NCBI GenBank assembly: GCA_041666865.1
Contig: JBAYGD010000006.1
Location: forward strand, 20,390 to 84,389
Direction of reading: 5' to 3'
DNA length: 64,000 nucleotides
Origin: Candidatus Omnitrophota bacterium
Lineage (GTDB): Bacteria; Omnitrophota; Omnitrophia; Omnitrophales; Aquincolibacteriaceae
In this document: piece by piece, positions 1-64,000 of the stretch
Layout: the number at the start of each line of letters is the position of its first letter
Position numbering within the stretch: the first letter of the stretch is position 1
Translations under genes and position numbers: made by a program
The notes under the pieces: model-generated
The model's input: only the letters and a program-made list of their open reading frames with translations
Database searches by the model: none
Told to the model about the DNA's origin: nothing

Positions 1-2
1 AG

Positions 3-266
3 GCGGGTGCGAGTCCCGAAAAGTACGGGGTGACCGTGGATTTCAGCGCCGGAGGACTTGCCTTTCATACGGACGAAAACTACCGGCCGGAGAGCCTGCT
101 TGAAGTCACCGTCGAATTGCCCGCCGAATCCCTTCCGATGAACTGCCTTGCCAAAGTCGTCCGTACGGTACGGGAGGGCTCTTTCTGGCGAGTGGCCGTT
201 TTGTTCATGGACCTCCCGGCGGGAGACCGCGCGCGAATCGATCGCTTCGTCGCCGGGGAGTCTTGA
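3..266 (+). CDS. PilZ-domain protein, C-terminal fragment (5' end lies outside window)
   Basis: Frame is open from the window edge (the track lists it only from an internal Met at 30). DFSAGGLAF matches the PilZ DxSxxG motif. Stop at 264-266. Confidence 0.5.
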   Translation, partial: AGASPEKYGVTVDFSAGGLAFHTDENYRPESLLEVTVELPAESLPMNCLAKVVRTVREGSFWRVAVLFMDLPAGDRARIDRFVAGES

Positions 267-267
267 C

Positions 268-3200
268 ATGACCAGGCCCGGGTATTTCAACGAACCGACA
301 CAGCTCGAGATCCATAAACGAATCGTTCGCTGGGCCTTTTTGATCTCCTTTGCGGTTTTCTGCGTTTTTTTTATCACCACGCTGTCAAGCTGGCGATCTT
401 CCCTCGAGATGCTTCAATCGCGGCAAAAAACCCTCTTCCATGAAATGACGTCCGAGATGGTTTACCGGATGGAGAACGAATTTCATCATAGCGTCGAATT
501 TTTGAGATATATGCAAAACTTTTATTCGGGAAGCGAGGTTGTGAACCGTAGTGAATTCCGTGCTTTTCTGGATACCGACAGCCTGAAATCCAGGTACCCC
601 GGCCTCGTGGCCATCCGGTTTATCGAACGTGTTCCGGACCGCGAGGAGCTCGCTTTCGTGGACTCCGTCAAAAACGACAAAAGCCTTTCGAACGCGGGCT
701 ATCCCGGATTTTCCGTCCAAAGGATCCGCGTGCCCGGGAGTTATTTTTCCTCCCGCAACGAAGCCTATGTCATCAAGTACGTTGAACCGTATATCGGGAA
801 TGAAAAAATGATGGGGCTCGATGTTGCTTCGGACCCGGACCGGCAAAAGCTCTACGACCGGGCCTGGATGAGTGGCGAGGTCTCTTTCGGGCATATCACG
901 GAATGGACGAGCGGAAAGAGCGCTTTCACGATTTGTCTTCCGGTCTACGCCAACGACAAGCCGGCTGGCACCATCCTCGAAAGGCGCGACGCCCTCCGCG
1001 GTTTTCTGGACGTGGTGATTCTCTCGGAGGAATTTTTTCCGGAAATCTTCAAACAGACGACCCTGTTTTCAAAAATCGGATGCGCCATCTACAGCGGAGA
1101 TATTCCGTCGGAAAGCGAGGCTAAACGCGCTCCGGTGTTCGCGAATTTCATCCCCCTGGATCGGCGCGGGGTTCAGAAGAAGCCGGCTTTCGGGACGAGG
1201 CAGATCTTCAAGATTGAAGACAGCTGCTGGACGTTGTTTTTTTATGCCACCGAGGACTTCCGCCGCGCGGAGGTGGGCAGCGAAATGCCGCTCATGATTC
1301 TGATCCAGGGGACCCTGCTGAGTTTTCTCGTCTGGGGGATCCTTTATGTCCTTTCGGTCACCCGGCTGAACGCCGTCTTGATTGCCGACCGGCTGACCTT
1401 CGACGTTCAGGAATCCGAGCAGCGCATCCGGGCTTTGGCGCAGTCCGCGATGGACGCCGTCATCTCCACCGATCAGCGGGAAGACATCATTTTCTGGAAC
1501 CTCGGTGCGCAGAAAGCGTTTGGCTTCACGGAATCGGAAGCGCTCGGGAAACCCCTGAAGATTCTTTTCCCCCCGGGTTCCGGGGTGCGTCCCTGGGGCT
1601 TCAAGCAGCACGTCCGGATGGCGTTCGGGGATTCGGGTGGGAAGGTCATCAGTTTGACCTGCTTGAAGCGGGATGAAAGTGAGTTCCCGGCCGAAATTTC
1701 GATGTCGAGCTGGAAGCGGGGAGCCGATGATTTTCTAACCGTCGTTGTCCGCGACGTCAGCGACCAGGAGAAGATGCGCAACGACCTGAGAGACAGCCGG
1801 GACCGATACGCCACGCTGATCGAAGAGTCGCCGGACCCGATGATTTCGCTCGATGTCTTCGAATCGATTTGCGCGGTGAACTCTGCGGCTGAGGGCATGT
1901 CGGGACGACTCCGGGCCGAGCTGATTGGCCAATCCCTGAAACAAGTCGGTTTTATTATGCCCGAATCCCTGGAGACGCTCCGAAAAGAGTTTGAATGGTC
2001 CGTGTCGGGCCAGACGCGTGTTCCTTTTCCGATCGATGTCCGGCAGAGCGCCAATGCGGTCCGGTCTTACGAGGTGAACCTTCATGTGGTCCGGAGCCGG
2101 GAAAAGATCGATTCCGTTTTGGCGGTTTTTCGCGACATCACGGAGCGCAAAAAAATCGAAAAAATCCAGAACGTTGAACATACGGTTCTCCGGATCCTGG
2201 CGTCGGCTGTCACCGAGGAGGACGGCGCGGCCGGGATCGTCGAATACCTCTGTAAGGCATTTCATTGGGCCGTCGGATCGCTGTGGCTGCTCGACGAACA
2301 AGCCGGGCAGCTTCGGGCGGTTTTTGCTTCGGATGGAGCGTTTGAACCCTACCGGGCTGTTACCCTGCAGCAGGCGTGCGCCAAGGGGGTCGATCTTCCG
2401 GGCCGGGTCTGGGAGGCCCAGGGAAGCGTTTGGATCGAGAACGCCGCTTTGGAGCTCGGGCTCGCCCGGCGTCCGCTCGCTTCGGAGCTTCGCTTACAAA
2501 ATGCGGTTGGCTTTCCCATCTTCAACCAAAATGATTTTATGGGAGTCCTGGAGCTTGTGGGATTCGGGGTGGGGAGGCCAGACGAAGGTTTTTTGAATTT
2601 GTTCGGGATGATTTCCCAGCAGGTCGGGCAGTTCCTGTGGCGCAAGCGGGCGGAGGCCCAGCTGAAGAGGGCGGAGCAAGCGCTCGGGGAGCGCGAGCGT
2701 CTGTCCATGGTGTCGCAGCTTGCGGCGGGGGTGGCCCATGAGGTCAAGAACCCGTTGACGATCATTTTGCAGGGGGCAGAATATCTGCAGCGGGACAAGG
2801 ACCTCAAAGACCCCGTCTCGCTCGAAGTCTTGGATTGTATGAAGCAGGCTGTGGAACGTGCCGATAAGATTGCTAAGGGGTTGGTGGAGCTTTCGAAGCC
2901 CGAATCGGTCAGTTTGCAGTCGGAAGATATTCACGCCGTGATCGAGACCAGTCTTTTGCTGATCAAAAACCGGATCGAGCACTCTGGCGTTCGAATCATC
3001 AAGCAATGGCAGCGCGATCTTCCGAAGGCCGTGATCGACCGCGGCAAGATCGAGCAGGTTTTCATCAACCTCCTGACGAACGCGATCGAGGCCATGGTCT
3101 CGGGGGGAGGCCTGCTGACTGTCCGAACTTGGTCGGAGGGCTCGGCAAAGAAGGGGAGAACCGTCGTGGTCGAGATCGAGGATAGCGGGCCGGGGATTCC

Positions 3201-3408
3201 GGCTCATATCCTTCCCAAGCTTTTTACGCCCTTTGTGACCGGAAAGCGGGCGCAGGGGGGCAGCGGACTCGGGCTCCCGATCGTTAGAAACATTATGGAA
3301 ACGCATAAGGGGAAGGTGGCGATCGAGAATGTCCCGGCCGGGGGAGCGAAAGTGACGCTGGTCTTTCCTTGTGAGCGCGACGCAACCGTCATCGGAGGAA
3401 CTCTATGA
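268..3408 (+). CDS. Multi-sensor histidine kinase (TM, periplasmic CHASE-like domain, TM, 2x PAS, GAF, HisKA, HATPase_c)
   Basis: Track ORF 148..3408, trimmed to the first Met after the PilZ stop (MTRPGYF). Two TM helices flank a ~300-aa periplasmic region with CHASE-like motifs (YVIKYVEPYIGNEKMMGLDV). H-box HEVKNPLTII. G-boxes DSGPGIP and GGSGLGLPIV. Confidence 0.85.
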   Translation: MTRPGYFNEPTQLEIHKRIVRWAFLISFAVFCVFFITTLSSWRSSLEMLQSRQKTLFHEMTSEMVYRMENEFHHSVEFLRYMQNFYSGSEVVNRSEFRAFLDTDSLKSRYPGLVAIRFIERVPDREELAFVDSVKNDKSLSNAGYPGFSVQRIRVPGSYFSSRNEAYVIKYVEPYIGNEKMMGLDVASDPDRQKLYDRAWMSGEVSFGHITEWTSGKSAFTICLPVYANDKPAGTILERRDALRGFLDVVILSEEFFPEIFKQTTLFSKIGCAIYSGDIPSESEAKRAPVFANFIPLDRRGVQKKPAFGTRQIFKIEDSCWTLFFYATEDFRRAEVGSEMPLMILIQGTLLSFLVWGILYVLSVTRLNAVLIADRLTFDVQESEQRIRALAQSAMDAVISTDQREDIIFWNLGAQKAFGFTESEALGKPLKILFPPGSGVRPWGFKQHVRMAFGDSGGKVISLTCLKRDESEFPAEISMSSWKRGADDFLTVVVRDVSDQEKMRNDLRDSRDRYATLIEESPDPMISLDVFESICAVNSAAEGMSGRLRAELIGQSLKQVGFIMPESLETLRKEFEWSVSGQTRVPFPIDVRQSANAVRSYEVNLHVVRSREKIDSVLAVFRDITERKKIEKIQNVEHTVLRILASAVTEEDGAAGIVEYLCKAFHWAVGSLWLLDEQAGQLRAVFASDGAFEPYRAVTLQQACAKGVDLPGRVWEAQGSVWIENAALELGLARRPLASELRLQNAVGFPIFNQNDFMGVLELVGFGVGRPDEGFLNLFGMISQQVGQFLWRKRAEAQLKRAEQALGERERLSMVSQLAAGVAHEVKNPLTIILQGAEYLQRDKDLKDPVSLEVLDCMKQAVERADKIAKGLVELSKPESVSLQSEDIHAVIETSLLLIKNRIEHSGVRIIKQWQRDLPKAVIDRGKIEQVFINLLTNAIEAMVSGGGLLTVRTWSEGSAKKGRTVVVEIEDSGPGIPAHILPKLFTPFVTGKRAQGGSGLGLPIVRNIMETHKGKVAIENVPAGGAKVTLVFPCERDATVIGGTL

Positions 3409-3779
3409 GCCATAAAATCATGCTTGTTGACGACGAAATCGACTGTCTGAGAATGATGAAATTGAATCTGGAAGCGGTCGGGGGCTATCATGTCCAGGTC
3501 GAGAGCCGGGCCGTCAAGGCACTCGAGACCGCCAGGACCTTCAAGCCCGATTTGATTTTCCTCGATCTCGTGATGCCCGAGATGGACGGTTCGGATGTGG
3601 CCTGTGCGCTCAAGGCGGACCCGCAGCTGGCCAAGATTCCGGTTGTTTTTCTGACCGCAACCGTGACCGAATCGGAAGTCTCCCAAACCGGACAGCGGAT
3701 CGGCGGCCAAGTATTTCTCGCAAAGCCCGTGACCGTCAAACAATTGACCGACTGCATTCAACAAATCCTGGGTGAGTAA
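3405..3779 (+). CDS. Stand-alone response regulator receiver (CheY-like, no output domain)
   Basis: 124 aa. IMLVDDE...DLIFLDLVMPEMDG...LAKPV receiver signature. ATGA overlap with the kinase stop. Confidence 0.9.
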   Translation: MSHKIMLVDDEIDCLRMMKLNLEAVGGYHVQVESRAVKALETARTFKPDLIFLDLVMPEMDGSDVACALKADPQLAKIPVVFLTATVTESEVSQTGQRIGGQVFLAKPVTVKQLTDCIQQILGE

Positions 3780-3784
3780 AAGCG

Positions 3785-5050
3785 ATGCCAAATTATCAAT
3801 ACCGGGCTAAAGACGGCCGCGGGAAAACCGTCGATGGGTTGATGGAAGCGGCCAGTGAGGGAGAAGCCGTCGAAAAAGTCAACCGGCTTGGGCTTCTTCC
3901 GGTCCGAGTCGAACTGACGGCGGCACCCGTCAAGCCCGAGCCGGTGCAGAAAAGCGAAACCGAAGAAAAGGCTCCGGCCCGCCCCGTTGCGCGCAAAGCG
4001 CCCGCGAAGGGCGGTCCGATCAAGAGCAAGGAGATCACGGCGTTTGGCAGACAGCTCTCGAGCCTGATCCGCTCGGGGGTCCCTATTCTCAAGGCCATCG
4101 GCATCATCAGTCAGCAGTCCGACAGCGCGGCGTTCAAAAAAATGCTCGATCAAATCTACGAGGACGTCAAAAACGGCGCTCCTTTTTCGGCGTCCCTCGG
4201 GAAGTTTCCCGGTTTATTCCCCCCTCTTTATACCGCGCTCGTTGCGGCCGGAGAATCCACCGGGAACCTGGATCAGTCTCTTCTGAGGGTCACCGAATAC
4301 AGGCAAAAACAGGAGGACATCGTTTCCCGCGTCCGGGCGGCCCTGATCTACCCGATGCTGATGGGCATCACGGGGCTCGGGACCATTATTTTCATGCTCA
4401 CTTTTGTCATGCCCAGGCTTTTGGGCATCTTTGCGCGCCTTGGGGGCGAGTTGCCCCTGCCGACGAGGATTCTGATCGGGACAAGCGATGCGCTCAGGCA
4501 GCCCTGGATCTGGGTTGGCGTCGCGGCGGCCGTTTTGGCCGGTGTGGTCTTGAGCCGTCAGAAAAATGAAAAGCACGCTCTGGCCCTGAGTCTTTTTGTT
4601 TTGGGGATCCCGCTTCTCGGGGACTTCGCCCTGAAAATAGAAATTGCGCGCTTTACGCGGACCATGGAGCTTTTGATCAAAAGCGGCATCTCCGTTCTTG
4701 CGGCGATCCGCACCACGGCGCCCGTGATCGCGAACCTGGTCCTGCGCAACGACCTCCTGAAGTGCCTGCAGGATATCAGCGAGGGCGGCTCGTTCGGCAG
4801 AAGCCTCCGGAGGTCGAAGCGTTTTCCGAGTTTCATGATCAATCTGATCAGCGTTGGTGAAGAATCGGGCAAGCTCGATGAATCGCTCGGAGAAATCGCG
4901 AATTTTTACGAGCGTGAAACCGACGAGGCGGTGCGCATTCTGACCTCGCTCCTGGAGCCTTTGATGATCCTCGGGATGGGCCTGGTGGTCGGCTTCATCG
5001 TTGTGGCGATGCTGCTTCCCATGTTCGAAATCAACATGATGGTGAAATAA
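3785..5050 (+). CDS. gspF: Type II secretion / type IV pilus platform protein GspF/PilC family
   Basis: 421 aa with two T2SSF repeats (LSSLIRSGVPILKAI ... LLIKSGISVLAAI) and three TM segments. Starts 5 nt after the receiver stop. Confidence 0.85.
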   Translation: MPNYQYRAKDGRGKTVDGLMEAASEGEAVEKVNRLGLLPVRVELTAAPVKPEPVQKSETEEKAPARPVARKAPAKGGPIKSKEITAFGRQLSSLIRSGVPILKAIGIISQQSDSAAFKKMLDQIYEDVKNGAPFSASLGKFPGLFPPLYTALVAAGESTGNLDQSLLRVTEYRQKQEDIVSRVRAALIYPMLMGITGLGTIIFMLTFVMPRLLGIFARLGGELPLPTRILIGTSDALRQPWIWVGVAAAVLAGVVLSRQKNEKHALALSLFVLGIPLLGDFALKIEIARFTRTMELLIKSGISVLAAIRTTAPVIANLVLRNDLLKCLQDISEGGSFGRSLRRSKRFPSFMINLISVGEESGKLDESLGEIANFYERETDEAVRILTSLLEPLMILGMGLVVGFIVVAMLLPMFEINMMVK

Positions 5051-5061
5051 ACGGACCGGCG

Positions 5062-5859
5062 ATGCTGAAACGATTGTTCCTCCAAGGGGCTTGTTTGGGG
5101 ATGGTGCTGGGTATTTTTTTAGGGGCGAAGGGAAGTCCTCCGACCTGGGAAGAATTGAAAGGCGACCATTTTATCGTCTATTACACCGGCGCGGGTGACT
5201 TTGCGAAGGACGTCCTGCGAAAGGCGGAGGAATGTTATTCCCGGGTCGGTGAAGATCTCGGATACGCTCGGCATTCGAAATTTTGGCAATGGGAAAAACG
5301 GGTTAAGATCTACATTTACAAAACCCACGAGGATTTCGTTCGCGGGACGGGCCGGCAGAAATGGTCGCACGGGTATGCCGATTATCATGCCAAAAAGATC
5401 TTCAGCTATGAGTGGAAAGAAGGATTTCTGGACGCCCTGTTGCCTCATGAAATTACGCATCTGATTTTCCGGGATTACGTCGGGTTCCGGGGCGAAGTTC
5501 CGGTTTGGCTCGACGAGGGGGTTGCGCAGTGGCAGGAGCCCGCCAAGCGGGGGGCTGTCCGGCAGCTCATGAAGTTTTATTTTTATGATGAAAAGGGGTA
5601 TTCGCTGAAAAACCTGACCGAGATCGACGTTCAGAACGTCAGAACGAAACTTGCCGTGGATCTTTTTTACACTCAGTCGGCCTCGGTCATCGATTTTCTG
5701 GTGACCAAGTACGGGGGCGACCGTTTTGTCGACTTTTGCCGTCAACTGCGGGACGGGAAAAAAATGGACGAGGCCCTGCCTTTCGCCTATCCGCTGCAGA
5801 TCCGCAATCTCAACGAACTGGAGGAGCAATGGAAACAGTACATTTTAAGCGCACCGTAA
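5062..5859 (+). CDS. Predicted zinc metallopeptidase, Peptidase_MA-like (HExxH ... E), signal/TM N-terminus
   Basis: HEITHLIF followed by WLDEGVAQWQE gives the gluzincin HExxH plus downstream Glu ligand. Hydrophobic N-terminus. Lies between gspF and gspG. Confidence 0.6.
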   Translation: MLKRLFLQGACLGMVLGIFLGAKGSPPTWEELKGDHFIVYYTGAGDFAKDVLRKAEECYSRVGEDLGYARHSKFWQWEKRVKIYIYKTHEDFVRGTGRQKWSHGYADYHAKKIFSYEWKEGFLDALLPHEITHLIFRDYVGFRGEVPVWLDEGVAQWQEPAKRGAVRQLMKFYFYDEKGYSLKNLTEIDVQNVRTKLAVDLFYTQSASVIDFLVTKYGGDRFVDFCRQLRDGKKMDEALPFAYPLQIRNLNELEEQWKQYILSAP

Positions 5860-6263
5860 ACCCGCAATCCGGCTTCACGCTGATCGAGCTGATGCTTGTC
5901 GTGATCATTATCGGCGCCCTGGTGGCGATGGTCCTCCCTCGCCTTGCGGGCCGCTCCGAACAGGCGAGGGTGCAGGCTGCTCAGGCGGATATCCGCTCGA
6001 ACATCGCCACGGCCTTGAAGCTTTACGAACTCGATAACGGGTCCTTTCCGCCCTCGGGGGAGGGGCTGAACGCGCTTTTCACGAAATCAGGGAACGCGCG
6101 AAACTGGAACGGGCCGTATTTGGAGAAAAGGCCGCTGGATCCCTGGGGCCACGACTATAAATACGACAGCCCGGGAACGCACCGCCCCGGGGATTACGAC
6201 CTGTCGTCGGCAGGCAAAGACGGGGCCGCCGGCACGACCGATGATATTACCAATTGGGATTAA
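5829..6263 (+). CDS. gspG: Major pseudopilin GspG (type II secretion)
   Basis: Track ORF 5736..6263 starts at TTG; trimmed to the ATG giving METVHFKRTVNPQSG/FTLIELMLVVIIIGAL (prepilin cleavage motif with Glu+5). GspG C-terminal signature NGPYLEK...PLDPWGHDYKY...DYDLSSAGKDG. Confidence 0.85.
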   Translation: METVHFKRTVNPQSGFTLIELMLVVIIIGALVAMVLPRLAGRSEQARVQAAQADIRSNIATALKLYELDNGSFPPSGEGLNALFTKSGNARNWNGPYLEKRPLDPWGHDYKYDSPGTHRPGDYDLSSAGKDGAAGTTDDITNWD

Positions 6264-6651
6264 AAAAAGGTCCCGCGGTTTTACCCTGATCGAGGTTCTG
6301 ATCACGGTCGCCGTTCTTTCGGTGGCAACCGTTTTCATCTCGCAGGGCAACCTCTTGAGCGGGGCCGTGTACGGGCGTTCCGTCAACCGCCTGGAAATGC
6401 AGAATTGGGCGGCCGAAAAGATCTGGAAAGTCAAAGAAGAGATTCTGGGCGCCGAATTCCCAGAAGTCGGGGCCTCGAGCGGTGCGGTGCAGGGAAAAAC
6501 CCGCGCCTACCGGTGGACCCTGGACGTCAAAGAGGAGCGCGAGAAGCTTTGCACGGCGTACGAGATTTCGCTTGCCGTGACGTGGCCCGAAGGCGGCGGC
6601 GAAGCCCTTGCCGAGCGTTATGGCGCGATCCTGAAGGTGAAAGGTAAATAA
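6241..6651 (+). CDS. Minor pseudopilin, GspI-like
   Basis: N-terminal RG/FTLIEVLITVAVLSV prepilin motif, 136 aa. Start codon uncertain: it overlaps the gspG end and an internal alternative start is possible. Confidence 0.65.
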   Translation: MILPIGIKKRSRGFTLIEVLITVAVLSVATVFISQGNLLSGAVYGRSVNRLEMQNWAAEKIWKVKEEILGAEFPEVGASSGAVQGKTRAYRWTLDVKEEREKLCTAYEISLAVTWPEGGGEALAERYGAILKVKGK

Positions 6652-6652
6652 C

Positions 6653-7252
6653 ATGCGCCGCTCCCGAGGGTTCACGCTGATCGAAGTGCTCCTCGTGGTT
6701 TCCCTGGCCGCGCTCATTGGCATGGCCGTCTACTCGATGTTCGCGAGCGCGGTCAATATGATGCACCGGATCAGCGATAATGCGCTGGACGAAGACGCGG
6801 ATATCTTCTTCGAAAAGGTGGACCGTGAGATTTCCTGCCAGGTTGTTTTTAAGGGGATTCCCTTCGAAGGGACGGCATCTTCCATGAGTTTCGCGGCCCC
6901 GATTGCTTTGAATCCGGAGAATCCCGCGGAGCGCGGAGTCGGACGAGTCCGGTACGATTTTGGGGGCTCGTCCCAGGGGTTCGTGAGGCGCCAGCAGAAC
7001 CTTCATCAGGTGTTCAAGACGATTGAGGGCGCGCCGGCGTCCCTGATGACAGCGGCAACGAGTCTTCGGTTTCAGTACTTTGTGTACCGGGAAAAGGACC
7101 AGCTCTACGAGTGGACGGAAGAGTGGAACTCTGCGGAGCAGGACGGACAACTGCCGGCCGCGGTCAGGCTCAAGCTCGAGTGTGCACGGGGAGAGGAGGC
7201 CAAAAAGTATGAGCGGACGATTGCTATCCCGATTGCGGGATCCACGCGGTAG
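6653..7252 (+). CDS. Minor pseudopilin, GspJ-like
   Basis: MRRSRG/FTLIEVLLVVSLAAL prepilin leader. 199 aa, the size typical for GspJ. Confidence 0.7.
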   Translation: MRRSRGFTLIEVLLVVSLAALIGMAVYSMFASAVNMMHRISDNALDEDADIFFEKVDREISCQVVFKGIPFEGTASSMSFAAPIALNPENPAERGVGRVRYDFGGSSQGFVRRQQNLHQVFKTIEGAPASLMTAATSLRFQYFVYREKDQLYEWTEEWNSAEQDGQLPAAVRLKLECARGEEAKKYERTIAIPIAGSTR

Positions 7253-8297
7253 TCTTCTGGTGCTCGCGCTCTGGATGATCGCGGTGGTGGCGATTCTTTC
7301 GGTTTCGATCAGCGAGTATGTCCGCCAGAAAATCGCCCTCTCGGACCGTCTGGACCGGAGGAACTGGCTGGCCGGGATCGCGGAAACGGGGGTCACGCGG
7401 GTGCTGTACAAGCTCCGCCAGAAAAAAGAAGCGGCTGAAGGATATCACGGTTTGAACGATACATATACCAGTGCGGCGGGCGACGTCCGGATGGGGGAAG
7501 GGGCTTTGGCTCTTTCGTATCCGGTGCGGAATCCGTGGACCGGCCAGATGCAGATGCGCTACGGCGTCGAGGACGAAGAGGGCCGATTCAACGTCAACGT
7601 CATCGACGGCAAGAGAATCGCCAAGTTTATCGAAGTGGTCGCCGAGGCGGAGGAGGATCAGGCGAAGGAAATCGCCTACGCGATCGTGGACTGGAGGGAC
7701 ACCAACGATTCCCTGTCTGACCCGAAGTTCGGCGCCGAAGACGATGACTACGAGGACCTGGACCCGCCTTATGAGGCCAAAGACCAGCCCTTCGAATCAC
7801 TCGACGAGCTTTTGCTCGTCCGGGGCATGACCCCAGAGATCTTCGAGCGGATTCAGCCTTTCGTGACGATCTACGGCCCCGGGACGGTCAACATCAACAC
7901 CGCTCCGATGGAAGTTTTGATGGGGCTTGGAATGTCCAAGGAGCTCGCAGGAAAGGTCGTGATGTACCGTGCGGGGCAGGACGGGGAGGAAGGGACCTCC
8001 GACGACCGCGTTTTTATGCAGGCGGCGAATGTTTCCACGGAACTGATGAAGAAGGTCAAGCTGGCCGGCGCGGAATCGACGATGGTCTCACAGATGGTCA
8101 GTAAGGGACAGCTGGGCGTCGACTCGACTCATTTCCGGATCCGAAGCCAGGGCAAAAGCATGCGGAAAAAGCAGATTCTCGAGATCGAAGCAGTCGCCGA
8201 CACCGACGGAGTGATCCTGTCCTGGTCGGTTTCGTCGCCGAGGCGCATGAGCGCGCCGGAGCTGTCTTTGGCTGCGACGGGTACGCAAGAGGGATGA
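7209..8297 (+). CDS. gspK: Minor pseudopilin GspK
   Basis: Track ORF 7080..8297 trimmed to MSGRLL...GSLLVLALWMIAVVAIL. The GTVNINTAP motif of the GspK helix-hairpin-helix region is present. Confidence 0.75.
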   Translation: MSGRLLSRLRDPRGSLLVLALWMIAVVAILSVSISEYVRQKIALSDRLDRRNWLAGIAETGVTRVLYKLRQKKEAAEGYHGLNDTYTSAAGDVRMGEGALALSYPVRNPWTGQMQMRYGVEDEEGRFNVNVIDGKRIAKFIEVVAEAEEDQAKEIAYAIVDWRDTNDSLSDPKFGAEDDDYEDLDPPYEAKDQPFESLDELLLVRGMTPEIFERIQPFVTIYGPGTVNINTAPMEVLMGLGMSKELAGKVVMYRAGQDGEEGTSDDRVFMQAANVSTELMKKVKLAGAESTMVSQMVSKGQLGVDSTHFRIRSQGKSMRKKQILEIEAVADTDGVILSWSVSSPRRMSAPELSLAATGTQEG

Positions 8298-8310
8298 AGG
8301 GAGGAGCGAC

Positions 8311-9786
8311 TTGAAACTGGTTTTCGGGTTTCCGAAGAACAAAAAAAAACCGGCGGTTCTCGCGGGAGAGGACTTGGTCTGCGTCAATCTCCAGGACCAG
8401 GAGGCCAAGGTCGCCGTTATCACTTCGAAATTGCAGGGCGACAGGCAGGTCAGCCAATTCTTGAGCTTCAGCGGCCAGGTCCCTTCCGCGGACGATCTGT
8501 CGGACCGTGTGTATGCCGCGCTCCAGCAGCTTCCTTTGAAAAATCCGAAGTTCGTCGGGGTGGTTTCCTCCAACCTCGTCGTGACCCGCAATATCGAAAT
8601 CCCGTCGCGCGATCCGGACGAAATTCGGGAAATCCTGAGCCTCCAGGCGTCCCGGCATACCCCTTACGCTCGCGACGAGATCATCATTGATTATATCAAT
8701 CTCGGAGTTTTCAAGAGCGTCTACACCAAAGTCCTTTTTATCATCGTCCCGAGGACGGTGGCCGCCCGCTACTATAATTTGGCCACCCGCCTCCGCTGGA
8801 GGATCGAGAAGATCGTTTTTATTTCGGAGGCGCTCGCCCGGTTTTTCTGCAAGCACCTGAACCTAGGGGGCGAACGCTTGCCGATTTGCATCCTGCAGGT
8901 GGATTCGACTGTCACCGAATTCGTCATCATGTTCCGGGGAGCCGCGCTCTTTGCCCGGAGCATTCCTGTTGGGGCCAAGCATTTTGCCGTGGCCAAGGAG
9001 GGGTATCAGGCCCGCTTTACCGAAGAGCTGAGGCGCTCCTTTGATACCTATCAGGGCGAGAATATCGACGCCATGCCCTCCCAAGTCCTGCTCACGGGCG
9101 CGATCCAGGGGCTCGACGACCTGAGTTTTACGATCGAGGATACGTTCCGTATGACGGTTAGACGGCTCACGGATCTCAACATGATTTCGATGGATGCCGA
9201 AGTCAAGGCGCAATGCGCGGGGCAGAATCTGGCGGTCCTTTCGGCGGCTGCGCCCGGGCTCCTCGTCGACGAACTGGCGGTGGATTTGAGCCCGGAGGAA
9301 AGCAGGCTCAAACGCCGCATGGAAGAAAGGTCGAAGGAGCTGATCAAAGCCGGCGTGCTCGGGATGGTGCTTCTGGGCCTTTTGTGCGTTTCGTTTGCGA
9401 GCCATATCTATCTGAAGACGGCACGGCTGGATCAGCTGACCAAGCGGTATGAGCCCATTCGCAAAGAAACGAAGTCGCTGGAAGAAACGTACGCCCGGGT
9501 CCGGGCGGTGAAGGGCCATTTGGCGGGGCGGGGGAAGGCCCTCAATTCCCTTGCCGAGCTTTGCTCGCTTCTTCCCAACGACATCTATCTGGCCGACATC
9601 AAATACGATACCGGCGGAAAAATGACGATCAAGGGGACCTCCTACACCAAGATTTCGATCTTCGGCTTGGTCGATAAAATGGGGAGCTCCAAGATTTTCA
9701 GGAATGTCCAAACCAAATATATTACCGGAAGGTCGGAAGAAGGCCTTGCTCTTTCCGATTTCGAAATCGCCACGACCGTGACCTGA
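8311..9786 (+). CDS. GspL-like inner-membrane assembly protein built as a PilM-like actin-fold cytoplasmic domain, a TM segment and a PilN-like periplasmic domain
   Basis: 491 aa. N-terminal ~330 aa are PilM/FtsA-like. The TM segment is LIKAGVLGMVLLGLLCVSF. The C-terminal domain is coiled-coil plus a PilN-like fold. Confidence 0.65.
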   Translation: MKLVFGFPKNKKKPAVLAGEDLVCVNLQDQEAKVAVITSKLQGDRQVSQFLSFSGQVPSADDLSDRVYAALQQLPLKNPKFVGVVSSNLVVTRNIEIPSRDPDEIREILSLQASRHTPYARDEIIIDYINLGVFKSVYTKVLFIIVPRTVAARYYNLATRLRWRIEKIVFISEALARFFCKHLNLGGERLPICILQVDSTVTEFVIMFRGAALFARSIPVGAKHFAVAKEGYQARFTEELRRSFDTYQGENIDAMPSQVLLTGAIQGLDDLSFTIEDTFRMTVRRLTDLNMISMDAEVKAQCAGQNLAVLSAAAPGLLVDELAVDLSPEESRLKRRMEERSKELIKAGVLGMVLLGLLCVSFASHIYLKTARLDQLTKRYEPIRKETKSLEETYARVRAVKGHLAGRGKALNSLAELCSLLPNDIYLADIKYDTGGKMTIKGTSYTKISIFGLVDKMGSSKIFRNVQTKYITGRSEEGLALSDFEIATTVT

Positions 9787-9795
9787 AAAGGAACC

Positions 9796-10362
9796 ATGAA
9801 GCTGATTGATTTCAATAAGCTGGCTGAGCATTATCAGCGCATGTCGAAGCGCGAAAAGCTGATTCTTATCGTGACGGCGACGTTTGTCGCCATCTTTCTC
9901 CTCGACCAGGTGATTATCGGCCCCGTTTACCGCACCCTGCGGTCGGTGGACCGCAAGATCATCGATTTGGAGGCCAATATCAAGCAAAGCATCCGCTTGC
10001 TCGGACAGAAGGAACAGATGATGAAGGAGGCCGAATACTACGCCGATTTTGCGCACTCGGCGAAATCCTCCGAGGAAGGGACGCTGGTCCTCCTCAAGCA
10101 CATCCAGGAAATTGCAAGCCAGGTTTCGGTCAATCTTCTCTATGTGAAGCCCGCCGGGGGAGGCCCTGAAAACAAGGAGTCGAACATTTACCGGGTCAAC
10201 CTGGAATGCGAAGGACAAATGGACCAGATCGTGAACTTTTTCTATGCGATCGAGAACTCGAAAATGCTGATGCAGCTCGAGAAGTTTTCCCTTCAACCGG
10301 TCGCCAAAGGGTCCAGCGTCATCCGCTGCAGTGCCACCGTGGCGCTGACCGGAGTGCCCTAG
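9796..10362 (+). CDS. GspM/PilO-like inner-membrane protein
   Basis: 188 aa. One N-terminal TM (LILIVTATFVAIFLL) followed by a coiled coil and a periplasmic alpha/beta domain. Sits directly after the GspL-like gene. Confidence 0.6.
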   Translation: MKLIDFNKLAEHYQRMSKREKLILIVTATFVAIFLLDQVIIGPVYRTLRSVDRKIIDLEANIKQSIRLLGQKEQMMKEAEYYADFAHSAKSSEEGTLVLLKHIQEIASQVSVNLLYVKPAGGGPENKESNIYRVNLECEGQMDQIVNFFYAIENSKMLMQLEKFSLQPVAKGSSVIRCSATVALTGVP

Positions 10363-10370
10363 CCCGAAGA

Positions 10371-11006
10371 TCAGGCCGCGGGCCGGTTCATGCGATTTTC
10401 GAGCGCGCGGGCAAGATCGTTCCTATTCATTTTCTTGAATTCTTCGATCTGGGCGGAAGCGGAGGCGCGGTCTCCTTGGCTTAGAAACGCTCCGACGAGG
10501 GCGACCCGAGCGTTATCCAGATACGCGTTGAGCTCGAGGGCTTTTTGGTAGGAGGCCACCGCTTCTTTGAGCTCCCCCAGAGAAGCGTAGGCGAGTCCGA
10601 GCTGATAGTGGGCGGCGAAACTGTCGGGATTGGCTTTGAGGGCTCCGAGGAAAGACGTCACGGCGTCCTTGGGCTCTTTACGGGCGGCGTGAATCAGGCC
10701 GAGCTGATAGAGCGGGGCATACTCTCCGGGCGCGGCCTCGAGCACCTGCTTGGCATAGGTCAGTGCCTGTTCGAGGTCGCCGGAGCGCGCGAAGCAAAGG
10801 CTCAGCAGGGATTTCACCCGGATGCTCCCGGGGTCGGCCTCGAGGGCTTTTTCGTATTGAATCAGGGCTTCGGGAATCTTTTTTTCGGCGACAAGCTTGT
10901 TCCCTTCGGTGATGTACGGTTCGGCATCGGCGGCGGAGGCCGGAGCTTTTGCCGCAAAGCAGAGGCAGGAGACGATGAGAATCGCGGTGAAAAGTCCGAG
11001 TTTCAT
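10371..11006 (-). CDS. TPR-repeat lipoprotein (PilF/PilW-like secretin pilotin candidate)
   Basis: Track ORF trimmed to MKLGLFTAILIVSC (signal peptide with LIVSC lipobox). At least 4 TPR units. Confidence 0.65.
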   Translation of the reverse strand: MKLGLFTAILIVSCLCFAAKAPASAADAEPYITEGNKLVAEKKIPEALIQYEKALEADPGSIRVKSLLSLCFARSGDLEQALTYAKQVLEAAPGEYAPLYQLGLIHAARKEPKDAVTSFLGALKANPDSFAAHYQLGLAYASLGELKEAVASYQKALELNAYLDNARVALVGAFLSQGDRASASAQIEEFKKMNRNDLARALENRMNRPAA

Positions 11007-11061
11007 GGGACGTCCTTTCAATGGGTGAAAAATGATAGCACACTTGGGAAGGGGTGTTAAG

Positions 11062-11433
11062 ATGAAAAACGTACAGGGACTCATTCTCATCCTGTTTTGT
11101 GTTTGTCTTTTTCCCTGTCAGCCGGCGGCGCGCGGGCAAGTTCAGGAGAAGGACGTGGAGCCTGCCGACATCGTCGAGAGCAAACCGGACGCAACGGATC
11201 CCGTCTATCTCCTGGTCACGACCAGGGACCGGCAGCATTTCCGGATCCCCAAGGACATGCAGTTGAAGAAAAAGGGGAATGTCTACTTTTTCGAGCCGAT
11301 GGAAAGCTACGTTTTCAAGCGGACGGTCGAGATGAAGGACGATGTCGACGCGATCAAGAAGCGGCTTGCCCTCATTGAGGAACGGCTCGGGATTATGCCG
11401 GAACAGGAAGATACGGACGCTAAAGCGGTTTGA
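11062..11433 (+). CDS. Small secreted hypothetical protein
   Basis: Track ORF 11032..11433 trimmed to MKNVQGLILILFCVCLF (signal peptide). GGAAGGGG RBS upstream. 123 aa. Confidence 0.5.
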   Translation: MKNVQGLILILFCVCLFPCQPAARGQVQEKDVEPADIVESKPDATDPVYLLVTTRDRQHFRIPKDMQLKKKGNVYFFEPMESYVFKRTVEMKDDVDAIKKRLALIEERLGIMPEQEDTDAKAV

Positions 11434-12937
11434 CGGCAGCGGCCGGGGCCGCCTGGTGAACCGGGATCTCAAAAATGAAACGTGCTCCTTTTCCTTCCTC
11501 GCTTTCCACCCACACCCGCCCGTGGTGCAGTTCCACGATTTCTTTGACGATCGAAAGCCCGAGGCCCGTGCCGCTAATTCCCTGAAGGCTGGGTGTGTCG
11601 AGCTGCACGAATTTCTCGAAGATCCTCGCGCAGTCTTTCTTGGCGATCCCGGGCCCCGTGTCCCGGATGCCGATGCGGACCGTTTTGGCTTGCGGGATCG
11701 CTTTGGCATCGATCGTGACCTTGCCTCCTTCTGGGGTGAACTTCAGGGCATTGCCGACCAGATTCGTCAGGACCTGCCCGATCCTGTCCTGATCCGCTTC
11801 GATCTCGAGAGGCTCCGGGAGGTCGAGCTCGATCGTCACTCCCTTGCTTTTGCCCCAGGCCGTAAATTCATGCGACAGGGAGCCGATGAATTCGTCGAGA
11901 CGGAACGGCGCCAAGCGGATCGAAAACTGCTTGGCCTCCAGCTTGGAGAGGTCCAGGAGGTCGTTGATCAGACGGGTCAGCCGGTTGATGTTATTGAGGG
12001 CGATGGTGGCGAACTTTTCCTGCTGGGGATTGAGCGCGCCGTTCGAGGGGTCGGCCAAAAGCCGCAGCGATCCCTGGATGCAGACCATCGGGGTCCTCAG
12101 GTCATGGGAAATATTGGAGAGGAAAGTCGATTTGAGCTGATCCAGCTCTTTTTGCTTGGTGACGTCGGAAAGCACCGAAACGAAGCCGACCGTTTTCCCG
12201 TCTTCGCTCTCGATGACGGCGTTGCTTGCGCGCAGGACCTTTTTGGTTTGGTCGCTCTGGCTCTGGATGACGATCTCTTTCTCTTTTCTGTCTCCGGCCT
12301 CCTGGGACAAGCTGATCAACTGCTCTTCCTTGAGATCGCTCATGATCGACTTGCCGATTTTGTCGTTTTTATTCACGCCGAGCAGTCTTTCGGCGGCGGG
12401 GTTCATGAGAATGACCTCGCCCTTCTTATTGACCATGATGACGCCCTCGGCCATGGAGCGGACGACCTCTTCGGTTTGCTTCTTCTCTTCCCCGAGCTCC
12501 TTGAAATTTGTGTCCAGCTTTTGATACTGTTCGCTGACGCTCTTGAACTGTTTTTCCACGAAGGCGATGGATTTTTCCTTTTCATCGAGCATGTGGCTGT
12601 AACGCGTGCTGATCTCCTCGGCCTTCACCTGGAGTTTTTTTTCCACTTCCTGCTCGATCGTGTGGCTGATCTTCTGCTTGAGGGCGCTGATCTGATGGGA
12701 GGGGCCGTGGAGGTATTTTTCGAGCTCGCCTTCGAGGGTGGGGGCGGGGGCACTCTCAAACTGTATTTTGGCGGCTTTTTGCTCGGCGGCGTGGCGTTTG
12801 GCGGCGTTATGGGCCAAGATGATTCCTGAACCCACCGCAAGAAGGATGATGACGAGAAAGCCTAGGACGACAGGTTCCAAAAAACCCCCTTTCCGCTCTC
12901 TTTTTTTGTTCTTTGGGACAAATCGCCTATTTGACAT
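11420..12937 (-). CDS. Sensor histidine kinase (TM, coiled coil, PAS, HisKA, HATPase_c)
   Basis: N-terminal TM helix. PAS region (MAEGVIMVNKKGEVILMNPAAERLLG). H-box SHDLRTP. G-boxes DTGPGI and GTGLGLSIVKEIV. Confidence 0.85.
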   Translation of the reverse strand: MSNRRFVPKNKKRERKGGFLEPVVLGFLVIILLAVGSGIILAHNAAKRHAAEQKAAKIQFESAPAPTLEGELEKYLHGPSHQISALKQKISHTIEQEVEKKLQVKAEEISTRYSHMLDEKEKSIAFVEKQFKSVSEQYQKLDTNFKELGEEKKQTEEVVRSMAEGVIMVNKKGEVILMNPAAERLLGVNKNDKIGKSIMSDLKEEQLISLSQEAGDRKEKEIVIQSQSDQTKKVLRASNAVIESEDGKTVGFVSVLSDVTKQKELDQLKSTFLSNISHDLRTPMVCIQGSLRLLADPSNGALNPQQEKFATIALNNINRLTRLINDLLDLSKLEAKQFSIRLAPFRLDEFIGSLSHEFTAWGKSKGVTIELDLPEPLEIEADQDRIGQVLTNLVGNALKFTPEGGKVTIDAKAIPQAKTVRIGIRDTGPGIAKKDCARIFEKFVQLDTPSLQGISGTGLGLSIVKEIVELHHGRVWVESEEGKGARFIFEIPVHQAAPAAAVKPL

Positions 12938-12940
12938 AGA

Positions 12941-12966
12941 GCACTTAAGGTAAATACTTTAAGTGC
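12941..12966. promoter_or_regulatory. Perfect 8-bp inverted repeat GCACTTAA-N10-TTAAGTGC in the divergent intergenic region, candidate operator
   Basis: Read directly in the 71-bp gap between the kinase start (12937, minus strand) and the HTH gene start (13009). A TATTAT -10-like hexamer lies at 12975-12980. Confidence 0.45.
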
Positions 12967-13008
12967 CGTAATTGTATTATAACAGAAATCCTTCGGAAGG
13001 GAAAAGCG

Positions 13009-13263
13009 ATGAATACCATGACGGCCGAGGTTTTGAGCGCGCAGGAAATTTGCGAAAAACTCGATATTCCGTATTCCAAAATCAATTATTACACGTACCT
13101 TGGTTTTTTCGAAATCGCCCGGAAGGTCGGCAATAAGCGGTTCTACGACGGCGAACAGGTGGAAAGCCGGTTCCGAGCGATCTCGCGGCTCATGAACGAG
13201 GGCTATCCGCTCTCGCTCATCCGCAAGAAACTGATCGGGGGGCGCGGCGATGGGCTACTATAA
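13009..13263 (+). CDS. Small MerR-family HTH DNA-binding protein without effector domain (BldC/excisionase-like)
   Basis: 84 aa. LSAQEICEKLDIPYSKINYYTYLGF matches the MerR-type [18 protein letters not shown]. Overlaps the downstream gene by 14 nt. Confidence 0.6.
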   Translation: MNTMTAEVLSAQEICEKLDIPYSKINYYTYLGFFEIARKVGNKRFYDGEQVESRFRAISRLMNEGYPLSLIRKKLIGGRGDGLL

Positions 13264-14113
13264 GGTTCTCGGTTTCCAGAAAGAGCCGTTTTCGACAAGC
13301 CCCGACCCCGATTTCTTTTACCTCTCAAAGGCGCATGATGCGGCCCTGACCAATATCCTGATCGAATTGCGGCTCAAGCGCGGTTTGGCCGTCATTTTAG
13401 GGGACGTCGGGACCGGCAAGACGACACTTTCCAGGAAGCTCATTCAGGAACTGAAAAGCCGCGAAGACTGCCTTTTCCACATGATTCTCGACCCTTCCTT
13501 CGACGATCCGCTCCTCTTGTTGAGCTATATCTCCAAGAACTTCGGGATCCCAGTGGGCCCGAACGCCTCGATTTTGTCGCTTCGGGAATCGCTCGAGCAA
13601 TTCCTCTTCGAAAAGGCCGTCGTCGAGGGTAAGACCGTGGCCCTGATCGTCGACGAGGCCCAGAAGCTGAGCGACTCCTCGCTCGAGAATCTCCGGGTCC
13701 TGCTGAACTATGAGACCAACGAGTTCAAAATGCTGCAGCTTGTCCTGCTCGGACAGCTGGAACTTCAGTCCAAGATCAAGGAGATCGCTAATTTCTTTGA
13801 CCGGATCAGCTACAAAGGCAAACTCGAAGCGCTGGACTTTTCCGAAATGAAAGAAATGATCTTTTTCCGGATCCGCCGGGCGGGTTATGACTCCGACATG
13901 AACCTTTTTCTGGACGAGGCTCTGCATGGGATCCATGAATCGACGGGCGGCCATCCCCGGCAGGTGACCATGCTTTGCCATCGGGCTCTGAAGTCTTTAT
14001 TGCTCAAGAACAAACTCGTCGTGGATTCGCAGATCATCGAAGAGTTGATAGAAGAGGATGCGAGGACGGGATGGCAGAGAACGAGCCTCTTACTCCAGAA
14101 AAACAGCTATTAA
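13250..14113 (+). CDS. GspA/ExeA-like AAA+ ATPase (type II secretion accessory)
   Basis: Walker A GDVGTGKTTL and Walker B IVDEAQ. ExeA/MshM family architecture. No C-terminal peptidoglycan-binding domain. Confidence 0.7.
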   Translation: MGYYKVLGFQKEPFSTSPDPDFFYLSKAHDAALTNILIELRLKRGLAVILGDVGTGKTTLSRKLIQELKSREDCLFHMILDPSFDDPLLLLSYISKNFGIPVGPNASILSLRESLEQFLFEKAVVEGKTVALIVDEAQKLSDSSLENLRVLLNYETNEFKMLQLVLLGQLELQSKIKEIANFFDRISYKGKLEALDFSEMKEMIFFRIRRAGYDSDMNLFLDEALHGIHESTGGHPRQVTMLCHRALKSLLLKNKLVVDSQIIEELIEEDARTGWQRTSLLLQKNSY

Positions 14114-14775
14114 AGCTCATTGAAAATCCGAAGCAAGCCTCCGTTAGGGCCGCAAGCGTCAAACGGGAGGGAAGGAAATGGTTTTCCCTCGGCGCGTTCA
14201 AAGGACGCCTGGATTTTTGGAAGAGTTTTTCGGTCCGAAAGCCGGCCGTGCAGAAAAGGACGGGAAAGGAAGCCAACCGCATCCGGCGGCTGAACGCGGT
14301 CCTTTGGGTCCTGCTCATTTTCATGGCGGGTTACACGGCCTACAGCCTTTGGGACATGACGACGGGGATCCGGAAGGCATCGAACCTCATTCTGAACCCG
14401 GACCGGAGCGTCGCGGAACCGAAGGAGCCGGAGATCCGGCTGCAAGACGTGGCTTTTTACCTGGAGAAGATCCGGAGTCGAAATATTTTCAATGCCGCGC
14501 CCCCGGAAGCGAAACCGGAGAGGAAAAAAGAGGACGGAGAGCCCGTGACGGACGAGAAGCCGCTCCAGGCCCAAGACGACGAAGCGACCAAGAATTTTTC
14601 GCTGGTGGGGATTGCGTGGTCGGACGATCCGGAAGCGATGATCGAAGACAAGGCGGCAAGCCGGACCCTCTTCGTAAGGCGCGGCCAGTCGCTTCCCAAC
14701 GGCGTGCGGGTGGTGACGATTTTCAAGGAAAAAATCATTTTGAGTTATAAAGGCAAGGAATTCGAACTCAGTTAA
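14071..14775 (+). CDS. GspB/GspC-like bitopic protein (cytoplasmic N-terminus, TM, Lys/Glu-rich linker, C-terminal secretin-binding HR-like domain; no PDZ)
   Basis: Track ORF trimmed to MAENEP (RBS GAGGACGGG). TM segment LNAVLWVLLIFMAGYTAYSLW. C-terminus FSLVGIAW...GVRVVTIFKEKIILSYKGKEFEL fits the GspC HR / PilP pattern. Confidence 0.55.
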   Translation: MAENEPLTPEKQLLKLIENPKQASVRAASVKREGRKWFSLGAFKGRLDFWKSFSVRKPAVQKRTGKEANRIRRLNAVLWVLLIFMAGYTAYSLWDMTTGIRKASNLILNPDRSVAEPKEPEIRLQDVAFYLEKIRSRNIFNAAPPEAKPERKKEDGEPVTDEKPLQAQDDEATKNFSLVGIAWSDDPEAMIEDKAASRTLFVRRGQSLPNGVRVVTIFKEKIILSYKGKEFELS

Positions 14776-14794
14776 CGTTTGAGAGGCCCGGAAA

Positions 14795-16597
14795 ATGAAA
14801 CGGCTCGGCCGGAGTGCGATCAAGGGTGCGTGGGTGACGCTTCTCGCCGTCTGCCTCAGCCTCGGGGGCGTGAGCGGTTTTGCGGCTGATGAACCGGCGC
14901 CTGACGGAAACGCCGAAGGCCAGGGGGATGGAGCGATTCAGCCGCCGGATCTGAGCGACGAAACGCCCGTCAAGGAGATCGATGTGACCGAAGGCCGGAT
15001 CTCGTTGGACCTGCGCAACATCGAGGTCTCCGAGGCCCTCCGTTTTCTGGCGACCCGCGGCAAGCTTAACCTTGTGATCAGCAAGACCGTTGCGGGACGG
15101 ATTTTTCTTGTTTTGAACAATGTTCCCGTCATGGACGCCTTCGACATCATCCTCCTCAGCAATGCTCTCGCCTACGATAAACAAGGTGAGATCTACCAGA
15201 TCATGACGGACCAGGAATACAAAACGAAGTACGGCAGGGATTTTTCGGACCCCCGGACGGTCCGCATCTACCGGCTCCAATACGCCCTGCCGGAGCGCGT
15301 TTTTGCCGCGGTCGAGGCCCTCAAGAGCGAAATCGGCCGCGTTCTCGTGGACCAGGAATCCGGAACCGTGTTCGTCATGGACACAGCGGAGAAGATCGCC
15401 GAGATCGACAAGGTCGTCGACATCCTCGAGCAGAAAAGGATCGTCCGGGCTTTTCCGCTCCAGTACGCGAAAGTCAAAGACATCGAAGACCGGCTGAAGG
15501 CCCAGCTGGATAGTAAGGGCGTCGGCACGGTTCAGTCCGACGAACGAACCAATCAGCTGATCGTGCAGACCTACCCGGAGCGCCTCAAGCAAATCGAAGA
15601 GCTCATCGCTTCGCTGGACAAAAAAACGAAGGAAGTCCTCATCGTCTCCAAGATCATTCGTGTGACGCTTGCCGATGATTTTCATGCCGAAATCAAGTGG
15701 GAAGGCATGTTCCAAGGGCTGCTCCGTGACGGGAGTTTTATCGGCAACCACGAGCTCGATCCCGTGAACCGGGGGCTGATCGGGCAAAGCTATCTCGACG
15801 ATTACTATAAAGTGGACATTGACAAGACGGAACGGATGATCGCGGGCCCCAAGAGCACGCTTTTGGAAAACCTGGTCATCGGCCAAAAGCTCGACGACAA
15901 GACGTTTGAAACGCTGATCAACTTTTTGCGGACGATCGGCGAGACGCGGGTGCTGGCAAGCCCGAGGATCATGGTGGTCAATAACCAGGAAGCCAAGATC
16001 CACGTCGGCGAACGCCAGGCGTATATTACGAGCACGACCACGACCGGAAGTTCGACGGCGACCACCGCCGAAGAAGTCAACTTCATCGACGTCGGGATCG
16101 AGCTTGCCGTCACGCCGACGATCAACGACAACGGTTACGTCAGCATGAAGATCAAGCCGGTCATTTCGACCGTCAAAGAGTTTTTGCAAACAGCCTCGGG
16201 CAACAAGATTCCGATCGTGGACACTTCTGAAGCCGAGACCAGCGTCATGGTCAAGGACGGGACGACGATCGTGATCGCGGGACTTCGCCGGGACGAGTGG
16301 CAGATCAACGACGATCAGGTTCCCTTTTTGGGGGACGTGCCGATCCTCGGCCGGCTTTTTAAATCGAATTCTAAAAGCAAAAGACGGACCGAGGTCCTAG
16401 TGATCCTTACGCCGACCATCACGGGCGGCGAAAAGTTCGACATGGGCGAGCCGACCTCCCTTGACTATGATATGAAGAGCTACCGGGAGTATTCGGACCT
16501 CAAGCTGGAAGGGGAAAAGCCTGAGGCCGTCCCGCCGGGCCAACCCGGATTTTTCAACCGCGTTCTCAAAAAGATGCACGTTCCTGCCCATGATTAG
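14795..16597 (+). CDS. gspD: Secretin (GspD/PilQ family)
   Basis: Signal peptide, N0/N1-like domains and a C-terminal secretin domain (VLASPRIMVVNNQEAKIHVG ... VPFLGDVPILGRLF ... VLVILTPTI). Confidence 0.85.
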   Translation: MKRLGRSAIKGAWVTLLAVCLSLGGVSGFAADEPAPDGNAEGQGDGAIQPPDLSDETPVKEIDVTEGRISLDLRNIEVSEALRFLATRGKLNLVISKTVAGRIFLVLNNVPVMDAFDIILLSNALAYDKQGEIYQIMTDQEYKTKYGRDFSDPRTVRIYRLQYALPERVFAAVEALKSEIGRVLVDQESGTVFVMDTAEKIAEIDKVVDILEQKRIVRAFPLQYAKVKDIEDRLKAQLDSKGVGTVQSDERTNQLIVQTYPERLKQIEELIASLDKKTKEVLIVSKIIRVTLADDFHAEIKWEGMFQGLLRDGSFIGNHELDPVNRGLIGQSYLDDYYKVDIDKTERMIAGPKSTLLENLVIGQKLDDKTFETLINFLRTIGETRVLASPRIMVVNNQEAKIHVGERQAYITSTTTTGSSTATTAEEVNFIDVGIELAVTPTINDNGYVSMKIKPVISTVKEFLQTASGNKIPIVDTSEAETSVMVKDGTTIVIAGLRRDEWQINDDQVPFLGDVPILGRLFKSNSKSKRRTEVLVILTPTITGGEKFDMGEPTSLDYDMKSYREYSDLKLEGEKPEAVPPGQPGFFNRVLKKMHVPAHD

Positions 16598-17561
16598 ATT
16601 CCTTCTCTTTCTCAAACGCCGGGCTTGGCCGATCGCTTTTTCGATCCTGCTGTGTGGGGCGGTCCTTCTCGGGACTCTTTTCTACTGGTTTCCGTTTCAG
16701 GGGGCAAAAGCGCACTCGGTCATGATGGAGCACAAGGTCAGCAAGCTCAAAGAGGAGAGGGAGAGCCTTCAGAAGTTCTACGAAACCCTGAAACAGAAAT
16801 TCCAGGAGCTTGAGGCGGACCGCGACAACGTGCTCGTGCAGACCCGGCAGCTCCTCGGCGAGCGCGAAAAGTACGAGCAGTCCGTGGTCGAGCTCAATGC
16901 GGTGAAGGAAAAACAAAAAACGCTCACCGAAACGAATGCGGTTGTGACCGAGAAAATGACGGCTGCGGAAACGAAGGTCGCGGAGCTGCAGTCGAGCTAC
17001 GACGCTGCCCGGGCCGAGGCCGAATCCTCAAAGGCCAAGCTTGAGCGAACGACCCGCGAGAACGTCGAACTGGCCACGCGGTCTCAAAACACCGAAGCGG
17101 TCATCAATCAATATAAGCAAAAGGCGGAAGAAAACGAAAAATACAGCCCTCTTTTCAACTCCCTGAGCGTGGAGCACGAAGTGCTCAAGGAAAAATACAA
17201 GGCGCTCGAAGCGCGGCTCGGGGACATCCCCGGACAATTCTCTGAAATGGCCAAGGAAAACCAGGTTTTGATCCACGAGACGGCCGACATGCATTACAAT
17301 TTGGGGGTTTTTTACGCCAAGGAAAGGAATTATGAGCGCGCCCTCAAGGAGTTCCAGAAGGCCGTGGATATTGATCCGGGAGACGCCAAGGCCCATTATA
17401 ATCTCGGCTATATCTATGCCGACCACATGCAGGACAGGGCCCGGGCCGAGCTTCACTTCAAGACGTTCCTAGAGCTGGCCCCGGATGACCCCAACTCGGA
17501 CGCCGTCCGGAACTACATTATCAGCCGGGATGTTTTTAGCGCAAAAGTGTTGAAATCCTGA
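16590..17561 (+). CDS. Membrane-anchored coiled-coil plus TPR protein
   Basis: N-terminal TM segment, ~200 aa of heptad-rich coiled coil, and C-terminal TPRs (HYNLGVFYAKERNYERALKEFQKAVDIDP...). Overlaps the secretin stop by 8 nt. Confidence 0.6.
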   Translation: MIRFLLFLKRRAWPIAFSILLCGAVLLGTLFYWFPFQGAKAHSVMMEHKVSKLKEERESLQKFYETLKQKFQELEADRDNVLVQTRQLLGEREKYEQSVVELNAVKEKQKTLTETNAVVTEKMTAAETKVAELQSSYDAARAEAESSKAKLERTTRENVELATRSQNTEAVINQYKQKAEENEKYSPLFNSLSVEHEVLKEKYKALEARLGDIPGQFSEMAKENQVLIHETADMHYNLGVFYAKERNYERALKEFQKAVDIDPGDAKAHYNLGYIYADHMQDRARAELHFKTFLELAPDDPNSDAVRNYIISRDVFSAKVLKS

Positions 17562-17617
17562 AATAACGGTGGTAGCCTACTGGGCAATCAGCCATCCTAA
17601 CCTTAAGGAGTCCGCGT

Positions 17618-18370
17618 ATGAAAAAGGTCAGTCTACTTGTTTTGGCGGTTTTGTTTTTGAGCACTCAACTCTTGGGATTCTTGCCTGTGGCTTGTGCGCA
17701 ATCCGAAGGTGGGAAACCGTCCCCGGTTGCCCCTAAAATCTCGAAACAAGACGAAGAAGCGAGGGCTGCCCTGCGGAAAAAGATTCTGGAGAAGAAGGAC
17801 GAACTCAACGGGTCCGAGTGGGCCGTCGAGATCAAGTCGCGCTCCGCCAAAGGCGATTTTGCCGGGGAAGACACGCTGACCTTCCAGAACGATAAATTCC
17901 GCTCCGGGAAAACGGAAAAAAGCGGGTACACCGCAACCAATTATACCTTGACGGTTTCGGAGGAGGAAAACGGACCGACGGTATGGGAAACGATGCAGAC
18001 GTCGGCGAACGGGGAAATTACCTTCTGGCGCGGGGAGTGGAAGGATGATGTGATGACGGGCGTGATCAGCCGCCAGCTCAAAGAGGAGAAGGGCGTCGAG
18101 GAGTATTATTTTTCAAGCTCCTTGAAAAAAGAGATCCCCAAGACCACCGAGGAAACCGAAGAGCCAGCGGCTCCTGTGGCCTCCGAGGCCAAATCGGCGG
18201 CCTCGCCGATCCTGAGCAGCACGGCGGCCACCGCAGATTTAGGCAGCGCTGCCATAGAGAAGACGGGCGAAAAGATAGAAGAAAAGAAGACGGTAGCGGT
18301 GAGTGCCGAAGAGAAGAAGTTGGAAGAGAAAAAGGCTGCGGAAAAGAAGAAATCAGCCTGGCTCTTTTAG
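17618..18370 (+). CDS. Secreted hypothetical protein with Lys/Glu-rich C-terminal tail
   Basis: Signal peptide MKKVSLLVLAVLFLSTQLLGFLPVACAQS. C-terminal EKKxxEKK repeats. Last gene before the terminator. Confidence 0.55.
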   Translation: MKKVSLLVLAVLFLSTQLLGFLPVACAQSEGGKPSPVAPKISKQDEEARAALRKKILEKKDELNGSEWAVEIKSRSAKGDFAGEDTLTFQNDKFRSGKTEKSGYTATNYTLTVSEEENGPTVWETMQTSANGEITFWRGEWKDDVMTGVISRQLKEEKGVEEYYFSSSLKKEIPKTTEETEEPAAPVASEAKSAASPILSSTAATADLGSAAIEKTGEKIEEKKTVAVSAEEKKLEEKKAAEKKKSAWLF

Positions 18371-18402
18371 AGTCGTCGGTACTGTTTTAAACCAAAATAA
18401 CT

Positions 18403-18444
18403 GCAGGCAGGGGCGCGGGGGACCGCGCCCCTGCTTTTTTTTTA
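18403..18444. terminator. Rho-independent terminator, probably bidirectional
   Basis: GC stem GCAGGGGCGCGG/CCGCGCCCCTGC followed by a run of 10 T. An A-rich tract on the left flank would serve the convergent hsp20. Confidence 0.8.
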
Positions 18445-18452
18445 TTTCACGG

Positions 18453-18908
18453 TTATTTCACTTCCACATTGATTTGCTTGGGCTGACTGCTTTCGACCTT
18501 CGGTAAAGCGACTTCGAGGACGCCGTCCTTGTAGGCCGCCTTGACCTTGTCGGCCTGGATCTCGGTCGGAAATTCAAGGGTCCGCGAGAAAGCGCCAAAG
18601 GAGCGTTCTGAGTAAAAATATCCCTTCTCTTTGTCTTGGGTCTCTTTTTCGTATTTTCTTTCGCCCTTCAGCGTGAGCTGATTCCCCTTGACCGAAATGT
18701 TGAAATCCTCCCGCTTCAATCCGGGCAGATCGGTCTGAAGGATATAATGATCCGCTTCCTCTCTGACCTCGATCGAGGGCTCGAACCCTCTCGCCCATTG
18801 ATCCTTATGGGTGAGCGAGCGGTTGAACGCGTGGTTCATCTCACTTTGAAGGTCTAGGAGCATGTCGAATGGATCCCAAGGTTCCTGAGTTCGTTTCACG
18901 ATATTCAT
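18453..18908 (-). CDS. Small heat-shock protein, Hsp20/alpha-crystallin family
   Basis: 151 aa. Alpha-crystallin domain motifs (PSIEVREEADHYILQTDLPGLKREDFNISV ... AYKDGVLEVALPK). Confidence 0.9.
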   Translation of the reverse strand: MNIVKRTQEPWDPFDMLLDLQSEMNHAFNRSLTHKDQWARGFEPSIEVREEADHYILQTDLPGLKREDFNISVKGNQLTLKGERKYEKETQDKEKGYFYSERSFGAFSRTLEFPTEIQADKVKAAYKDGVLEVALPKVESSQPKQINVEVK

Positions 18909-19172
18909 GGTAGCCTCCTCCTTTTAACGATGGTTAATTTTGACGTATCCACTTCGTCAAATTCAAAAACTATGCCAACGATCTATCATTACTTAAGCCA
19001 TTTATATAACTATCGTTACAACATTATTTGACTGGGTAATGGGCTGGATCAGAAACGACTCAAGTCGCGTCGGTGTGTTATTATGGCGCACCATTTTAAA
19101 TGCTGAAGATTCCACGGAACTTTCGGCCATCCTGGAAGGTTAACAAGGGTAGAAGAAAGGAGGGGGTTCCCC

Positions 19173-19313
19173 ATGAATGCGATGACTCGAAAGGTAGTTC
19201 TAGGCATGATGGTTCTGGCTACGATGTGTTCCGCGTCGGGTGCCGCTCAAGCGTGCGGCGGCGGTGGCGGCGGAGGCGATAAAGCGCCGGCATCGGATGA
19301 AGCCGTAAAGTAG
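19173..19313 (+). CDS. Unannotated small secreted peptide (46 aa) with Gly7 tract
   Basis: Not in the ORF track (under 60 aa). ATG preceded by AAGGAGGGGG. Product MNAMTRKVVLGMMVLATMCSASGAAQA/CGGGGGGGDKAPASDEAVK has a signal-peptide-like N-terminus. Confidence 0.4.
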   Translation: MNAMTRKVVLGMMVLATMCSASGAAQACGGGGGGGDKAPASDEAVK

Positions 19314-19438
19314 ATCCAGGTTACAAGCTTGTCTCCCTCTGCAGGGACGGCCCAGTCGCTGTCCCTGCAGGTTCCCGCCTATTTTCCTTCAGAACCATTT
19401 CCAAGTACCGATAAATTGATTATCAGGGCCGGCTTTCT

Positions 19439-19816
19439 ATGAGAAAAATTTTATATGGGATGATTCTGCTTACGGCGTTCTCCGGTTGTTCTCAGGACTT
19501 CTGGAAGGCCAAGTACTATCTTTTCAAGGCGGAATCAGCCTTTGAAAAAGCGGAACACAAACGGACGGTGCAGAAAATTCCGCACGATCAACTGCGCGGC
19601 GAGTACGCCCGGGCTTGCGACGACTTTGTCCGGGCCTATATCGTCAATCCAAAAGTTTTTTTTCTCTATCACATCCAGCACGGTATCGACGCGTGCTGGC
19701 GCGGCGGTGAAAGCTTCAACCAGGAGAAGATGGAACGGTTCGAAAAGTCCTACATGAAAGAGCACCCTGTCGAGGCCGAATACGGCGAGATGGGGCTCGG
19801 AGGGCTGGAAGGTTGA
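19439..19816 (+). CDS. Hypothetical lipoprotein
   Basis: MRKILYGMILLTAFSGC gives a signal peptide plus lipobox Cys. 125 aa. Confidence 0.5.
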   Translation: MRKILYGMILLTAFSGCSQDFWKAKYYLFKAESAFEKAEHKRTVQKIPHDQLRGEYARACDDFVRAYIVNPKVFFLYHIQHGIDACWRGGESFNQEKMERFEKSYMKEHPVEAEYGEMGLGGLEG

Positions 19817-19955
19817 GCCTTCGCTGCACCGTGGAGCCCGAAGAGGCGAAGGACCGGCTGCTCGGGACCTATTGGACGATTTCGAAAAGGCAAACGGAGG
19901 CTTCGGTGGTTTTAGCGGACGAGCGATGGTTCCAAAATGTCACGGGCAGGCAGGG

Positions 19956-20561
19956 ATGAGGATTTCCGTTATTTTGGCGCATCCCTCGGCCGGAAGCTTC
20001 AACCATGCGATTGCCGAAACAGCGGTGAGGGTTTTGACCGCGTCCGGCCACGACCTTGTTTTCCACGATCTCTATCGGGAAAAATTCGATCCGGTGCTGA
20101 CGGCCGGAGAGATGGAGCATGGCCCGGACGAAGGGTCCCTCGTCGCTCTTCACTGTTGGGAAACGGTTCGTGCCAACGGGATCGTCATCATTCATCCAAA
20201 CTGGTGGGGTCAGCCGCCCGCGATCCTGAAAGGTTGGATCGACCGCGTACTGCGCCCAGGGGTGGCGTACCGCTTTGAAGAAAACGATCGCGGAGAGGGA
20301 GTGCCTGTGGGGCTTTTGAAAGCCAGGGCGGCTTTGATTTTCAACACCTCCAACACGCCGGAGGTCCGGGAAAATGCCGTGTTTGGCGATCCGCTCGAAG
20401 GTTTGTGGCGCCGATGCATTTTCGAACTTTGCGGGGTTCCCTCGGTGCGCCGGATCGTTTACCGGGTGGTCGTGACCAGCACGCAGGCCCAGCGGAAAGC
20501 CTGGCTGGACGAAGCGGCTGCTTCTGTCCGGGAATATTTTCGGGAGGGCTCGATCTCCTGA
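19956..20561 (+). CDS. Flavodoxin-like fold NAD(P)H dehydrogenase (quinone) family protein
   Basis: Track ORF trimmed to MRISVILAHPSAGSFNHAIAE, the typical Flavodoxin_2 N-terminus. WWGQPPAILKGWIDRV motif. Confidence 0.7.
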   Translation: MRISVILAHPSAGSFNHAIAETAVRVLTASGHDLVFHDLYREKFDPVLTAGEMEHGPDEGSLVALHCWETVRANGIVIIHPNWWGQPPAILKGWIDRVLRPGVAYRFEENDRGEGVPVGLLKARAALIFNTSNTPEVRENAVFGDPLEGLWRRCIFELCGVPSVRRIVYRVVVTSTQAQRKAWLDEAAASVREYFREGSIS

Positions 20562-20599
20562 TGGCGTCCGGGTGCGTTGGGGGTATATAATAGGAAGCC

Positions 20600-21535
20600 A
20601 TGAAAAAAGAAGAGAAGACCAAGGACCAACTCGAGAAGGAGCTGGTCCAGCTCAGCATTGAGCTGGCGTCCCGCAAGCTCATCGAGCGGCAAAGCGAGTG
20701 GATTTTTTCGCGGATCAAGGATGAGCGCTCCAAGCTTGCCGCTGTATTCAACTGCATGCCCAACGGGGTTGCCATCATCCGCGAAGACCACAGGGTCGAG
20801 TTCGAAAACCGGTGGATTCAGGATCGCTTTGGGGCCGAGAAGGAAAAAATTTGCTACAGGGACTACTTCCTGCGCGAGACTGCATGTCCCAACTGCGCGA
20901 TGAAGCGAGCGCTGCGGAGCGGCAAGCCCGAAGAAATTGAAATTAAGACCAAGAATGAACGCTGTTACAAAATGATCGCCTCCCCGATGGGCGAGGTCGA
21001 CGGCGTCCGCACCGTCGTCAAGATCATCATCGACGTGACGGAACAAAAGCGGGCGATTGAGGCCACGTTTCAAAGCCAGCAAAAGTACGTTGACCTTGTG
21101 AACAACATCAATGTCGGGGTCTACCGCGCCACCCCGGAGCCGGGCGGCCGGTTCCTCGAGGTCAATCCTGCGCTGGTGACCATCCTGGAAATGAAATCGA
21201 CCCGGGACCTCATCGGGCGGCTCGTGAGCGATTTCCACGTCAACCGTGTTCGGCGAAAAGAGATCAGCGACCAACTGACCGAGAGAGGGTTCGTCAAAAA
21301 GGAGGAGGCCGAGATGGTGTCGGGCAAGGGCCGCCGGTTCTGGGCTTCGATTACGGCCGTCCGGCGAGAAGACGCCGAGGGCGGCGTTTTTTTTGACGGG
21401 ATCATCGAGGATGTTACCGAACACAAGCTCGTCTTTGAGGAGACGCGGCGCCTGAATGAGGAGCTCAAAAAATCCAATGCTCGCTTGAAACGTCTTGCGT
21501 CGCGCAAGGAATCCCCAAGGAGGCTCGGGCAATGA
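20600..21535 (+). CDS. Cytoplasmic two-PAS-domain sensor protein without output domain
   Basis: N-terminal coiled coil and two PAS-like segments (VFNCMPNGVAIIRED... ; VNNINVGVYRATPE...). Cys pair CPNC. No kinase or GGDEF domain. Confidence 0.65.
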   Translation: MKKEEKTKDQLEKELVQLSIELASRKLIERQSEWIFSRIKDERSKLAAVFNCMPNGVAIIREDHRVEFENRWIQDRFGAEKEKICYRDYFLRETACPNCAMKRALRSGKPEEIEIKTKNERCYKMIASPMGEVDGVRTVVKIIIDVTEQKRAIEATFQSQQKYVDLVNNINVGVYRATPEPGGRFLEVNPALVTILEMKSTRDLIGRLVSDFHVNRVRRKEISDQLTERGFVKKEEAEMVSGKGRRFWASITAVRREDAEGGVFFDGIIEDVTEHKLVFEETRRLNEELKKSNARLKRLASRKESPRRLGQ

Positions 21536-21663
21536 CTTTTCAAAATTTATTTCCGTTCTGCCGTTGCGACACATCACACATCTGCCCCTTTTGCTGGGCC
21601 CTGACGGGCCTTTGCGCGGCGGGCCTCGTCCTGCTTCTCGTTTTTTTTATCCGTAAACGATAG
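21532..21663 (+). CDS. Unannotated 43-aa Cys-rich small membrane protein (CxC-x5-C-x2-C then a TM helix)
   Basis: ATG overlaps the PAS-protein stop (ATGA). AAGGAGG lies 7 nt upstream. Product MTFQNLFPFCRCDTSHICPFCWALTGLCAAGLVLLLVFFIRKR. Confidence 0.45.
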   Translation: MTFQNLFPFCRCDTSHICPFCWALTGLCAAGLVLLLVFFIRKR

Positions 21664-21678
21664 GGGCGGATCTCATCC

Positions 21679-22578
21679 ATGCAAACTTTTCACGTCAAGG
21701 AAAGCCGTCCGCTTTTGGCCTTTCTTCTGGAGGCTCTCGCAGGGACCCCGCGCACGAGAATCAAGGAGCACCTCCGCCTGAAGCGCGTCGCTGTCAACGG
21801 CAAGGCGGTCACGCAGTTCGATCAGCCGCTTGAAACCGGAGACAAGGTCGAAGTCGGAGCGCGCCACGGCGCTCCCGGCCGGATTTCGCCCGGATTCGGC
21901 ATCGAAATCCTGTATGACGATGACGCCGTTGTCGTGATTCATAAGCCTAACGGCCTTTTGAGCGTCGGGAGCGAGACCGTCCGGCATCGTACGGCCATCC
22001 GCGCCGTCAACGATTACCTGAACCGGGAGGCCTCCCACGCGGATATCCGGCGACGGGACCGGGCGATTCGGAGCAAAATGATATTTATCGTCCACCGGCT
22101 CGACCGGGAGGCCTCAGGGCTGATGGTTTTCGCGAAGACGGTTGAAGGCAAGCTCTTTCTGCAGGAACACTGGCACGAGTTTCGGAAAAAATACTTTGCC
22201 GTGGTGGAGGGGAGCCCGGCAGAACCGGAGGGGACGCTTTCCGGCTATTTAAAGGAAAACAAATTTCTGCGGGTGCATTCGGCACGCAAGGGGCCCGGGG
22301 CCCGGATGGCGGTCACGCACTATTCGACGGTCCGTACGAACGGCCGCCATTCGCTTCTCGAGGTCGAGCTTGGCACGGGCAGAAAGCACCAGATCCGCGC
22401 GCAGCTGGCTGAGGCGGGCCATCCCGTTGCGGGGGATGACCGTTACGGTGCGAAGACCGACCCTGCGGGGCGGCTGGCCCTGCACGCCTGCCGGCTCGAG
22501 TTTTGCCATCCGGTTACGGGTGCCCCGATGGTTTTTGATTCGCCTTTGCCTGAAACCTTTAAACGCATCATCGATTAG
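21679..22578 (+). CDS. RluA-family 23S rRNA pseudouridine synthase (RluC/D-like, N-terminal S4 domain)
   Basis: HRLDREASGLMVFAK catalytic motif. N-terminal S4-like RLKRVAVNGKAV. Confidence 0.85.
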   Translation: MQTFHVKESRPLLAFLLEALAGTPRTRIKEHLRLKRVAVNGKAVTQFDQPLETGDKVEVGARHGAPGRISPGFGIEILYDDDAVVVIHKPNGLLSVGSETVRHRTAIRAVNDYLNREASHADIRRRDRAIRSKMIFIVHRLDREASGLMVFAKTVEGKLFLQEHWHEFRKKYFAVVEGSPAEPEGTLSGYLKENKFLRVHSARKGPGARMAVTHYSTVRTNGRHSLLEVELGTGRKHQIRAQLAEAGHPVAGDDRYGAKTDPAGRLALHACRLEFCHPVTGAPMVFDSPLPETFKRIID

Positions 22579-22597
22579 ACCTAAGGAGTTACGAACG

Positions 22598-23713
22598 ATG
22601 AATGTTCAAGGTGTCCCGACACGTACCATTTGGCTCAAAAAGAAGGATCCCCGCGTGGTTCAGATAATCGATCAGCGCGCCCTTCCGCACCGCTTTGTCG
22701 TCGAAGACTTGAAGACCCTGGGCGACTGCTGCCGCGCCATCAAGGATATGCACCTTCGCGGGGCGCCGCTCATCGGCGTTGCCGCCGCCTACGGAATGTA
22801 TTTGGCTGCTCTCGACTCGCCCAAGGGCCTCGCGCCGGCGGCGTGGCGGGCCTGGATGCGAAAAGCGGGCGCCCGGTTGACGGAGACGCGCCCGACGGCG
22901 GTCAATTTGCGGATCGGAGTCGAGCGGGTCCTGGCCGAGATTTTGAAAATCGGCTCCCCAAGCCATGGAATTGAGGCCGCATGCGCCGCCGCTCGGTCGC
23001 TCGAGGCTGAAGAGATTGAAAATTGCCGCAGAATCGGCGAGCACGGCCTTACGGTCATCGAAAAAATCCATCGCGGAAAAAAGGGGCGGCCCGTCCAGAT
23101 TTTGACGCACTGCAACGCCGGCTGGCTTGCCTGTGTCGACTGGGGCACCGCGACCGCTCCGATGTACGCCGCTTTCAACAAAAAAATTCCGGTCCATGTG
23201 TGGGTCGACGAGACCCGGCCGCGCAATCAGGGTGCAAGCCTCACGGCGTGGGAGCTCGGTCAGCACGGCGTTCCCTACACGGTCATCGTGGACAATGCCG
23301 GCGGGCACCTGATGCAACACGGTTTAGTGGATCTTGTGATCGTCGGCTCTGACCGGACCACCGCCTCGGGGGACGTTGCCAACAAGATCGGGACCTATTT
23401 GAAAGCACTTGCCGCCAAAGACAACGGCGTTCCTTTTTATGCCGCGCTTCCTTCCACCACCATTGACTGGGACATGGACGACGGGGTCCGCGAAATTCCA
23501 ATCGAGGAGCGTGAATCGGAAGAAGTGACTCAGATTCAGGGCCTGGACGGCGGTGTGATCCGCAAGGTCCTTCTGACCCCAAAGGGCGCAAGGGCCGCCA
23601 ATTACGGTTTTGATGTGACGCCACGCCGGCTTGTGACGGGCATCATCACGGAGCGCGGGATTGCACGAGCGTCACGGGCGGGATTGCGAAAACTTTTTCC
23701 GAAAAAACAATAG
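22598..23713 (+). CDS. mtnA: Methylthioribose-1-phosphate isomerase (eIF-2B-like family)
   Basis: Track ORF trimmed to MNVQGVPTRTIWL (RBS AAGGAG). IDQRALPHRF, MHLRGAPLIGVAAAYG and VGSDRTTASGDVANKIGTY motifs. Confidence 0.75.
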   Translation: MNVQGVPTRTIWLKKKDPRVVQIIDQRALPHRFVVEDLKTLGDCCRAIKDMHLRGAPLIGVAAAYGMYLAALDSPKGLAPAAWRAWMRKAGARLTETRPTAVNLRIGVERVLAEILKIGSPSHGIEAACAAARSLEAEEIENCRRIGEHGLTVIEKIHRGKKGRPVQILTHCNAGWLACVDWGTATAPMYAAFNKKIPVHVWVDETRPRNQGASLTAWELGQHGVPYTVIVDNAGGHLMQHGLVDLVIVGSDRTTASGDVANKIGTYLKALAAKDNGVPFYAALPSTTIDWDMDDGVREIPIEERESEEVTQIQGLDGGVIRKVLLTPKGARAANYGFDVTPRRLVTGIITERGIARASRAGLRKLFPKKQ

Positions 23714-23740
23714 TTGTTCAGTCTCCACCGGTGGCATTGG

Positions 23741-23870
23741 GTCGACAAAGAAAGGTTTCTCCAAAACGCGCCTGCTTCGCTCGGAGCTCATGGACCTCAT
23801 GGGTTGTGCGCCGATCTCCTCGTCTTCGCAAGCGGCGCTAATTGTTTTTCCGAAACCTTTCTTCGTCTCC
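23741..23870 (+). repeat. Intergenic repeat element, copy 1 (~125-130 bp, terminal inverted repeats GAAAGGTTTC/GAAACCTTTC)
   Basis: About 92% identical to 57122..57260. Both copies lie on the + strand in 3' intergenic spacers. Confidence 0.75.
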
Positions 23871-23921
23871 TCAACCTTCCTCACCGGGGGTATCTGAACG
23901 TTTACAAAAACACATCTGTCA

Positions 23922-24473
23922 TTGAAAGAAATGAAAAATTTAACCTCTGTAGTTCTCCACACTGCTTTTGAACGAGCTCGCACTTACCGCCTTCCGGTTT
24001 TGATGACGTCGACAACCGGAAAGACGGCGAAGGCGATGTTGGATATCGTCAAGGATGCCCCCGTTCGCCTCATCGTGTTGACCCATGACCCAAGGAGAGT
24101 CGGCCCTCAAACAGCCTTTGACTTGGAAGTCAGGCAACGCCTTTTGGCAGGAGGGCATACTTTTCTGGAAGACGAAGCTCCATGGCTGCCTTCGATTACT
24201 ATAAGTCGTTTGCTTGAAATGGCTTTCAATTTATCAAGCCTCACGCCTCAGCAGCGTTTATGGACAAGAAAATACGGGATTGGCGGCAAGGTGTGTTTCC
24301 TTATGACACACAAAGTTATAAAAGCTGGATTACTCCGGACAGGTGAAAGTTGCGTTTGTCTCGGGGGAAGCCGTTCCGGCTGTGATACGGCGCTTCAAAT
24401 GAGGGTTTCTTGTCGAGGAAACCGGCTTTTTCCCGAGGTCGAATCGGTGCTTGTGAGCGCCCTAAAAAAATAA
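23922..24473 (+). CDS. Hypothetical protein (weak resemblance to pyruvate-kinase C-terminal alpha/beta domain)
   Basis: 183-aa ORF in a locally low-GC segment. LPVLMTSTTGKTAKAMLDIVKDAPVRLIVLTHDPRRVG pattern. No confident family assignment. Confidence 0.35.
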   Translation: MKEMKNLTSVVLHTAFERARTYRLPVLMTSTTGKTAKAMLDIVKDAPVRLIVLTHDPRRVGPQTAFDLEVRQRLLAGGHTFLEDEAPWLPSITISRLLEMAFNLSSLTPQQRLWTRKYGIGGKVCFLMTHKVIKAGLLRTGESCVCLGGSRSGCDTALQMRVSCRGNRLFPEVESVLVSALKK

Positions 24474-24485
24474 TCTCAAAAAAAG

Positions 24486-24513
24486 ATTGACATATTTTCC
24501 TGTTCCACTATAC
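24486..24513 (+). promoter_or_regulatory. Sigma-70-type promoter TTGACA-16-TATACT upstream of tRNA-Thr/tuf
   Basis: Near-consensus hexamers with 16-nt spacing, about 60 nt upstream of the tRNA. Confidence 0.55.
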
Positions 24514-24572
24514 TCACAACCTCATTTGTAGGGGAGGACTGTCTCCGTACGTTAATCTTCAGCGCATGATTT

Positions 24573-24645
24573 GCTGGAGTAGCTCAGTTGGTAGAGCACG
24601 TCCTTGGTAAGGACGAGGTCACGGGTTCAAGCCCCGTCTCCAGCT
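24573..24645 (+). tRNA. tRNA-Thr (anticodon GGT)
   Basis: 73-nt cloverleaf folded by hand. Acceptor GCTGGAG/CTCCAGC. Anticodon loop TTGGTAA. T-arm GGGTTCAAGCCCC. Confidence 0.85.
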
Positions 24646-24726
24646 GGAGAGCAAACGAGCGAAACAACGGCATATTCTAAACTCAGACAATCGAATCGAA
24701 AGCAGTCTCACTGAGGAGAACGGATC

Positions 24727-25926
<1,200 letters not shown>

Positions 25927-26150
25927 TTTTGGGATAAGTCAGTCAGCTAGAAGTGGCTCGTATTCAAGTCCTGCTAGGTTTCCTTTCAGGATGGCCCTGA
26001 TGGCGAACTCATCCGGTTGTGGGGCGTTTATTTCGCCAATAAGAAGTCCCGCGACCAAACAGTAAGTCAACCACTGGTTAGCAGTGCGAGTACCGGTAGA
26101 GGATTTTGCGCCTCCGGTGTCCCTGCATTTGCTAGGGTTAAACGGGATGG

Positions 26151-26225
26151 AGGCCTGTAGCTCGAACTGGCTAGAGCGGCGGTCTCCAAAACCGCATGTT
26201 GCAGGTTCGAATCCTGCCAGGCCTG
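26151..26225 (+). tRNA. tRNA-Trp (anticodon CCA)
   Basis: 75-nt cloverleaf. Acceptor AGGCCTG/CAGGCCT. Anticodon loop CTCCAAA. T-loop TTCGAAT. Confidence 0.85.
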
Positions 26226-26303
26226 TTCTTATAAGTAAGAACGTGTGTTTCGGGCATAAAAAATTTATGTCGCGAGAAAGTTTGAGAGGTTGATTAAAAG
26301 ATC

Positions 26304-26489
26304 ATGTTCGAAAAGACGGGCGGTTTTTTCAGAGAGACGAAGCAGGAGCTGAACAAGGTCACGTGGCCGAGCCGCAATGAGCTCTGGCAGGCGACGGTGG
26401 TCGTGATTTTTGCCACACTGATGATGGCGGCATTCATAGCCCTGGTCGATTTTACGATTTCGACGATCGTCCGGGTGTTGCTGAGGTGA
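26304..26489 (+). CDS. secE: Preprotein translocase subunit SecE
   Basis: 61 aa with a single C-terminal TM. Conserved position between tRNA-Trp and nusG. Confidence 0.85.
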   Translation: MFEKTGGFFRETKQELNKVTWPSRNELWQATVVVIFATLMMAAFIALVDFTISTIVRVLLR

Positions 26490-27025
26490 TTATGACGACG
26501 GCGAAATGGTACGTGCTTCATACGCAGACGGGGGTGGAGGCCAAGGTCAAGGCAAGCCTTGAGAGCCGTGCCCAACTCGAGGGGCTCAAGCACATGATCC
26601 ACGAGGTGCTGATTCCCACCGAGAAGGTGAGCGAGGTTCGTTCCGGTAAGAAAAGGATCTCCGAGAGGAAGTTTTTCCCCGGATACATCCTGGTGCAGAT
26701 GGAGCTGACTGACGACACCTGGTACCTCGTGAAGAATACGCCCGGGATATCCGGTTTCATCGGGTCGGGGAAGACCCCGATCCCGCTTCCGGATGCGGAA
26801 GTCGATAAAATCGTAAGGCAGCAGGAAGAAAAGACCTCCAAGCCGAAACCGAAGGTGGAGTTCAGCGTGGGGGAGAACATCCGCGTGAAAGAAGGGTCGT
26901 TTGCCAACTTCAACGGGGTGATCGAAGAGATCAACCCGAACCGCGGCAAGCTCAAGGTGATGGTGACCATTTTCGGACGCCAGACGCCGGTCGAGCTCGA
27001 ATACTGGCAGGTAGAAAAAATTTAA
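26486..27025 (+). CDS. nusG: Transcription antiterminator NusG
   Basis: NGN domain (KWYVLHTQTG) and KOW motif. ATGA overlap with secE. Confidence 0.93.
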   Translation: MIMTTAKWYVLHTQTGVEAKVKASLESRAQLEGLKHMIHEVLIPTEKVSEVRSGKKRISERKFFPGYILVQMELTDDTWYLVKNTPGISGFIGSGKTPIPLPDAEVDKIVRQQEEKTSKPKPKVEFSVGENIRVKEGSFANFNGVIEEINPNRGKLKVMVTIFGRQTPVELEYWQVEKI

Positions 27026-27046
27026 CAAAGCGGGATACGGGACAAC

Positions 27047-27478
27047 ATGGCAAAAGAACTGGTAACGAAAATCAAGCTGCAGGTCCCCGGCGGGCAGGCC
27101 AATCCGGCGCCTCCCATCGGACCGGCGCTCGGCCAGCACGGCTTGAACATCATGGAATTCTGCAAGCAGTTCAATGAGCGCACGAAAGAGCGGCCGGGGA
27201 CGGTGCTTCCGGTCGTGATCTCGGTTTTCAAGGACAAGTCCTTTACGTTTATCTTGAAGTCGCCGCCGGTGGCGATCGCCATCAAAAAAGCGGCAGGTCT
27301 GGCCAAGGCGTCGCCCGAGCCTGGCCGCAATATTATCGGGAAAATTTCACGAGCGGACGTGGCGGAAATTGCCCGTACGAAAATGACGGATTTAAACACC
27401 ACAAAAATCGATAGTGCGATCCGGCTGGTTGAGGGCACCGCCCGCAGCATGGGGATCGAAGTCGTCGATAGCAAATGA
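27047..27478 (+). CDS. rplK: 50S ribosomal protein L11
   Basis: [11 protein letters not shown] motif. Confidence 0.96.
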
Positions 27479-27496
27479 GCCCAAAGGTTTGAAGAC

Positions 27497-28183
27497 ATGG
27501 CAAAACGAAGCAAACGGTGTACGGAACGCTTGAAGCTGGTCGACCGGGAGAAGAAGTACCCTCTCGATCAGGCGATCAAGATTTTGAAGCAGGTCGAGAA
27601 AACGAAGTTCGACGAAACGGTCGCGCTCAGTTTTCAGCTCGGCATCAAAACCGCGGCCAATGAGATGGTCCGCGGGACGGTCAGCTTGCCCCACGGGACG
27701 GGCTCGACGGTCAAGGTGCTTTGCTTTTGCAAGGGCGAATCCGCCCGCGAGGCCGAAACGGCCGGAGCCGACGTGATCGGCGCTGAAGAGCTCGTCAAGA
27801 AGGTTCAGGACGGGTGGCTTGAGTTCGACGTTGTGGTGGCCCATCCGGACATGATGCGCGAGGTCAGCAAGCTCGGCAAAGTGCTGGGGCCGCGCAAGCT
27901 GATGCCGTCTCCGAAGACGGGAACCGTCACGCCGCATGTCGGAAGAGCGGTGAGCGAGCTCAAGGCCGGCAGGATCGAATTCAAAAGCGATAAGACGGGG
28001 GGGCTGCACGCTCCCTGCGGAAAACTTTCGTTTGACGAAAAAAAGTTGCTCGAAAACGCCCAGGTGATCATCCGCGCGGTCAAAGAAGCGAAACCGATCG
28101 GAAGCAAGGGCGATTATCTCAAAAGTGCCGCCGTGACGGCTACGCAGGGACCGGGGATCCGGCTTGCGGTCGCAACGCTGTAA
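27497..28183 (+). CDS. rplA: 50S ribosomal protein L1
   Basis: Family-typical sequence. Position after rplK. Confidence 0.96.
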
Positions 28184-28201
28184 CGGGATCAGGAAAAACT
28201 T

Positions 28202-28735
28202 ATGCCGACGATAGCCAAAGAATTGATCATTCAGGAAATTGCAAAGGAGTTCGAAAAGAACCCCTATGCTTTCATATCGACTTTCGAGTCGATGCCCGTC
28301 GCGGACATGTCGGAGTTCCGGCGGACGATGGAAAAATGTTCGACCCGCTCGCTTTTAGTCAAACACAGCTTTGTCAAAAAGGTTTTCGCCCAGAGGTCGC
28401 TTGGCGATGCGGAGAGGTTCCTGAAAGGCCAGGTCCTGGTGACGTTTGCGGCCAAGGATCCGCAGGTCGCTTCGAAGGCGCTGGTCGCTTTTGCAAAAAG
28501 TAACAAGAAGGTGGTCCCTGCCGGGCTGGTGTTCGAGGGCAAGGTGTACGGAGAGGAATTTATCAAGGCTCTCTCCATCATGCCGTCCCGGCACGAACTG
28601 CTGACCCAGATGGTGATCCGCATGAAGTCGCCGATCTCGGGATTCGTGATGACTTTGAACCAGGTCCTTCGTGGTTTTGTCGTCGCGCTGAATGAAATCA
28701 AAAAACAAAAAGAAGGAAAAACCGAAACGGTATAA
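28202..28735 (+). CDS. rplJ: 50S ribosomal protein L10
   Basis: Family-typical sequence. Position before rplL. Confidence 0.93.
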   Translation: MPTIAKELIIQEIAKEFEKNPYAFISTFESMPVADMSEFRRTMEKCSTRSLLVKHSFVKKVFAQRSLGDAERFLKGQVLVTFAAKDPQVASKALVAFAKSNKKVVPAGLVFEGKVYGEEFIKALSIMPSRHELLTQMVIRMKSPISGFVMTLNQVLRGFVVALNEIKKQKEGKTETV

Positions 28736-28820
28736 ATAAAACCATAGCCCGCGGCGGCCGTTCAAATCGCGTTCAATGAACGGCAAAAAAACACGCGGAT
28801 GCTCAGGAAAGGAAAATAAA

Positions 28821-29249
28821 ATGACAAGCGAACAAGCAACCATGGAATCCAAACCGGTCTCCGAGAAACTTCAGGGGGTCATCAAGACGATCGAGGAGCT
28901 GTCGGTCCTAGAACTTGCCGAGCTCGTAAAGGCCCTGGAAGAGAAGTTCGGGGTCAGCGCTGCGGCGGCGGTTGCCGTGGCGGCACCTGCAGGCGGCGGC
29001 GCGGCAGGCGGCGGCGCAGCGGCGGCGGTCGAAGAAAAGACGGCCTTTGACGTGATTCTTACCAGTGCCGGCGACAAGAAGATCCAGGTGATCAAGGAAA
29101 TCCGCACGGTCACGAGCCTCGGTCTCAAGGAAGCCAAAGACCTCGTCGAAGGCGCGCCCAAGAAAGTGAAGGAAGGCGTGACGAAGGAAGAAGCCGAGAA
29201 GATCAAGAAGCTACTTGAAGATCAGGGCGCGAAGGTCGAGATCAAGTAA
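28821..29249 (+). CDS. rplL: 50S ribosomal protein L7/L12
   Basis: Track ORF trimmed to MTSEQ... (RBS AGGAAAGGAAA). [18 protein letters not shown], an Ala/Gly hinge and a C-terminal domain. A start at 28842 is also possible. Confidence 0.9.
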
Positions 29250-29286
29250 TAAAATCCACTGTACGGAACCTGGGGGCAGAATCCTT

Positions 29287-33080
<3,794 letters not shown>

Positions 33081-33084
<4 letters not shown>

Positions 33085-36000
33085 CTTACGACGTCAATAC
33101 CTTTGATTCGGTCACGATCCAAATCGCATCGCCCGAGGTGATCCGGAAATGGTCGCACGGCGAGGTCAAGAAGCCCGAGACCATCAACTACCGGACGCTC
33201 AAACCGGAAAAGGACGGCCTTTTCTGCGAGCGGATTTTCGGGCCGACCCGCGATTGGGAATGTAACTGCGGCAAGTACAAGCGCATTAAGCACAAGGGGA
33301 TCGTCTGCGACCGCTGCGGCGTCGAGGTGACTCAGTCGAAGGTGCGCCGCGAGCGCATGGGGCACATCGAACTCGTGACGCCCGTCTCGCACATCTGGTT
33401 TTTTAAGACGATGCCTTCGAGGATCGGGAACCTGCTCGACCTGAGCGCGCGTTCGCTCGAGAAAGTTCTTTATTACGAAGAGTACATCGTCATTGACCCG
33501 AAGGAGACGCCGCTCAAGGCGCGCCAGCTCCTGACGGAAGAGGAATACAACAAGGCCCAGGAGCAGTACGGGGCGACGAATTTTATAGCCAAGATGGGCG
33601 CCGAAGCCGTCCGGGACCTCTTGCACGCGATCGAGCTCGACAAGCTTGTTTCTAAATATTCCCGCCAGGTCAAGGCCTCGAAGTCCAAGCAGGCCCGCGC
33701 TCGCGCGATCAAGATTCTGAAGATCGTCGACGCCTTCAAGAAGTCCGGAAATAACCCGGAGTGGATGATCCTCGAGGTCATCCCGGTGATTCCGCCCGAC
33801 CTGAGGCCACTCGTGGCCCTCGACGGCGGACGCTTTGCGACGAGCGATCTGAACGACTTGTACCGGCGCGTCATCAACCGCAACAACCGCCTGCGCAAGC
33901 TGCTCGAACTCAAGGCCCCCGACGTGATTATCCGCAACGAGAAGCGCATGCTGCAAGAAGCGGTCGACGCGCTTTTCGACAACGGCCGCCACGGCCGTCC
34001 GGTGCTCGGAGCCGGGAACCGTCCGCTCAAGTCCTTGAGCGACATGCTCAAGGGCAAACAGGGCCGTTTCCGCCAGAACCTTCTGGGCAAGCGCGTGGAT
34101 TATTCCGGCCGCTCTGTCATCGTCATCGGCCCTGAGCTGAAGCTCCACCAGTGCGGTCTTCCGAAGAAGATGGCTCTGGAGCTTTTCGAACCGTTTATTA
34201 TCCGCAAGCTCAAAGAGCGCGGGCACGTGCACACGATCCGTTCCGCCAAGAAAATGGTTGAACGCGTCAAGCCGGAAGTCTGGGACATTCTCGAAGAAGT
34301 CATTCGCGAGCATCCGGTGCTTCTCAACCGCGCTCCGACGCTGCACCGCCTCGGCATCCAGGCTTTTGAGCCGGTGCTGATCGAAGGCAAAGCGATCCGA
34401 ATCCACCCGCTGGTCTGTACGGCATTCAACGCCGACTTCGACGGGGACCAGATGGCGGTCCACGTTCCTCTTTCGATGGAAGCCCAGATGGAAGCGCGGC
34501 TGATCATGCTTTCGGCCAACAACATTTTTTCGCCCGCCAGCGGCCAACCGATTACGTCGCCGACGCAGGATATCGTACTGGGCGTTTACTACCTGACGAA
34601 GATCCGCGATGGCGCCAAGGGGCAGGGCCTGATTTTCTACGGCCCGGAGGAAGCGATCCTTGCCCACCAGGACGGAGAGATCCATAAGCACGCGCGCTGC
34701 AAGCTTCGCCTGGAATCCGGTGAGCTCGTGGAGACGACGGTCGGCCGGATCATTTTCAATGAGACCCTGCCGAAGGGGTTCCGCTACGTGAACGACTCGA
34801 TTTCCAAGGCCCGTCTTTCGAAGATTATCGCGGAAGTCTTCCGCAAGTTCGGCCATACGGTGACGATCCAGCTTCTGGACCGGCTCAAAAACCTTGGATT
34901 CGAAGAGGCCACGCTCGCCGGCGTTTCGATCGGGATCGACGACATTCAAATCCCAGCGAACAAGGGCAAGCTCCTCGACGAGGCCAAGAACAGCGTTAAG
35001 GCCATCGAAGCGCAATACAAAAACGGTCTGATCACCGAAGGCGAGCGCTACAACAAGGTGATCGACATCTGGACGCATATCACGGACCGCGTTTCCGATA
35101 GCATGTTTGAATCACTCGAGTCCTTCAATCCGGTCTTCATGATGGCTGATTCCGGCGCCCGCGGTTCGAAACAGCAGATCCGTCAGCTGGCCGGCATGCG
35201 CGGTCTGATGGCCAAGCCGTCGGGAGAAATCATCGAGAGCCCGATCACTTCGAACTTCCGCGAAGGCCTGACCGTGCTCGAGTATTTCATTTCGACGCAC
35301 GGAGCCCGCAAGGGGTTGGCCGATACGGCCTTGAAGACGGCTGACTCCGGATACCTGACGCGTCGGCTTGTCGACGTGGCCCAGGACGTCATTGTTTATG
35401 AAGAGGACTGCGGGACCCTGAACGGAGTTTTCATCGAGCCCATGTACGAGGGCGAGGACATGATCGTGTCCTTGAAAGACAGGATCCTCGGCCGCGTCGC
35501 TCTCGACAACGTTGTCGACATCGTGACCGACCAGAAGATCGTGCAGTCCGGCGAAGTCATCGAAGAGGCCACGGCCGACCGGCTCGAAGAGATCGGGATC
35601 GAAAAAATCCGTGTCCGCTCGGTTTTGACCTGCGAGGCAAAACGCGGGATTTGCGCCAAGTGCTACGGGCGCGATCTGGCCACGCGCCGCCTGGTGGAAC
35701 TCGGGTGCGCCGTTGGAATCATCGCGGCCCAATCCATCGGAGAGCCGGGCACGCAGCTGACGATGAGGACGTTCCACATCGGCGGAACCGCCTCCCGCGT
35801 CGTCGAGCAGTCGTATTTCCGCTCAAAAAACGAAGGGCAACTGAAGTACCACAGCCTCAAGACCGTTGTCACGAAAAACGGCGAAATCATTGTGCTGAAC
35901 CGCAACGGCCAGCTGTCAGTTCACGATCCGTCGGGCCGGGAACTCGAACGCTATACGATACCGTCGGGGGCGATTATCAGCTACAAAGAAAACGAAAAAG

Positions 36001-37124
36001 TCGCCAAAGACGAAATCTTCGTCAAGTGGGACCCCTATACGGTTCCGATCCTTACCGAAATGTCCGGGAAAGTGCAGTTTGAAGACGTCGTTGCCGGCGT
36101 TTCGATGAACGAGGAGCTTGACGGGACGACGGGGATGACTGAACGCGTCATCATCGAGCACAAAGAGGACCTGCATCCCCAGATCTTGATTGTCGGAGCC
36201 AACGAAGAAATCCTCGCGTTCTATCCCATTCCGACGGCGGCCCATATCGTGGTCAAGGAGGGTCAGGACATTTCGAGCGGTACGCTTCTGGCCAAGACGC
36301 CGCGCAAAATCGCCAAGACGCGCGACATCACGGGCGGACTTCCGCGCGTGGCGGAGCTCTTCGAGGCGCGCAAGCCGAAGAATCCGGCCATCATCTCCGA
36401 GATTGACGGCGTGGTCGAAATCGGCGATATCGTCAAGGGCCTTCGCAAGATTATCGTGCGCAGCACAACCGGTATGACCAAAGAGTATGGGGTCCCGCAC
36501 GGCAAGCATCTGAACGTGTACACGGGCGATCGCGTGCTGGCCGGCGAGCAGCTCATCGACGGGCCTGTCGTTCCCCAAGACATTTTGCGTGTTTCCGGAG
36601 AGCGCAGCCTCCAGGAGTATCTCGTCAACGAAGTGCAGGAGGTCTACCGTCTGCAGGGCGTGCGATTGAACGACAAGCACGTCGAGGTGATCGTCAGGCA
36701 GATGCTCCGCAAGATCCGAATCGAAGAGTCCGGCGACACCGAATTTCTGGTCGGCTCCCACATTGATAAGGGACGGTTTGCCGACGAAAACGATAAAATG
36801 ATCAAAAAAGGTAAAGAGCCTGCGAAGGCGACGCCGATTTTGCTCGGCATCACCAAGGCCTCTCTGACGACCGAAAGCTTTATCTCGGCCGCGAGCTTTC
36901 AGGAGACGACCCGCGTGCTGACTGAGGCGGCCTCTGCGAGCAAGCGAGACAATCTGCAGGGTCTCAAGGAAAACGTCATCATGGGGCATCTGATCCCGGC
37001 GGGAACGGGTTATCTGGGGCACCATGATTTCCAGCTCGTCAAGGAACTCGGCGATCTTCTGCCCGATCCGACGGCCGCTAAGGCAGTCGGCGAAACCGCA
37101 GGCGCCGCACAGGAGAAAAAATAA
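33081..37124 (+). CDS. rpoC: DNA-directed RNA polymerase subunit beta'
   Basis: Zinc-binding CNCGKYKR...[17 protein letters not shown] catalytic motif. ATGA overlap with rpoB. Confidence 0.97.
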
Positions 37125-37501
37125 TGTCCCCGACGATTAATCAGTTGATTGCCTGCGGAAGGAAAAAGTTCAAAAACAAAACGAAATCGCCGTCCCTGCA
37201 CGGAGCCTCGTTCCGACGGGGGGTTTGTTTGATCGTGCGTACGCAGACGCCCAAGAAGCCGAATTCGGCACTGCGTAAAATCGCCCGCGTTCGTCTCTCG
37301 AACGGTGAAGAAATTACGGCGTATATCCCGGGCGTCGGCCACAATTTGCAGGAGCACTCGATCGTGCTAGTGCGCGGGGGCCGCGTGAAAGACCTGCCGG
37401 GCGTTCGTTATCACATTGTTCGCGGAAAGCTCGACGCGACCGGGGTCGCCGACCGCCGGAAATCGCGATCCAAATACGGCGCAAAAACGCCGAAAAAATA
37501 A
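37124..37501 (+). CDS. rpsL: 30S ribosomal protein S12
   Basis: [10 protein letters not shown] motif. TAATG overlap with the rpoC stop. Confidence 0.96.
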
Positions 37502-37549
37502 AGCTGTGGGGCTCATGAAGAATCAACCCCGCAAACAAGGAAGATCCCA

Positions 37550-38017
37550 ATGAGAAGAAGACGTGCGAAGAAAAGAGAAGTCGTTCCGGACCCCAAATAC
37601 GGGGATTTGCTTGTCTCCAAGCTGGTCAACATCGTGCTGAAGCAGGGGAAAAAGCCGACGGCGGAGGGAATCGTGTACGGGGCCTTCGAAGTCGTGAAGG
37701 AAAAGACCGGAAAGAATCCACTTGAAGTTTTCAAGCAGTCCGTAGAGAATGTACGACCTCTTCTGGAGACGAAGTCCCGCCGAGTGGGGGGTGCCACCTA
37801 TCAGGTTCCTGTCAGCGTCAGGCCCGACCGGTCGAATGGACTGGCGCTGCGGTGGATGCGCAATTACGCCCTCGACCGCAAGGGCAAGCCGATGGCCGTG
37901 AAGCTCGCGGAAGAAATTTTGGACGCTTACAACAAGACGGGAAGTTCATTCAAGAAGCGGGAAGATACGCACAAGATGGCCGAGTCCAACCGGGCTTTTG
38001 CGCACTACCGCTGGTAA
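37550..38017 (+). CDS. rpsG: 30S ribosomal protein S7
   Basis: Family-typical sequence. Confidence 0.96.
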
Positions 38018-38049
38018 ACATAAAAGTTTAGAATTCGAGGACGGTTCCG

Positions 38050-40155
<2,106 letters not shown>

Positions 40156-40174
40156 GGGAGTTTCGACCCAATTT

Positions 40175-40489
40175 ATGTCATCCAACAAGGAAAAAATCAG
40201 AATCAAGCTTAAGGCGTACGATCACCGGGTGCTCGACCAGTCCGTGCACGAGATCGTGGGAACGGCCAAGCGAACCGGTGCCAAAGTGGTGGGCCCGATT
40301 CCTCTTCCAACCCAGATCTGGAAGACGACGGTCCTGCGTGGGCCGACTATTGATAAGAAAGCCCGGGACCAGTTCGAGATCCGGACGCACAAGCGTATGA
40401 TCGAGATCGATGAGCCGACCTCGCGCACAGTGGACGCCTTGATGAAGCTGGATCTTCCGGCCGGCGTTGACGTAGAAATCAAGCTCTAA
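40175..40489 (+). CDS. rpsJ: 30S ribosomal protein S10
   Basis: Track ORF trimmed to [17 protein letters not shown] (104 aa). Confidence 0.93.
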
Positions 40490-40504
40490 GGAACGGACAT
40501 AGTC

Positions 40505-41224
40505 ATGATAGGCATACTCGCAAAAAAAATCGGAATGACACAGCTCTTCGACGAAGACGGGCGCCAGGTGCCGGTGACGGTGCTGGAGGCAGGGCCTTGC
40601 TATGTGACGGAGGTTCGCTCCAAAGAGAAGCACGGCTATAGCGCGGTCCAGCTGGGCTTCGGCCAAGCGAAGGAAAAGCGGCTGAGCCGGGCGCAGCTCG
40701 GACACCTCAAGAAATCGCACAGCCCGGCGCTCAAGTTTGTCCGCGAGATCCGGACCGAAGATACCGAGGGTCTACGGGTCGGCGCGAAAGTGGCGGTCGA
40801 TAATTTCGAGAACGGAGATTTTGTCGACGTAGAAGGCGTTTCCATCGGCAAAGGCTTTCAGGGGGCGGTCAAGCGTCACGGGTTCCGCGGCGCGGCATCG
40901 TTTAGCCACGGCGACATGCAGCACCGAAAAGTCGGATCCATCGGTTCGAAGGCCGGCGGCGTGGGCTGCCGGAAGAAAGTCCGTAAGGGCAAGCGTCTCC
41001 CAGGCCATATGGGCGACGAGCGCATTACGACGCAAAACCTGAAAGTGATCAAGGTGGATGCCGAAAATCATCTCCTTGCGGTGCGCGGGTCGGTGCCCGG
41101 CGCCGAGAACGGCTATGTGGTGGTTCGTCAGGCCATGAAGCGCGGAACCGTGCGCAAATGGAAAGTGCTGGAGGCGGAATCATCGAAGGCAGAGGCTGCG
41201 AAGCCGGAAGGCAGTGCATCTTAA
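40505..41224 (+). CDS. rplC: 50S ribosomal protein L3
   Basis: Family-typical sequence. Confidence 0.95.
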   Translation: MIGILAKKIGMTQLFDEDGRQVPVTVLEAGPCYVTEVRSKEKHGYSAVQLGFGQAKEKRLSRAQLGHLKKSHSPALKFVREIRTEDTEGLRVGAKVAVDNFENGDFVDVEGVSIGKGFQGAVKRHGFRGAASFSHGDMQHRKVGSIGSKAGGVGCRKKVRKGKRLPGHMGDERITTQNLKVIKVDAENHLLAVRGSVPGAENGYVVVRQAMKRGTVRKWKVLEAESSKAEAAKPEGSAS

Positions 41225-41876
41225 CATGAAAGCGCCGCTTTATTCCAAAGACGGTCATAAGAAAAAAGAGATCGTGCTCAATCCCAAGATCTACGCCGCG
41301 CGGGTCAACGTGAGGCTGCTGGAGCTTGTCCGGAACGCGTATTCGGCCAACTTGAGACACGGAACCGCAGACACCAAGACCCGTAAGGAAGTCCGCGGCG
41401 GCGGGAAAAAACCCTGGAAGCAAAAGGGAACCGGCCGGGCGCGTCATGGGTCCTCGCGGTCGCCGATCTGGGTGGGCGGAGGGATTACGTTTGGCCCGCA
41501 TCCGAGAAGCTATTATGTCAATCTTTCGAAATCGATGCGACGCCAGGCGCTCATTTCGGCCTTGAGCCTCCGTGGGGCCGAAAAGAAGCTGACGGTGGTT
41601 GAAGACCTGAAGGTCGAGAACCCGAAAACCAAGGAGTGGGTACAGATTTTGAATGCCCTGCACGTCAAAGGCAAAAAGGCGCTATGCGTCGTCAAGGAAA
41701 TGGCCCCCTCACTGAAGCGGGCCTCATCGAATATGAGCCGGATGGTCACGGTCACAACGGCTCGTGACCTGAATGCATATCACGTTCTTTTGCGCGACAG
41801 GATTCTGCTCGAGGAAGAAGCCCTTCCGGTGATCGAGGCGCGAGTCCTTGAAGGAAAGGAGACCCCGGCGTCATGA
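41214..41876 (+). CDS. rplD: 50S ribosomal protein L4
   Basis: KKPWKQKGTGRAR motif. An alternative start at 41226 (MKAPLY) is possible. Confidence 0.93.
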   Translation: MHLNMKAPLYSKDGHKKKEIVLNPKIYAARVNVRLLELVRNAYSANLRHGTADTKTRKEVRGGGKKPWKQKGTGRARHGSSRSPIWVGGGITFGPHPRSYYVNLSKSMRRQALISALSLRGAEKKLTVVEDLKVENPKTKEWVQILNALHVKGKKALCVVKEMAPSLKRASSNMSRMVTVTTARDLNAYHVLLRDRILLEEEALPVIEARVLEGKETPAS

Positions 41877-42160
41877 GACAGGTTTTCTACGATTCTATTT
41901 TAGAGCCGGTGATAACGGAAAAGATTACGAAGGACTCGGCGAAACTTTCAAAATACGCGTTCCGGGTAGCTCCCGGGGCGAATAAAAAAGAGATCAAGGC
42001 GGCGATTGAGAAGATCTTCAACGTGCATGTGACGCGTGTCAATACGCTGAACGTGTCCGGGAAATGGCGCAGGGTGCGGTATGTTCCCGGAAAGACCGCT
42101 GACTGGAAAAAAGCGATCGTGACTCTTAAGAAGGGAGAAAAAATCGACATTACGTCGTAG
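41873..42160 (+). CDS. rplW: 50S ribosomal protein L23
   Basis: Family-typical sequence. ATGA overlap with rplD. Confidence 0.94.
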   Translation: MRQVFYDSILEPVITEKITKDSAKLSKYAFRVAPGANKKEIKAAIEKIFNVHVTRVNTLNVSGKWRRVRYVPGKTADWKKAIVTLKKGEKIDITS

Positions 42161-42167
42161 AAACTTT

Positions 42168-42995
42168 ATGGGACTCATCAAATTCAAACCCACGACATCG
42201 ACGCGCAGATTCGGAAGCGTCTCGGATTTTGCCGAACTGACGACGGATAAATGCTACAAACCGCTGACCCTCATCCGCAAACGGTCGGGCGGTCGTAACA
42301 ATCACGGCCACATGACCATGCGGGGGCGCGGGGGCGGCCACAAGCGTCGCATTCGTATCGTCGATTTCCGAAGGAACCGGCACGGCGTGGACGCGAAGGT
42401 GCTCACAGTCGAGTATGATCCGAACCGTAGCGCCCGCATCGCTCTCATCCAGTATGCCGATGGCCAGAAGAGTTACATCCTCTGCCCCGTAGGGCTTCAA
42501 GTCGGTGATTCCGTGATGAGCGGCGAGACGGCCGAGGTGAAGGTGGGTAACCACCTTCCCCTGAAGGTCATTCCCGAAGGAACGCCGATCCACAACATCG
42601 AATTGTACCCGGGGCTCGGGGGGAAACTCGTCAGGGCCGCCGGAGCGGTGGCGCAGATCCTGTCCAAGGAAAACGATTTTGCGCATGTGAAGCTCGGGTC
42701 CGGGGAAGTCCGGATGATTCCGCTGGCTTCCTACGCCACCATCGGGCAGTGCTCGAACGTGGACAACGAAAATATTTCGCTCGGTAAAGGCGGAAGGACC
42801 CGCTGGCTGGGATTTCGTCCAAAATCGCGTGCCATCGCGAAAAACCCGGTCGACCATCCGATGGGCGGCGGAGAAGGCAAGTCGAAGAGCGGAAAACATC
42901 CGCAGTCGGCCAACGGACAGCAGTGCAAAGGTCTCAAAACCCGCAAACCGTATAAAGCTTCCAACCGCTATATCGTGAAGGATAGAAGAAAATGA
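42168..42995 (+). CDS. rplB: 50S ribosomal protein L2
   Basis: Family-typical sequence. Confidence 0.96.
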
Positions 42996-43291
42996 GCCGT
43001 TCTACAAAAAAAGGTGTGTATGTCGAGGACAGACTTATGATGCGCGTCAGGGTTGCGCAAGAGCGCAAGGACCGCAAGCCGATCAAGACCTGGTCGCGGC
43101 GCTCCACGATCACCCCGGAATTCGTCGGGTTGACGCTGTCAGTGCACAACGGAAGGACGTTCCACAATTTTTTCGTCTCGGAAAACATGGTGGGTCACAA
43201 GCTCGGGGAGTTCTCTCCGACGCGGACCTTCAAGGTGCACAGCGCTGCGGGCGACAAGGCCAAAGCCCTCGCCACGGCGTCGAAGACTTAA
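42992..43291 (+). CDS. rpsS: 30S ribosomal protein S19
   Basis: Family-typical sequence. Confidence 0.95.
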
Positions 43292-43310
43292 CGGAAGATC
43301 AGAGAGTGCC

Positions 43311-43832
43311 ATGAAAAAAGAAAAGAATCCAAAGAATCCGGTGATCGAGGCTCCTGCGGTGGTTTCCGACAAACGTGCGGTGGCCAAACTTAAACATCTG
43401 CGGATCGGCCCGCGCAAGATGAGGCTCGTGATTGACGCTGTGCGCACGAAGCCCGTGGGCCGGGCTTTTGAGATTTTGATGGTCCTGAAGAAGAAGGCCG
43501 CGCGGATGGTGGAAAAAATCATGAAAACGGCTGTTGCCAACGCGAAAGTCCTCGGAATGGATGAAAACCGCCTCGTCGTCGCCGAAATCAAGGCGGACGG
43601 CGGGCCTGTGATGAAGCGGTTTATGGCACGTTCCATGGGACGGGCCGACAGGATTCTGAAGCGCACCACGCACCTGACGCTCATCCTCAAGGAGGGCGGG
43701 AAGGCGTGGGCGGGGCCGGTGGCCGAAGAAGCCGCCAAGGCCGAGGAAGCGAAACCGGGCAAGGAAAAGAAGGCGTCAAAGGCTTCGGCCAAGGCCGGCG
43801 GTAAAAAGAAAGCCGCAGCAGCGGCGTCATAA
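43311..43832 (+). CDS. rplV: 50S ribosomal protein L22 (with N- and C-terminal extensions)
   Basis: L22 core present. Lys/Ala-rich C-terminal tail. Confidence 0.92.
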
Positions 43833-43851
43833 ATATTTAAGGAGGCTTTTT

Positions 43852-44661
43852 GTGGGTCAGAAGGCACATCCGTACGGGTTAAGATTGGGCTATATCAAGC
43901 CCTGGAAGGCGAGATGGTTTGCACCGAAAAATTTCGGGGCCATGTTGCACGAAGATTTGAAACTGCGCAAGTATCTGAAGACCAAGCTCGGAGCGGCGGG
44001 CATTTCCAGCGTTGAGATCGAGCGGTCGAGCGGTCGTGTGCGCGTGCGTATCTTTACGGCACGGCCCGGGGTGATCATCGGCCGCCGGGGGCAGGAGATC
44101 GATAAGGTCCGCGAGGAGCTTTCGGCCCTGACGAAAAGCGAGCTTTTCGTGGATATTAAGGAGGTCAAGAGTCCCCAGACCGACGCACAGCTCGTTGCCG
44201 ATAATATCGCGCTACAGCTCGAAAAGCGCGTCAGCTTCCGCAAGGCCATGAAGAAATCGGTTCAGCTGGCGATGCAGAAGGGGGCGCTCGGGATCAAGGT
44301 CCTTTGCAAGGGGCGCCTCGGCGGAGCCGAGATCGCGAGGGATGAGGGTTACCGCGAAGGCAAGGTGCCGCTTGGAACGTTCCGGGCGGACGTCGACTAT
44401 GGCTTCGGGGAGGCCTTTACGACTTACGGGACGATAGGCTGTAAAGTTTGGATCTATAAAGGGGATATATTGGTTAAAAAGGAAGATGCCCACCGGCGCG
44501 ACGAGCTTAAGCGCGCGATGGAGGAAAGGGCCCAGTCCGAAGGCCATGTTGCTGCGGCGCAGCCTGAAGCTACGCCGGCCCCTAACACGGCCGCCGACGC
44601 TGCCGGAAGCGCTGTGAGCGAAACACCGGCGCAAACGCCGCCGCCGCAGGACGCCGCCTAA
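43852..44661 (+). CDS. rpsC: 30S ribosomal protein S3 (with Ala/Pro-rich C-terminal extension)
   Basis: GTG start. KH and S3-C domains. Confidence 0.94.
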
Positions 44662-44704
44662 GGCCCCTTCGGGATCGTCATCATTTTGAGAGAGGAATCG
44701 ATTT

Positions 44705-45133
44705 ATGCCGTTAATGCCTAAGCGAGTTAAATTTAGAAAGCAGCAGCGGGGCTGGATGCGCGGTGTTGCGACCCGGGGCTCAACGATTGCCTTCGGGGAT
44801 TACGGCCTGAAAGCCATACAATGCGCCTGGCTGACCGCGATTCAGCTTGAGGCCGCCCGCGTCGCGCTGACGCGGCACGTGAAACGCGGCGGCAAGATCT
44901 GGCTCAGGATTTTCCCCGACAAGTCCTACACCAAAAAGCCGGCTGAAACCCGCATGGGGAAGGGCAAGGGAGCGCCCGAGTACTATGTGGCGGTGGTCAA
45001 GCCGGGGCGGATTTTGTTTGAAATGGGCGGTATTCCGGAAGCGCTGGCGCGTTCGGCCTTGAGGCTGTGCGCTCACAAGCTGCCTTTCCGGACTAAATTC
45101 GTCAAGCGCGAAGGAGTCGCGAGCCATGCTTAA
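44705..45133 (+). CDS. rplP: 50S ribosomal protein L16
   Basis: Family-typical sequence. Confidence 0.95.
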
Positions 45134-45332
45134 AATCGAAGAACTCCGAGGTCTCAGCGAGGCCGAGCTTGAAGATAAGGTCATGAACCTCAAGAAGGAA
45201 CTGATGCAGTTCCGGTTCCAGGCGAAAACCGGAAAATTGGAACAGCAAACCAGGATCCGCGATACCCGGCGGGACATCGCCCGGATGCTCACGGTCCTCA
45301 ACGAAAAGAAACGATCCGAGGCGAAATCGTGA
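45126..45332 (+). CDS. rpmC: 50S ribosomal protein L29
   Basis: Family-typical sequence. Confidence 0.92.
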
Positions 45333-45595
45333 GCACAAGCGAACCATCCAAGGTGACGGGCAAGCGCACGCGCGAGGGCGTGGTCACAAGCGACAAGATG
45401 AACAAGACGGTCGTCGTCGAAGTTACGCGGCTCATGCGGCACGCGGAATTCGGTAAAGTGATCCGGAACCGGAAGCGCTATTCGGTTCACGACGAAAAAA
45501 ACGAGGCCAAAACGGGCGATAAGGTCCGGATCGTCGAAACCAGGCCGCTGTCGAAAACCAAGCGGTGGAAATTAGTCGAGGTCCTCAAGTCATGA
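45329..45595 (+). CDS. rpsQ: 30S ribosomal protein S17
   Basis: GTG start. OB-fold signature. Confidence 0.93.
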
Positions 45596-45960
45596 TCCAA
45601 ATGCGCAGCATTCTCGAAATTGCCGACAACAGCGGCGCCAAGCGCGCGTCCATGATCGGCGTTCTCGGACGTCACGGCAAGCGCGTGGCCGAGATCGGCG
45701 ACATCATTACGGCGAACGTGAAGGAAGCGCTCCCGGAAGGAACCGTCAAGAAAGGCGACGTGGTCAAGGCGGTTGTCGTCCGCACGCGTTCTCCCATCAA
45801 GCGCTCGGACGGTTCGGTGGTGAAGTTTTCATCCAACGCGATTGTGATTATCGATAACAACAAGAATCCCCGGGGGACCCGGATCTTCGGGCCGGTCGCG
45901 CGCGAACTGCGCGAGGCCCATTTTATGAAGATTCTGTCTCTCGCACCCGAGGTGGTCTGA
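45592..45960 (+). CDS. rplN: 50S ribosomal protein L14
   Basis: Track ORF trimmed to [12 protein letters not shown] overlap with rpsQ. Confidence 0.94.
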
Positions 45961-46274
45961 TGCGTATCAAGAAAAACGATCAGGTGGAAGTGATTTCCGG
46001 AAAGGACCGGGGCAAGAGGGGACGTGTCTTTATGGTCTTCCCAAAGGAAAACAAGGTCCTGATCGAAAAAATCAACTATCAAACGGTCTACCTGCGCAAG
46101 AGCCAGCAGAACCCCAAAGGCGGCATCACCAAGGCCGAAGGCAAACTTGACGCATCGAAAGTCCAGCTCATCTGCCCGAGGACAGGACAACGGACCAAGG
46201 TGGGCTGGCGCGTGCTGGCTGACGGAACGAAACACCGGATTTCCAAGAAATCCGGGGAAATGTTGGGGGCCTGA
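45960..46274 (+). CDS. rplX: 50S ribosomal protein L24
   Basis: KOW motif. Confidence 0.93.
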
Positions 46275-46276
46275 CG

Positions 46277-46843
46277 ATGACCACGGAACAGCCAGTTGCT
46301 TCATTTATGTTCGAAAAATACCGCCGGGAGGTCGTGCCTGCCATGATGGCCGAGTTCCACTATGGCAACATCATGCAGGTCCCGAAGCTCCGGAAGGTCG
46401 TCGTCAATATGGGCATCAAGGAAGCCAAGGAGGACGTCAAGATCCTCGAGCAGCTAACCGTCGAGCTGACGCGGATTACCGGTCAAAAGCCCGTGACGAC
46501 GATCGCCAAGAAATCGATTTCGGCGTTCAAACTCCGAGAGGGGCAGCCTGTCGGTCTGAAGGTCACGCTCCGGCGCGCCCGCATGTACGATTTCCTCGAG
46601 CGCCTGTTTCACGTGGCCATGCCCAGGATCCGAGACTTTCGGGGCTATCCGGATTCGAGTTTCGACAGTCAGGGCAATTACTCGCTAGGGGTTCATGAGC
46701 AGACGATTTTCCCTGAAGTGGAATTCGATAAGATCAAGCTCACCAAGGGGATGGACATTACCCTGGTCACGACGGCCAAGACCAAGGAGGAGTGCAAAAA
46801 GCTGCTCGAACTGCTGGGGCTCCCCTTCAGGAAAAAGGGCTAA
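46277..46843 (+). CDS. rplE: 50S ribosomal protein L5
   Basis: Family-typical sequence. Confidence 0.95.
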
Positions 46844-46889
46844 TCGGCCCGGCCGGAATATTCTCTAACACGAAAAGGAACACTGATTC

Positions 46890-47075
46890 ATGGCAAAGAC
46901 CTGTTTGATCGTGAAGCAAAGACGGGAGCCGAAGTTCCCGGTCCAAAAATACAACCGCTGTCAGCAGTGCGGAAGACCGCGCGGGTACATCCGGAAATTC
47001 GCGCTTTGCCGCATTTGTTTTCGCGAGTTGGCGAACCAGGGCTTTATCCCGGGCGTCGTCAAGTCGAGCTGGTAG
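46890..47075 (+). CDS. rpsZ: 30S ribosomal protein S14, zinc-ribbon type Z
   Basis: 61 aa with the CxxC...CxxC motif. Confidence 0.93.
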
Positions 47076-47093
47076 ACAAAGGAGAAACTCAGG

Positions 47094-47489
47094 ATGGCCA
47101 GAACGGATTTTGTAGGTGATTTTTTGACGGTGATTCGCAACGCGGCGCGTGCGCGGCACGAGAAGATCTCGATCCCCGCCTCGAAAATGACGCTTAGGAT
47201 CGCGGAAATCCTGAAGGAAGAGGGTTTCGTAGAGAGCGTGAAGGGCTACACGGAAGGCCATAAAGCGTTCGTGCGCATCCATATGAAATACCTCGGCAAG
47301 AAATCCGCGATCCAGGGCATTAAGCGGGTTTCGACGCCCGGGCGGCGCTGGTATGCGGCCTGCGGAGAAATTCCGAAAGTGCAAGGGGGGCTTGGGATTT
47401 CGATTGTGTCGACCTCCCGCGGCCTCACCACGGACCGCAAGGCCCGTGAGGAAAAAATCGGCGGCGAAGTCATTTGTAAAGTTTGGTAA
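47094..47489 (+). CDS. rpsH: 30S ribosomal protein S8
   Basis: Family-typical sequence. Confidence 0.95.
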   Translation: MARTDFVGDFLTVIRNAARARHEKISIPASKMTLRIAEILKEEGFVESVKGYTEGHKAFVRIHMKYLGKKSAIQGIKRVSTPGRRWYAACGEIPKVQGGLGISIVSTSRGLTTDRKAREEKIGGEVICKVW

Positions 47490-47504
47490 GCAAAGGCGGC
47501 GGAC

Positions 47505-48041
47505 ATGTCAAGAATCGGTAAAAGAGCGGTTGTGATCCCGGAAAAAGTCAAGGTGGTGCTGCAGGGGCGCGCTTTGACGGTCGAGGGTCCCAAGGGCAAA
47601 CTCGGGCTGGAAGTGCACCCCAGGATGAAGGTCCTCGTGGAGGACAAGGAAGTCCGGGTGGAGCGTCCGACGGACATTCGCACGGACCGCGCTCTACACG
47701 GCCTGACGCGCAGCCTGATCCAGAACATGGTGCTCGGGGTGACCCAGGGATATATGAAGGAACTCGAGATCGAGGGAGTGGGATTCAAGGCGATCCTCAA
47801 GGGGAAGGTCCTCAATCTCGCCCTTGGGTATACGCATCCGATCGACTACCAGATCCCGGAAGGCATCGAAATCAAGTGCCCATCCCAGACGAAAATCACG
47901 ATCACCGGGACCGACAAGCAGCTCGTCGGCCAGGTGGCGGCCGAAATTCGGCTTTTCCATGAGCCCGAGCCTTACAAGGGCAAGGGCATCCGGTACGTCG
48001 GCGAAGTGGTGCGGCGCAAACAAGGTAAGACGGTCGGTTAA
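47505..48041 (+). CDS. rplF: 50S ribosomal protein L6
   Basis: Family-typical sequence. Confidence 0.95.
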   Translation: MSRIGKRAVVIPEKVKVVLQGRALTVEGPKGKLGLEVHPRMKVLVEDKEVRVERPTDIRTDRALHGLTRSLIQNMVLGVTQGYMKELEIEGVGFKAILKGKVLNLALGYTHPIDYQIPEGIEIKCPSQTKITITGTDKQLVGQVAAEIRLFHEPEPYKGKGIRYVGEVVRRKQGKTVG

Positions 48042-48055
48042 TTCAAGAGGAATCT

Positions 48056-48415
48056 ATGCTTGCAAAACAGTTGAGACGGATCAAGAGACATCAGGGAATC
48101 CGGAGAAAACTCATCGGGTCAGCCGAACGGCCCCGAGTTTGCGTGCGCCGGTCCCTCAACAACATCTATGTCCAGGCGATCGACGATATCGCGGCGGTGA
48201 CTTTGGCTTCTGCCTCGACCCGGGACAAGGGCTTCCAGAAACCCGAGGGCCCGGCCGACAAAACGGCGATGTCCAAATGTCTCGGGCAGTATTTCGCGGA
48301 GCGGCTCAAACAAAAGGGAATTTCAAAAATTGCATTTGACCGCGCCGGGTATCAATACCACGGGCGGGTTAAGGCACTGGCTGAAGCCTTACGCGAAGCC
48401 GGGATCCAGTTTTAA
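48056..48415 (+). CDS. rplR: 50S ribosomal protein L18
   Basis: Family-typical sequence. Confidence 0.94.
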
Positions 48416-48435
48416 TCCGGCCGCTCGAGCCGGGG

Positions 48436-49050
48436 ATGAAAGGAGAAACGACTTTGGTGGAAGAAAAAAAAGAACGAAAAGGCAGGGGCCAGTCGGAAAA
48501 CAGAGGGCCTCGCAAAGCCTCGCTCATGGCGGGAGCGGGGAACTATGAGAAGGTCATTCAGGTCAACCGCTGCGCCAAGGTTGTCAAGGGCGGCAAGAGG
48601 TTTTCCTTCAGCGCTCTGGTCGTCTGCGGTAACGGCACCGGCGAAGTAAGCTATGCGCTCGGCAAGGCCAATGAGGTCGCGGATGCGATCCGCAAGGCGC
48701 TTACGGCGGCGCAGAAAAACAAGATCAAGGTACTTTTGAAGGGGACCACGATTCCCCACGAAACGATCGGCCGCTTCGGCGCGGCCCGAGTGCTTCTGAA
48801 GCCCGCGGCGCCCGGAACCGGAGTCATTGCAGGCGGTTCGGTGAGGGCCGTGTGCGAGGCTTGCGGCATCAAGGATATTCTGACCAAGAGCTTGGGTTCC
48901 GATAATGCCATCAACGTCCTGAAGGCCACGATTGAAGGCTTGAAGTCGCTGGTGATCTGCAGAGAGCGCGACGGAAAGCCCCCGGCGGCACAGACGGAAG
49001 GCCAGGTTACAAAGGATGCCGAGGAACCGGCGAAGGAAACAGCGTCATGA
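48436..49050 (+). CDS. rpsE: 30S ribosomal protein S5 (N- and C-terminally extended)
   Basis: S5 dsRBD and C-terminal domains. Start ambiguous: AAAGGAG inside the ORF is followed by TTG/GTG at 48454/48457. Confidence 0.9.
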
Positions 49051-49502
49051 GAGCGAAATTTCCCTATAAGAAGCGCAGGAAGCGCGTCGGGTGCGGACAG
49101 GGGTCCGGGCACGGAAAAACCTCTACCAAGGGTAACAAGGGACAGAAGGCTCGTTCCGGACAGACGCGCATGCCCGGGTTTGAGGGGGGGCAGAACCCAT
49201 TCTATCGCCGCGTCCCGAAGCGGGGATTTAATAACGCGGCCTTCCAGCGCGACTATTCGATCGTCAATTTGGACAGCATCGAAAAGCTTGGTTTGAGTGA
49301 GGTGACGCCGGAAATCCTCGTGCGCAGCGGCATGGTTCACGACGTGCTCGACGGGTTGAGGGTGCTCGGGGACGGAATACTGACCAAGCCGGTTACGGTC
49401 AAGGCTCATTATTTTACGGGGACCGCGAAAACAAAAATCGAAAGTGCCGGGGGCCAGGCAATCCTCATGGCGCGGCCCGCGACGCCCAGAACACATAAGT
49501 AA
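49047..49502 (+). CDS. rplO: 50S ribosomal protein L15
   Basis: [16 protein letters not shown] motif. No rpmD between rpsE and rplO. Confidence 0.93.
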
Positions 49503-49524
49503 CGCACGAAAGAGACGCATTGAC

Positions 49525-50883
49525 ATGATTAAGGGTTTCAGCAACATCCTGAAAGTGCCGGATCTGAGAAAAAAGGTGCTTTTTACGTTGCTGATCGTCG
49601 TCATCTACCGGATCGGAAGTTTTGTTCCGACGCCCGGGATTGACGGAGGGGCTCTCGGGAGATTTTTCGAGAGCATTGCGCGGACTCCGGGCGGGACGCT
49701 CTTTGGCATCATCGGGATGTTTACCGGCGGCGCGCTGCAGCGGGCGACCATTTTTGCCCTCGGGATCATGCCGTATATTTCGGCGTCGATCATCCTGCAG
49801 CTTTTGACGGTGGTGATTCCTTATCTGGAGAAGCTTGCCAAAGAGGGTGAGGAAGGCCGTAAGAAGATCATCCAATACACCCGTTACGGGACGGTGATCT
49901 TGAGCATCATCCAGACTTTTTTCATCGCGCTGTGGCTCGAAAACCCATACAGCTTCAACGGAACGGTCATCGTTCCCAATCCGGGATGGGGGTTCCGGCT
50001 GATGACGATATTGACCATGACCACCGGCACGGCTTTCATCATGTGGCTGGGCGAACAGATCGACCAGTATGGGATCGGAAACGGCATGTCAATCCTGATC
50101 ACGGCCGGAATCATCGAGAGTATTCCGACGGCCTTTTGGCAGACGTATCTTTTGCTGTCGCCCTTTGACCTGGCTCACCAGCAGCTGGCTTGGTGGAAGT
50201 TTGCGGTGATGTGCTTTTTGTTTGTGACGACCGTGATCGGCGTGATTATGATCATCCAGGGCCAGCGAAAGATCCCTGTGCAGTACGCCCGGCAGATACG
50301 CGGGCACCGGATGTACGGCGGGCAGAGCACTTACTTGCCGATGAAGGTCAACCAGGCCGGGGTGATCCCCATTATTTTTGCCCAGTCGGTGATCTTGTTT
50401 CCGGCGACGATCGCGGGTTTTTTTCCGAAAGCCGGCGCTCTGACCGCTGCGGCCAGGTTTTTGAGCGCGGGAAGCATTTCGTATTCAATTATTTACGCGG
50501 TCTTGATCCTGTTTTTTACGTTCTTTTATACGGCGATTACATTCAACCCGATCGATGTGAGCGAAAACCTCCAGAAATACGGCGGCTTTATTCCGGGGAT
50601 CCGTCCTGGAAAAACGACGGCCGAATACCTGGATTATGTGATGACGAGAATCGCGACTAGCGGGGCTTTTTTTCTGGCTGTGATCGCGCTTCTGCCGAAC
50701 GTGATTTCGTCACCCAAGGTGATGAATATTCCTTTTACGATCGCGAGCTTTTTCGGCGGCACCGGACTTTTGATTATCGTCGGCGTCATGCTGGATGTGA
50801 TGGCTTCGATCGAATCGCAGCTTTTGATGCGCCATTACGAAGGGTTCATCAAAAAGGGAAAGCTGAAATCGAGGCAGCGATGA
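49525..50883 (+). CDS. secY: Preprotein translocase subunit SecY
   Basis: Track ORF trimmed to MIKGFSNILKVPDLRKK. Ten TM segments. Confidence 0.95.
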   Translation: MIKGFSNILKVPDLRKKVLFTLLIVVIYRIGSFVPTPGIDGGALGRFFESIARTPGGTLFGIIGMFTGGALQRATIFALGIMPYISASIILQLLTVVIPYLEKLAKEGEEGRKKIIQYTRYGTVILSIIQTFFIALWLENPYSFNGTVIVPNPGWGFRLMTILTMTTGTAFIMWLGEQIDQYGIGNGMSILITAGIIESIPTAFWQTYLLLSPFDLAHQQLAWWKFAVMCFLFVTTVIGVIMIIQGQRKIPVQYARQIRGHRMYGGQSTYLPMKVNQAGVIPIIFAQSVILFPATIAGFFPKAGALTAAARFLSAGSISYSIIYAVLILFFTFFYTAITFNPIDVSENLQKYGGFIPGIRPGKTTAEYLDYVMTRIATSGAFFLAVIALLPNVISSPKVMNIPFTIASFFGGTGLLIIVGVMLDVMASIESQLLMRHYEGFIKKGKLKSRQR

Positions 50884-51539
50884 AGCTCGTTCTTTTAGGA
50901 CCTCCGGGCGCGGGCAAGGGCACCCACGCCAAGAAGCTCGGCGGGGCCTATGGGCTCCGCCACTTGGCGACCGGCGACATTTTGCGCCAGGAAATCCGGG
51001 GCGGGACGGAACTTGGGGGTCGCGCCAAGGGCGTCATTGAAAAGGGCGGTCTGGTCTCCGATGATCTCATCAACGAGATGATGGCCAAGCAGATCGAGTC
51101 CGGCGGGGCAGACAAAGGCTTTCTTTTGGACGGTTATCCGAGGACGATCAATCAGGCCGAGGCCCTTGACGTTTTTTTGAAGCATCACGGCATCAAGATC
51201 GACGCGGTGATCAATTTCGTGACGTCCGAGCAGGTTGTGATCGACCGGCTGTCTGGCCGCCGGGTTTGCGCGAAATGCGGCGGGAACTTTCATGTTCATA
51301 ACATCCCGCCCAAAAAAGAGGGGATCTGCGATTTCTGCGGAGACGCTTTGGTGCAGCGCAAGGACGATAAGCCCGAGACCGTACGCCACCGGCTCGAGAC
51401 GTACCGCAAAGAAACGAGCCCTCTCATCGAATATTACCGCCAGCAGGGGCTGCTCCATGATTTTCCGGCCGACCAGGGGGTGGAACCCCTGCAGGTCGAG
51501 TTGAGAAAGTTCTTTGAAAAAGCCGGTCTGGTGCAATGA
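50880..51539 (+). CDS. adk: Adenylate kinase (with Cys4 LID)
   Basis: GPPGAGKGT P-loop. CAKCGG...CDFCG zinc LID. Confidence 0.95.
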   Translation: MKLVLLGPPGAGKGTHAKKLGGAYGLRHLATGDILRQEIRGGTELGGRAKGVIEKGGLVSDDLINEMMAKQIESGGADKGFLLDGYPRTINQAEALDVFLKHHGIKIDAVINFVTSEQVVIDRLSGRRVCAKCGGNFHVHNIPPKKEGICDFCGDALVQRKDDKPETVRHRLETYRKETSPLIEYYRQQGLLHDFPADQGVEPLQVELRKFFEKAGLVQ

Positions 51540-52288
51540 TCGCGCTGAAATCAGCGCGCGAAATAGTGATGCTCACGCAGGCGGCCGGAATTGTTAAGAG
51601 AATATTCCAGGCGGTAGAACCGGCGGTTCGTCCGGGGGTGACGACGGGCGAGTTGGACGCCATCGCGGAGAAGGTCATCCGGTCGAGCAAGGCGGAACCC
51701 GCTTTTAAGGGTTACCGTGGCTATCCGAGCGTGGCCTGCATTTCCGTGAACGAGGAAGTGGTTCACGGGATTCCGGGGCCCAGAAAGCTCCTAGACGGGG
51801 ACCTGGTTAGTTTCGATATCGGCGTCAAATGGGACGGTTTTTACGCCGACGCCGCAAGGACCTGGATTGCAGGGCAGGCGGTTTCAAGGGTCCCGCAAGC
51901 TTTGATCGAAGCGGCTCGGGGGGCGTTGGCCGAAACCCTTGGAAGATACAGGCGCGGTTTCCGGGTAGGTGATATTTCCTCCTCGATTCAGCAGCATGTC
52001 GAGGGGCTCGGGTTCGGGGTTGTCCGCGACTATGTCGGACACGGGATCGGAAGAATGCTCCACGAGGAGCCGCAGGTGCCCAACTTCGGCACGGCCGGGC
52101 GCGGCCCGAGGATCGAGCCGGGGCTCGTATTGGCGATCGAACCCATGGTGACGGAGGGGCAGTACGCCGTCGAAGTTCTGCCGGACGGGTGGACGGTGGT
52201 GACGCGGGATCGTACGCTGGCAAGTCATTACGAAGACATGATTGTTTTTACGGAAGAGGGATATCTGAATTTGACGGGGGAGCTGTAG
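51536..52288 (+). CDS. map: Methionine aminopeptidase type I
   Basis: Family-typical metal-ligand residues. Confidence 0.94.
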
Positions 52289-52293
52289 GGATT

Positions 52294-52512
52294 ATGCCGA
52301 AGGAAGACTCCATCGAAATGGAAGGAACGGTGGTCGAGCCCCTGCCCAACGCGATGTTCCGGGTTAAGCTGGACAACGGGCACCGGGTTTTGGCGCATAT
52401 TTCGGGCAAGATGAGGATGAATTACATCCGAATCTTGACGGGTGACCGGGTGAAGCTTGAGCTTTCGCCGTATGACCTGAACCGTGGCCGGATCACTTTC
52501 CGGGTGAAATAA
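52294..52512 (+). CDS. infA: Translation initiation factor IF-1
   Basis: Track ORF trimmed to [24 protein letters not shown] (72 aa, S1-like). Confidence 0.93.
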
Positions 52513-52534
52513 AAAAAAGAAAGCGGGAAATTTT

Positions 52535-52648
52535 ATGAAAGTACGAAGTTCCGTCAAGCGAATTTGCGAGAATTGCAAGATCATCCGCCGAAAGCGGATT
52601 GTGTACGTGATCTGTTCCAATCCCAAGCACAAACAGCGGCAGGGGTAA
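52535..52648 (+). CDS. rpmJ: 50S ribosomal protein L36
   Basis: Not in the track (37 aa). Product [37 protein letters not shown] with the C-x2-C-x12-C-x4-H zinc ribbon. Confidence 0.92.
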
Positions 52649-52663
52649 AGGGGAGCAACTGAT

Positions 52664-53050
52664 ATGCCAAGAATCATGGGTATTGATATTCCGAGGGAAA
52701 AAAGAACGGATGTCGCTTTGCGCTATTTGTACGGCATCGGGAAGACGCTGGCTGTCCGGGTGCTTGCGGAAGCGGGCGTCGATCCGGCGAAGCGCGCCAA
52801 AGACCTGACGGAAAAGGAAGTCTCGGCGATTACCATCGTCATTCAGAAGCACTACAAGGTCGAGGGTGAGCTGCGCCGGGAAGTTCAGTCGAATATCAAG
52901 CGGATGATCGATATCCGCTGTTACCGGGGCAGCCGCCATCTGAAAGGCCTGCCTGTTCGGGGGCAAAGGTCGCACACGAACGCGAGGACACGAAAAGGTC
53001 CGCGCAAGACTATCGGCGGGCTGAACCGTAAGCCGCCTTCGCCCAAATAA
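52664..53050 (+). CDS. rpsM: 30S ribosomal protein S13
   Basis: Family-typical sequence. Confidence 0.95.
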
Positions 53051-53154
53051 CGACACCGAAAGGTGTTATGTTGAGGCCCGACGGGGATGGCCGCGACATC
53101 TCGAGACGCTTTTAAAATGATCCCGATTCTCGTTTAAAAAAGGAAACGATCCGC

Positions 53155-53526
53155 ATGGCAAAGAAAAAGAAGGTCAGACAAGTTTCGCGCGGGGTGGCCA
53201 ATATCCTGGCGAGTTTCAACAATACCGTGATTACCATCACGGATTCGGAAGGCAACACCCTCTGCTGGTCCTCCTCAGGTGCGGCGGGATTCAAGGGGTC
53301 GAAGAAATCGACTCCTTACGCGGCTCAGGTTGCTGCGGAGCAGGCCGCGAAAAAGGCTCTGGCGTTCGGCATGAAGGAAGTCGAAGTCTTTATCAAGGGA
53401 CCGGGGGCCGGCCGCGAGTCGGCGATTCGAGCCCTGCAGATCGGCGGGCTTCAGATCAGCGCGATCCACGACATCACGCCCATTCCGCACAACGGCTGCC
53501 GACCGCCGAAAAAGAGGAGGGTCTAA
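53155..53526 (+). CDS. rpsK: 30S ribosomal protein S11
   Basis: Family-typical sequence. Confidence 0.95.
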
Positions 53527-53529
53527 TTC

Positions 53530-54156
53530 ATGGGAAAATATGTGGGCCCGGCCATTCGCTTGAGCCGGCGCGAAGGTGTGAATCTTTATCTGAAAGGAAG
53601 CCGGCGGGCCTCCGACGACAAAGTTGAAAGACGACTGTCCACGCCGCCGGGGCAGCATGGCGCTTCCAGGAGAAAGCTTTCCGACTACGGAGTCCAGCTG
53701 CGCGAGAAGCAAAAGCTCAAACGGATTTACGGGCTTCTGGAAAGGCAGTTCCATCTCTTTTTCGTCCGTGCGGCTAAAAAACGCGGGGTGACGGGAGAAA
53801 CGCTGATTTCGCTTCTCGAAAAGCGGCTCGATAACGTAGTCTACCGCCTTTTTTGGGCCAATACGAGGCGGGAAGGCCGGCAGATGGTCAACCATTGCCA
53901 TATCTACGTCAACGGCCGGATGGTGAATATCCCGTCCTACCAGGTGCGGGTGGGCGACAAGATTACGGTTCGGCAGCAGGAATCGACCGTGAACCGCGTG
54001 AAGGCCTGTCTTGAGAAGTGGAAGGATTTGCCGATGCCCGAGTGGCTCGCGCTTGACCGGGGTGCGCTTGAAGCGTCGATTTTGAGGGAACCGACCAAGG
54101 CGGATGCGGCCCTGCCGGTCGAAGAATCTTTGATTGTTGAGTTGTATTCTAAGTAA
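53530..54156 (+). CDS. rpsD: 30S ribosomal protein S4
   Basis: S4 domain. Confidence 0.95.
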   Translation: MGKYVGPAIRLSRREGVNLYLKGSRRASDDKVERRLSTPPGQHGASRRKLSDYGVQLREKQKLKRIYGLLERQFHLFFVRAAKKRGVTGETLISLLEKRLDNVVYRLFWANTRREGRQMVNHCHIYVNGRMVNIPSYQVRVGDKITVRQQESTVNRVKACLEKWKDLPMPEWLALDRGALEASILREPTKADAALPVEESLIVELYSK

Positions 54157-54215
54157 TCCGCGGAAGAGCTTTCGCGTGATCTTGAAAAAGATGATCTCTT
54201 AAGAGGAGGAAGGCA

Positions 54216-55238
54216 ATGGGTATCCGCTGGAAAACATTCGAAATGCCAAAGCGTCTGGAAGTCGACAGGGGAACGTTGACGCCGACCTACGGAAAGTTTG
54301 TCGCTGAGCCGTTTGAACGGGGCTATGGAACGACGATCGGCAACGCTTTGCGCCGCGTCTTGATTTCCTCGATCGACGGGGCTGCGGTGACCAGCATCAA
54401 GATCGACGGGATGCTGCACGAGTTCTCGACGCTCGACGGGGTTTTGGAAGACGGGACCCAGATCGTCCTGAACATCAAGCGCCTGGTTGTCAAATACCAC
54501 GGCAAGGGAACGAAAAAGGTCGTGATCGAGGCGGACAAGGCGGGGCCGGTTTTGGCCCGTCAGGTCCTTGCCGACGAGACGGTTGAAATCGTGAACCCGG
54601 ATATGGTGATCTGCAATCTCACGAAGAACGTGAAGCTGCGGATCGAGATGGAAATCGGCCGCGGGCGCGGGTATGTCCCCGCCGAGCGCAATAAGCAGGA
54701 AGGTTCGCCGATCGGCATGATCCCAGTGGATTCGCTGTTTTCTCCCGTTCATAAAGTCAATTTCACGGTGGAGGAGACCCGCGTCGGCCAGATGACCGAC
54801 TATGACAAGCTGAATCTTGAAATCTGGACCAACGGGGCGATGGATCCCGAAGAGTCCTTGCTGTACGCCTCCAATATCCTCCAGCGCCATCTCGACATTT
54901 TCGTCAACTACGGCGAGATTCCGGTCGAGGAGGAGGAGGAAGAGGAGGAGGACCACGCGTTTAAAGATCTGATTGCCAAACCCATCAGCGAGCTCGAACT
55001 TTCGGTGCGCAGCGCAAACTGCCTCGAGGCGGCCAGCATCAAGACGATCGGCGACCTCGTGCAGAAGACCGAAGCGCAGATGCTCAAATATAAGAATTTC
55101 GGGAAGAAATCCCTGGCGGAAATCACGGCGATTCTCACGGCCATGGGCCTGGCGCTCGGAATGAACATTGAAGAGAGGATGAAAGGCAAAAAGGCGGCCC
55201 CGGCGGTTGCAGCGGCGCCTGCCTCGGACAATGCTTGA
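54216..55238 (+). CDS. rpoA: DNA-directed RNA polymerase subunit alpha
   Basis: NTD plus CTD (helix-hairpin-helix). Acidic EEEEEEEE linker. Confidence 0.95.
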   Translation: MGIRWKTFEMPKRLEVDRGTLTPTYGKFVAEPFERGYGTTIGNALRRVLISSIDGAAVTSIKIDGMLHEFSTLDGVLEDGTQIVLNIKRLVVKYHGKGTKKVVIEADKAGPVLARQVLADETVEIVNPDMVICNLTKNVKLRIEMEIGRGRGYVPAERNKQEGSPIGMIPVDSLFSPVHKVNFTVEETRVGQMTDYDKLNLEIWTNGAMDPEESLLYASNILQRHLDIFVNYGEIPVEEEEEEEEDHAFKDLIAKPISELELSVRSANCLEAASIKTIGDLVQKTEAQMLKYKNFGKKSLAEITAILTAMGLALGMNIEERMKGKKAAPAVAAAPASDNA

Positions 55239-55301
55239 GCCGGTAAGACGCGGCATCGAGCTACAATGACGGATCGATAGAAGGGGAGCAGGTCGAGACC
55301 T

Positions 55302-55895
55302 ATGAGACATTCCAGACACGGAAGAAAATTGGGAGTGAAGTCCAAGCACCGCAAGGCGCTCATGCGGAACCTGTTGAAGAACATGGTGCGCTACAAGAAG
55401 ATCCGCACCACCGTGACGCGCGCCAAAGAGGCGAGAGTGTTCATCGATAAGATGGTTCACCTCGCAAAGCGCTCAGACCTGCATGCCCGTCGGCTATTGA
55501 TTTCGGAAATCGGGTGCCCGGAGACCGTTTCGGTCCTGATACGTGAAATCGCCCCGCATTTCAAAAAGCGTAACGGCGGGTACACACGGGTCCTGAAGCT
55601 CGGGACCTCCCGCGCCGGCGATGCCGCGGAGATTGCGCTCCTTGAGTTTACGGAACTGATCGAGCTGCCCAAGAAAAAAGAAAAAAAGCCCAAGAAGGCG
55701 AAAGAAGCCCCCAAAGCCGAAGAGACGAATGAGCCGGCCAAGAAGAAAAAGGAAGCGCCGGAAAAAACGAAGGGGGAAGAGCCTAAAAAGGGCGAGGCGA
55801 AGGGCGAAGAAAAGCCTAAGGCGGAAAAAGAGGAGGCCGAGAAAAAGGGCGGCTTCCTGAGTAAGCTGAGAAAATTCCTCAAAGGCGATGAGTAA
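55302..55895 (+). CDS. rplQ: 50S ribosomal protein L17 (Lys/Glu-rich C-terminal extension)
   Basis: L17 core of ~120 aa plus a ~75-aa KE-rich tail. Confidence 0.93.
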   Translation: MRHSRHGRKLGVKSKHRKALMRNLLKNMVRYKKIRTTVTRAKEARVFIDKMVHLAKRSDLHARRLLISEIGCPETVSVLIREIAPHFKKRNGGYTRVLKLGTSRAGDAAEIALLEFTELIELPKKKEKKPKKAKEAPKAEETNEPAKKKKEAPEKTKGEEPKKGEAKGEEKPKAEKEEAEKKGGFLSKLRKFLKGDE

Positions 55896-57075
55896 CGCGT
55901 CCACATTCGAACTCTCCAGGAAGGTGCTTGCCGTGGCGCCTTCGGCCACGCTGGCGATAGCCGCCAAGGCCAAGGAATTGGTCGCGCAGGGAAAGAAAGT
56001 CGTTTCCCTGAGCGCGGGAGAGCCGGATTGTGACACTCCCTCCTATATCAAGGAGGCCGCGATCGCCGCCCTGCAAAAGGGCATGACCAAATATACGCCG
56101 GTCAGCGGCACGATCGAGCTGCGCAAGGCGATCGTCGCCAAATTTCAGCGCGACCAGAACCTCACTTTTTCTCCCGAGCAGATCATTGTAAGCTGCGGTG
56201 CCAAGCACTCCATTTTCAACGTGCTGTTCGCGCTTTTGAACGAGGGCGACGAAGTGGCGATTCCGTCGCCCTTTTGGCTCAGTTACCCCGAGATGGTGAC
56301 GGTGCTCGGCGGGAAGAGCGTTTTTATCGAGACCTCGGAGGCGTCCGGGTTCAAGATGAGCCCGCAGGACCTGGAAAAGGGGCTGACGCAAAAAACGAAG
56401 GTCCTCATCCTCAATTCGCCTTCGAATCCTACCGGGGGCGTCTATTCCCGGGAAGAGCTTCTCAAGCTCGTCGAGGTCCTCAAGCGCTTCCCGAAGGTCA
56501 TCATCCTTAGCGACGAGATTTACGAGAAGCTCGTTTTTGACGGCCAAAAGCACTATTCGATCGCGTCCCTCGATCCGTCGATCGCGTCGAGGACGGTGAT
56601 CGTCAACGGACACAGCAAGGCCTACGCGATGACGGGCTGGCGCCTTGGATACGCGGCTTGCCCGGATAAGGGGCTCGCCAACGCGGTTTCGAGCATTCAG
56701 AGCCACTCGACCTCCAACCCCACCTCTTTCGCGCAAGCGGGCGGCGTGACGGCCCTCGAGCAAGGGGAGGCGGATGCGGTGAAGCTATGCGCGGTCTTCG
56801 AAAAGCGGCGCAATATTTTCTGCGAAAAGCTGGCGTCCATTCCCCAATTAGTCCCGGTAAAACCCGGCGGCGCGTTCTATGTCTTCGTGAATTCGAGCCG
56901 CTCGGGCATCGACTCGGTCCGGCTCTCGGAGCGCCTGCTTGACGAAGCTCTGGTAGCGGTCGTTCCGGGCAAGCCCTTCGGAAGCGATTCCCACATCCGC
57001 ATGAGTTTCGCGACCTCCCAGGAACAGCTCGACGAAGCGGTCCGCCGCCTCGCCGATTGGTTCGCGAAGCTTTAA
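55888..57075 (+). CDS. Class I/II PLP-dependent aminotransferase (aspartate aminotransferase-like)
   Basis: SNPTG motif and the PLP-Lys context NGHSKAYAMTGWRLGY. Confidence 0.85.
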   Translation: MSNASTFELSRKVLAVAPSATLAIAAKAKELVAQGKKVVSLSAGEPDCDTPSYIKEAAIAALQKGMTKYTPVSGTIELRKAIVAKFQRDQNLTFSPEQIIVSCGAKHSIFNVLFALLNEGDEVAIPSPFWLSYPEMVTVLGGKSVFIETSEASGFKMSPQDLEKGLTQKTKVLILNSPSNPTGGVYSREELLKLVEVLKRFPKVIILSDEIYEKLVFDGQKHYSIASLDPSIASRTVIVNGHSKAYAMTGWRLGYAACPDKGLANAVSSIQSHSTSNPTSFAQAGGVTALEQGEADAVKLCAVFEKRRNIFCEKLASIPQLVPVKPGGAFYVFVNSSRSGIDSVRLSERLLDEALVAVVPGKPFGSDSHIRMSFATSQEQLDEAVRRLADWFAKL

Positions 57076-57121
57076 TCTTTCCGCGTTTCTCCCATCCACG
57101 GGTGCATTCCACTTCATACAC

Positions 57122-57260
57122 TTGATATCCAGTCGGCAAAGAAAGGTTTCTCCAAAACGCGCCAGCTTCGCTCGGAGCTCTTGGACCTCACGGGTCTTTT
57201 GCCGATCTCCTCGTCTCCGCAAGCGGCGCTGATTGTTTTTCCGAAACCTTTCCTTGCCTC
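57122..57260 (+). repeat. Intergenic repeat element, copy 2
   Basis: About 92% identical to 23741..23870, with the same terminal inverted repeats. Confidence 0.75.
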
Positions 57261-57270
57261 CGTTTCTCCA

Positions 57271-57350
57271 GGGGCCATTTCCTAAACGTACAGGCCTTTT
57301 TTTGTTTGCCCCTTATCTATTGAGCAAGGCCTGTACCTGTAGGAAATGGC
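57271..57350. other. Long imperfect hairpin (~24-bp arms GGGCCATTTCCTAAACGTACAGGCC / GGCCTGTACCTGTAGGAAATGGCCC, ~30-nt T-rich loop)
   Basis: Read directly. The right arm contains the ATG annotated as the mfd-like start. Confidence 0.5.
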
Positions 57351-59292
57351 CCCATTGTTTTCGTTGCCTGTTTCAGCTAACATAACTTCCATGTTTGAAA
57401 AGGTGCGGCGGATCAAAACCGGAACGGTCATGGAGCGCGAGAGCCTTGCCGAGCTCCTGAGGGGCTTTCGCTACGAAAAACGGGAGGCGGTATCGCGCCC
57501 CGGCGAATTCGCGTCGCGCGGGAACATCGTCGATATTTATCCGGTCACTTACCGCACGCCCGTACGGCTCGAATTCGAAGGGGACACGCTGGCCTCCATC
57601 CGTGATTTTTCGCCCGCCGACGGGAAATCCCTGGCTTCTTTCGACGAAGTCTTCCTGATTCCGGTTACGCCTGCTTTCGCGCGTAAGGCCGGACGCCTTC
57701 AGGCGGAACTCGAGTCCTTCGAGCCCCTGACCGAACTGCGAGATCTCCTGCCTGGTGATTTTGTCGTTCACCTCAAGTACGGGATCGGGAAATTCCTCGG
57801 CACCAAGAATCTCCAAACTCAGGGCGAGCGCAAGCGCCATCTGGCGATCGAATACGCAAACCAGGAGATCCTCTACCTCGAAATCCACGAACCCCTCGAG
57901 CGCTACATCGGGGGAGAGGGGCGCGCCCCCAAGCTGAGCAAACTGCACGGCAAAGAGTGGGAGAGGGTGAAGGAGAAGACTCGCCGCGCGATTTCGGGCA
58001 TGGCCCACGAACTCCTCGAGATTCAGGCGAAGCGCAGCTTCGGTAAGGGCTACGCCTTTCCGGCCGACAACGACTGGCAGAGGCAGTTCGAAGCGCAATT
58101 TCCATTCGAGGAGACGCCCGACCAGGAGAAAGCGGTCGAAGAGGTCAAGCGGGACATGGAGTCTCCCAAGGCCATGGACCGCCTTTTGGCCGGAGACGTC
58201 GGCTACGGCAAGACGGAAGTCGCTATGCGGGCAGCATTTAAGGCGGTTATGGGCGGCCGGCAGGTCGCGATTCTTGTCCCGACGACCGTTCTTGCGGAGC
58301 AGCATTATCTGGTTTTGAAAAAACGCCTGAAAGATTTTCCAGTCACCGTCGAGGTCCTGTCTCGCTTCCGTAGCCAAAAGGAACAGTCCGGCATCGTCCA
58401 GTCTCTCAAAAAGGGGACCACCGACATTTTGATCGGGACCCACCGGTTGCTCTCGAGCGATCTTGTTTTCAAGAACCTTGGCCTCGTCATCATCGACGAG
58501 GAGCAGCGATTCGGCGTGCAGCATAAAGAACGGCTCAAACACTACCGGACGTTTATCGACGTCCTTGCCCTCACGGCGACCCCGATTCCGAGGACCCTTT
58601 ACATGTCGCTTGTGGGAGTTCGCGATATGTCGGCCATCAATACGCCTCCGGCCAACAGGATGCCTGTCGACACGACCGTGACCGAATATGACGACCGGAT
58701 TGTCCGGCGGGCGTTTGATCTCGAACTCAGCCGGGAAGGGCAGATTTACTTTGTCCACAACCGGGTCCAGTCGATCGAAAAAGTCCACGAACACCTGAGT
58801 GAGCTTCTGCCCAAGGTGAGGTTCGGGGTCGCACACGGGCAAATGGGGGCGCACGAGCTCGAAGCCGTCATGCAGGCTTTCCTCGAGCGGAAGATCGACT
58901 GCCTGATCGCGACGAATATTATCGAGGCGGGTCTCGACATTCCGAACGTCAACACCATCATCGTCAACCGCGCCGACCTCTTCGGCCTTGCCGATCTCTA
59001 CCAGCTCCGGGGCCGGGTGGGTCGGTTCCCGGACCGCCGCCAAGCCTATGCCTATTTTATGGTGCCCAAGAACTGGGTCATGACCCAGGATGCCACCAAG
59101 CGTCTGGACGCCATCGAGCGCTTCACCGAGTTGGGTTCCGGATTCAAAATTGCCTTGGAAGACCTGGAGATCCGCGGAGCGGGGAATCTGCTTGGGACGG
59201 AACAGAGCGGATTCATCCATGCTGTCGGATTCGACCTCTATTGCCGTATGCTCCGTCAGACCCTCGAAGAAATGAAAAAGAGTAAAAAATAG
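57346..59292 (+). CDS. mfd: Compact Mfd-like transcription-repair coupling factor (UvrB-homology D2 fragment, RNAP-interacting domain, SF2 translocase; lacks canonical N-terminal D1a/D1b/D3 and C-terminal D7)
   Basis: GEFASRGNIVDIYP (UvrB-like). DFVVHLKYGIGKF...LSKLHGKEWERVK (RID). GDVGYGKTEVAMRA, DEEQRFGV and QLRGRVGR helicase motifs. 648 aa versus ~1150 for canonical Mfd. Start codon uncertain (57346 or 57391). Confidence 0.7.
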   Translation: MAPLFSLPVSANITSMFEKVRRIKTGTVMERESLAELLRGFRYEKREAVSRPGEFASRGNIVDIYPVTYRTPVRLEFEGDTLASIRDFSPADGKSLASFDEVFLIPVTPAFARKAGRLQAELESFEPLTELRDLLPGDFVVHLKYGIGKFLGTKNLQTQGERKRHLAIEYANQEILYLEIHEPLERYIGGEGRAPKLSKLHGKEWERVKEKTRRAISGMAHELLEIQAKRSFGKGYAFPADNDWQRQFEAQFPFEETPDQEKAVEEVKRDMESPKAMDRLLAGDVGYGKTEVAMRAAFKAVMGGRQVAILVPTTVLAEQHYLVLKKRLKDFPVTVEVLSRFRSQKEQSGIVQSLKKGTTDILIGTHRLLSSDLVFKNLGLVIIDEEQRFGVQHKERLKHYRTFIDVLALTATPIPRTLYMSLVGVRDMSAINTPPANRMPVDTTVTEYDDRIVRRAFDLELSREGQIYFVHNRVQSIEKVHEHLSELLPKVRFGVAHGQMGAHELEAVMQAFLERKIDCLIATNIIEAGLDIPNVNTIIVNRADLFGLADLYQLRGRVGRFPDRRQAYAYFMVPKNWVMTQDATKRLDAIERFTELGSGFKIALEDLEIRGAGNLLGTEQSGFIHAVGFDLYCRMLRQTLEEMKKSKK

Positions 59293-59499
59293 CGCTATAG
59301 GTTGATCGCCAATGATTTATGTGTGTCCTCGCTGATCGAATTCCCCCCTAAATTCCGCTTCTCCCATTTGTATAATTCAACGTTGTCAGGTACATTTGAA
59401 CGTAAAAGAGGTACTTTTCTCAAGTACGTTATAATGAGGTGTTTTTGCCTCGAAAGGCAGCGGTTTTGACCTGTGTGCTTTAGATCCGGGAAAGCTCTT

Positions 59500-62400
59500 A
59501 TGATCCATCGTAGAGTCCTTCGAATCGTATCCCTCTTGGTGACCGTCTCCTTTCTGGTGACAGATTTCACCCTGCCCGTTGGTCTTGCAGCAGACGAACT
59601 GGGGCCTGTTGCCGCTCAGAAAACGCCGACTGTGCTTTCGGATGATCTTGCCGCAGTTGCGATTCCATCCTCGATCGGAAAAATTCAGGAATTTTGGCAG
59701 GGGACAAGCGGCGATACCGTGGTTCTGGTCCAGGACGCGCATGCGATCCCTGCAGCTCAGCGCAGCATCAAGGCCTTGATCGAGCATTTCCAAAAGACCT
59801 ACGGCCTGAGTTTTGTCGGTCTCGAGGGCGCAGCATCGGAGCTCGATCCCCTGATTTTTAGGAGTTTTCCGGATCGGGAGATCCTGCGTAAAACTTTCGA
59901 CGAATATTTCGACCGGGGAGAGCTGACCGGCCCTGTGGCGGCAGCGGTGCTCGGAAATGAAGCTTTGGAATTCCAGGGCATTGAGGACTGGGACACGTAC
60001 GAACAGGGATTGGCCCTGTATTTAGCCGCCGCTAAAAAACAGCCGGAAATTGCCGCCCAATTGCTCGCCCTCGGCAAGGATCTCGAAGCGCGTAAGGATA
60101 TGATTTTCTCACCCGAACTTCGCGAAATCGATCGCCTGCTCGCTGCTTTCAACAACAATAGCAAGGGCCTCCTCGAAGTCCTCAAGAAGCTTGCCGCGGT
60201 GAAACCTCCGGAGCCGGGCACTGAACTTGCAATCCTCCTCGAAGAAAGCTCCCGGTTGGGCCGGGAGCAGCCGTCACTTGAGATGGAAGTGAAAAGCGTG
60301 TCCAGAGAAGTGGAAAAACAGCTGACGGACCCCAGCGATGTTAAGGCTTACCAGCAGAAATTCCAGGAGTTTCAGACGTCCGGAATCACTCCGCAGGAGT
60401 TCATGCTTTTCCTGAAAGAACTGGCCGCAGGCAGGGGGTGGCCGGTCCGTATTTCCGAAGGCCTGGCCGAGGCCGTGGGGAAACAGAAAAAGATGCGTGA
60501 TATTCAGGGGACCCATTTTTTTACCGACTTTGAAGTCTATGCCTCTTCGGTCAAAGCAGCGCTTTTCAGGACCGACGACGAGCGGAAGCTCGATGAGCGG
60601 AGCCGCCTGCTCGGTCTCCTCGGCAGGTTCACGAAGCTGGAGCTCAACCAGGAGGATTGGCGGGAAATCAAGGACACGTCGGACTCCATTTTTAGTCCAT
60701 TCATGCCAGGACCGGAATTGCCGGCTCTTTTTTTCTACCACTTTGCTTTCTACCGGAACGCCGAGCAGCGCGACGAGGCATTCATCCGGAACCTCTTTGA
60801 AGGGATGAGAACGAGAGGCGAACATTCGGCGCTTGCCGTTTCGGGCGGATTCCACACGGAAGGACTCGTCCGGCTACTCAAAGAGCGAAAGATCTCCTAT
60901 GTGCTCGCCATGCCTGCTATTTCGGAAATCCCCGGCCAGACGACTTACACCGAACAAATGCGCGGGAATGTTTCGTGGAAGGATTACTTTGAAGTCGAAA
61001 ACGGAAAGGTGAATCTCTACAAGGCTTTTGTCCGCGCCCTTCGGGACAACCTGATTGCCCATAGTCCTGAAAGATCTGTTTTGCTCAAAGAATGGCGAGA
61101 CCAAATCCTCCGTGACCTTGCGGCCTCAGGAAAGACGGTTGATGCCGAGCGATACGCTTCTTTCCTGGACGAAATTTCTGTTCGGGCGAATCATGATTCG
61201 CTCCAACGGCGCCTGACGGATGCCTACGCAAAAATCGACCGGTTCATCGACGGCTTGATGCGTCTTGAGTCCGAAGGCAACCTGGACCCCCAACACGTCA
61301 TGCAACTCGTCCGGCCTGCCACGATCGGTGCCGGAGTCAGCAACGGATCCAATCTTGCTCCTGGGGCGATGGCTTCCGTCGAGGTCCGCTTGCCCGACGA
61401 CACTATAGTTCGAATGTTTCCCGAGGTCATTGGCGAGGATGCCGATGCGCAAAGTGCGACCGCCCGGGGCGAGATAAGGACCGTAGAATCCGGGGTGAGA
61501 GTGCCCCAAGAAATCTTCGATCCCTTGACTGCCTTCGGAGAACCCTCCGTCCGTGTGCCTTCTTCAAGAGAGTTGTCGCGCGTGATGATGTCAGCCTATG
61601 CTTTAGCGCAACCGGAAATCGATGTTGATCAAAGCCAACTTATGGCCCGCGGGTCATCCGTTCTTCCAAAAGGACTTTTACTCATTTATCCGACTGCGAC
61701 ACCTATGAGCGAAGACATCCTTTTTGAAATTCTCGATCGGGCGTTACGCTCTGGTTATGCTCCAACGGATATCAGGATCTACAGCGGGGAAGCCATCCGT
61801 GCCCAAGACATACTCAAGCGACACTACTCGAAGATCTGGAGCGCAGCCAACGATGGGTTCGGGGCCTTGGCGGCAGATGCGCAAGAGGCCATCAGAACTT
61901 TATACCGGGGCATTCTGCCGGCCTCCTTCGGCGTGGTGTATGACGACAAGTTAGTTTTTCCGGTCAGCGTTTTGGAGGATTGGGGACTGAACGAGGCTGA
62001 GATTGAACGGATGGCGGTCGAAGCGGAGCGAAACTACGGGGCGCCGGAAGGGCTTCAAAAAATTAACAGCGATGTCTTTTCCGTCGCCGTGAAGCTCCCC
62101 GATTCAGGAAAGGTGCCGGGCAGTCTAAGAGGAAAACCGGTTATCTTGCTCAACGTTTTTTATCCGCGGCTAAAGAATGATTTCGAAAACCCTTCTGCTA
62201 AGACGATTGCCGTTGTCCTGCAGGCGATTCCGGGGGTTGCACCGGTGGCTTGGCACTCTATGTTGTCGCGCTATCGCGGGGGATCTGACCCCAAGACCGC
62301 GGCGGAAGGCAGTTTGAGGCGGGATGCTTACGATCGTGTCATTCCCGTGACATTCCCGGTAGATGTCCATAACAGTTTTGTCCATCTCAACGATGTGGGA

Positions 62401-64000
62401 GATTTTGAACAGGAAAGCAGTGTCTGGTTCCGCTCGGAACAGAGAAGCGAAGGCCTTAGCGAGCAAGAATATTATGCAGCCTATCAGGCCGCACCGCCGA
62501 CCTTGTCTTACGGCGAGTTCCTGGCGCTTCAAGAGCAATATCGGGCCAGAGCCCTCCATATGAAATCCAGCGTTGTTGCCCGTGACCGGATTGCGGTGCC
62601 TTCAACGCCCGTTGTGCGGCGGGAGGATGTTTCCGAACAGGCTAAGGAAGCCGGCGACAACTCGGTTCGCCGCGGCGAAGTTGAATTGTGGATTTTGGCG
62701 GCCGGGACGGGCGGACGAGCTTTCGGATATAAAATTCCGGAGTCTCAAAGGATCCGGGGCTTGATTCCGATTGCCCGTCTTGCCGGGGGCCTGAGGTCGG
62801 GGTTTGAAATCGCTGCCGCGCATGCGCGCTGGCTGGGCAGGACCGTCGCGGGAGATCCAGGAAGAATTCCGGTCCGTTACTGTACGAGCCGTCTTTCAGA
62901 CGCCGCTATTCGTCGGGCCTTGCAGCGATATTCCCATCCAAACTTGCTTACTTCCGTCACCGGAGACATTCCGCGCCTGCAGCCGTACCGGGAGGATTTG
63001 CAGGCAGAGCCCAAAGTTCCTCCGCATCAGATTGACAGGATTCTCGAAAACAACGGCGGTGCGCCGGGCCAGGTTTTTCGCTTTCAAGATGGCAGCATGA
63101 GTCGCAAACCTTTGGGTGCGCTTGCCGCCTTTGATGCCGCGTTTCTGGACGGCAGTTTGTGGGAAAGTTACCGGAAAGGGGTCCGGTATTTGTGGGTCGG
63201 CAATGACAGCGATTTGGGGATGAGCCTGGATACCGCCTTGCTCGGCCGTTTGATTGAGAGCGGAAAGGAAATGCTCTCGGTGATGGTGGAAAAAGACACG
63301 TATTACAAAATGCAGATCAATGGGGAAGACTCCTGGGTTCAGGTTCGTAACGGACAAGTTTTTCGTCATCATCTCCCGGAGGGATTTGGGGCGGGCTATC
63401 GGCTCGACTCGGGTTTGGAAATCACAAAAGAAGGCATTCCTTTCACACTCCCTTCCGGTCAAATCCAGGTGGTACTGGAAAAAGGAGGCGTGCGGGTCAA
63501 CTTGGAAGGGAAGACGGTCATTCTGGAACCGTCCGAATTGCCGAAGGACTTTCCTCAGGATCAACTGCATGAGTTCAACTCCAATCAAACGATCCTCAGC
63601 TTGGAAGCGCTCTTTGCGGCCTATCAGACCGATCCCCGCGAATATCCGAATCTCAGCTATGCCGAAAAGGAAAAACGCCTTGCGACGTTCCATCAGCAAA
63701 TTCGTCCCCCCTTCATGGAAGTCAAAGAAATCCCCGATCCGTCCGAAAAGACCGGCAGGATGAAATTTGGCATCCAGATGACGCATCCTGTCTGCAGACT
63801 CGCGGGTGTCCTCAGGACCGAATACGTGGCTGTTGACCGTGATGCGCGAAGCACGCCGTCCGGGTACGGGTCCGTCAAGGATTTGAATGCGCAGGACTAT
63901 CAGCAGGTTTTTGAGCGCGCCTTTGGCGGCAAACTCGATTTCGAGGACCCTCAAACCGGCCAAATACAGGAAGATGTTCAGATCCCGCCGGACGCGTTGC
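59500..64000 (+). CDS. Very large secreted or membrane-anchored protein, 3'-truncated by the window (at least 1500 aa), with a UDP-sugar pyrophosphorylase (UDPGP)-like region near residues ~1040-1300
   Basis: Frame 1 reads ATG 59500 to the window end with no stop (translated by hand; an in-frame TGA lies upstream at 59467). Absent from the track, which appears to list only stop-terminated ORFs. N-terminus MIHRRVLRIVSLLVTVSFLVTDFTLPVGLAADE is signal-peptide-like. Motifs ELWILAAGTGGRAFGYKIPE and RYLWVGNDSDLGMSLDTALLGRLIE resemble the UDPGP family. A 355-aa antisense shadow ORF lies at 62896..63963. Confidence 0.7.
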   Translation, partial: MIHRRVLRIVSLLVTVSFLVTDFTLPVGLAADELGPVAAQKTPTVLSDDLAAVAIPSSIGKIQEFWQGTSGDTVVLVQDAHAIPAAQRSIKALIEHFQKTYGLSFVGLEGAASELDPLIFRSFPDREILRKTFDEYFDRGELTGPVAAAVLGNEALEFQGIEDWDTYEQGLALYLAAAKKQPEIAAQLLALGKDLEARKDMIFSPELREIDRLLAAFNNNSKGLLEVLKKLAAVKPPEPGTELAILLEESSRLGREQPSLEMEVKSVSREVEKQLTDPSDVKAYQQKFQEFQTSGITPQEFMLFLKELAAGRGWPVRISEGLAEAVGKQKKMRDIQGTHFFTDFEVYASSVKAALFRTDDERKLDERSRLLGLLGRFTKLELNQEDWREIKDTSDSIFSPFMPGPELPALFFYHFAFYRNAEQRDEAFIRNLFEGMRTRGEHSALAVSGGFHTEGLVRLLKERKISYVLAMPAISEIPGQTTYTEQMRGNVSWKDYFEVENGKVNLYKAFVRALRDNLIAHSPERSVLLKEWRDQILRDLAASGKTVDAERYASFLDEISVRANHDSLQRRLTDAYAKIDRFIDGLMRLESEGNLDPQHVMQLVRPATIGAGVSNGSNLAPGAMASVEVRLPDDTIVRMFPEVIGEDADAQSATARGEIRTVESGVRVPQEIFDPLTAFGEPSVRVPSSRELSRVMMSAYALAQPEIDVDQSQLMARGSSVLPKGLLLIYPTATPMSEDILFEILDRALRSGYAPTDIRIYSGEAIRAQDILKRHYSKIWSAANDGFGALAADAQEAIRTLYRGILPASFGVVYDDKLVFPVSVLEDWGLNEAEIERMAVEAERNYGAPEGLQKINSDVFSVAVKLPDSGKVPGSLRGKPVILLNVFYPRLKNDFENPSAKTIAVVLQAIPGVAPVAWHSMLSRYRGGSDPKTAAEGSLRRDAYDRVIPVTFPVDVHNSFVHLNDVGDFEQESSVWFRSEQRSEGLSEQEYYAAYQAAPPTLSYGEFLALQEQYRARALHMKSSVVARDRIAVPSTPVVRREDVSEQAKEAGDNSVRRGEVELWILAAGTGGRAFGYKIPESQRIRGLIPIARLAGGLRSGFEIAAAHARWLGRTVAGDPGRIPVRYCTSRLSDAAIRRALQRYSHPNLLTSVTGDIPRLQPYREDLQAEPKVPPHQIDRILENNGGAPGQVFRFQDGSMSRKPLGALAAFDAAFLDGSLWESYRKGVRYLWVGNDSDLGMSLDTALLGRLIESGKEMLSVMVEKDTYYKMQINGEDSWVQVRNGQVFRHHLPEGFGAGYRLDSGLEITKEGIPFTLPSGQIQVVLEKGGVRVNLEGKTVILEPSELPKDFPQDQLHEFNSNQTILSLEALFAAYQTDPREYPNLSYAEKEKRLATFHQQIRPPFMEVKEIPDPSEKTGRMKFGIQMTHPVCRLAGVLRTEYVAVDRDARSTPSGYGSVKDLNAQDYQQVFERAFGGKLDFEDPQTGQIQEDVQIPPDAL

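Follow-up and report, generated by a model that had tools for sequence, protein, structure and literature searches.

A 43-codon open reading frame (ORF) that overlaps the stop codon of a PAS-domain gene in a Candidatus Omnitrophota genome is a real, conserved protein-coding gene under purifying selection. We identified it in a 64,000-nucleotide stretch of DNA (the window) and followed it into related loci. We propose that its product, here the microprotein, represents an undescribed family of 43–52-aa single-pass membrane proteins that would work autonomously, as thiol-based modules for metal or redox chemistry on the membrane surface. Taken jointly, from the reality of the gene to the inferred mechanism and role, we give this reading a probability of roughly 55%.

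Reading frame and translation signals

The start codon of the microprotein gene (21532–21534) shares bases with the TGA of the upstream PAS gene (21533–21535), giving ATGA at 21532–21535, and the frame ends in TAG at 21661–21663 (Table 1). The 43-aa product is MTFQNLFPFCRCDTSHICPFCWALTGLCAAGLVLLLVFFIRKR. Direct reading of the sequence thus agrees with a preliminary description of this DNA, which had reported the ORF and its ATGA overlap with the PAS stop. The same description had placed a Shine-Dalgarno (SD) site, AAGGAGG, 7 nt before the start; the site is present, but its spacer (ctcgggca) measures 8 nt. The microprotein would be translated from this AAGGAGG of its own and coupled to termination of the PAS gene by the ATGA overlap. 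Strong SD sites occur in four of the five lineage groups, including AAGGAGG 10 nt before the start in loci L029 and L030, GAGGGAGG 6 nt before it in L020, and AAAGGAGG or AAAGGAAG 5 nt before it in a second clade (clade B, below). No recognisable SD site precedes the start in L017.

Table 1. Features of the microprotein locus (coordinates in the window)
Feature	Coordinates	Strand	Basis or remark
Flavodoxin-like-fold NAD(P)H-dependent (quinone) reductase family gene	19956..20561	+	Pfam Flavodoxin_2 7.5e-32
311-aa stand-alone PAS-PAS protein gene, upstream of the microprotein gene	20600..21535	+	Pfam/NCBIfam; C-terminal coiled-coil linker, no output domain
Shine-Dalgarno site AAGGAGG	21517..21523	+	Within the last codons of the PAS gene, 8 nt before the microprotein ATG
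Microprotein gene	21532..21663	+	43 codons + TAG; read from sequence
Invariant Cys4 motif C-x-C-x5-C-[PV]-F-C (CRCDTSHICPFC), codons 10-21	21559..21594	+	Alignment
Single predicted transmembrane helix (WALTGLCAAGLVLLLVFFI), codons 22-40	21595..21651	+	Hydropathy, AlphaFold2; invariant L24, T25; semi-conserved Cys28
Basic C-terminal tail RKR	21652..21660	+	Charge computation
RluA-family pseudouridine synthase gene	21679..22578	+	Pfam/NCBIfam matches; 15 nt past the microprotein stop

Length alone does not place the ORF beyond chance, because an ATG ORF of at least 43 codons arose in 5.9% of shuffles of the 200-nt segment; conservation is what lifts it above chance. A terminator-like match lies inside the ORF, with the frequency of such sites equal to the shuffled expectation, and no terminator signal above background was found between the microprotein gene and the RluA gene. 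The gene is a concrete case of annotation loss. Gene callers left it uncalled on all four public contigs of the same organism, and an exact look-up of its product found no entry, which indicates that no gene caller had ever reported it. Nor did a word-index search of proteins, with the 43-aa sequence alone as query, give a match. At L017, a spurious antisense ORF was called where the microprotein gene sits.

Homologues and purifying selection

A phmmer search of 1.84 billion proteins recovered P0026 (E = 2.4e-5) and P0028 (E = 6.3e-4), both in the syntenic position, and a profile search returned them at E = 7e-21 and 2e-20, respectively. In four other lineages of Candidatus Omnitrophota the corresponding slot is filled by homologues of 44–52 aa, seen at L017, L029, L030, L020 and the P0026/P0003 contig, and clade B (L023–L027) encodes proteins of 46–47 aa in a different, mosaic gene neighbourhood. 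Two further phmmer matches, P0025 and P0027, were discarded as artefacts of a repeat or a hydrophobic segment in large proteins, and L028 as a false match with only ICPFCWALT in common. When the window and 28 loci were scanned in six frames with a regular expression for the Cys motif plus a hydrophobic stretch, only family members matched. No relatives appeared in the viral contig scan or in tblastn of plasmid and phage collections. The family is small, with about 10 distinct sequences in two clades, so guilt by association is weak.

Eight positions (C10, C12, I17, C18, F20, C21, L24 and T25) are invariant across the eight aligned sequences, and the first six of these are also invariant in P0029–P0031. 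Members follow the pattern M-x8-C-x-C-x4-I-C-[PV]-F-C-x2-L-T, with a TM helix and a Lys/Arg tail after it, in 43–52 aa. The window protein carries every invariant residue of the alignment and falls within this definition.

Disruption of the frame in related genomes had been named in advance as grounds for rejecting the gene; all relatives found have the frame intact. Distant members differ by a proportion of 0.62–0.99 for synonymous and 0.34–0.44 for non-synonymous differences; synonymous sites are saturated, and the protein is retained. Loci L023 and L025 differ by nine synonymous and two non-synonymous changes. A Ka/Ks comparison, also proposed beforehand, gave a dN/dS of 0.23 for the microprotein frame between L029 and L030, versus 0.36–2.4 for the other five frames of the same DNA; values for the neighbouring genes are 0.05 (PAS), 0.26 (flavodoxin-like) and 0.19 (RluA). 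Six of the seven L029/L030 substitutions are in the TM helix, all conservative, and it is the soluble Cys motif that is most strongly constrained.

That the ORF is not a gene at all, but a chance ORF in the PAS–RluA spacer or a conserved RNA or terminator element, is hardly credible and is already contradicted. It would account for an ORF length seen in about 6% of shuffles, for the four contigs on which the ORF is uncalled, and for the terminator-like hairpin inside it. However, amino acids are kept across saturated synonymous sites with a frame-specific signal of selection, and the same protein occurs in unrelated DNA contexts. Rfam has no match in the region or in the clade B loci, and terminator-like sites are as numerous as shuffling predicts.

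Protein architecture and predicted topology

Sequence, hydropathy and charge all bear out the Cys motif, single TM helix and basic C-terminus that were first described from the letters alone. The window protein contains C10-x-C12-x5-C18-x2-C21, and a fifth cysteine, C28, lies inside the hydrophobic segment. Its most hydrophobic 19-residue stretch covers residues 22–40 (Kyte-Doolittle mean 2.46) and is followed by RKR. AlphaFold2, run on a three-sequence alignment, predicts a confident helix at residues 19–42 (mean pLDDT 83–91 over residue blocks 21–30 and 31–40) that begins at residue 19, on the C[PV]FC pair. Confidence is low for the N-terminal 18 residues (block means 52 and 61).

In all members the net charge is +3 to +5 on the C-terminal side of the hydrophobic segment and −1 to 0 in the preceding flank. 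This distribution predicts an N-out/C-in protein, by the positive-inside rule only. Bacterial tail-anchored proteins with a basic C-terminus exist, so the N-in orientation, with the Cys4 cluster in the cytoplasm, is also possible. If the protein is N-out, its short uncharged N-terminal tail would be translocated and its basic tail would stay cytoplasmic, as in the Pf3 coat protein. The Cys4 cluster of 12 residues would then sit at the outer face of the cytoplasmic membrane, and its second Cys pair would occupy the first turn of the TM helix. There the cluster could chelate a metal ion (Zn, Cu or Fe) or cycle between dithiol and disulfide, which would make the microprotein a thiol-based module for metal or redox chemistry at the membrane surface. 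A redox relay or metal site on a single helix, if that is what the cluster forms, would be among the smallest such devices known.

Gene neighbourhoods

The window holds a tightly packed string of genes encoding the flavodoxin-like reductase, the PAS protein, the microprotein, RluA and MtnA, which are probably co-transcribed; the RluA gene is probably in one operon with the microprotein gene. The flavodoxin-like gene is the sole protein-coding neighbour retained upstream of the microprotein in all five Omnitrophota lineages, a constancy that may reflect inherited gene order only. At L020 the order is flavodoxin-like reductase, microprotein (directly after it), LssY_C and MtnA, and there is no PAS or RluA gene. 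We rejected a leader peptide or uORF for rluA, since L020 and clade B carry a different gene downstream. A GNAT acetyltransferase gene is also among the neighbours.

The claim that the upstream PAS protein lacks an output domain and carries a CPNC pair holds, with PAS matches in two stretches. Its first PAS domain contains a conserved C-x10-C-x2-C. Homologue P0004 (46% identical) runs from the same linker into a GGDEF domain, and both P0004 and P0005 retain the PAS Cys motif with no adjoining microprotein gene. A genome-contig scan with the PAS protein gave no syntenic locus, only partial matches (26–46% identity) of a generic PAS-domain kind.

In clade B the microprotein forms a separate 170–206-nt homology block among shuffled, unrelated neighbours, and neither a PAS nor a flavodoxin-like gene occurs in the DNA examined. 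The region holds a HigB/Gp49-HTH toxin-antitoxin pair, a HerA-like ATPase (matched by PADLOC HerA models) and variable unrelated ORFs. Single-gene blocks are shuffled between contigs and parted by a conserved junction repeat of ~37 nt. Integron cassettes are recognised by attC sites with RYYYAAC and GTTRRRY cores, an imperfect hairpin and a nearby intI; the repeat has no attC core sites (by eye and folding), and we found no integrase in the DNA examined.

The microprotein is retained where the PAS gene is missing, and in another lineage it moves as a unit of its own. Its most likely mode of action is therefore alone or through a common partner in the membrane, rather than as an output dedicated to the PAS protein. 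The travel of a self-contained module of ~200 nt in another lineage likewise suggests that it works on its own, and heterologous testing is thus realistic. Omnitrophota are uncultured and poorly understood, and a putative Cys4 module at the membrane surface, whose gene lies with those of a quinone reductase and a PAS protein, offers a testable entry to their envelope redox or metal biology.

Comparison with known families

The microprotein defines a new conserved small-protein family with a clear signature: it has no family match in Pfam, NCBIfam, PADLOC, PHROGs, PDB or Rfam. Searching eight members against Pfam-A at E ≤ 1 gave only sub-threshold, chance-level matches to zf-CDGSH, Syndecan and DUF2198. 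The best result of a PDB profile search was an insignificant match (E = 1.2) to a DNA primase zinc motif, and a literature search found no description of this Cys motif. The zf-CDGSH match (12.8 bits, E = 0.15; cut-off 29.5 bits) came from the window sequence only, one of the eight members. The CDGSH (mitoNEET type) motif is C-x-C-x2-[ST]-x3-P-x-C-D-G-[SAT]-H; its DG[SAT]H half is missing in all microprotein members, and its S/T and P positions are unconserved.

The preliminary description had likened the protein to zinc-ribbon anti-sigma partners, which our results do not support. ZAS and zf-HC2 anti-sigma factors similarly have an N-terminal Cys-containing metal motif and then a TM helix, but they possess an anti-sigma domain of about 80 aa that the microprotein lacks. 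The H-x3-C-x2-C of ZAS is absent; the window spacing is H-x-C-x2-C, and members have H, T, S, R or Q at position 16. The zf-HC2 model gave no match at E ≤ 1 in eight members, and no sigma factor gene, including any adjacent ECF gene, is present at any locus examined.

For the idea of a sensor partner, the best functional model is MgrB, the 47-aa inhibitor of the PhoQ sensor kinase in Enterobacteria. It too is a single-pass membrane protein of ~45 aa with conserved extramembrane cysteines, which make its activity redox-sensitive (PMC12648545). The two proteins have no sequence relationship (no Pfam-A match), and the microprotein falls outside the MgrB family model. Their layouts are opposite, as MgrB is N-in, with its TM helix first and a C-terminal periplasmic part that bears its cysteines, whereas the microprotein has N-terminal cysteines and a basic C-terminal tail. 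MgrB also has two cysteines versus four in the microprotein motif, and it acts on a histidine kinase of the membrane; the PAS protein here, by contrast, is soluble, and relatives can do without it.

NqrM (DUF539) is a single-pass protein with conserved cysteines and an N-terminal TM helix. It is likewise small and membrane-bound, and its gene lies beside that of a quinone oxidoreductase, the Na+-NQR, which is thought to receive iron from this Fe-S maturation protein (PMC12174285; PMC6209661). However, the microprotein has no Pfam match to NqrM, whose genes lie in nqr operons; no nqr genes occur in the loci studied here, where the reductase is a soluble flavodoxin-fold enzyme. The FeoB-associated Cys-rich membrane protein family, which is linked to feoB, shares a length of ~50 aa, one TM helix, a short Cys-rich segment and the lack of an established function. 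Its TM helix precedes the Cys cluster, the reverse of the microprotein order, and there is no feo gene in any locus and no Pfam or NCBIfam match.

In thioredoxin-fold proteins, DsbB and VKOR, the redox-active arrangement is a CxxC on the first helix turn. Glutaredoxin motifs are of the CPYC/CPFC type, and the DsbB and VKOR pairs lie at the membrane interface. In Hsp33, the zinc centre is built from a CxC together with a CxxC. In the structural model, the C-[PV]-F-C on the first helix turn would similarly lie at the membrane interface, accompanied by a flexible CxC pair. By analogy, the former could be the active-site pair and the latter its shuttle, or all four cysteines could form a zinc redox switch. 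The resemblance is at the level of motifs only: with one helix and 21 residues in total, the microprotein lacks a thioredoxin fold, the four-helix bundle of DsbB and VKOR, and a quinone site.

Several other candidates were rejected. A C-terminal sorting signal (LPXTG, PEP-CTERM, MYXO-CTERM, GlyGly-CTERM or similar), in which a signature motif, a TM helix and a basic tail close a secreted protein, does not fit proteins of 43–52 aa overall without a signal peptide or passenger domain, and a weak LPXTG_anchor match (E = 0.0022) in one member is unconfirmed in the other seven. For a RiPP precursor, no maturase gene is nearby, and the sole hint is a 9.5-bit SbtA match. An inovirus coat protein, with a Pf3-like layout, has neither prophage context nor viral matches.

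Alternative functional explanations

The preliminary description had suggested that the PAS protein and the microprotein form a split sensor. The microprotein would then be anchored in the membrane and sense through its cysteines on behalf of the PAS-PAS protein, which lacks an output, much as MgrB acts on PhoQ, and would take the place of the GGDEF output of homologues. The start and stop of the two genes overlap, as ATGA in the window and as GTGA or ATGA in L029, L030 and the P0026 lineage, and the genes are adjacent in L017. In P0004 a coiled-coil linker continues into GGDEF, and precisely at this linker the PAS protein ends. Its first PAS domain has the conserved Cys motif, and MgrB relays periplasmic redox signals to PhoQ via two cysteines (PMC12648545). 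Yet L020 keeps the microprotein without a PAS gene, the clade B DNA examined has none, and P0004 and P0005 have the PAS Cys motif with no microprotein gene nearby. The PAS protein also has no TM segment, and the predicted topology leaves little to touch it, since the only cytoplasmic part of the microprotein would be RKR (3–11 basic residues in relatives). The split sensor is thus not supported as first framed, and we consider it improbable. Overall the microprotein is not specifically tied to the PAS protein, although the two may have a lineage-specific partnership. Origin of the gene de novo from a deleted GGDEF region is rejected, as the protein also occurs without any PAS gene.

A tail-anchored, N-in protein with a cytoplasmic Cys4 knuckle is likewise a doubtful alternative to the N-out module. 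It would bind Zn or Fe-S and hold or mature a partner at the membrane, for which the candidate is the flavodoxin-like quinone reductase encoded upstream, by analogy with NqrM as iron supplier to Na+-NQR. Consistent with this are the flavodoxin-like gene upstream in all five Omnitrophota lineages, four cysteines in 12 residues, which fit a tetrahedral site, the weak motif-level resemblance of the window sequence to the CDGSH 2Fe-2S motif, and the NqrM precedent itself. Charge bias, however, points to N-out in every member, clade B has no flavodoxin-like gene, the three Pfam-A matches are at chance level, and half of the CDGSH motif is missing throughout. Still less probable is a small membrane toxin (Hok-like or type I-like), or an abortive-infection or defence-island effector that perturbs the membrane. 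The mosaic clade B region would suit such a role, the layout of one TM helix and a charged tail is similar to that of small toxins, and cysteines are functional in toxins of the Hok family (PMC12648545). Against it, the Omnitrophota gene is vertically inherited within an operon of housekeeping type and has a strong SD site and coupled translation, the most constrained part is the soluble Cys motif and not the helix, PADLOC and PHROGs gave no match, and the gene is absent from the phage, plasmid and viral collections searched. We regard as very unlikely, too, a minimal one-helix thiol-quinone or thiol-metal relay. In this ~45-residue functional analogue of DsbB and VKOR, C[PV]FC would exchange electrons with membrane quinones and CxC would shuttle them to periplasmic thiols; in lineages with the PAS gene it would also report membrane redox state to the PAS protein. 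The quinone pool of such a relay would be fed by the adjacent NAD(P)H:quinone reductase.

A conserved microprotein gene downstream of the PAS gene

In the window, which comes from a Candidatus Omnitrophota MAG, a 43-codon ORF on the + strand begins with an ATG at 21532 and ends with a TAG at 21661-21663. As the preliminary description stated, this start codon and the TGA stop of the gene upstream (311 aa) overlap as ATGA. The AAGGAGG that it reported lies at 21517-21523, with a spacer of 8 nt rather than 7 nt. The product, MTFQNLFPFCRCDTSHICPFCWALTGLCAAGLVLLLVFFIRKR, has the claimed CxC-x5-C-x2-C motif (C10-x-C12-x5-C18-x2-C21), a hydrophobic stretch at residues 22-40 that includes a fifth cysteine (C28), and a basic C-terminus (RKR). 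Considered alone, this ORF is weak evidence for a gene. When the 200-nt segment is shuffled, ~5.9% of the shuffles contain an ATG-initiated ORF of 43 codons or more; the codon-position GC is not clearly gene-like, and a terminator-like hairpin inside the ORF occurs at background frequency. The gene is uncalled on all four contigs of the same organism, and its product was not found in the public protein collection.

Close homologues of the PAS protein encoded upstream are P0002 (78% identity) and P0003 (73%). On the P0002 contig (L017), a frame starting 13 nt past the PAS stop encodes MNPLNLFSFCHCNGMTICPFCQLLTVVCLVAVLALGVFLPVKHKGKKN; a 52-aa ORF called antisense to it has no conserved counterpart on the window, so the call is almost certainly spurious and hides the true microprotein gene. 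The P0003 contig carries a 52-aa gene (P0026) with a 4-nt overlap with the PAS stop. Searched exhaustively with phmmer, a set of 1.84 billion representative proteins yielded P0026 (52 aa, E = 2.4e-5) and P0028 (44 aa, E = 6.3e-4); two further matches were rejected as repeat artefacts. DNA of the P0026/P0003 lineage (contigs L029 and L030) shows a GTGA overlap of microprotein start and PAS stop, with AAGGAGG 10 nt upstream, and the P0028 contig (L020) has GAGGGAGG 6 nt upstream. Using a profile-guided scan of metagenome contigs, we identified a second clade (L023-L027, here clade B; product MDFPEWLKFCHCNGTQICPFCQLLTVICIALFSCLLGYLLGKRKKDK), in which the start of every copy is preceded, at a distance of 5 nt, by AAAGGAGG or AAAGGAAG. 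M1, C10, C12, I17, C18, F20, C21, L24, T25 and K42 are invariant in the eight-sequence alignment. When the window and 28 loci were scanned in six frames with a regular expression combining the motif and a hydrophobic run, only family members matched.

Between L029 and L030 the microprotein has a dN/dS of 0.23, versus 0.05 for the PAS gene, 0.26 for the flavodoxin-like gene, 0.19 for RluA, and 0.36-2.4 in the other five frames of the same DNA. The two products differ at seven residues; six of these differences are conservative TM-helix replacements, and none touches the Cys motif. L023 and L025 differ by nine synonymous and two non-synonymous changes, and comparisons of distant members give pS of 0.62-0.99 (saturated) versus pN of 0.34-0.44. 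The check for broken frames in relatives suggested in the preliminary description revealed none. Conservation and frame-specific selection effectively exclude a chance ORF or an RNA element, and the region has no Rfam match. From these comparisons we conclude that the ORF is a real gene and, as originally described, one for a translationally coupled Cys-rich membrane protein.

Architecture and relationship to known families

All members share a three-part layout. An aromatic-rich N-terminal flank (net charge -1 to 0) spans the 16-22 residues ahead of the best hydrophobic window, the hydrophobic segment itself covers about 19-21 residues (Kyte-Doolittle 2.3-2.9), and the last 3-11 residues form a tail with a net charge of +3 to +5. 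AlphaFold2, run on a 3-sequence alignment, gives a confident helix at 19-42 and a low-confidence N-terminus. In this model the first turn of the helix, at the membrane interface, carries the C[PV]FC pair, and the CxC pair precedes it by 5 residues. The positive-inside rule predicts an N-out/C-in topology, to which tail-anchored bacterial proteins ending in basic residues provide a counter-example. A short uncharged N-tail is of a type able to cross the membrane with no signal peptide; the 44-aa Pf3 coat protein is an example.

No member has a significant Pfam-A or NCBIfam match. The best Pfam matches are Syndecan, DUF2198 and zf-CDGSH, the last in one member only (12.8 bits versus a cut-off of 29.5). 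The window microprotein agrees with the CDGSH motif over its first half (C-x-C-x2-S-x3-P-x-C) but lacks the DG[SAT]H part, and relatives differ at the S and P positions. The top NCBIfam match, to LPXTG_anchor in a single member (E = 0.0022), stems from the generic arrangement of a TM helix and a basic tail. The proposed likeness to zinc-ribbon anti-sigma proteins did not hold: the microprotein lacks the ZAS motif H-x3-C-x2-C and has no anti-sigma character. PDB sequences, PADLOC, PHROGs, plasmids, phages and viral contigs yielded no match. Because family, structure, defence, phage, plasmid and viral collections all lack a match, we treat these microproteins as an undescribed family within a known general kind, the small Cys-bearing single-pass membrane proteins. 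It is a clean and conserved family that is easily testable, yet it is one among very many uncharacterised small membrane proteins.

Gene neighbourhoods

Features of the window, in gene order, and of related contigs
Feature	Sequence	Position	Strand
HSP20	window		
46-aa micro-ORF	window	19173-19313	+
125-aa ORF	window		
GNAT remnant (48-codon ORF)	window	19813-19959	+
Flavodoxin_2-family reductase	window	19956-20561	
PAS gene	window	20600-21535	
Microprotein gene	window	21532-21663	+
RluA	window	21679-22578	
MtnA	window	22598-23713	
EF-Tu	window		
SecE	window		
NusG	window		
P0004 (PAS-GGDEF)	L018	2304-3683	
Antisense 52-aa ORF	L017	1965-2123	-
Clade B junction repeat	L025	3361-3397, 3963-3999, 4943-4979, 5142-5195	
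Clade B junction repeat	L023	1505, 2114, 3569	
Clade B junction repeat	L026	2022-2060, 4908, 5279	
GTACGGY repeat	L025	5266-5304, 6254-6329, 7823-7925, 8400-8514	

From the reductase through MtnA, the intergenic gaps in the window are 38, -4, 15 and 19 nt, and no terminator signal above background was found around the microprotein gene. L029 and L030 share the window gene order, with 4-nt overlaps running from the GNAT gene to the microprotein gene. The small gaps, overlaps and shared order suggest that the microprotein and its neighbours form an operon. The decisive locus is in L020, which has the order GNAT, Flavodoxin_2, microprotein, LssY_C lipoprotein-like gene and MtnA, and lacks both the PAS gene and RluA. 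Clade B, which is lower in GC (41-45% versus 56.5%), shares nothing with the window except the microprotein, which forms a separate homology block of 170-206 nt. Its neighbours are mutually unrelated: a Gp49/HigB-like and HTH pair, a cupin, a DUF2065 protein, a HerA-like ATPase and ORFs of 167-286 aa without a Pfam match. The flavodoxin-like reductase is the sole neighbour kept in all Omnitrophota lineages, and no neighbour is universal.

The 48-codon ORF upstream of the reductase aligns solely with the last 32 residues (63% identity) of a GNAT acetyltransferase that is full-length (170-172 aa) in L029, L030 and L020, between a 126-aa gene and the flavodoxin-like gene; in the window genome it appears to be reduced to a remnant. 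The conserved 46-aa micro-ORF, ACGGGGGGG, has a signal-peptide-like N-terminus ending A-C, followed by a glycine run, and its product looks like a tiny lipoprotein. L029 encodes a 45-aa counterpart at the same position (31% identity, same ACGGGGG junction). The micro-ORF is called on some contigs of the window's organism and uncalled on others.

Proposed function

Selection is concentrated on the four cysteines within 12 residues, I17, F20, L24-T25, and the TM helix with its basic tail, which points to thiol chemistry at the membrane surface. Thus, on sequence and analogy, the best reading is that the microprotein is a thiol-based module at the membrane surface. The Cys4 cluster would either bind metal or cycle between dithiol and disulfide, presumably facing the periplasm, and the protein could act alone or with a common membrane component. 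Two precedents support this reading: in thioredoxin-fold proteins, DsbB and VKOR the redox-active pair is a CxxC at the N-terminus of a helix, and a CxC plus CxxC set forms the Hsp33 zinc switch.

The preliminary description instead proposed a split sensor with the PAS protein, which, as it noted, has PAS matches in two stretches, a CPNC pair and no output domain. This protein ends exactly at the coiled-coil linker that, in the 46% identical P0004, leads into a GGDEF diguanylate cyclase domain, and it looks like a sensor module that lost or never gained an output. Its first PAS domain has a conserved C-x10-C-x2-C (P0005, another homologue, has a fourth cysteine: C-x3-C-x6-C-x2-C), suggesting a metal or Fe-S site. 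A partnership, with MgrB as an analogue, gains real support from the conserved stop/start overlap and also from this end point. However, L020 keeps the microprotein without a PAS gene, as do the clade B contigs with their unrelated neighbours, the PAS Cys motif is present in homologues without the microprotein gene, and the predicted topology of the microprotein also argues against it. MgrB is unrelated in sequence and has the opposite order of elements. Any link to the PAS protein would thus be lineage-restricted at best. Alternatively, the microprotein could be tail-anchored in an N-in orientation and act as a Zn or Fe-S knuckle for the reductase, analogous to NqrM; neither NqrM nor the FeoB-associated Cys-rich proteins are related to it in sequence, and in both the elements come in the opposite order. 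For a small membrane toxin or defence effector, the only hint is the clade B neighbourhood.

Repeats in clade B

The clade B single-gene blocks (microprotein, Gp49/HigB-HTH pair, cupin, DUF2065 and unrelated ORFs) are reshuffled between contigs of one metagenome. They are parted by a conserved junction repeat of ~37 nt that begins at the stop codon, TAGAACGGTACCAGGTACCTCGGGGACACGTAAGGTG. The arrangement behaves like a cassette array, although the usual attC core sites are absent from the repeat, which matches no Rfam family. A second repeat family consists of GTACGGY heptamers that pair with an arm rich in CCGTAC, and a conserved tail of 45 nt comes next (GTTTCGAAAGTAGACGCAAC...GGATAGAATCCCTCC). 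In L025, the two arms of this repeat at one site flank the Gp49-HTH toxin-antitoxin block, as if the block had been inserted into the hairpin.

Follow-up and report, generated by a model that had tools for sequence, protein, structure and literature searches.

Prokaryotic MITEs are defined as elements shorter than 500 bp that contain no transposase gene and carry terminal inverted repeats (TIRs) and direct repeats (DRs) (PMC10969869). QMITE2 of Coxiella burnetii is about 150–190 bp long; its full-length copies consist of a palindromic core and outer TIRs, and are flanked by direct repeats of 7–11 nt that are different at every copy. It occurs mainly just after genes or in spacers, in both orientations, and some copies overlap the 3′ ends of genes or sit in frame within ORFs (PMC5896051). 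Rickettsia palindromic elements (RPEs), of ~150 bp, are found in frame in housekeeping genes, where they contribute an extra peptide in a tolerant loop (PMC10969869). The Correia elements of Neisseria and the ERIC/IRU elements of enterobacteria are dispersed imperfect palindromes of 100–200 bp, present in either orientation and co-transcribed with adjoining genes as long hairpins (PMC10969869, PMC3184786). The Chunjie MITE of Geobacter uraniireducens, 178–235 bp long, has conserved TIRs, DRs and dozens of intergenic copies, one inside an operon. Correia elements duplicate TA, not 8 bp.

Here we describe a family of repeats from uncultured Candidatus Omnitrophota which, in our judgement, probably represent a non-autonomous DNA transposon (MITE). 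Members of this phylum are mostly ultra-small, uncultured bacteria, in which, to our knowledge, no MITE has previously been described; a full-text literature search for MITE together with Omnitrophota returned nothing relevant. Two copies lie in the window, that is, the whole 64-kb stretch of DNA analysed. Their architecture appears closest to that of QMITE2, to which we liken it by description, with no shared ancestry implied. Both have a very stable predicted hairpin, but the Omnitrophota element has no GTAG REP motif in its core, belongs to a host of a different phylum and has unrelated arm pairs around the same core. One copy, in priA, resembles RPEs and some of the in-frame QMITE insertions. 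However, this is the one intragenic copy of 13, whereas nearly half of RPEs are intragenic, and the Omnitrophota element has clear 8-bp target duplications and neither a conserved element-encoded peptide frame nor frequent in-frame insertion. Chunjie is likewise similar by description, although its termini are conserved across copies while those of the Omnitrophota element are variable. The same contrast applies to the Correia and ERIC/IRU elements, in which the TIRs are the best conserved part and not, as here, the least conserved; plasmid and phage collections and Rfam yielded no sequence similarity to either. The copies are single and scattered, unlike integron attC sites or gene cassettes, which form arrays beside an integrase.

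Anatomy of the two window copies

In a blastn search of the first copy (copy A) against the window, positions 57132–57252 matched with 91.7% identity over 121 bp (E 3e-42), and a gap-free comparison of copies A and B gives 90% identity over 130 bp. The window contains exactly two copies, with cores at 23741–23870 and 57132–57261. Both are on the + strand and have the start and end motifs quoted in the original prediction; the window has two occurrences of each motif (26 nt on the left, 20 nt on the right), and shuffled sequences have none. The predicted start of the second copy at 57122 is 10 nt too early, as homology begins at 57132.

The ends of the 130-bp core are inverted repeats with arms of 24–31 nt. 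The original prediction had taken these inverse-complementary ends for the termini of an element of ~125 bp. The complementarity is confirmed, but it forms an internal stem: that length covers only the core, and complementary outer arms, with 8-bp direct repeats outside them, extend the whole unit to ~196 bp. The mutual complementarity of the arms allows a single long, imperfect hairpin to form on either strand. The features of the two loci are as follows.

22598..23713, + strand: mtnA, 371 aa; protein identical to P0004 (Candidatus Omnitrophota MAG, NCBI)
23702..23709, no strand: target-site duplication on the left of copy A, AAAAAACA, immediately beyond the outer arms; matches CAAAAACA at 7 of 8 positions
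23710..23740, + strand: left outer arm of copy A, subfamily 1 terminus ATAGTTGTTCAG...; pairs with 23871–23904
23741..23870, + strand: conserved core hairpin of copy A, 130 bp; the segment of the original prediction
23871..23904, + strand: right outer arm of copy A, ...CTGAACGTTTA; pairs with the left outer arm
23905..23912, no strand: right target-site duplication of copy A, CAAAAACA; matches AAAAAACA at 7 of 8 positions
23931..24473, + strand: 180-aa gene, next after mtnA (gene calls on L173, L169, L175 and the P0007 contig; alignment)
55888..57075, + strand: aminotransferase gene upstream of copy B (PF00155); stop codon 25 nt before the element
57084..57092, no strand, with partner at 57261–57269: exact 9-bp direct repeat CGTTTCTCC bracketing copy B
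57100..57131, + strand: left outer arm of copy B, subfamily 2 terminus GGGTGCATTCCACTTCATACA...; homologous to L084 and the two L158 copies
57132..57261, + strand: core of copy B, 130 bp, without right outer arm; locus identical in L168 and L001
57391..59292, + strand: Mfd/TRCF-like helicase gene downstream of copy B (gene call, Pfam hits on L001)

Copy A thus spans 23710–23904 (195 bp), and its left arm is homologous to the arms of the copies at L108, L167, L060 and L085. Copy B spans 57100–57261; it has the left outer arm and no right outer arm, and is therefore a truncated copy. The 9-bp repeat around it encloses 7 nt, the left arm and the core. Roughly 0.03 such 9-bp matches are expected per copy by chance, and this repeat may be one of them. 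Directly 3′ of copy B, upstream of the mfd-like gene, lies a second long hairpin (57271–57353; arms of about 28 nt, 93% complementary, loop of about 27 nt), which is unrelated to the element and single-copy in all sequence examined.

The aminotransferase adjoining copy B is encoded identically on the 122,380-bp ENA metagenome contig ERZ27249449 k141_1160274. The home strain also occurs in Logan run SRR6484324 and, as L168, in JGI sample 3300037810, where 6.3 kb are 99.94% identical. Two Logan contigs of this strain both end within the invariant left part of the core, L002 at 2132 and L174 at 4178, inside the invariant AAAGAAAGGTTTCTCCAAAACG of copies B and A, respectively; these ends are repeat-induced assembly breaks, as a de Bruijn assembler makes at repeats. 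As for the surroundings, tRNA-Thr(GGT) (24573–24645) and tRNA-Trp(CCA) (26151–26225) flank tuf, and this region is followed by secE-nusG-rplK..rpoBC and later by a ribosomal protein operon. The context of tuf, rpoBC and the ribosomal operon places both window copies among the core genes whose neighbourhood is the most conserved in the genome. Elsewhere in the window, adjoining ORFs (5871–5902 and 6668–6699) both carry a GFTLIELM-type N-terminal motif, typical of prepilin/pseudopilin signal sequences, and a giant gene running from 59500–64000 onward (L001 13613–21188), 4129 aa as called, has Pfam matches to pyruvate kinase and Lysine_decarbox domains.

Family members and their insertion sites

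At least 13 distinct copies were found at unrelated loci in at least two organisms, with core identities of 82–97%. Three belong to the home organism, a Candidatus Omnitrophota MAG: window copies A and B, and a third (L167) that lies after kdsA-kpsF and was reached via a peptide search with the open frame of the element. Among the matches listed, the JGI metagenome Ga0172379 contributes at least 10 copies on at least eight large contigs; the nearest named PriA homologs of the organism concerned also come from Omnitrophota. These copies were taken from the matches listed in an 18-mer scan of metagenome contigs, which reached at least 118 loci, and among those listed only the Ga0172379 contigs were genuine. 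Many human-gut matches, as well as L083, L117, L163 and the contig-end match L151, had just an 18–22-mer in common with the element and were rejected.

In a scan of 185,579 species-representative genomes with a strict two-arm pattern (GAAAGGTTTC-N77-107-GAAACCTTTC), no copy was detected. The pattern gave 33 matches in scattered taxa, none of which had interior homology, so we regard them as chance matches. Viral contigs, searched with three patterns, gave nothing beyond chance single matches, and plasmid and phage collections contained no match to the element.

The DNA common to the window and the other copy loci is the element alone. The two window copies might have reflected a segmental duplication, with two copies only and a duplicated gene context. 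Instead, there are 13 copies whose flanks are all unrelated to one another, which rules this explanation out.

Direct repeats of 8 bp lie directly outside the outer arms and have a different sequence at every locus. In addition to copy A (AAAAAACA/CAAAAACA, 7/8), they were recognised at the following copies.

L108: CCCTAATC, exact
L084: TCGGCGCT, exact
L133: TCATGCCG, exact
L158, two copies: NTGTCGAT and NAGTCGAC, 7/8 each
L104: CGTGRAAC, 7/8

An 8-mer pair with at most one mismatch thus flanks 7 of the 13 copies, compared to 2 of 156 (1.3%) cross-copy controls, in which the upstream flank of one copy was paired with the downstream flank of another. The other six copies have no recognisable target duplication. 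At L133, the exact duplication (1958–1965 and 2162–2169) includes the stop codon of uvrB (minus strand), which places this insertion exactly at the end of the gene.

The duplications bear directly on whether the family could be a REP/REPIN-type palindrome spread by RAYT (IS200/IS605-like Y1) via a single-stranded hairpin intermediate. REP/REPIN sequences are extragenic repeats that form hairpins and, like the Omnitrophota element, retain complementarity; the long hairpin of the latter, with co-varying arms, would suit such a route, as would the fact that outer-arm complementarity seems to matter and arm sequence does not. However, RAYT/IS200-type movement leaves no target duplication, which is at odds with the 8-bp repeats at seven copies. 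The GTAG/CTAC motif is absent from the core consensus, the 196-bp unit exceeds the size of REP doublets, and no RAYT gene was noticed in passing in the DNA examined. The presence of target duplications and the absence of GTAG set the element apart from REP/REPIN sequences, and we consider spread by RAYT extremely unlikely.

Related genomes contain sites without the element. In three relatives whose MtnA is 72–77% identical, a comparison between species rather than within one population, the site after mtnA is empty. The spacer between mtnA and the 180-aa gene is 38, 58 or −4 nt in these relatives and ~217 nt in the window, where it holds the element. In one relative, 21 kb are collinear with the window and the element is absent.

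Relative to their flanking genes, identified by Pfam, five copies have the same orientation, five the opposite orientation, and three lie between divergent or convergent genes. Seven copies are 0–25 nt from a stop codon. The neighbours are housekeeping genes on separate contigs (mtnA, rplQ-aminotransferase, serS, recA, hisF/hisI, uvrB and priA). The original prediction had assigned the copies to 3′ intergenic spacers; the location at gene 3′ ends is borne out, but copy A is not purely intergenic, since the mtnA stop codon lies inside it.

In fact, the mtnA stop codon TAG (23711–23713) is within the left terminus of copy A, and the last codon is likewise derived from the element. Removal of copy A and one duplication yields ...CCGAAAAAACACATCTGTCATTGA (reconstructed empty site ...CCGAAAAAACA|CATCTGTCATTGA...), in which mtnA ends ...KKHICH*, 5 nt before the next ATG. 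The reconstruction indicates that the element replaced the last four codons of mtnA by Q-stop. A second gene is altered at L085, where the copy lies in opposite orientation and in frame inside an uninterrupted priA reading frame. Residues 164–232 of this PriA fragment have 10 counterpart residues in Klebsiella PriA (4nl4), and the closest PriA homologs (72–73% identity) lack ~60 residues exactly at the insert. The insert falls in a linker that precedes the C-terminal domain and varies in length.

Coding capacity and RNA structure

Most copies have one minus-strand frame that is open across the core, and priA runs through its insert in this frame. Public annotation places hypothetical proteins of 54–69 aa on three copies (P0001, 69 aa; P0002, 55 aa; P0003, 54 aa), and mechanically called ORFs run through the element at 23672–23983 (−) and 57114–57278 (−) of the window and also at L108 and L167. 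The open frame and the annotated proteins would be expected if the copies were small protein genes or relics of a duplicated gene. Against this, indels disrupt the frame in 4 of the 13 copies: L133 and L104 have one of +2 nt, L055 and L157 one of −1 nt. These indels break every frame, leaving no reading frame conserved across the 13 copies, and no start or ribosome-binding context is shared among them. Peptide searches matched 3 proteins of 5.8 billion and 2 cluster representatives of 1.84 billion, and all except one of the matches were ORFs called on the element itself. P0001, P0002 and P0003 are very likely artefacts that annotation produced from the repeat.

Besides the element ORFs, the peptide searches, combined with translation of every copy in six frames, yielded a weak match to the repetitive P0244. 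This 4536-aa predicted protein consists of dozens of 40–58-aa repeats (VQIGPIGAE..KKNFSLTIFF..SSERARRALYAHIFFDQIGPI) that are about 38% identical to the element-encoded peptide. Because no single stretch exceeds a score of about 30 bits, the total is inflated by repetition; P0244 probably stems from an ORF called across an array of a different palindromic DNA repeat. The frameshifted copies effectively refute a protein gene, for which we see practically no chance, and agree with the non-coding character originally proposed for the element.

The core hairpin comprises 37 pairs, of which 97.9% are paired across the 13 copies, and on both strands the core folds with a z of about −4.6 relative to shuffles. 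Compensatory double changes were found at four core pairs compared to 0.7 expected, and 1 of 500 shuffles reached four. These changes show the hairpin to be maintained. In 11 of 12 copies, one of the two strands gives the better fold, as A–C mismatches become G–U on it.

The strength of the fold, the compensatory pairs, the strand difference and a core conservation far above that of the flanking arms could all be accounted for if the copies were structured small RNA genes or cis-regulatory RNA hairpins kept for a function at the RNA level, a possibility raised in the original prediction. Palindromic DNA elements are, however, equally expected to show hairpin-preserving changes. In addition, the copies occur in both orientations with respect to transcription, one lies in priA and one over the mtnA stop codon, target duplications flank them, and syntenic sites of relatives are empty. 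Rfam gave no match at 23650–23950 even at E up to 10, the window matches at the gathering threshold being the two tRNAs only, and promoter- or terminator-like motifs were absent from both window copies and the sequence adjoining them. Given the mixed orientation and the evidence for mobility, the maintained hairpin does not point to an RNA gene, and we judge an RNA family to be very unlikely.

The conserved core and the variable ends

Full copies are 195–197 bp long, with a left arm of ~32 nt and a right arm of 34–38 nt. The outer arms are complementary in every full copy and the stem runs on into the core. Two kinds of terminus, GTAACCGTTCAG... and GGGGTGCATCCCACTTCATACA..., were found. Subfamily 1 comprises window copy A, L108, L167, L060 and L085 and has the ends GTAACCRTTCAG...CTGAACGGTTAC; subfamily 2 comprises window copy B, L084 and both L158 copies and has the ends GGGGTGCATCCCACTTCATACA...TGTATGAAGTGGGATGCACCC, with L133 and L104 forming variant 2b. 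In L055 and L157, the complementary flanks are different, shorter and idiosyncratic, and an 8-bp duplication is absent. Members of one subfamily have 94% identity in the core compared to 74–86% in the arms. Subfamilies 1 and 2 have 90% identity in the core and unrelated arms. Arm lengths are nonetheless near-equal in the unrelated subfamilies (32/38, 32/37 and 33/34). Arms and target duplications are 3–4 times more diverged than the core, and the decay of the target duplications is about equal to that of the arms.

This combination of a conserved core and variable termini inverts the pattern usual for MITEs. The contrast may reflect recombinational swapping of termini, or gene conversion that homogenises the core. 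It could also arise from a nested origin, in which a young mobile 130-bp core inserts at the apex of older palindromic elements or hairpins, such that the outer arms and the 8-bp duplications would belong to older, unrelated small MITEs. A core common to subfamilies that do not share their arms fits this scheme, as do the greater divergence of arms and duplications and the short flanks of L055 and L157. Perfect duplications, present in only 3 of the 13 copies, likewise fit the age of the arms and not that of the core. The closest parallels are IS1397/ISKpn1 and IS1111, which target REP-like palindromes. A precedent for such targeting is provided by the palindromic QMITE2 of Coxiella, which is a target of IS1111 (PMC5896051). 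On the other hand, no core-less arms turned up in profile searches of roughly 150–190 kb of lineage DNA, the core/arm junctions show no duplication, and the near-identical arm lengths would have to be a coincidence. We therefore consider a nested origin unlikely.

Altogether, a non-autonomous MITE is the explanation that we favor, in line with the dispersed, non-coding MITE/REP-like element of the original prediction. The copies are within the size range of prokaryotic MITEs, contain no transposase gene, have TIRs and differing DRs, and are dispersed over 13 unrelated loci, with empty sites in relatives and frame-breaking indels. The element encodes nothing and would depend for its movement on a transposase, presumably of the DDE type, that acts in trans from a gene elsewhere in the genome. 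Staggered cuts of 8 bp at the target would give rise to the 8-bp direct repeats of variable sequence. Insertion would occur without a fixed orientation, in the short intergenic spacers of the compact genome, often 0–25 nt from a stop codon, and occasionally in tolerant parts of coding sequences. In the window and the copy loci examined, we found neither an autonomous transposase partner with matching ends nor either terminus elsewhere, as in an IS with the same ends.

We also entertain the idea that the mobilising machinery or the host recognises the 130-bp core, with the ends then set by distance and not by terminal sequence, ~32 nt away on one side and 34–38 nt on the other. Such a ruler would explain both the equal-length, unrelated arm pairs around one core and why the arms need complementarity only, although we hold it to be quite unlikely.

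The element is a new family of an ordinary, known kind. Its practical effects are broken short-read assemblies and the spurious hypothetical proteins P0001–P0003 in public annotation. It has also changed real genes: mtnA has acquired a new C-terminus and stop codon, PriA has gained ~60 aa, and the formerly tight pair of mtnA and its downstream gene is now parted by a 195-nt hairpin. We infer that the expression of adjoining genes could be affected as well. In an otherwise ordinary selfish repeat, the conserved core with swappable termini poses a modest puzzle on how such elements are recognised and evolve. If recognition of the core with a ruler were true, the family would represent a structure- and ruler-defined transposon end, or a functional core module captured repeatedly by different termini.

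Follow-up and report, generated by a model that had tools for sequence, protein, structure and literature searches.

A predicted compact transcription-repair coupling factor (Mfd) without domain D7 in Candidatus Omnitrophota

The mfd gene in the window, the 64-kb stretch of DNA that was analysed, is judged from sequence comparisons to be an intact, lineage-typical compact Mfd and not a truncation product. The 72-kDa protein is likely a working coupling factor and, by analogy with deletion mutants of E. coli Mfd, probably constitutively derepressed, a natural analogue of the engineered E. coli Mfd-deltaD7. Mfd is studied both as the model case of a DNA motor under auto-inhibition and as a target of drugs intended to slow the evolution of resistance. 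The universality of auto-inhibition is disputed; a 2026 paper on the Thermus Mfd argues against it (PMC13453472), and in earlier work a permanently active Mfd was thought unlikely in cells (PMC3488230). No description of a D7-less compact Mfd from Omnitrophota was found in the searchable literature, and the only cases returned by searches on Mfd or excision repair in this phylum and on naturally D7-less or 'atypical' Mfds were those of endosymbionts and chloroplasts.

The mfd gene and its start codon

The open reading frame and the coding sequence within it were located as follows.

57346..59292, + strand, mfd open reading frame, 648 aa from the in-frame ATG at 57346
57391..59292, + strand, mfd coding sequence (compact transcription-repair coupling factor), 633 aa from the conserved start

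The first-pass annotation had reported a 648-aa reading frame matching canonical Mfd from D2 through D6, with about 120 N-terminal residues, most of D1b/D3 and D7 missing, which was confirmed by Pfam searches and by BLASTP against E. coli Mfd. The start codon required revision. The annotated ATG at 57346 does lie in the right arm of a hairpin, as had been described, but it is not conserved and is enclosed in the 28-bp stem, and it was therefore rejected as the start. The ATG at 57391, which sits 38 nt beyond the hairpin, is conserved in the sister loci and in ~120 homologues and is also the start of NCBI's own 633-aa call; on the basis of this conservation it is taken as the start. The gene product shares 100% identity with the 633-aa NCBI protein cluster P0001, which carries the name 'transcription-repair coupling factor [Candidatus Omnitrophota bacterium]'. 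Scored as a whole protein, it reached 864 bits against the mfd equivalog TIGR00580 (cutoff 800), covering profile positions 302-823 of 907, and failed the long-form model NF007966 with 630 bits against a cutoff of 1329.

Domain architecture and conserved residues

The domain order is D2, a short linker, RID (D4) and the translocase D5/D6 with relay helix, TRG motif and hook helices. Residues of E. coli Mfd are designated Ec.

57412..57663, + strand, domain 2 (UvrA-interaction domain, UvrB-homology module), residues 8-91, Pfam UvrB_inter 3.4e-19
57664..57726, + strand, short, helical, low-confidence linker running from D2 straight to RID, alignment jump from Ec 213 to Ec 453
57727..57951, + strand, domain 4, RNA-polymerase-interacting domain (RID), Pfam CarD_TRCF_RID 7.4e-10
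57958..59286, + strand, translocase D5-D6 with relay helix, helicase motifs, TRG motif and C-terminal hook helices, 52.6% identity to Ec 550-990

Pfam searches with the 648-aa reading frame placed UvrB_inter at residues 23-107, CarD_TRCF_RID at 136-178, DEAD at 257-418 and Helicase_C at 460-561. In the 633-aa numbering, BLASTP against E. coli Mfd aligned residues 8-91 with Ec 130-213 (D2) and residues 98-633 with Ec 453-991, the latter region with 49% identity. D2 also aligned with residues 156-265 of UvrB, and it is the only part of the UvrB-homology module D1a-D2-D1b that is present (UvrB_inter, 69 bits). The description in the first-pass annotation of a protein 'without the UvrB-homology N-terminus' thus holds for D1a and D1b and is imprecise in that D2 is retained. 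The linker replaces D1b and D3, which comprise about 240 aa in E. coli, and in the predicted structure contains a helix at residues 94-108, with pLDDT below 50 at residues 104-114.

The assignment of RID is consistent with a PF02559 score of 39 bits against a cutoff of 23 and with a tblastn search in which Ec 471-547 matched 57727-57951. The position of Ec L499 within RID is occupied by I or L in 36 of 36 compact sequences, and the equivalents of W550, K634, D729, E730, R929, R953 and Q963 are invariant (36/36). These conserved residues, together with the DEAD and Helicase_C matches and the predicted fold, place the motor among the SF2 translocases characterized by Walker A, DExH and TRG motifs and by relay and hook helices. 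The predicted structure matched solved Mfd structures at an E value of about 1e-60, its final two helices spanning residues 597-612 and 614-631. The protein terminates 2 residues past the translocase module, at the position where D7 is expected to start.

Absence of D7 and predicted derepression

As judged by profile and homology searches, D1a, D1b, D3 and D7 are absent from the compact Mfd of Omnitrophota. No Pfam match to TRCF (D7, PF03461) was obtained in the product at E<=0.01, the sequence ending at Ec 991, while full-length neighbours scored 66-76 bits in the same test. A D7-like reading frame elsewhere had been raised in the first-pass annotation as a point to check. With individual domains of E. 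coli Mfd and as many as 148 full-length relatives as queries, no D1a-, D1b-, D3- or D7-like coding was detected in any frame of the 64-kb window apart from the mfd gene, and none except mfd itself within ~111 kb around 16 compact mfd genes. A weak D7 match at 2415-2257 (E = 0.011) was dismissed, being antisense within a 1086-aa reading frame. The 1006-aa protein P0131 was also rejected as a second D7-less form; its TRCF match runs only to position 41 of the 95-position profile, where the protein ends, and it is therefore read as a reading frame cut at the C-terminal end, probably by the end of the contig.

In the proposed mechanism, RID would dock onto a stalled RNA polymerase at its beta subunit and the D5/D6 motor would push upstream DNA, dislodging or restarting the polymerase in the manner of canonical Mfd. 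D2, free-standing on a tether of ~20 residues and with a permanently unmasked surface, would recruit UvrA, and hence UvrB and UvrC, to the lesion. Without D7 and the D1/D3 clamp, the ATPase and translocase would probably be constitutively derepressed, with residual control possibly exerted by the hook-relay interface, by RNA polymerase acting as a processivity tether and by the level of expression. Both derepression and UvrA binding are probable by analogy with E. coli mutants, and the suggestion of a 'potentially de-repressed' Mfd in the first-pass annotation is supported to the extent that the E. coli deletion mutants can be extrapolated. The chance that transcription-coupled repair throughout the phylum depends on a minimal factor that is never auto-inhibited and consists of D2, RID and motor only is considered about even.

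Auto-inhibition could instead be retained by other means, either through a separate D7-like or other partner or through docking of D2 or the basic C-terminal tail on the motor. The invariance of the hook-relay tryptophan (Ec W550) is compatible with this explanation, as is the argument of Savery's group against a permanently active Mfd in cells (PMC3488230). It is nevertheless unlikely in view of the absence of D7-like coding near any of the 16 compact genes, the single mfd KO per genome in the two genomes for which KO assignments are listed, and the largely derepressed state of the Mfd of T. thermophilus (PMC13453472).

Interaction with UvrA and excision repair

Relative to the motor core, D2 is as conserved as in full-length Mfds, and 36 of 36 compact sequences have an arginine at the positions of Ec R165 and R181, which are R43 and R59 in this protein. 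Both arginines of E. coli Mfd lie buried against D7, and UvrA binding depends on them (PMC3025350); since D7 is absent here, UvrA is the remaining known partner of their equivalents. Isolated D2 is a stable UvrA-binding unit (PDB 4DFC). The tables of Seymour et al. (2023) list K03701, K03702, K03703 and K03723, corresponding to uvrA, uvrB, uvrC and mfd, once each for Omnitrophota genomes 58 and 231, neither of which is the source genome. No uvrA or uvrB was found in the 64-kb window or in the Omnitrophota loci compared, the matches being to UvrB-homology modules of full-length Mfds.

As an alternative, the compact Mfd might be confined to recycling or modulating RNA polymerase, uncoupled from excision repair, with D2 kept because it contacts the motor in a structural or regulatory way or for another reason. 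Such a role has been proposed for the Mfds of Buchnera, Wigglesworthia and chloroplasts, which are known atypical forms from reduced genomes (PMC3488230), and many Omnitrophota are ultra-small and host-dependent (PMC10066038). Consistent with this possibility, the equivalent of F185, the third residue of the UvrA surface, is not conserved (E, R or Q), and several positions of D2 that full-length Mfds conserve have changed or become relaxed, among the changed ones Ec Q200 (now G), G167 and I168, indicating that the D2 surface has been remodelled. However, the endosymbiont proteins dropped D2 and kept D7 in genomes without UvrABC, the reverse of the situation described here, and both the invariant R165 and R181 equivalents and the presence of uvrA, uvrB and uvrC in Omnitrophota genomes 58 and 231 argue for coupling to excision repair. 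A role restricted to RNA polymerase is regarded as quite improbable. In E. coli the whole UvrB-homology module is necessary for transcription-coupled repair, a result that concerns the module and not D2 alone in its protein context, and D1-D3 participate in the choreography of loading on the elongation complex (PMC7864632). Those D1-D3 loading steps cannot be performed by the compact Mfd.

Distribution of the compact Mfd in Omnitrophota

Among the best 120 homologues, whose identity ranges from 100% down to 66%, all but a single 574-aa fragment have lengths of 615-683 aa, and ~120 homologues have their N-terminus 2-8 residues ahead of the first D2 strand and their C-terminus 5-25 residues beyond 'GFDLYCRML'. 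Among GTDB species genomes, 12 complete compact genes were found with 49-72% identity and stop-to-stop frames of 625-655 codons, including that of the closed genome NZ_CP019384.1 (Ca. Velamenicoccus archaeovorus); the next-best GTDB matches are from other phyla and are about 1000-1200 aa. Only 2 of the best 150 clusters defined at 50% identity are compact, the others ranging from 1006 to 1332 aa. A neighbour-joining tree built from motor-core sequences showed 42 compact sequences as monophyletic with moderate bootstrap support (34/50), consistent with one ancestral loss of D1a, D1b plus D3, and D7.

Every Omnitrophota relative retrieved has the compact architecture of 615-683 aa, with or without adjacent repeats, in agreement with the naturally compact lineage Mfd offered as one reading by the first-pass annotation. 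Sister contigs L001 and L003 have identical gene order and encode Mfds of 633 and 639 aa downstream of spacers of 110 and 84 bp that contain neither repeat nor hairpin, a comparison named beforehand as distinguishing a lineage trait from truncation. The compact Mfds of Omnitrophota are best annotated as complete genes, for which a fragment flag is unwarranted.

The upstream spacer

The spacer at 57076-57345 (270 bp) contains repeat copy 2 and a hairpin of ~80 nt, as described in the first-pass annotation.

57100..57261, no strand assigned, repeat copy 2 (type A; dispersed nested-palindrome family), intergenic, absent from L001 and L003
23709..23900, no strand assigned, repeat copy 1 (type B outer arms, complete), between two + strand reading frames
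57271..57353, no strand assigned, 83-nt hairpin followed by a U-rich tract, intergenic, absent from sister genomes

Copy 2 has kept the left outer arm and the core hairpin of roughly 130 nt and is missing the right outer arm; 57132-57252 matches 23741-23861 with 91.7% identity over 121 bp. The family has 2 copies in the window and 8 copies on 6 contigs of one metagenome, and its nested, self-complementary arms are those of a dispersed intergenic palindromic repeat (MITE- or REP-like). The hairpin arms (57271-57298 and 57326-57353) are 28 nt each and 93% complementary, enclosing a loop of 27 nt, with a folding energy of -50 kcal/mol (z = -5.7). No second copy of the hairpin was found in the 64-kb window or in the locus of any relative compared, no family in Rfam matched it, and Rfam together with a promoter and terminator scan of the spacer returned nothing meaningful. 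Repeat copy 2 and the hairpin are insertions in intergenic DNA that are specific to this strain and unrelated to gene size; any role would at most be that of an insulator or terminator downstream of the ribosomal-protein genes, rpoA and the aminotransferase gene.

The first-pass annotation had alternatively proposed that insertion of the element truncated the gene, such that the repeat and hairpin deleted the 5' part of a full-length mfd and later decay removed the rest. The location of both elements directly upstream is in line with that proposal, as is a weak alignment of the 15 codons between the ATG at 57346 and that at 57391 with the D1a-to-D2 connector of some full-length Mfds. The proposal is refuted by the same short gene in sister genomes that have neither repeat nor hairpin and have stop codons at the place of the connector-like codons. 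Moreover, the missing segments are N-terminal, internal and C-terminal, for which a single upstream insertion is insufficient; the same termini recur in ~120 clusters and the closed genome, and the reading frame is strongly constrained, with catalytic residues invariant 36-way. The probability of a remnant is considered negligible. Equally little probability is given to an assembly or sequencing artefact, in which frameshifts or a chimeric join would conceal a longer reading frame, since the gene boundaries in this metagenome-assembled genome recur in independent NCBI, JGI, ENA and Logan assemblies, including the closed genome, and the window and the 111 kb around the 16 compact genes contain no D1-, D3- or D7-like coding.

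Comparison with known systems

If the compact Mfd functions as proposed, the D2-D7 clamp, D1 and D3 would be dispensable in nature and a permanently exposed UvrA-binding surface would be tolerated in cells. With the inhibitory domain, D1 and D3 deleted and D2 kept, the protein would represent a natural minimal coupling factor that marks the essential core selected by evolution. It would provide a direct test of whether an unmasked D2 and an unrestrained motor do harm, and its small size is suited to structural work on polymerase displacement and the hand-off to UvrA.

The compact form has in common with canonical Mfd (E. coli, PDB 2EYQ; M. smegmatis, 6AC8) RID, the relay helix, D5/D6, TRG, the hook helices and the D2 fold, whereas canonical Mfd is about 1000-1330 aa and contains D1a, D1b, D3 and the auto-inhibitory D7. 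RecG has a homologous SF2 motor with a TRG motif, and RecG models match residues 229-624; however, RecG contains an N-terminal wedge domain, in place of which the compact Mfd has D2 and RID. Identity with RecG was ruled out by this N-terminus and by the scores, all models reaching at most 393 bits against cutoffs of at least 555 (best, 393 against 718).

The atypical Mfds of Buchnera, Wigglesworthia and plant chloroplasts are likewise naturally shortened and belong to organisms with small genomes, although they are without the UvrB-homology module including D2, have kept D7 and occur where UvrABC is absent (PMC3488230; PMC13453472). The Omnitrophota form is the opposite, with D2 kept, D7 gone and co-occurrence with UvrABC in two genomes of the phylum, and is not of this delta-BHM type. 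The Mfd of Thermus thermophilus is a reported example of a coupling factor without auto-inhibition (PMC13453472); all domains are present in that 978-aa protein, the D2-D7 clamp being merely open and dynamic, whereas in the Omnitrophota form components of the clamp are deleted.

A close counterpart is E. coli Mfd-deltaD7, which has raised ATPase activity and translocates without RNA polymerase (PMC1874598, Smith et al. 2007), binds UvrA constitutively and supports almost wild-type strand-specific repair (PMC3025350, Manelyte et al. 2010). Although derepressed, it still requires contact with RNA polymerase for displacement (PMC1874598; PMC3025350). Since D7 is missing from both proteins, the UvrA surface of D2 cannot be masked in either. 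Mfd-deltaD7 was engineered, whereas the Omnitrophota form is natural, phylum-wide and additionally without D1a, D1b and D3.

Domain composition of the compact Mfd

An open reading frame on the forward strand of the window (57346..59292) has a 648-aa reading, in which a Pfam search located the following domains.

Residues 23-107, UvrB_inter
Residues 136-178, CarD_TRCF_RID
Residues 257-418, DEAD
Residues 460-561, Helicase_C

The TRCF domain was not found in this search. The NCBIfam Mfd equivalog, TIGR00580, was matched with 864 bits (cutoff 800) over profile positions 302-823 only, and the NCBIfam RecG, PriA and UvrB models scored far under their cutoffs. Domain limits were set by BLASTP against E. 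coli K-12 Mfd in the numbering of the 633-aa product read from the conserved start. Residues 8-91 correspond to E. coli 130-213 (D2) with 30% identity and residues 98-633 to E. coli 453-991 with 49% identity. Among solved structures, the Mfds of E. coli, M. smegmatis and M. tuberculosis aligned with the window protein in two pieces, and UvrB domain 2 aligned with its N-terminus. Based on the two E. coli match blocks and the domain searches, the protein consists of D2, a linker, D4 (RID) and a D5/D6 module carrying the relay helix, the TRG motif and the hook helices, while D1a, D1b plus D3 and D7 are missing. An AlphaFold2 model with 36 homologues as input (pLDDT 77.7) contained the expected elements, two terminal helices being the hook helices, and its best PDB matches by Foldseek were Mfd structures (E about 1e-60). 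The first-pass annotation had described a mini-Mfd with helicase core and RNA polymerase-interacting domain but no D7; Pfam, TIGR00580 and BLASTP agree with that description, the HMM comparison that it proposed having matched UvrB_inter and CarD_TRCF_RID with TRCF absent.

Across 36 compact sequences no variation was seen at the positions matching Walker A K634/T635, D729/E730, TRG residues R929/R953/Q963 and relay-helix W550 (E. coli numbering), and RID position L499 was I or L.

The mfd locus and upstream elements

The gene lies directly 3' of rpsD, rpoA, rplQ and an aspartate-aminotransferase-like gene on the same strand (window 53530-57075), with rpoB and rpoC at 29215-37124. The order rpsM, rpsK, rpsD, rpoA, rplQ, aminotransferase, mfd is common to two sister contigs (L001 and L003) encoding Mfds 84% and 82% identical to that of the window. 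A reading frame of 1500 aa or more (59500-64000, forward strand) begins 208 bp 3' of mfd and runs off the window end; its N-terminal segment is hydrophobic and signal-like, and it fits with reports of very long Omnitrophota proteins. The same position is occupied by a 3943-aa gene in L001 and by surA and pdxA in L003.

The following repeat and hairpin elements were located in the window.

23709-23900, repeat copy 1
57100-57261, repeat copy 2, upstream of mfd
57271-57298 and 57326-57353, hairpin with 28-nt arms, 93% complementary, and a 27-nt loop

Both elements noted in the first pass beside mfd are therefore real. The repeat at 57132-57252, a long imperfect palindrome, matches 23741-23861 at 91.7%, and the long hairpin, which occurs once within the window, folds with -50 kcal/mol (z = -5.7). 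A 29-nt repeat core was found at eight further sites, spread over six contigs from a single metagenome (L087-L094), giving at least 10 copies there. Alignment of the copies revealed an element of ~190 bp with a conserved core hairpin of ~130 nt, a nested palindrome, and outer arms of two alternative types, each self-complementary. The copy adjoining mfd is without the right outer arm, the place of which is occupied by the unique hairpin. No Rfam family was matched by the repeat, which could be a DNA element of the MITE type or, alternatively, a structured RNA; its core is too uniform for covariation to show. A role of the hairpin as terminator or insulator is possible because a U-rich tract lies 3' of the stem. 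The hairpin was not called in a terminator scan, the result of a stem and loop exceeding the size limits of the tool. Since neither element is present in the sister spacers upstream of mfd (110 and 84 bp), the repeat and hairpin are interpreted as recent, strain-specific intergenic insertions.

The start codon had been assigned to the right arm of the hairpin. An ATG is present there, at 57346, but alignment of the three spacers revealed that it is not conserved and placed the conserved start at ATG 57391 (MFEK...). The 14 codons at 57349-57390 ('APLFSLPVSANITS') align with the 'P-V-x-x-x-P-V-x-A-L' connector preceding D2 in several full-length Mfds, a likeness probably due to chance because the sister genomes carry stop codons within the matching stretch.

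Distribution of the compact form

The best 120 matches of the window protein in a 5.8-billion-protein collection were 100% to 66% identical and 615-683 aa long, with the single exception of a 574-aa fragment, and those named were Mfd of Candidatus Omnitrophota or Omnitrophica. Their N-termini lie 2-8 residues ahead of the first D2 strand and their C-termini 5-25 residues past the hook-helix motif GFDLYCRML. The NCBI call of the window gene is likewise 633 aa. Among GTDB species genomes, 12 complete compact genes (49-72% identity), including those of Ca. Kappaea frigidicola and of Ca. Velamenicoccus archaeovorus LiM, the genome of which is closed, have stop-to-stop frames of 625-655 codons; the next-best matches, in Bacillota, Chloroflexota, Verrucomicrobiota, NPL-UPA2 and other groups, have lengths of about 1000-1200 aa. 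Two of the best 150 clusters in a 1.84-billion-protein representative set were compact, and the remainder were 1006-1332 aa with 125-220 residues C-terminal to the motor. A candidate second D7-less form in that set (P0131) was rejected, its ORF being cut off at the C-terminal end. Neighbour-joining analysis of the D4-D6 core grouped 42 compact sequences in one clade (bootstrap 34/50).

The first-pass annotation had offered two explanations, truncation by element insertion or a trait of the lineage. Insertion is refuted by the two sister contigs, which have the unchanged gene order and an equally short Mfd with neither repeat nor hairpin. The search it proposed for a D7-like ORF elsewhere detected no D1-, D3- or D7-like coding in any frame in the window or in 111 kb around 16 compact genes. 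The uniformly short Mfd of relatives supports a lineage trait, and both truncation and artefact are ruled out for the compact mfd.

A 1060-aa protein of another lineage in the representative set (P0238) apparently is without D1a only and otherwise full-length, with UvrB_inter beginning at residue 38 and the TRCF domain kept, which suggests that natural variation in the Mfd N-terminus goes further.

Conservation of D2 and proposed mechanism

The R165 and R181 equivalents of D2 are invariant in the 36 compact sequences and F185 is not kept. Substitution at R165, R181 and F185 of E. coli Mfd abolishes UvrA interaction and transcription-coupled repair, and in the apo form D7 packs against R165 and R181 and buries them (PMC3025350; PMC13453472). 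Because D7 is absent from the compact protein, UvrA binding would best explain the constraint on both arginines. Isolated D2 is a stable UvrA-binding unit (PDB 4DFC). Mean pairwise identity was 0.45 for D2 versus 0.65-0.68 for the motor in the compact clade, and 0.40 versus 0.56-0.62 in full-length Mfds; relative to the motor, D2 is equally conserved in both. In an alignment with 79 full-length and 42 compact Mfds (D2 = window 57412-57663), the position of E. coli Q200 holds Q in all full-length sequences (100%) and G in 95% of the compact ones, G being the UvrB residue in 'DPLTGQ'. Conservation at G149, G167, I168, G186, D196 and R201 is a feature of the full-length Mfds and is relaxed in the compact ones. 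The altered positions may be former contacts with D7 or D1.

In the proposed mechanism the RID would dock on the beta subunit of stalled polymerase, the motor would work as in canonical Mfd, and D2, on a short flexible tether, would always be open to UvrA. The window RpoB keeps the KEQEVY..PLMT region. In E. coli Mfd-deltaD7, ATPase is raised and translocation no longer depends on polymerase, with displacement still requiring RID-polymerase contact (PMC1874598); the mutant shows constitutive UvrA binding with nearly wild-type strand-specific repair (PMC3025350). By analogy, the compact Mfd is probably a constitutively derepressed coupling factor, with the caveats that loading in E. coli involves D1-D3 (PMC7864632) and that D2 of the compact form has diverged at the positions named above. 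For both Omnitrophota genomes in the accessible part of a KO table (Seymour et al. 2023), 58 (order B26-G9) and 231 (class Velamenicoccia), there is a single entry for each of K03701, K03702, K03703 (uvrA, uvrB, uvrC) and K03723 (mfd); a B26-G9 isolate (L013) is among the compact loci.

Comparison with known Mfd proteins

A literature search found no mention of Mfd in the Omnitrophota papers that it covered and no account of a D7-less Mfd occurring in nature, much subscription literature being outside its reach. The results are relevant chiefly for the field of Mfd and transcription-coupled repair. The short natural Mfds of Buchnera, Wigglesworthia and chloroplasts are without the entire UvrB-homology module and keep D7, in the absence of UvrABC (PMC3488230; PMC13453472). 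The Omnitrophota Mfd is the converse, with D2 kept and D7 gone. It also differs from the Mfd of T. thermophilus, which is derepressed yet retains all domains, whereas the Omnitrophota protein is without D1a, D1b plus D3 and D7.

Follow-up and report, generated by a model that had tools for sequence, protein, structure and literature searches.

Exported long proteins that combine several enzymes are a described class in the Omnitrophota (Nielsen & Lui 2026, 10.64898/2026.06.07.730766; West-Roberts et al. 2023, 10.1101/2023.11.21.568195). A signal peptide or a transmembrane helix is present in 94% of the long multi-enzyme proteins of this phylum (bioRxiv 10.64898/2026.06.07.730766), and the frequent domains of such proteins include PPDK_N, NUDIX and Lysine_decarbox (West-Roberts 2023, bioRxiv 10.1101/2023.11.21.568195). 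Among the 14 largest published giants, 13 have T2SS/T4P genes no farther away than about 20 ORFs. Several enzymatic modules within one large secreted polypeptide are also found in the MARTX and polymorphic multi-effector toxins, in which one end is conserved, the cargo varies and one module has the TIKI fold. The superfamily of this module, TIKI/TraB-PrgY/ChaN/erythromycin esterase, includes RRSP of the MARTX toxins, EreB/EreC, Bcr135/136 and HopBA1; its catalytic residues stand at strand ends, and several of its members act as secreted effectors that form part of larger toxins. RRSP shows the pattern E3900-x-H3902, and the spacing of 28 residues between H3902 and E3930 recurs between H85 and E113 of Bcr135 (PMC6254334).

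The protein analysed here belongs to the type already reported for the Omnitrophota. Its gene runs off the 3′ edge of the window, that is, the whole stretch of 64,000 nucleotides that was analysed. Besides the phylum, it shares with the published giants a predicted N-terminal signal, several unrelated enzyme domains per chain and a mostly sequence-unique body, and the protein and its family carry Lysine_decarbox/LOG, PPDK_N, kinases and HEAT/TPR. The preliminary description had considered such an architecture unusual, a view that the published class does not support for this phylum. Unlike those giants, the protein has 4,129 residues, below the catalogue cut-off of 10,000 aa, has no T2SS/T4P genes within about 20 ORFs, and contains at most one weak internal transmembrane candidate. 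A TIKI-like head and NDK, UDPGP and pyruvate-kinase domains are unmentioned in Nielsen & Lui 2026 and West-Roberts 2023.

Retranslation of the interval 59500-64000 showed no stop in frame 1 over the 1,500 codons that follow the ATG at 59500, and the other five frames contained 18 to 57 stops. At the base composition of the sequence, 1,500 open codons would be expected by chance with a probability of about 7e-27. With housekeeping genes from this window as the reference, the codon log-likelihood of frame 1 came to +0.196 per codon, and nine of the ten blocks of 150 codons had positive values; the exception, codons 601-750, corresponds to the inter-module linker (log-likelihood about 0). The frame is missing from the program-made ORF track because run-off ORFs are not listed there, which is an artefact of the track and not biology, as the preliminary description had supposed. 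The ORFs that the interval contains on the antisense strand and in other frames had no family matches and were rejected as real genes. No tandem repeats were found in it.

The full-length protein, obtained by an exhaustive HMMER search, led us to the ENA contig k141_1160274, which is identical to positions 49500-64000 (100% over 14,501 nt); exact 40-mers gave no match in the other contig sets. On this contig the gene reaches a real stop after 4,129 codons, for a total of 12,390 nt, of which 7,889 nt lie past the window edge. Two of the checks named in the preliminary description, codon usage and extension of the contig to a stop, thereby bore out its claim of an unterminated coding frame. The protein (P0146) is deposited as MFA6600115.1 from Candidatus Omnitrophota, with the GenBank product name "pyruvate kinase". 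The nearest in-frame stop upstream is TGA 59467, and the candidate starts are GTG 59473, ATG 59500 and GTG 59539; NCBI uses the second (4,129 aa) and JGI the third (4,116 aa). A genuine chromosomal gene of a Candidatus Omnitrophota bacterium thus has its 5′ third in the interval 59500-64000 (Table 1).

Table 1. Features of the locus, in window coordinates.
Feature	Residues	Position	Strand	Basis
Intergenic leader (207 nt), from Mfd-like gene to large gene		59293..59499	+	sequence; in-frame stop 59467
Large gene, first 1,500 codons (36%)	1-1500	59500..64000	+	open coding frame; public full-length protein
Predicted Sec-type signal peptide, MIHRRVLR / IVSLLVTVSFLVTDFTLPVGLA / ADE	1-31	59500..59592	+	hydrophobicity; family pattern
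Conserved head	~45-610	59632..61329	+	TIKI/TraB/ChaN/erythromycin-esterase-like alpha/beta core (predicted)
D79-A80-H81, with the first acid (D79) and the first His (H81) of the putative 2His/2acid site	79-81	59734..59742	+	D79 and H81 invariant (alignment A1)
E109, putative catalytic Glu, 28 residues past H81	109	59824..59826	+	invariant; after predicted strand 105-108
G449-G-F-H452, putative second catalytic His motif	449-452	60844..60855	+	invariant; after predicted strand 443-449
Poorly conserved linker	~611-711	61330..61632	+	low pLDDT at aa 606-640; codon log-likelihood ~0
NDK-like module	712-986	61633..62457	+	A3 profile against PDB; residue comparison
UDPGP-superfamily nucleotidyltransferase-like module	991-1479	62470..63936	+	A2 profile against PDB

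That the frame is open by mere chance, is what remains of a pseudogene or arose by chimeric assembly, with no functional gene behind it, would be in keeping with the metagenome-assembled source, with the lack of any curated family model matching the window portion, and with a GC3 of 0.61 against 0.68-0.78 in the adjoining genes. The chance estimate and the coding-type codon usage given above speak against such an artefact, as does the occurrence of five separately recognisable enzyme-superfamily modules in one frame. Furthermore, the identical sequence is present in the ENA assembly, the Logan assembly and the JGI record, the same protein is also held by NCBI, members with at least 90% identity come from another NCBI MAG, and hundreds of homologous heads occupy the N-termini of long ORFs. 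An artefactual origin is very unlikely, to the point of being negligible.

A consensus search of the leader detected neither a sigma-70-type promoter nor an intrinsic terminator. Two TATAAT hexamers were seen by eye in it, at about 59371-59376 and 59430-59435, both without a -35 partner. On the ENA contig, the 10 kb downstream of the large gene contain surA, pdxA, ksgA, dus and others, and in a related genome Mfd, SurA, PdxA and KsgA are contiguous. This contiguity, together with the lower GC3, makes the position of the large gene appear insertion-like. A functional link with the Mfd/SurA neighbourhood was considered and rejected, since the related genome has these two genes side by side and no large gene between them. 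The T2SS/T4P-like genes of the window, at 3785-17561, which the preliminary description had named as a candidate exporter but which no result of the analysis connects with the large protein, are about 42 kb upstream, some 40 genes away, with EF-Tu, EF-G and ribosomal-protein genes in between; none were found among the roughly 20 ORFs flanking the large gene.

The first residues of the protein form its strongest hydrophobic stretch (KD 2.77 over a 12-mer). The n-region is basic, aa 9-30 make up the hydrophobic core, and there is a G-L-A site; in the AlphaFold2 prediction, aa 2-21 are helical. Of 61 members of the head family, 48 have this n-h-c arrangement, together with A-x-A-like sites. From the hydrophobicity and the inspection of A-x-A sites we infer that this segment is a Sec-type signal, in agreement with the signal-peptide-like start noted in the preliminary description. 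It is followed by a head of about 600 aa, the NDK-like module and the UDPGP-like module. Beyond the window come about 370 aa that match no known domain, then a pyruvate-kinase barrel and two LOG-like domains, and finally about 1,200 further aa that lack assignment; the last 290 of these form a C-terminal domain that the closest relative also has. In all, about 1,600 of the 4,129 aa have no domain assignment.

The name given in GenBank corresponds to a partial barrel: profile positions 64-251 of 328 match aa ~1935-2127, and neither the pyruvate-kinase C-terminal domain nor other models of the family matched anywhere in the 4,129-aa protein. A complete pyruvate kinase consists of barrel plus C-terminal domain, about 470-600 aa, to which the partial match does not amount. 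Judged from these profile matches it is misleading, as it covers about 5% of the chain.

The preliminary description had recognised no family over about 1000 residues. That region resolves into the head and the NDK-like module. In the structural model the head shows the fold of the TIKI/TraB/ChaN/erythromycin-esterase superfamily, with a core of parallel beta-sheet. A helical insertion (aa 164-440, about 280 aa) interrupts this core, and a further helical part extends it at its end. D79 and H81 are at the end of a predicted strand (aa 73-79), and D79, H81, E109 and H452 are invariant in the 12 sequences of alignment A1, down to 19% identity. By alignment, the putative site D79-x-H81...E109...H452 matches the 2His/2Glu catalytic motif of the superfamily, with the same His-to-Glu spacing. 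The head differs from the known members in that its first acid is Asp and not Glu, in the insertion that splits its core, and in having no sequence-profile match to the Pfam families of the superfamily. Indeed, PF01963, PF05139 and PF04187 did not match the head, one of 12 family members reached PF04187 at an E value of 0.19, and Pfam searches with these 12 members at E≤10 returned no consistent family. Neither did the head profile find anything significant among PDB sequences, nor Foldseek any match of the head model in the PDB at E≤0.001.

The pattern [VI]xGGFHT[EQS]GL retrieved 235 confirmed head loci. The head family accordingly comprises at least 235 loci in GTDB species genomes and is almost confined to the Omnitrophota; the head is always N-terminal, is present in several copies per genome and precedes unrelated bodies. 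Head and C-terminal domain are both conserved in the closest relative, whose whole middle differs. That both ends were kept and the middle was swapped suggests, from the sequence comparison, an exchange of cargo. The C-terminal domain was rejected as a family-wide secretion or anchor signal because it is common only to P0002 and one fragment. For the linker that follows the head no homologs were found.

The 1,500 residues encoded in the window gave no Pfam or NCBIfam match at E≤1, and the two modules behind the linker were assigned by profile. A word-indexed homolog search with aa 640-1500 found nothing, BLAST against the head-family member P0049, in which Pfam recognises UDPGP, gave insignificant matches only, and a single-sequence AlphaFold2 model of aa 640-1500 was discarded (pLDDT 35). 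The A3 profile retrieved 109 PDB sequences at E≤1 (best 1.4e-12), and all 60 among the matches listed were NDKs. The alignment covers both halves of the fold and includes the N..H motif. The curated model PF00334 did not match the large protein, and small relatives matched it below threshold. In common with NDKs, the family has N-x-x-H-x-S/D, an H-Y motif and the arginine of G-S-I-R-x-D. The module differs in length: it spans about 275 aa, whereas an NDK has about 150 aa, and some 110-130 aa are inserted between the matched halves.

The NDK active site includes the Lys of I-K-P-D (K12), Arg88, Arg105 and Asn115 in standard numbering, and the NDK-like family itself keeps K, R, R and N. In MFA6600115.1, H962, the equivalent of the phospho-His, aligns with the catalytic His of N-x-x-H, and R940 is kept. 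This protein departs from NDKs at three positions: Y730 replaces the Lys of I-K-P, L922 an Arg, and S959 the Asn that precedes the His by three residues.

The second module was assigned with the A2 profile, built from the module and nine giant-protein relatives. This profile retrieved only UGPase, UAP and USP structures from the PDB (29 sequences at E≤1, best 4.6e-17); with the single sequence the match was weak (E 0.11). Relatives of the module match PF01704 at 1.3e-30 and 7e-31. The preliminary description had guessed a UDPGP domain and had held that the guess would fall without a significant HMM hit. PF01704 did not match the large protein directly, so by that condition the guess formally falls; at the level of the superfamily the assignment is upheld only by evidence of two kinds, profile and transitive. 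The module, about 490 aa, resembles the UGPase/UAP/AGX/USP enzymes of PF01704 in length and is homologous to them over the NB loop, the G-H-x-D / N-x-D-x-L-G region and K-G-G. Unlike them, it is fused behind an NDK-like module in a chain of 4,129 aa, and its whole clade has Glu at the position of the Lys of P-K.

This Lys is K135 of AnUGP, which binds phosphate, as does H228 of the motif G-H-G-D (PMC10470519). The canonical P-K aligns with P1080-E1081, the Glu being present throughout the clade. H228 corresponds to A1207 (G1206-A1207), and all nine aligned relatives have His there. The NB loop aligns with the UAP loop as A1068-G1069-T-G-G-R1073 (g-G-t-x-g-R in the clade), with the first Gly replaced, a position restricted to glycine in UGPs (PMC10470519). 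The Mg-binding D258 of AnUGP aligns with S1237, flanked by D1236 and D1238. N is replaced by Q1161 and R by H1429 at other positions conserved in at least 90% of the UDPGP-like sequences. The module keeps E-K-G-G (aa 1327-1330), K1409 and K1460; the last, invariant, is probably the equivalent of the catalytic K403 of AnUGP, as aligned by eye.

Since catalytic residues are replaced in both modules, their canonical activities are doubtful. The protein might then be a mostly non-catalytic scaffold, a large surface protein in which the NDK-like and UDPGP-like pseudoenzymes bind nucleotides or sugars or are structural, and only the head, possibly with the pyruvate-kinase or LOG-like parts, would be catalytic. 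The departures at Y730, L922 and S959 and at A1207, Q1161 and H1429, all from positions conserved in at least 90% of the respective families, would fit such a scaffold, as would A1068 in the NB loop and a codon-usage signal that is weakest over aa 601-1200. Against it, the protein keeps H962, R940, E-K-G-G, K1409 and K1460 and, for the most part, the Gly-rich loop, the frame is open over 12.4 kb, and the residue roles are transferred from distant enzymes by alignment. We regard the scaffold as rather unlikely.

The NDK-like and UDPGP-like modules form a recurrent ordered cassette. Among the relatives, P0053 for example has a cassette that agrees with the family consensus. In other bacteria it also exists as a stand-alone protein of about 800 aa without an N-terminal hydrophobic signal, one of which NCBI names UTP-glucose-1-phosphate uridylyltransferase. 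In 80 GTDB head loci the cassette was not found in any of the plus-strand frames, with a search that had been checked on P0057. The stand-alone form favours a different reading, in which the N-terminus serves as an anchor that is not cleaved off, and most of the chain stays in the cytoplasm as a membrane-tethered metabolon that regenerates NDP-sugars for envelope glycans. NDP would be converted to NTP by means of ATP or PEP, and NTP plus sugar-1-P to NDP-sugar. By established biochemistry, the NDK, pyruvate-kinase and UDPGP activities make up a coherent cycle of this kind, their substrates are all cytoplasmic, and in one group of the long Omnitrophota proteins modules for sugar metabolism prevail. 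However, the basic residues are N-terminal and the acidic ones C-terminal of the hydrophobic core, and family members have A-x-A-type cleavage sites, which both point to export of the bulk. The same intracellular reading was dropped on topology grounds for the largest protein of the 2026 preprint (10.64898/2026.06.07.730766). The replaced catalytic residues of MFA6600115.1 and the failure to detect a glycosyltransferase module in the large protein also argue against a metabolon, and we consider it unlikely.

As a whole, the data are in our opinion best explained, with a modest balance of probability in favour, by an exported multi-module effector or surface enzyme of host-dependent Omnitrophota. 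Sec would carry the protein across the inner membrane. The head would be an active hydrolase, either a peptidase or an esterase, acting at the envelope or the host interface or trimming the polypeptide itself. The nucleotide modules would act on or bind nucleotides and nucleotide sugars outside the cytoplasm of the producer, most plausibly inside a host or prey cell or on its surface. Their chemistry could include conversion of NDP to NTP, formation of NDP-sugar from NTP and sugar-1-P, PEP-driven phosphorylation and hydrolysis of nucleotide N-glycosides. The NDK-like and UDPGP-like modules of MFA6600115.1 may bind their substrates and not turn them over, because this protein has lost residues that are conserved in its own families. 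What counts against an exported enzyme is that ATP-, UTP- or PEP-dependent enzymes make little sense in the periplasm.

The resemblance to MARTX and polymorphic toxins, in a large polypeptide whose export is predicted here, in several enzymatic modules including one of TIKI fold, and in a conserved end with variable cargo, is one of analogy only. By this analogy, the head and the signal could be the delivery or processing device of a polymorphic effector system specific to the Omnitrophota and independent of those toxins. The intact N-terminal hydrolase would be exported first, and would then either anchor or activate the chain where it meets the host or cleave off interchangeable enzyme cargo; the cargo would be a set that manipulates nucleotide pools (NDK-like, UDPGP-like, pyruvate-kinase and LOG-like). 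In contrast to MARTX, the TIKI-like domain is here the conserved N-terminal head and not a cargo module, and no RTX repeats, cysteine-protease autoprocessing domain or type I secretion signal were detected in the large protein. Such an effector system is a speculative and distinctly improbable proposal.

The hidden ORF is in itself ordinary, an edge-truncated gene that was already in GenBank under a misleading name. The assignment of the head, the NDK-like/UDPGP-like cassette and the exchange of cargo were not found in the literature searched. The cassette, with its Lys-to-Glu change in the nucleotide-binding region, recurs in giants and in stand-alone proteins elsewhere. The head is shared, with its catalytic motif intact, by a large paralogous family of long exported proteins, and, being far smaller than the giants, it offers a concrete handle for the biochemistry of these uncultured, host-dependent bacteria.

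Translation of 59500-64000 in frame 1 gave 1,500 codons and no stop, against 18 to 57 stops in the remaining five frames; the chance probability of such an open run is about 7e-27. Scored against the codon usage of ten Pfam-supported housekeeping genes from the same window, frame 1 reached +0.196 bits per codon (alternative frames, -0.59 to +0.06), and nine out of ten blocks of 150 codons were positive, the score falling to about zero across codons 601-750, the inter-module linker. These data bear out the 4.5-kb frame running off the 3′ edge that the preliminary description had proposed. Its absence from the ORF track, attributed there to the lack of a terminator, is fully explained because the tool never lists ORFs that run off an end. 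An in-frame stop lies upstream at 59467. NCBI starts the gene at ATG 59500 and JGI at GTG 59539; the ATG is the likelier of the two, since the signal-like segment then retains its basic n-region.

An exhaustive HMMER search with residues 640-1500 retrieved a 4,116-aa protein identical across all 861 residues, whose cluster includes the 4,129-aa NCBI record MFA6600115.1, "MAG: pyruvate kinase [Candidatus Omnitrophota bacterium]". Over 14,501 nt, window positions 49500-64000 match the ENA contig k141_1160274 (L001; 122,380 bp) with 100% identity. Extending the sequence into this contig, as had been advised, showed that the gene terminates at a genuine stop after 12,390 nt, and the window therefore contains 36% of the large gene.

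Features of the large protein (residues) and of the T2SS/T4P-like cluster (window positions).
Feature	Position	Basis or context
Predicted signal	aa 1-31	basic n-region, the protein's most hydrophobic stretch, G-L-A site
Head	aa ~45-610	conserved N-terminal domain; invariant residues and AlphaFold2 model
NDK-like module	aa 712-986	profile match to PDB nucleoside diphosphate kinases
UDPGP-like module	aa 991-1479	profile match to UGPase, UAP and USP chains
Partial pyruvate-kinase barrel	aa ~1935-2127	Pfam 3.6e-23; PDB 1e-13
Two LOG/"lysine decarboxylase"-type domains	past window edge	Pfam 1.3e-18; PDB 3e-18
Weak hydrophobic stretch, single	aa 3144-3164	
C-terminal domain (last 290 aa)	aa 3842-4129; L001 21524-22387	
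GspF-like	3785-5050	T2SS/T4P-like cluster
GspK-like	7080-8297	T2SS/T4P-like cluster
PilM/PilN-like fusion	8311-9786	T2SS/T4P-like cluster
Secretin	14795-16597	T2SS/T4P-like cluster
TPR protein	16590-17561	T2SS/T4P-like cluster

The head had no family match in Pfam and no significant match among PDB sequences. A word-indexed search returned 49 homologs, all of them "hypothetical" Omnitrophota proteins (870-2,583 aa) aligning only with query residues ~10-660. In a 12-sequence alignment with identities as low as 19%, D79, H81, Q87, E109, E162, R424, G449-G-F-H452 and G455 are invariant. The AlphaFold2 model built from this alignment (pLDDT 77, pTM 0.64) places D79/H81, E109 and H452 each just past core beta-strands, and ~280 aa of helical insertion separate catalytic-motif positions; Foldseek ranked EreC first, at a non-significant score. 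The catalytic site of the TIKI/Ere superfamily is formed by 2His/2Glu, as in RRSP (E3900-x-H3902, E3930, H4030) and Bcr135 (H85, E113) (PMC6254334). The head carries D79-x-H81, E109 and H452, and its His-to-Glu spacing, 28 residues, is identical. We consider a divergent TIKI/Ere fold likely, and the head is, with less assurance, probably an active hydrolase.

For the NDK-like module, a profile including 12 relatives matched PDB sequences that, among the matches listed, were exclusively nucleoside diphosphate kinases (E down to 1.4e-12), and the alignment extends over the two halves of the fold and includes N-x-x-H; its length of ~275 aa is due to an insertion. Family members retain the I-K-P lysine, a pair of arginines, Asn and His. 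In the window copy the lysine is replaced by Y730, an arginine by L922 and the Asn by S959, while R940 and H962 are retained.

With the UDPGP-like module, a single-sequence search reached fungal UGPases at no better than E 0.11. A profile of the module and nine giant-protein relatives, built without any canonical enzyme, found UGPase, UAP and USP chains only, down to 4.6e-17. More distant relatives match PF01704 (1e-30 and 7e-31), and several carry the NCBI name UTP-glucose-1-phosphate uridylyltransferase. The relationship to UDP-sugar pyrophosphorylases suspected from motifs thus holds. Residues important for function in A. nidulans UGP (PDB 8c0b; PMC10470519) were transferred to the module through HMMER alignments. 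It has the Gly-rich loop with its Arg, but in the form A1068-G1069...R1073; N256 corresponds to N1235 and K292-G-G to K1328-G-G. The canonical P-K lysine position is P1080-E1081, the Glu being invariant across the clade; H228 becomes A1207 (His in the nine relatives) and D258 becomes S1237, flanked by two Asp. Because of the profile matches and the residue mapping, the module is assigned to the UDPGP superfamily by descent, within a divergent clade of which the window copy is altered further. Canonical UGPase activity of this copy is doubtful. A second rival reading, prompted by the residues replaced in both modules, is that these two are pseudoenzymes in the window copy.

By predicted family, all recognisable body modules of the protein are nucleotide-handling; ~1,600 aa of the full protein are without any family assignment. 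The C-terminal domain, which has no Pfam match, is common only to the C-terminus of the closest relative (P0002) and one 305-aa metagenomic fragment (62%); from its sequence it has an alpha/beta appearance. The gene is real, its modules stand in the order listed and their homologies hold; an artefact is essentially excluded.

The signal-peptide-like N-terminus noticed earlier was confirmed, and the pattern, with A-x-A-type sites, recurs in 48 of 61 family members. It suggests that the large protein may be exported. The main rival reading is a cytoplasmic metabolon, tethered to the membrane, that would regenerate NDP-sugar; the NDK-like, pyruvate-kinase and UDPGP-like modules make chemical sense together as such a cycle. 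Against it stand the A-x-A sites and the way charges are distributed around the signal. Distant head-subfamily members (P0045-P0049 and P0069) carry A-E-A-(G/S/N)-F-W-(E/S)-(D/E)-R-R directly after the predicted cleavage site, a motif missing in the window protein's own subfamily.

Across GTDB species genomes, the motif [VI]xGGFHT[EQS]GL picked out 235 confirmed loci. Among the 80 listed, most were labelled Candidatus Omnitrophota, four Elusimicrobia and the rest "uncultured bacterium" MAGs; a genome may hold several (five in Ca. Taenariivivens baikalensis). The head was N-terminal in all 88 ORFs at motif loci, none of which carried the NDK-like/UDPGP-like cassette. Complete ORFs ranged from head-only (~630-810 aa) to 4,015 aa; ~30 others exceed 3,500 aa, a lower bound since they reach the edge of the DNA examined. 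Exhaustive searching found twelve cassette-bearing giants that begin with the head. The NDK-like to UDPGP-like order recurs in at least 13 large proteins, and stand-alone cassette proteins (~640-910 aa, one from a Desulfobulbaceae MAG) are without an N-terminal hydrophobic segment. Between the large protein and P0002, similarity is confined to the head (46% identity) and the final 290 aa (36%, E 6e-42), with nothing shared in the middle. Overall, the picture is one in which the head is constant, the tail conserved in some cases, and the enzyme cargo exchangeable.

Upstream of the gene lie SecY, Adk, Map, S13, S11, S4, RpoA, L17, an aminotransferase and an Mfd-like helicase; downstream, a SurA-like PPIase, PdxA, KsgA and Dus. 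Directly contiguous Mfd-like, SurA-like, PdxA and KsgA genes occur in a related Omnitrophota genome (L017 599-5352), whereas here (57346-64000 / L001 7892-25445) the 12.4-kb gene sits between Mfd and SurA, hence its insertion-like position. This contiguity and the lower GC3 (0.61, against 0.68-0.78 in neighbouring housekeeping genes) suggest insertion beside the ribosomal-protein operon. The Mfd/TRCF-like helicase (57346-59292) has only 633-648 aa, with UvrB-interaction, RID and helicase domains, roughly half of E. coli Mfd (~1,150 aa); a 615-aa antisense ORF overlapping it (57373-59220) is probably not a gene. The region next to the ribosomal-protein operon is reported to be recurrently hypervariable in Omnitrophota (2026 preprint, bioRxiv 10.64898/2026.06.07.730766).

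That preprint defines a "multi-enzyme metabolic cluster" class of long Omnitrophota proteins, reports signal peptides or TM helices in 94% of long proteins, and finds, for 13 of its 14 largest giants, T2SS/T4P genes no more than ~20 ORFs away. Frequent domains of such proteins include PPDK_N, NUDIX and Lysine_decarbox (bioRxiv 10.1101/2023.11.21.568195). The large protein fits this kind, so that a giant exported multi-domain protein is not "unusual" as first described, although at 4,129 aa it falls under the catalogue's 10-kaa threshold. Unlike those 13 giants, its gene has no T2SS/T4P genes nearby, the window's cluster (3785-17561), put forward earlier as a candidate exporter, being ~42 kb away. 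Within that cluster, a 495-aa ORF (11342-12829) has no Pfam match, and a 505-aa ORF runs antisense across it; immediately upstream of the cluster lies a 1,086-aa sensor histidine kinase (148-3408) with CHASE, several PAS, GAF, HisKA and HATPase_c domains. A TIKI/TraB/Ere-like head, NDK, UDPGP and pyruvate kinase all go unmentioned in both preprints, and our literature search found no paper connecting Omnitrophota with the TIKI/TraB/Ere superfamily. The head domain and the enzyme cassette are undescribed in the literature searched and merit a note.

We propose that the protein would be exported by Sec, that its head, as a catalytically competent hydrolase, would act at the envelope/host interface or on its own chain, and that the nucleotide-handling modules would use substrates available only in or on another cell; taken together, this would make it a surface or effector-like multi-enzyme of a bacterium that depends on a host. 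The automatic name of MFA6600115.1 rests on the partial barrel (~190 aa, ~5% of this multi-module protein), and related giants are named "UTP--glucose-1-phosphate uridylyltransferase" in like manner. Metabolic reconstructions of Omnitrophota MAGs could be led astray by such product names.
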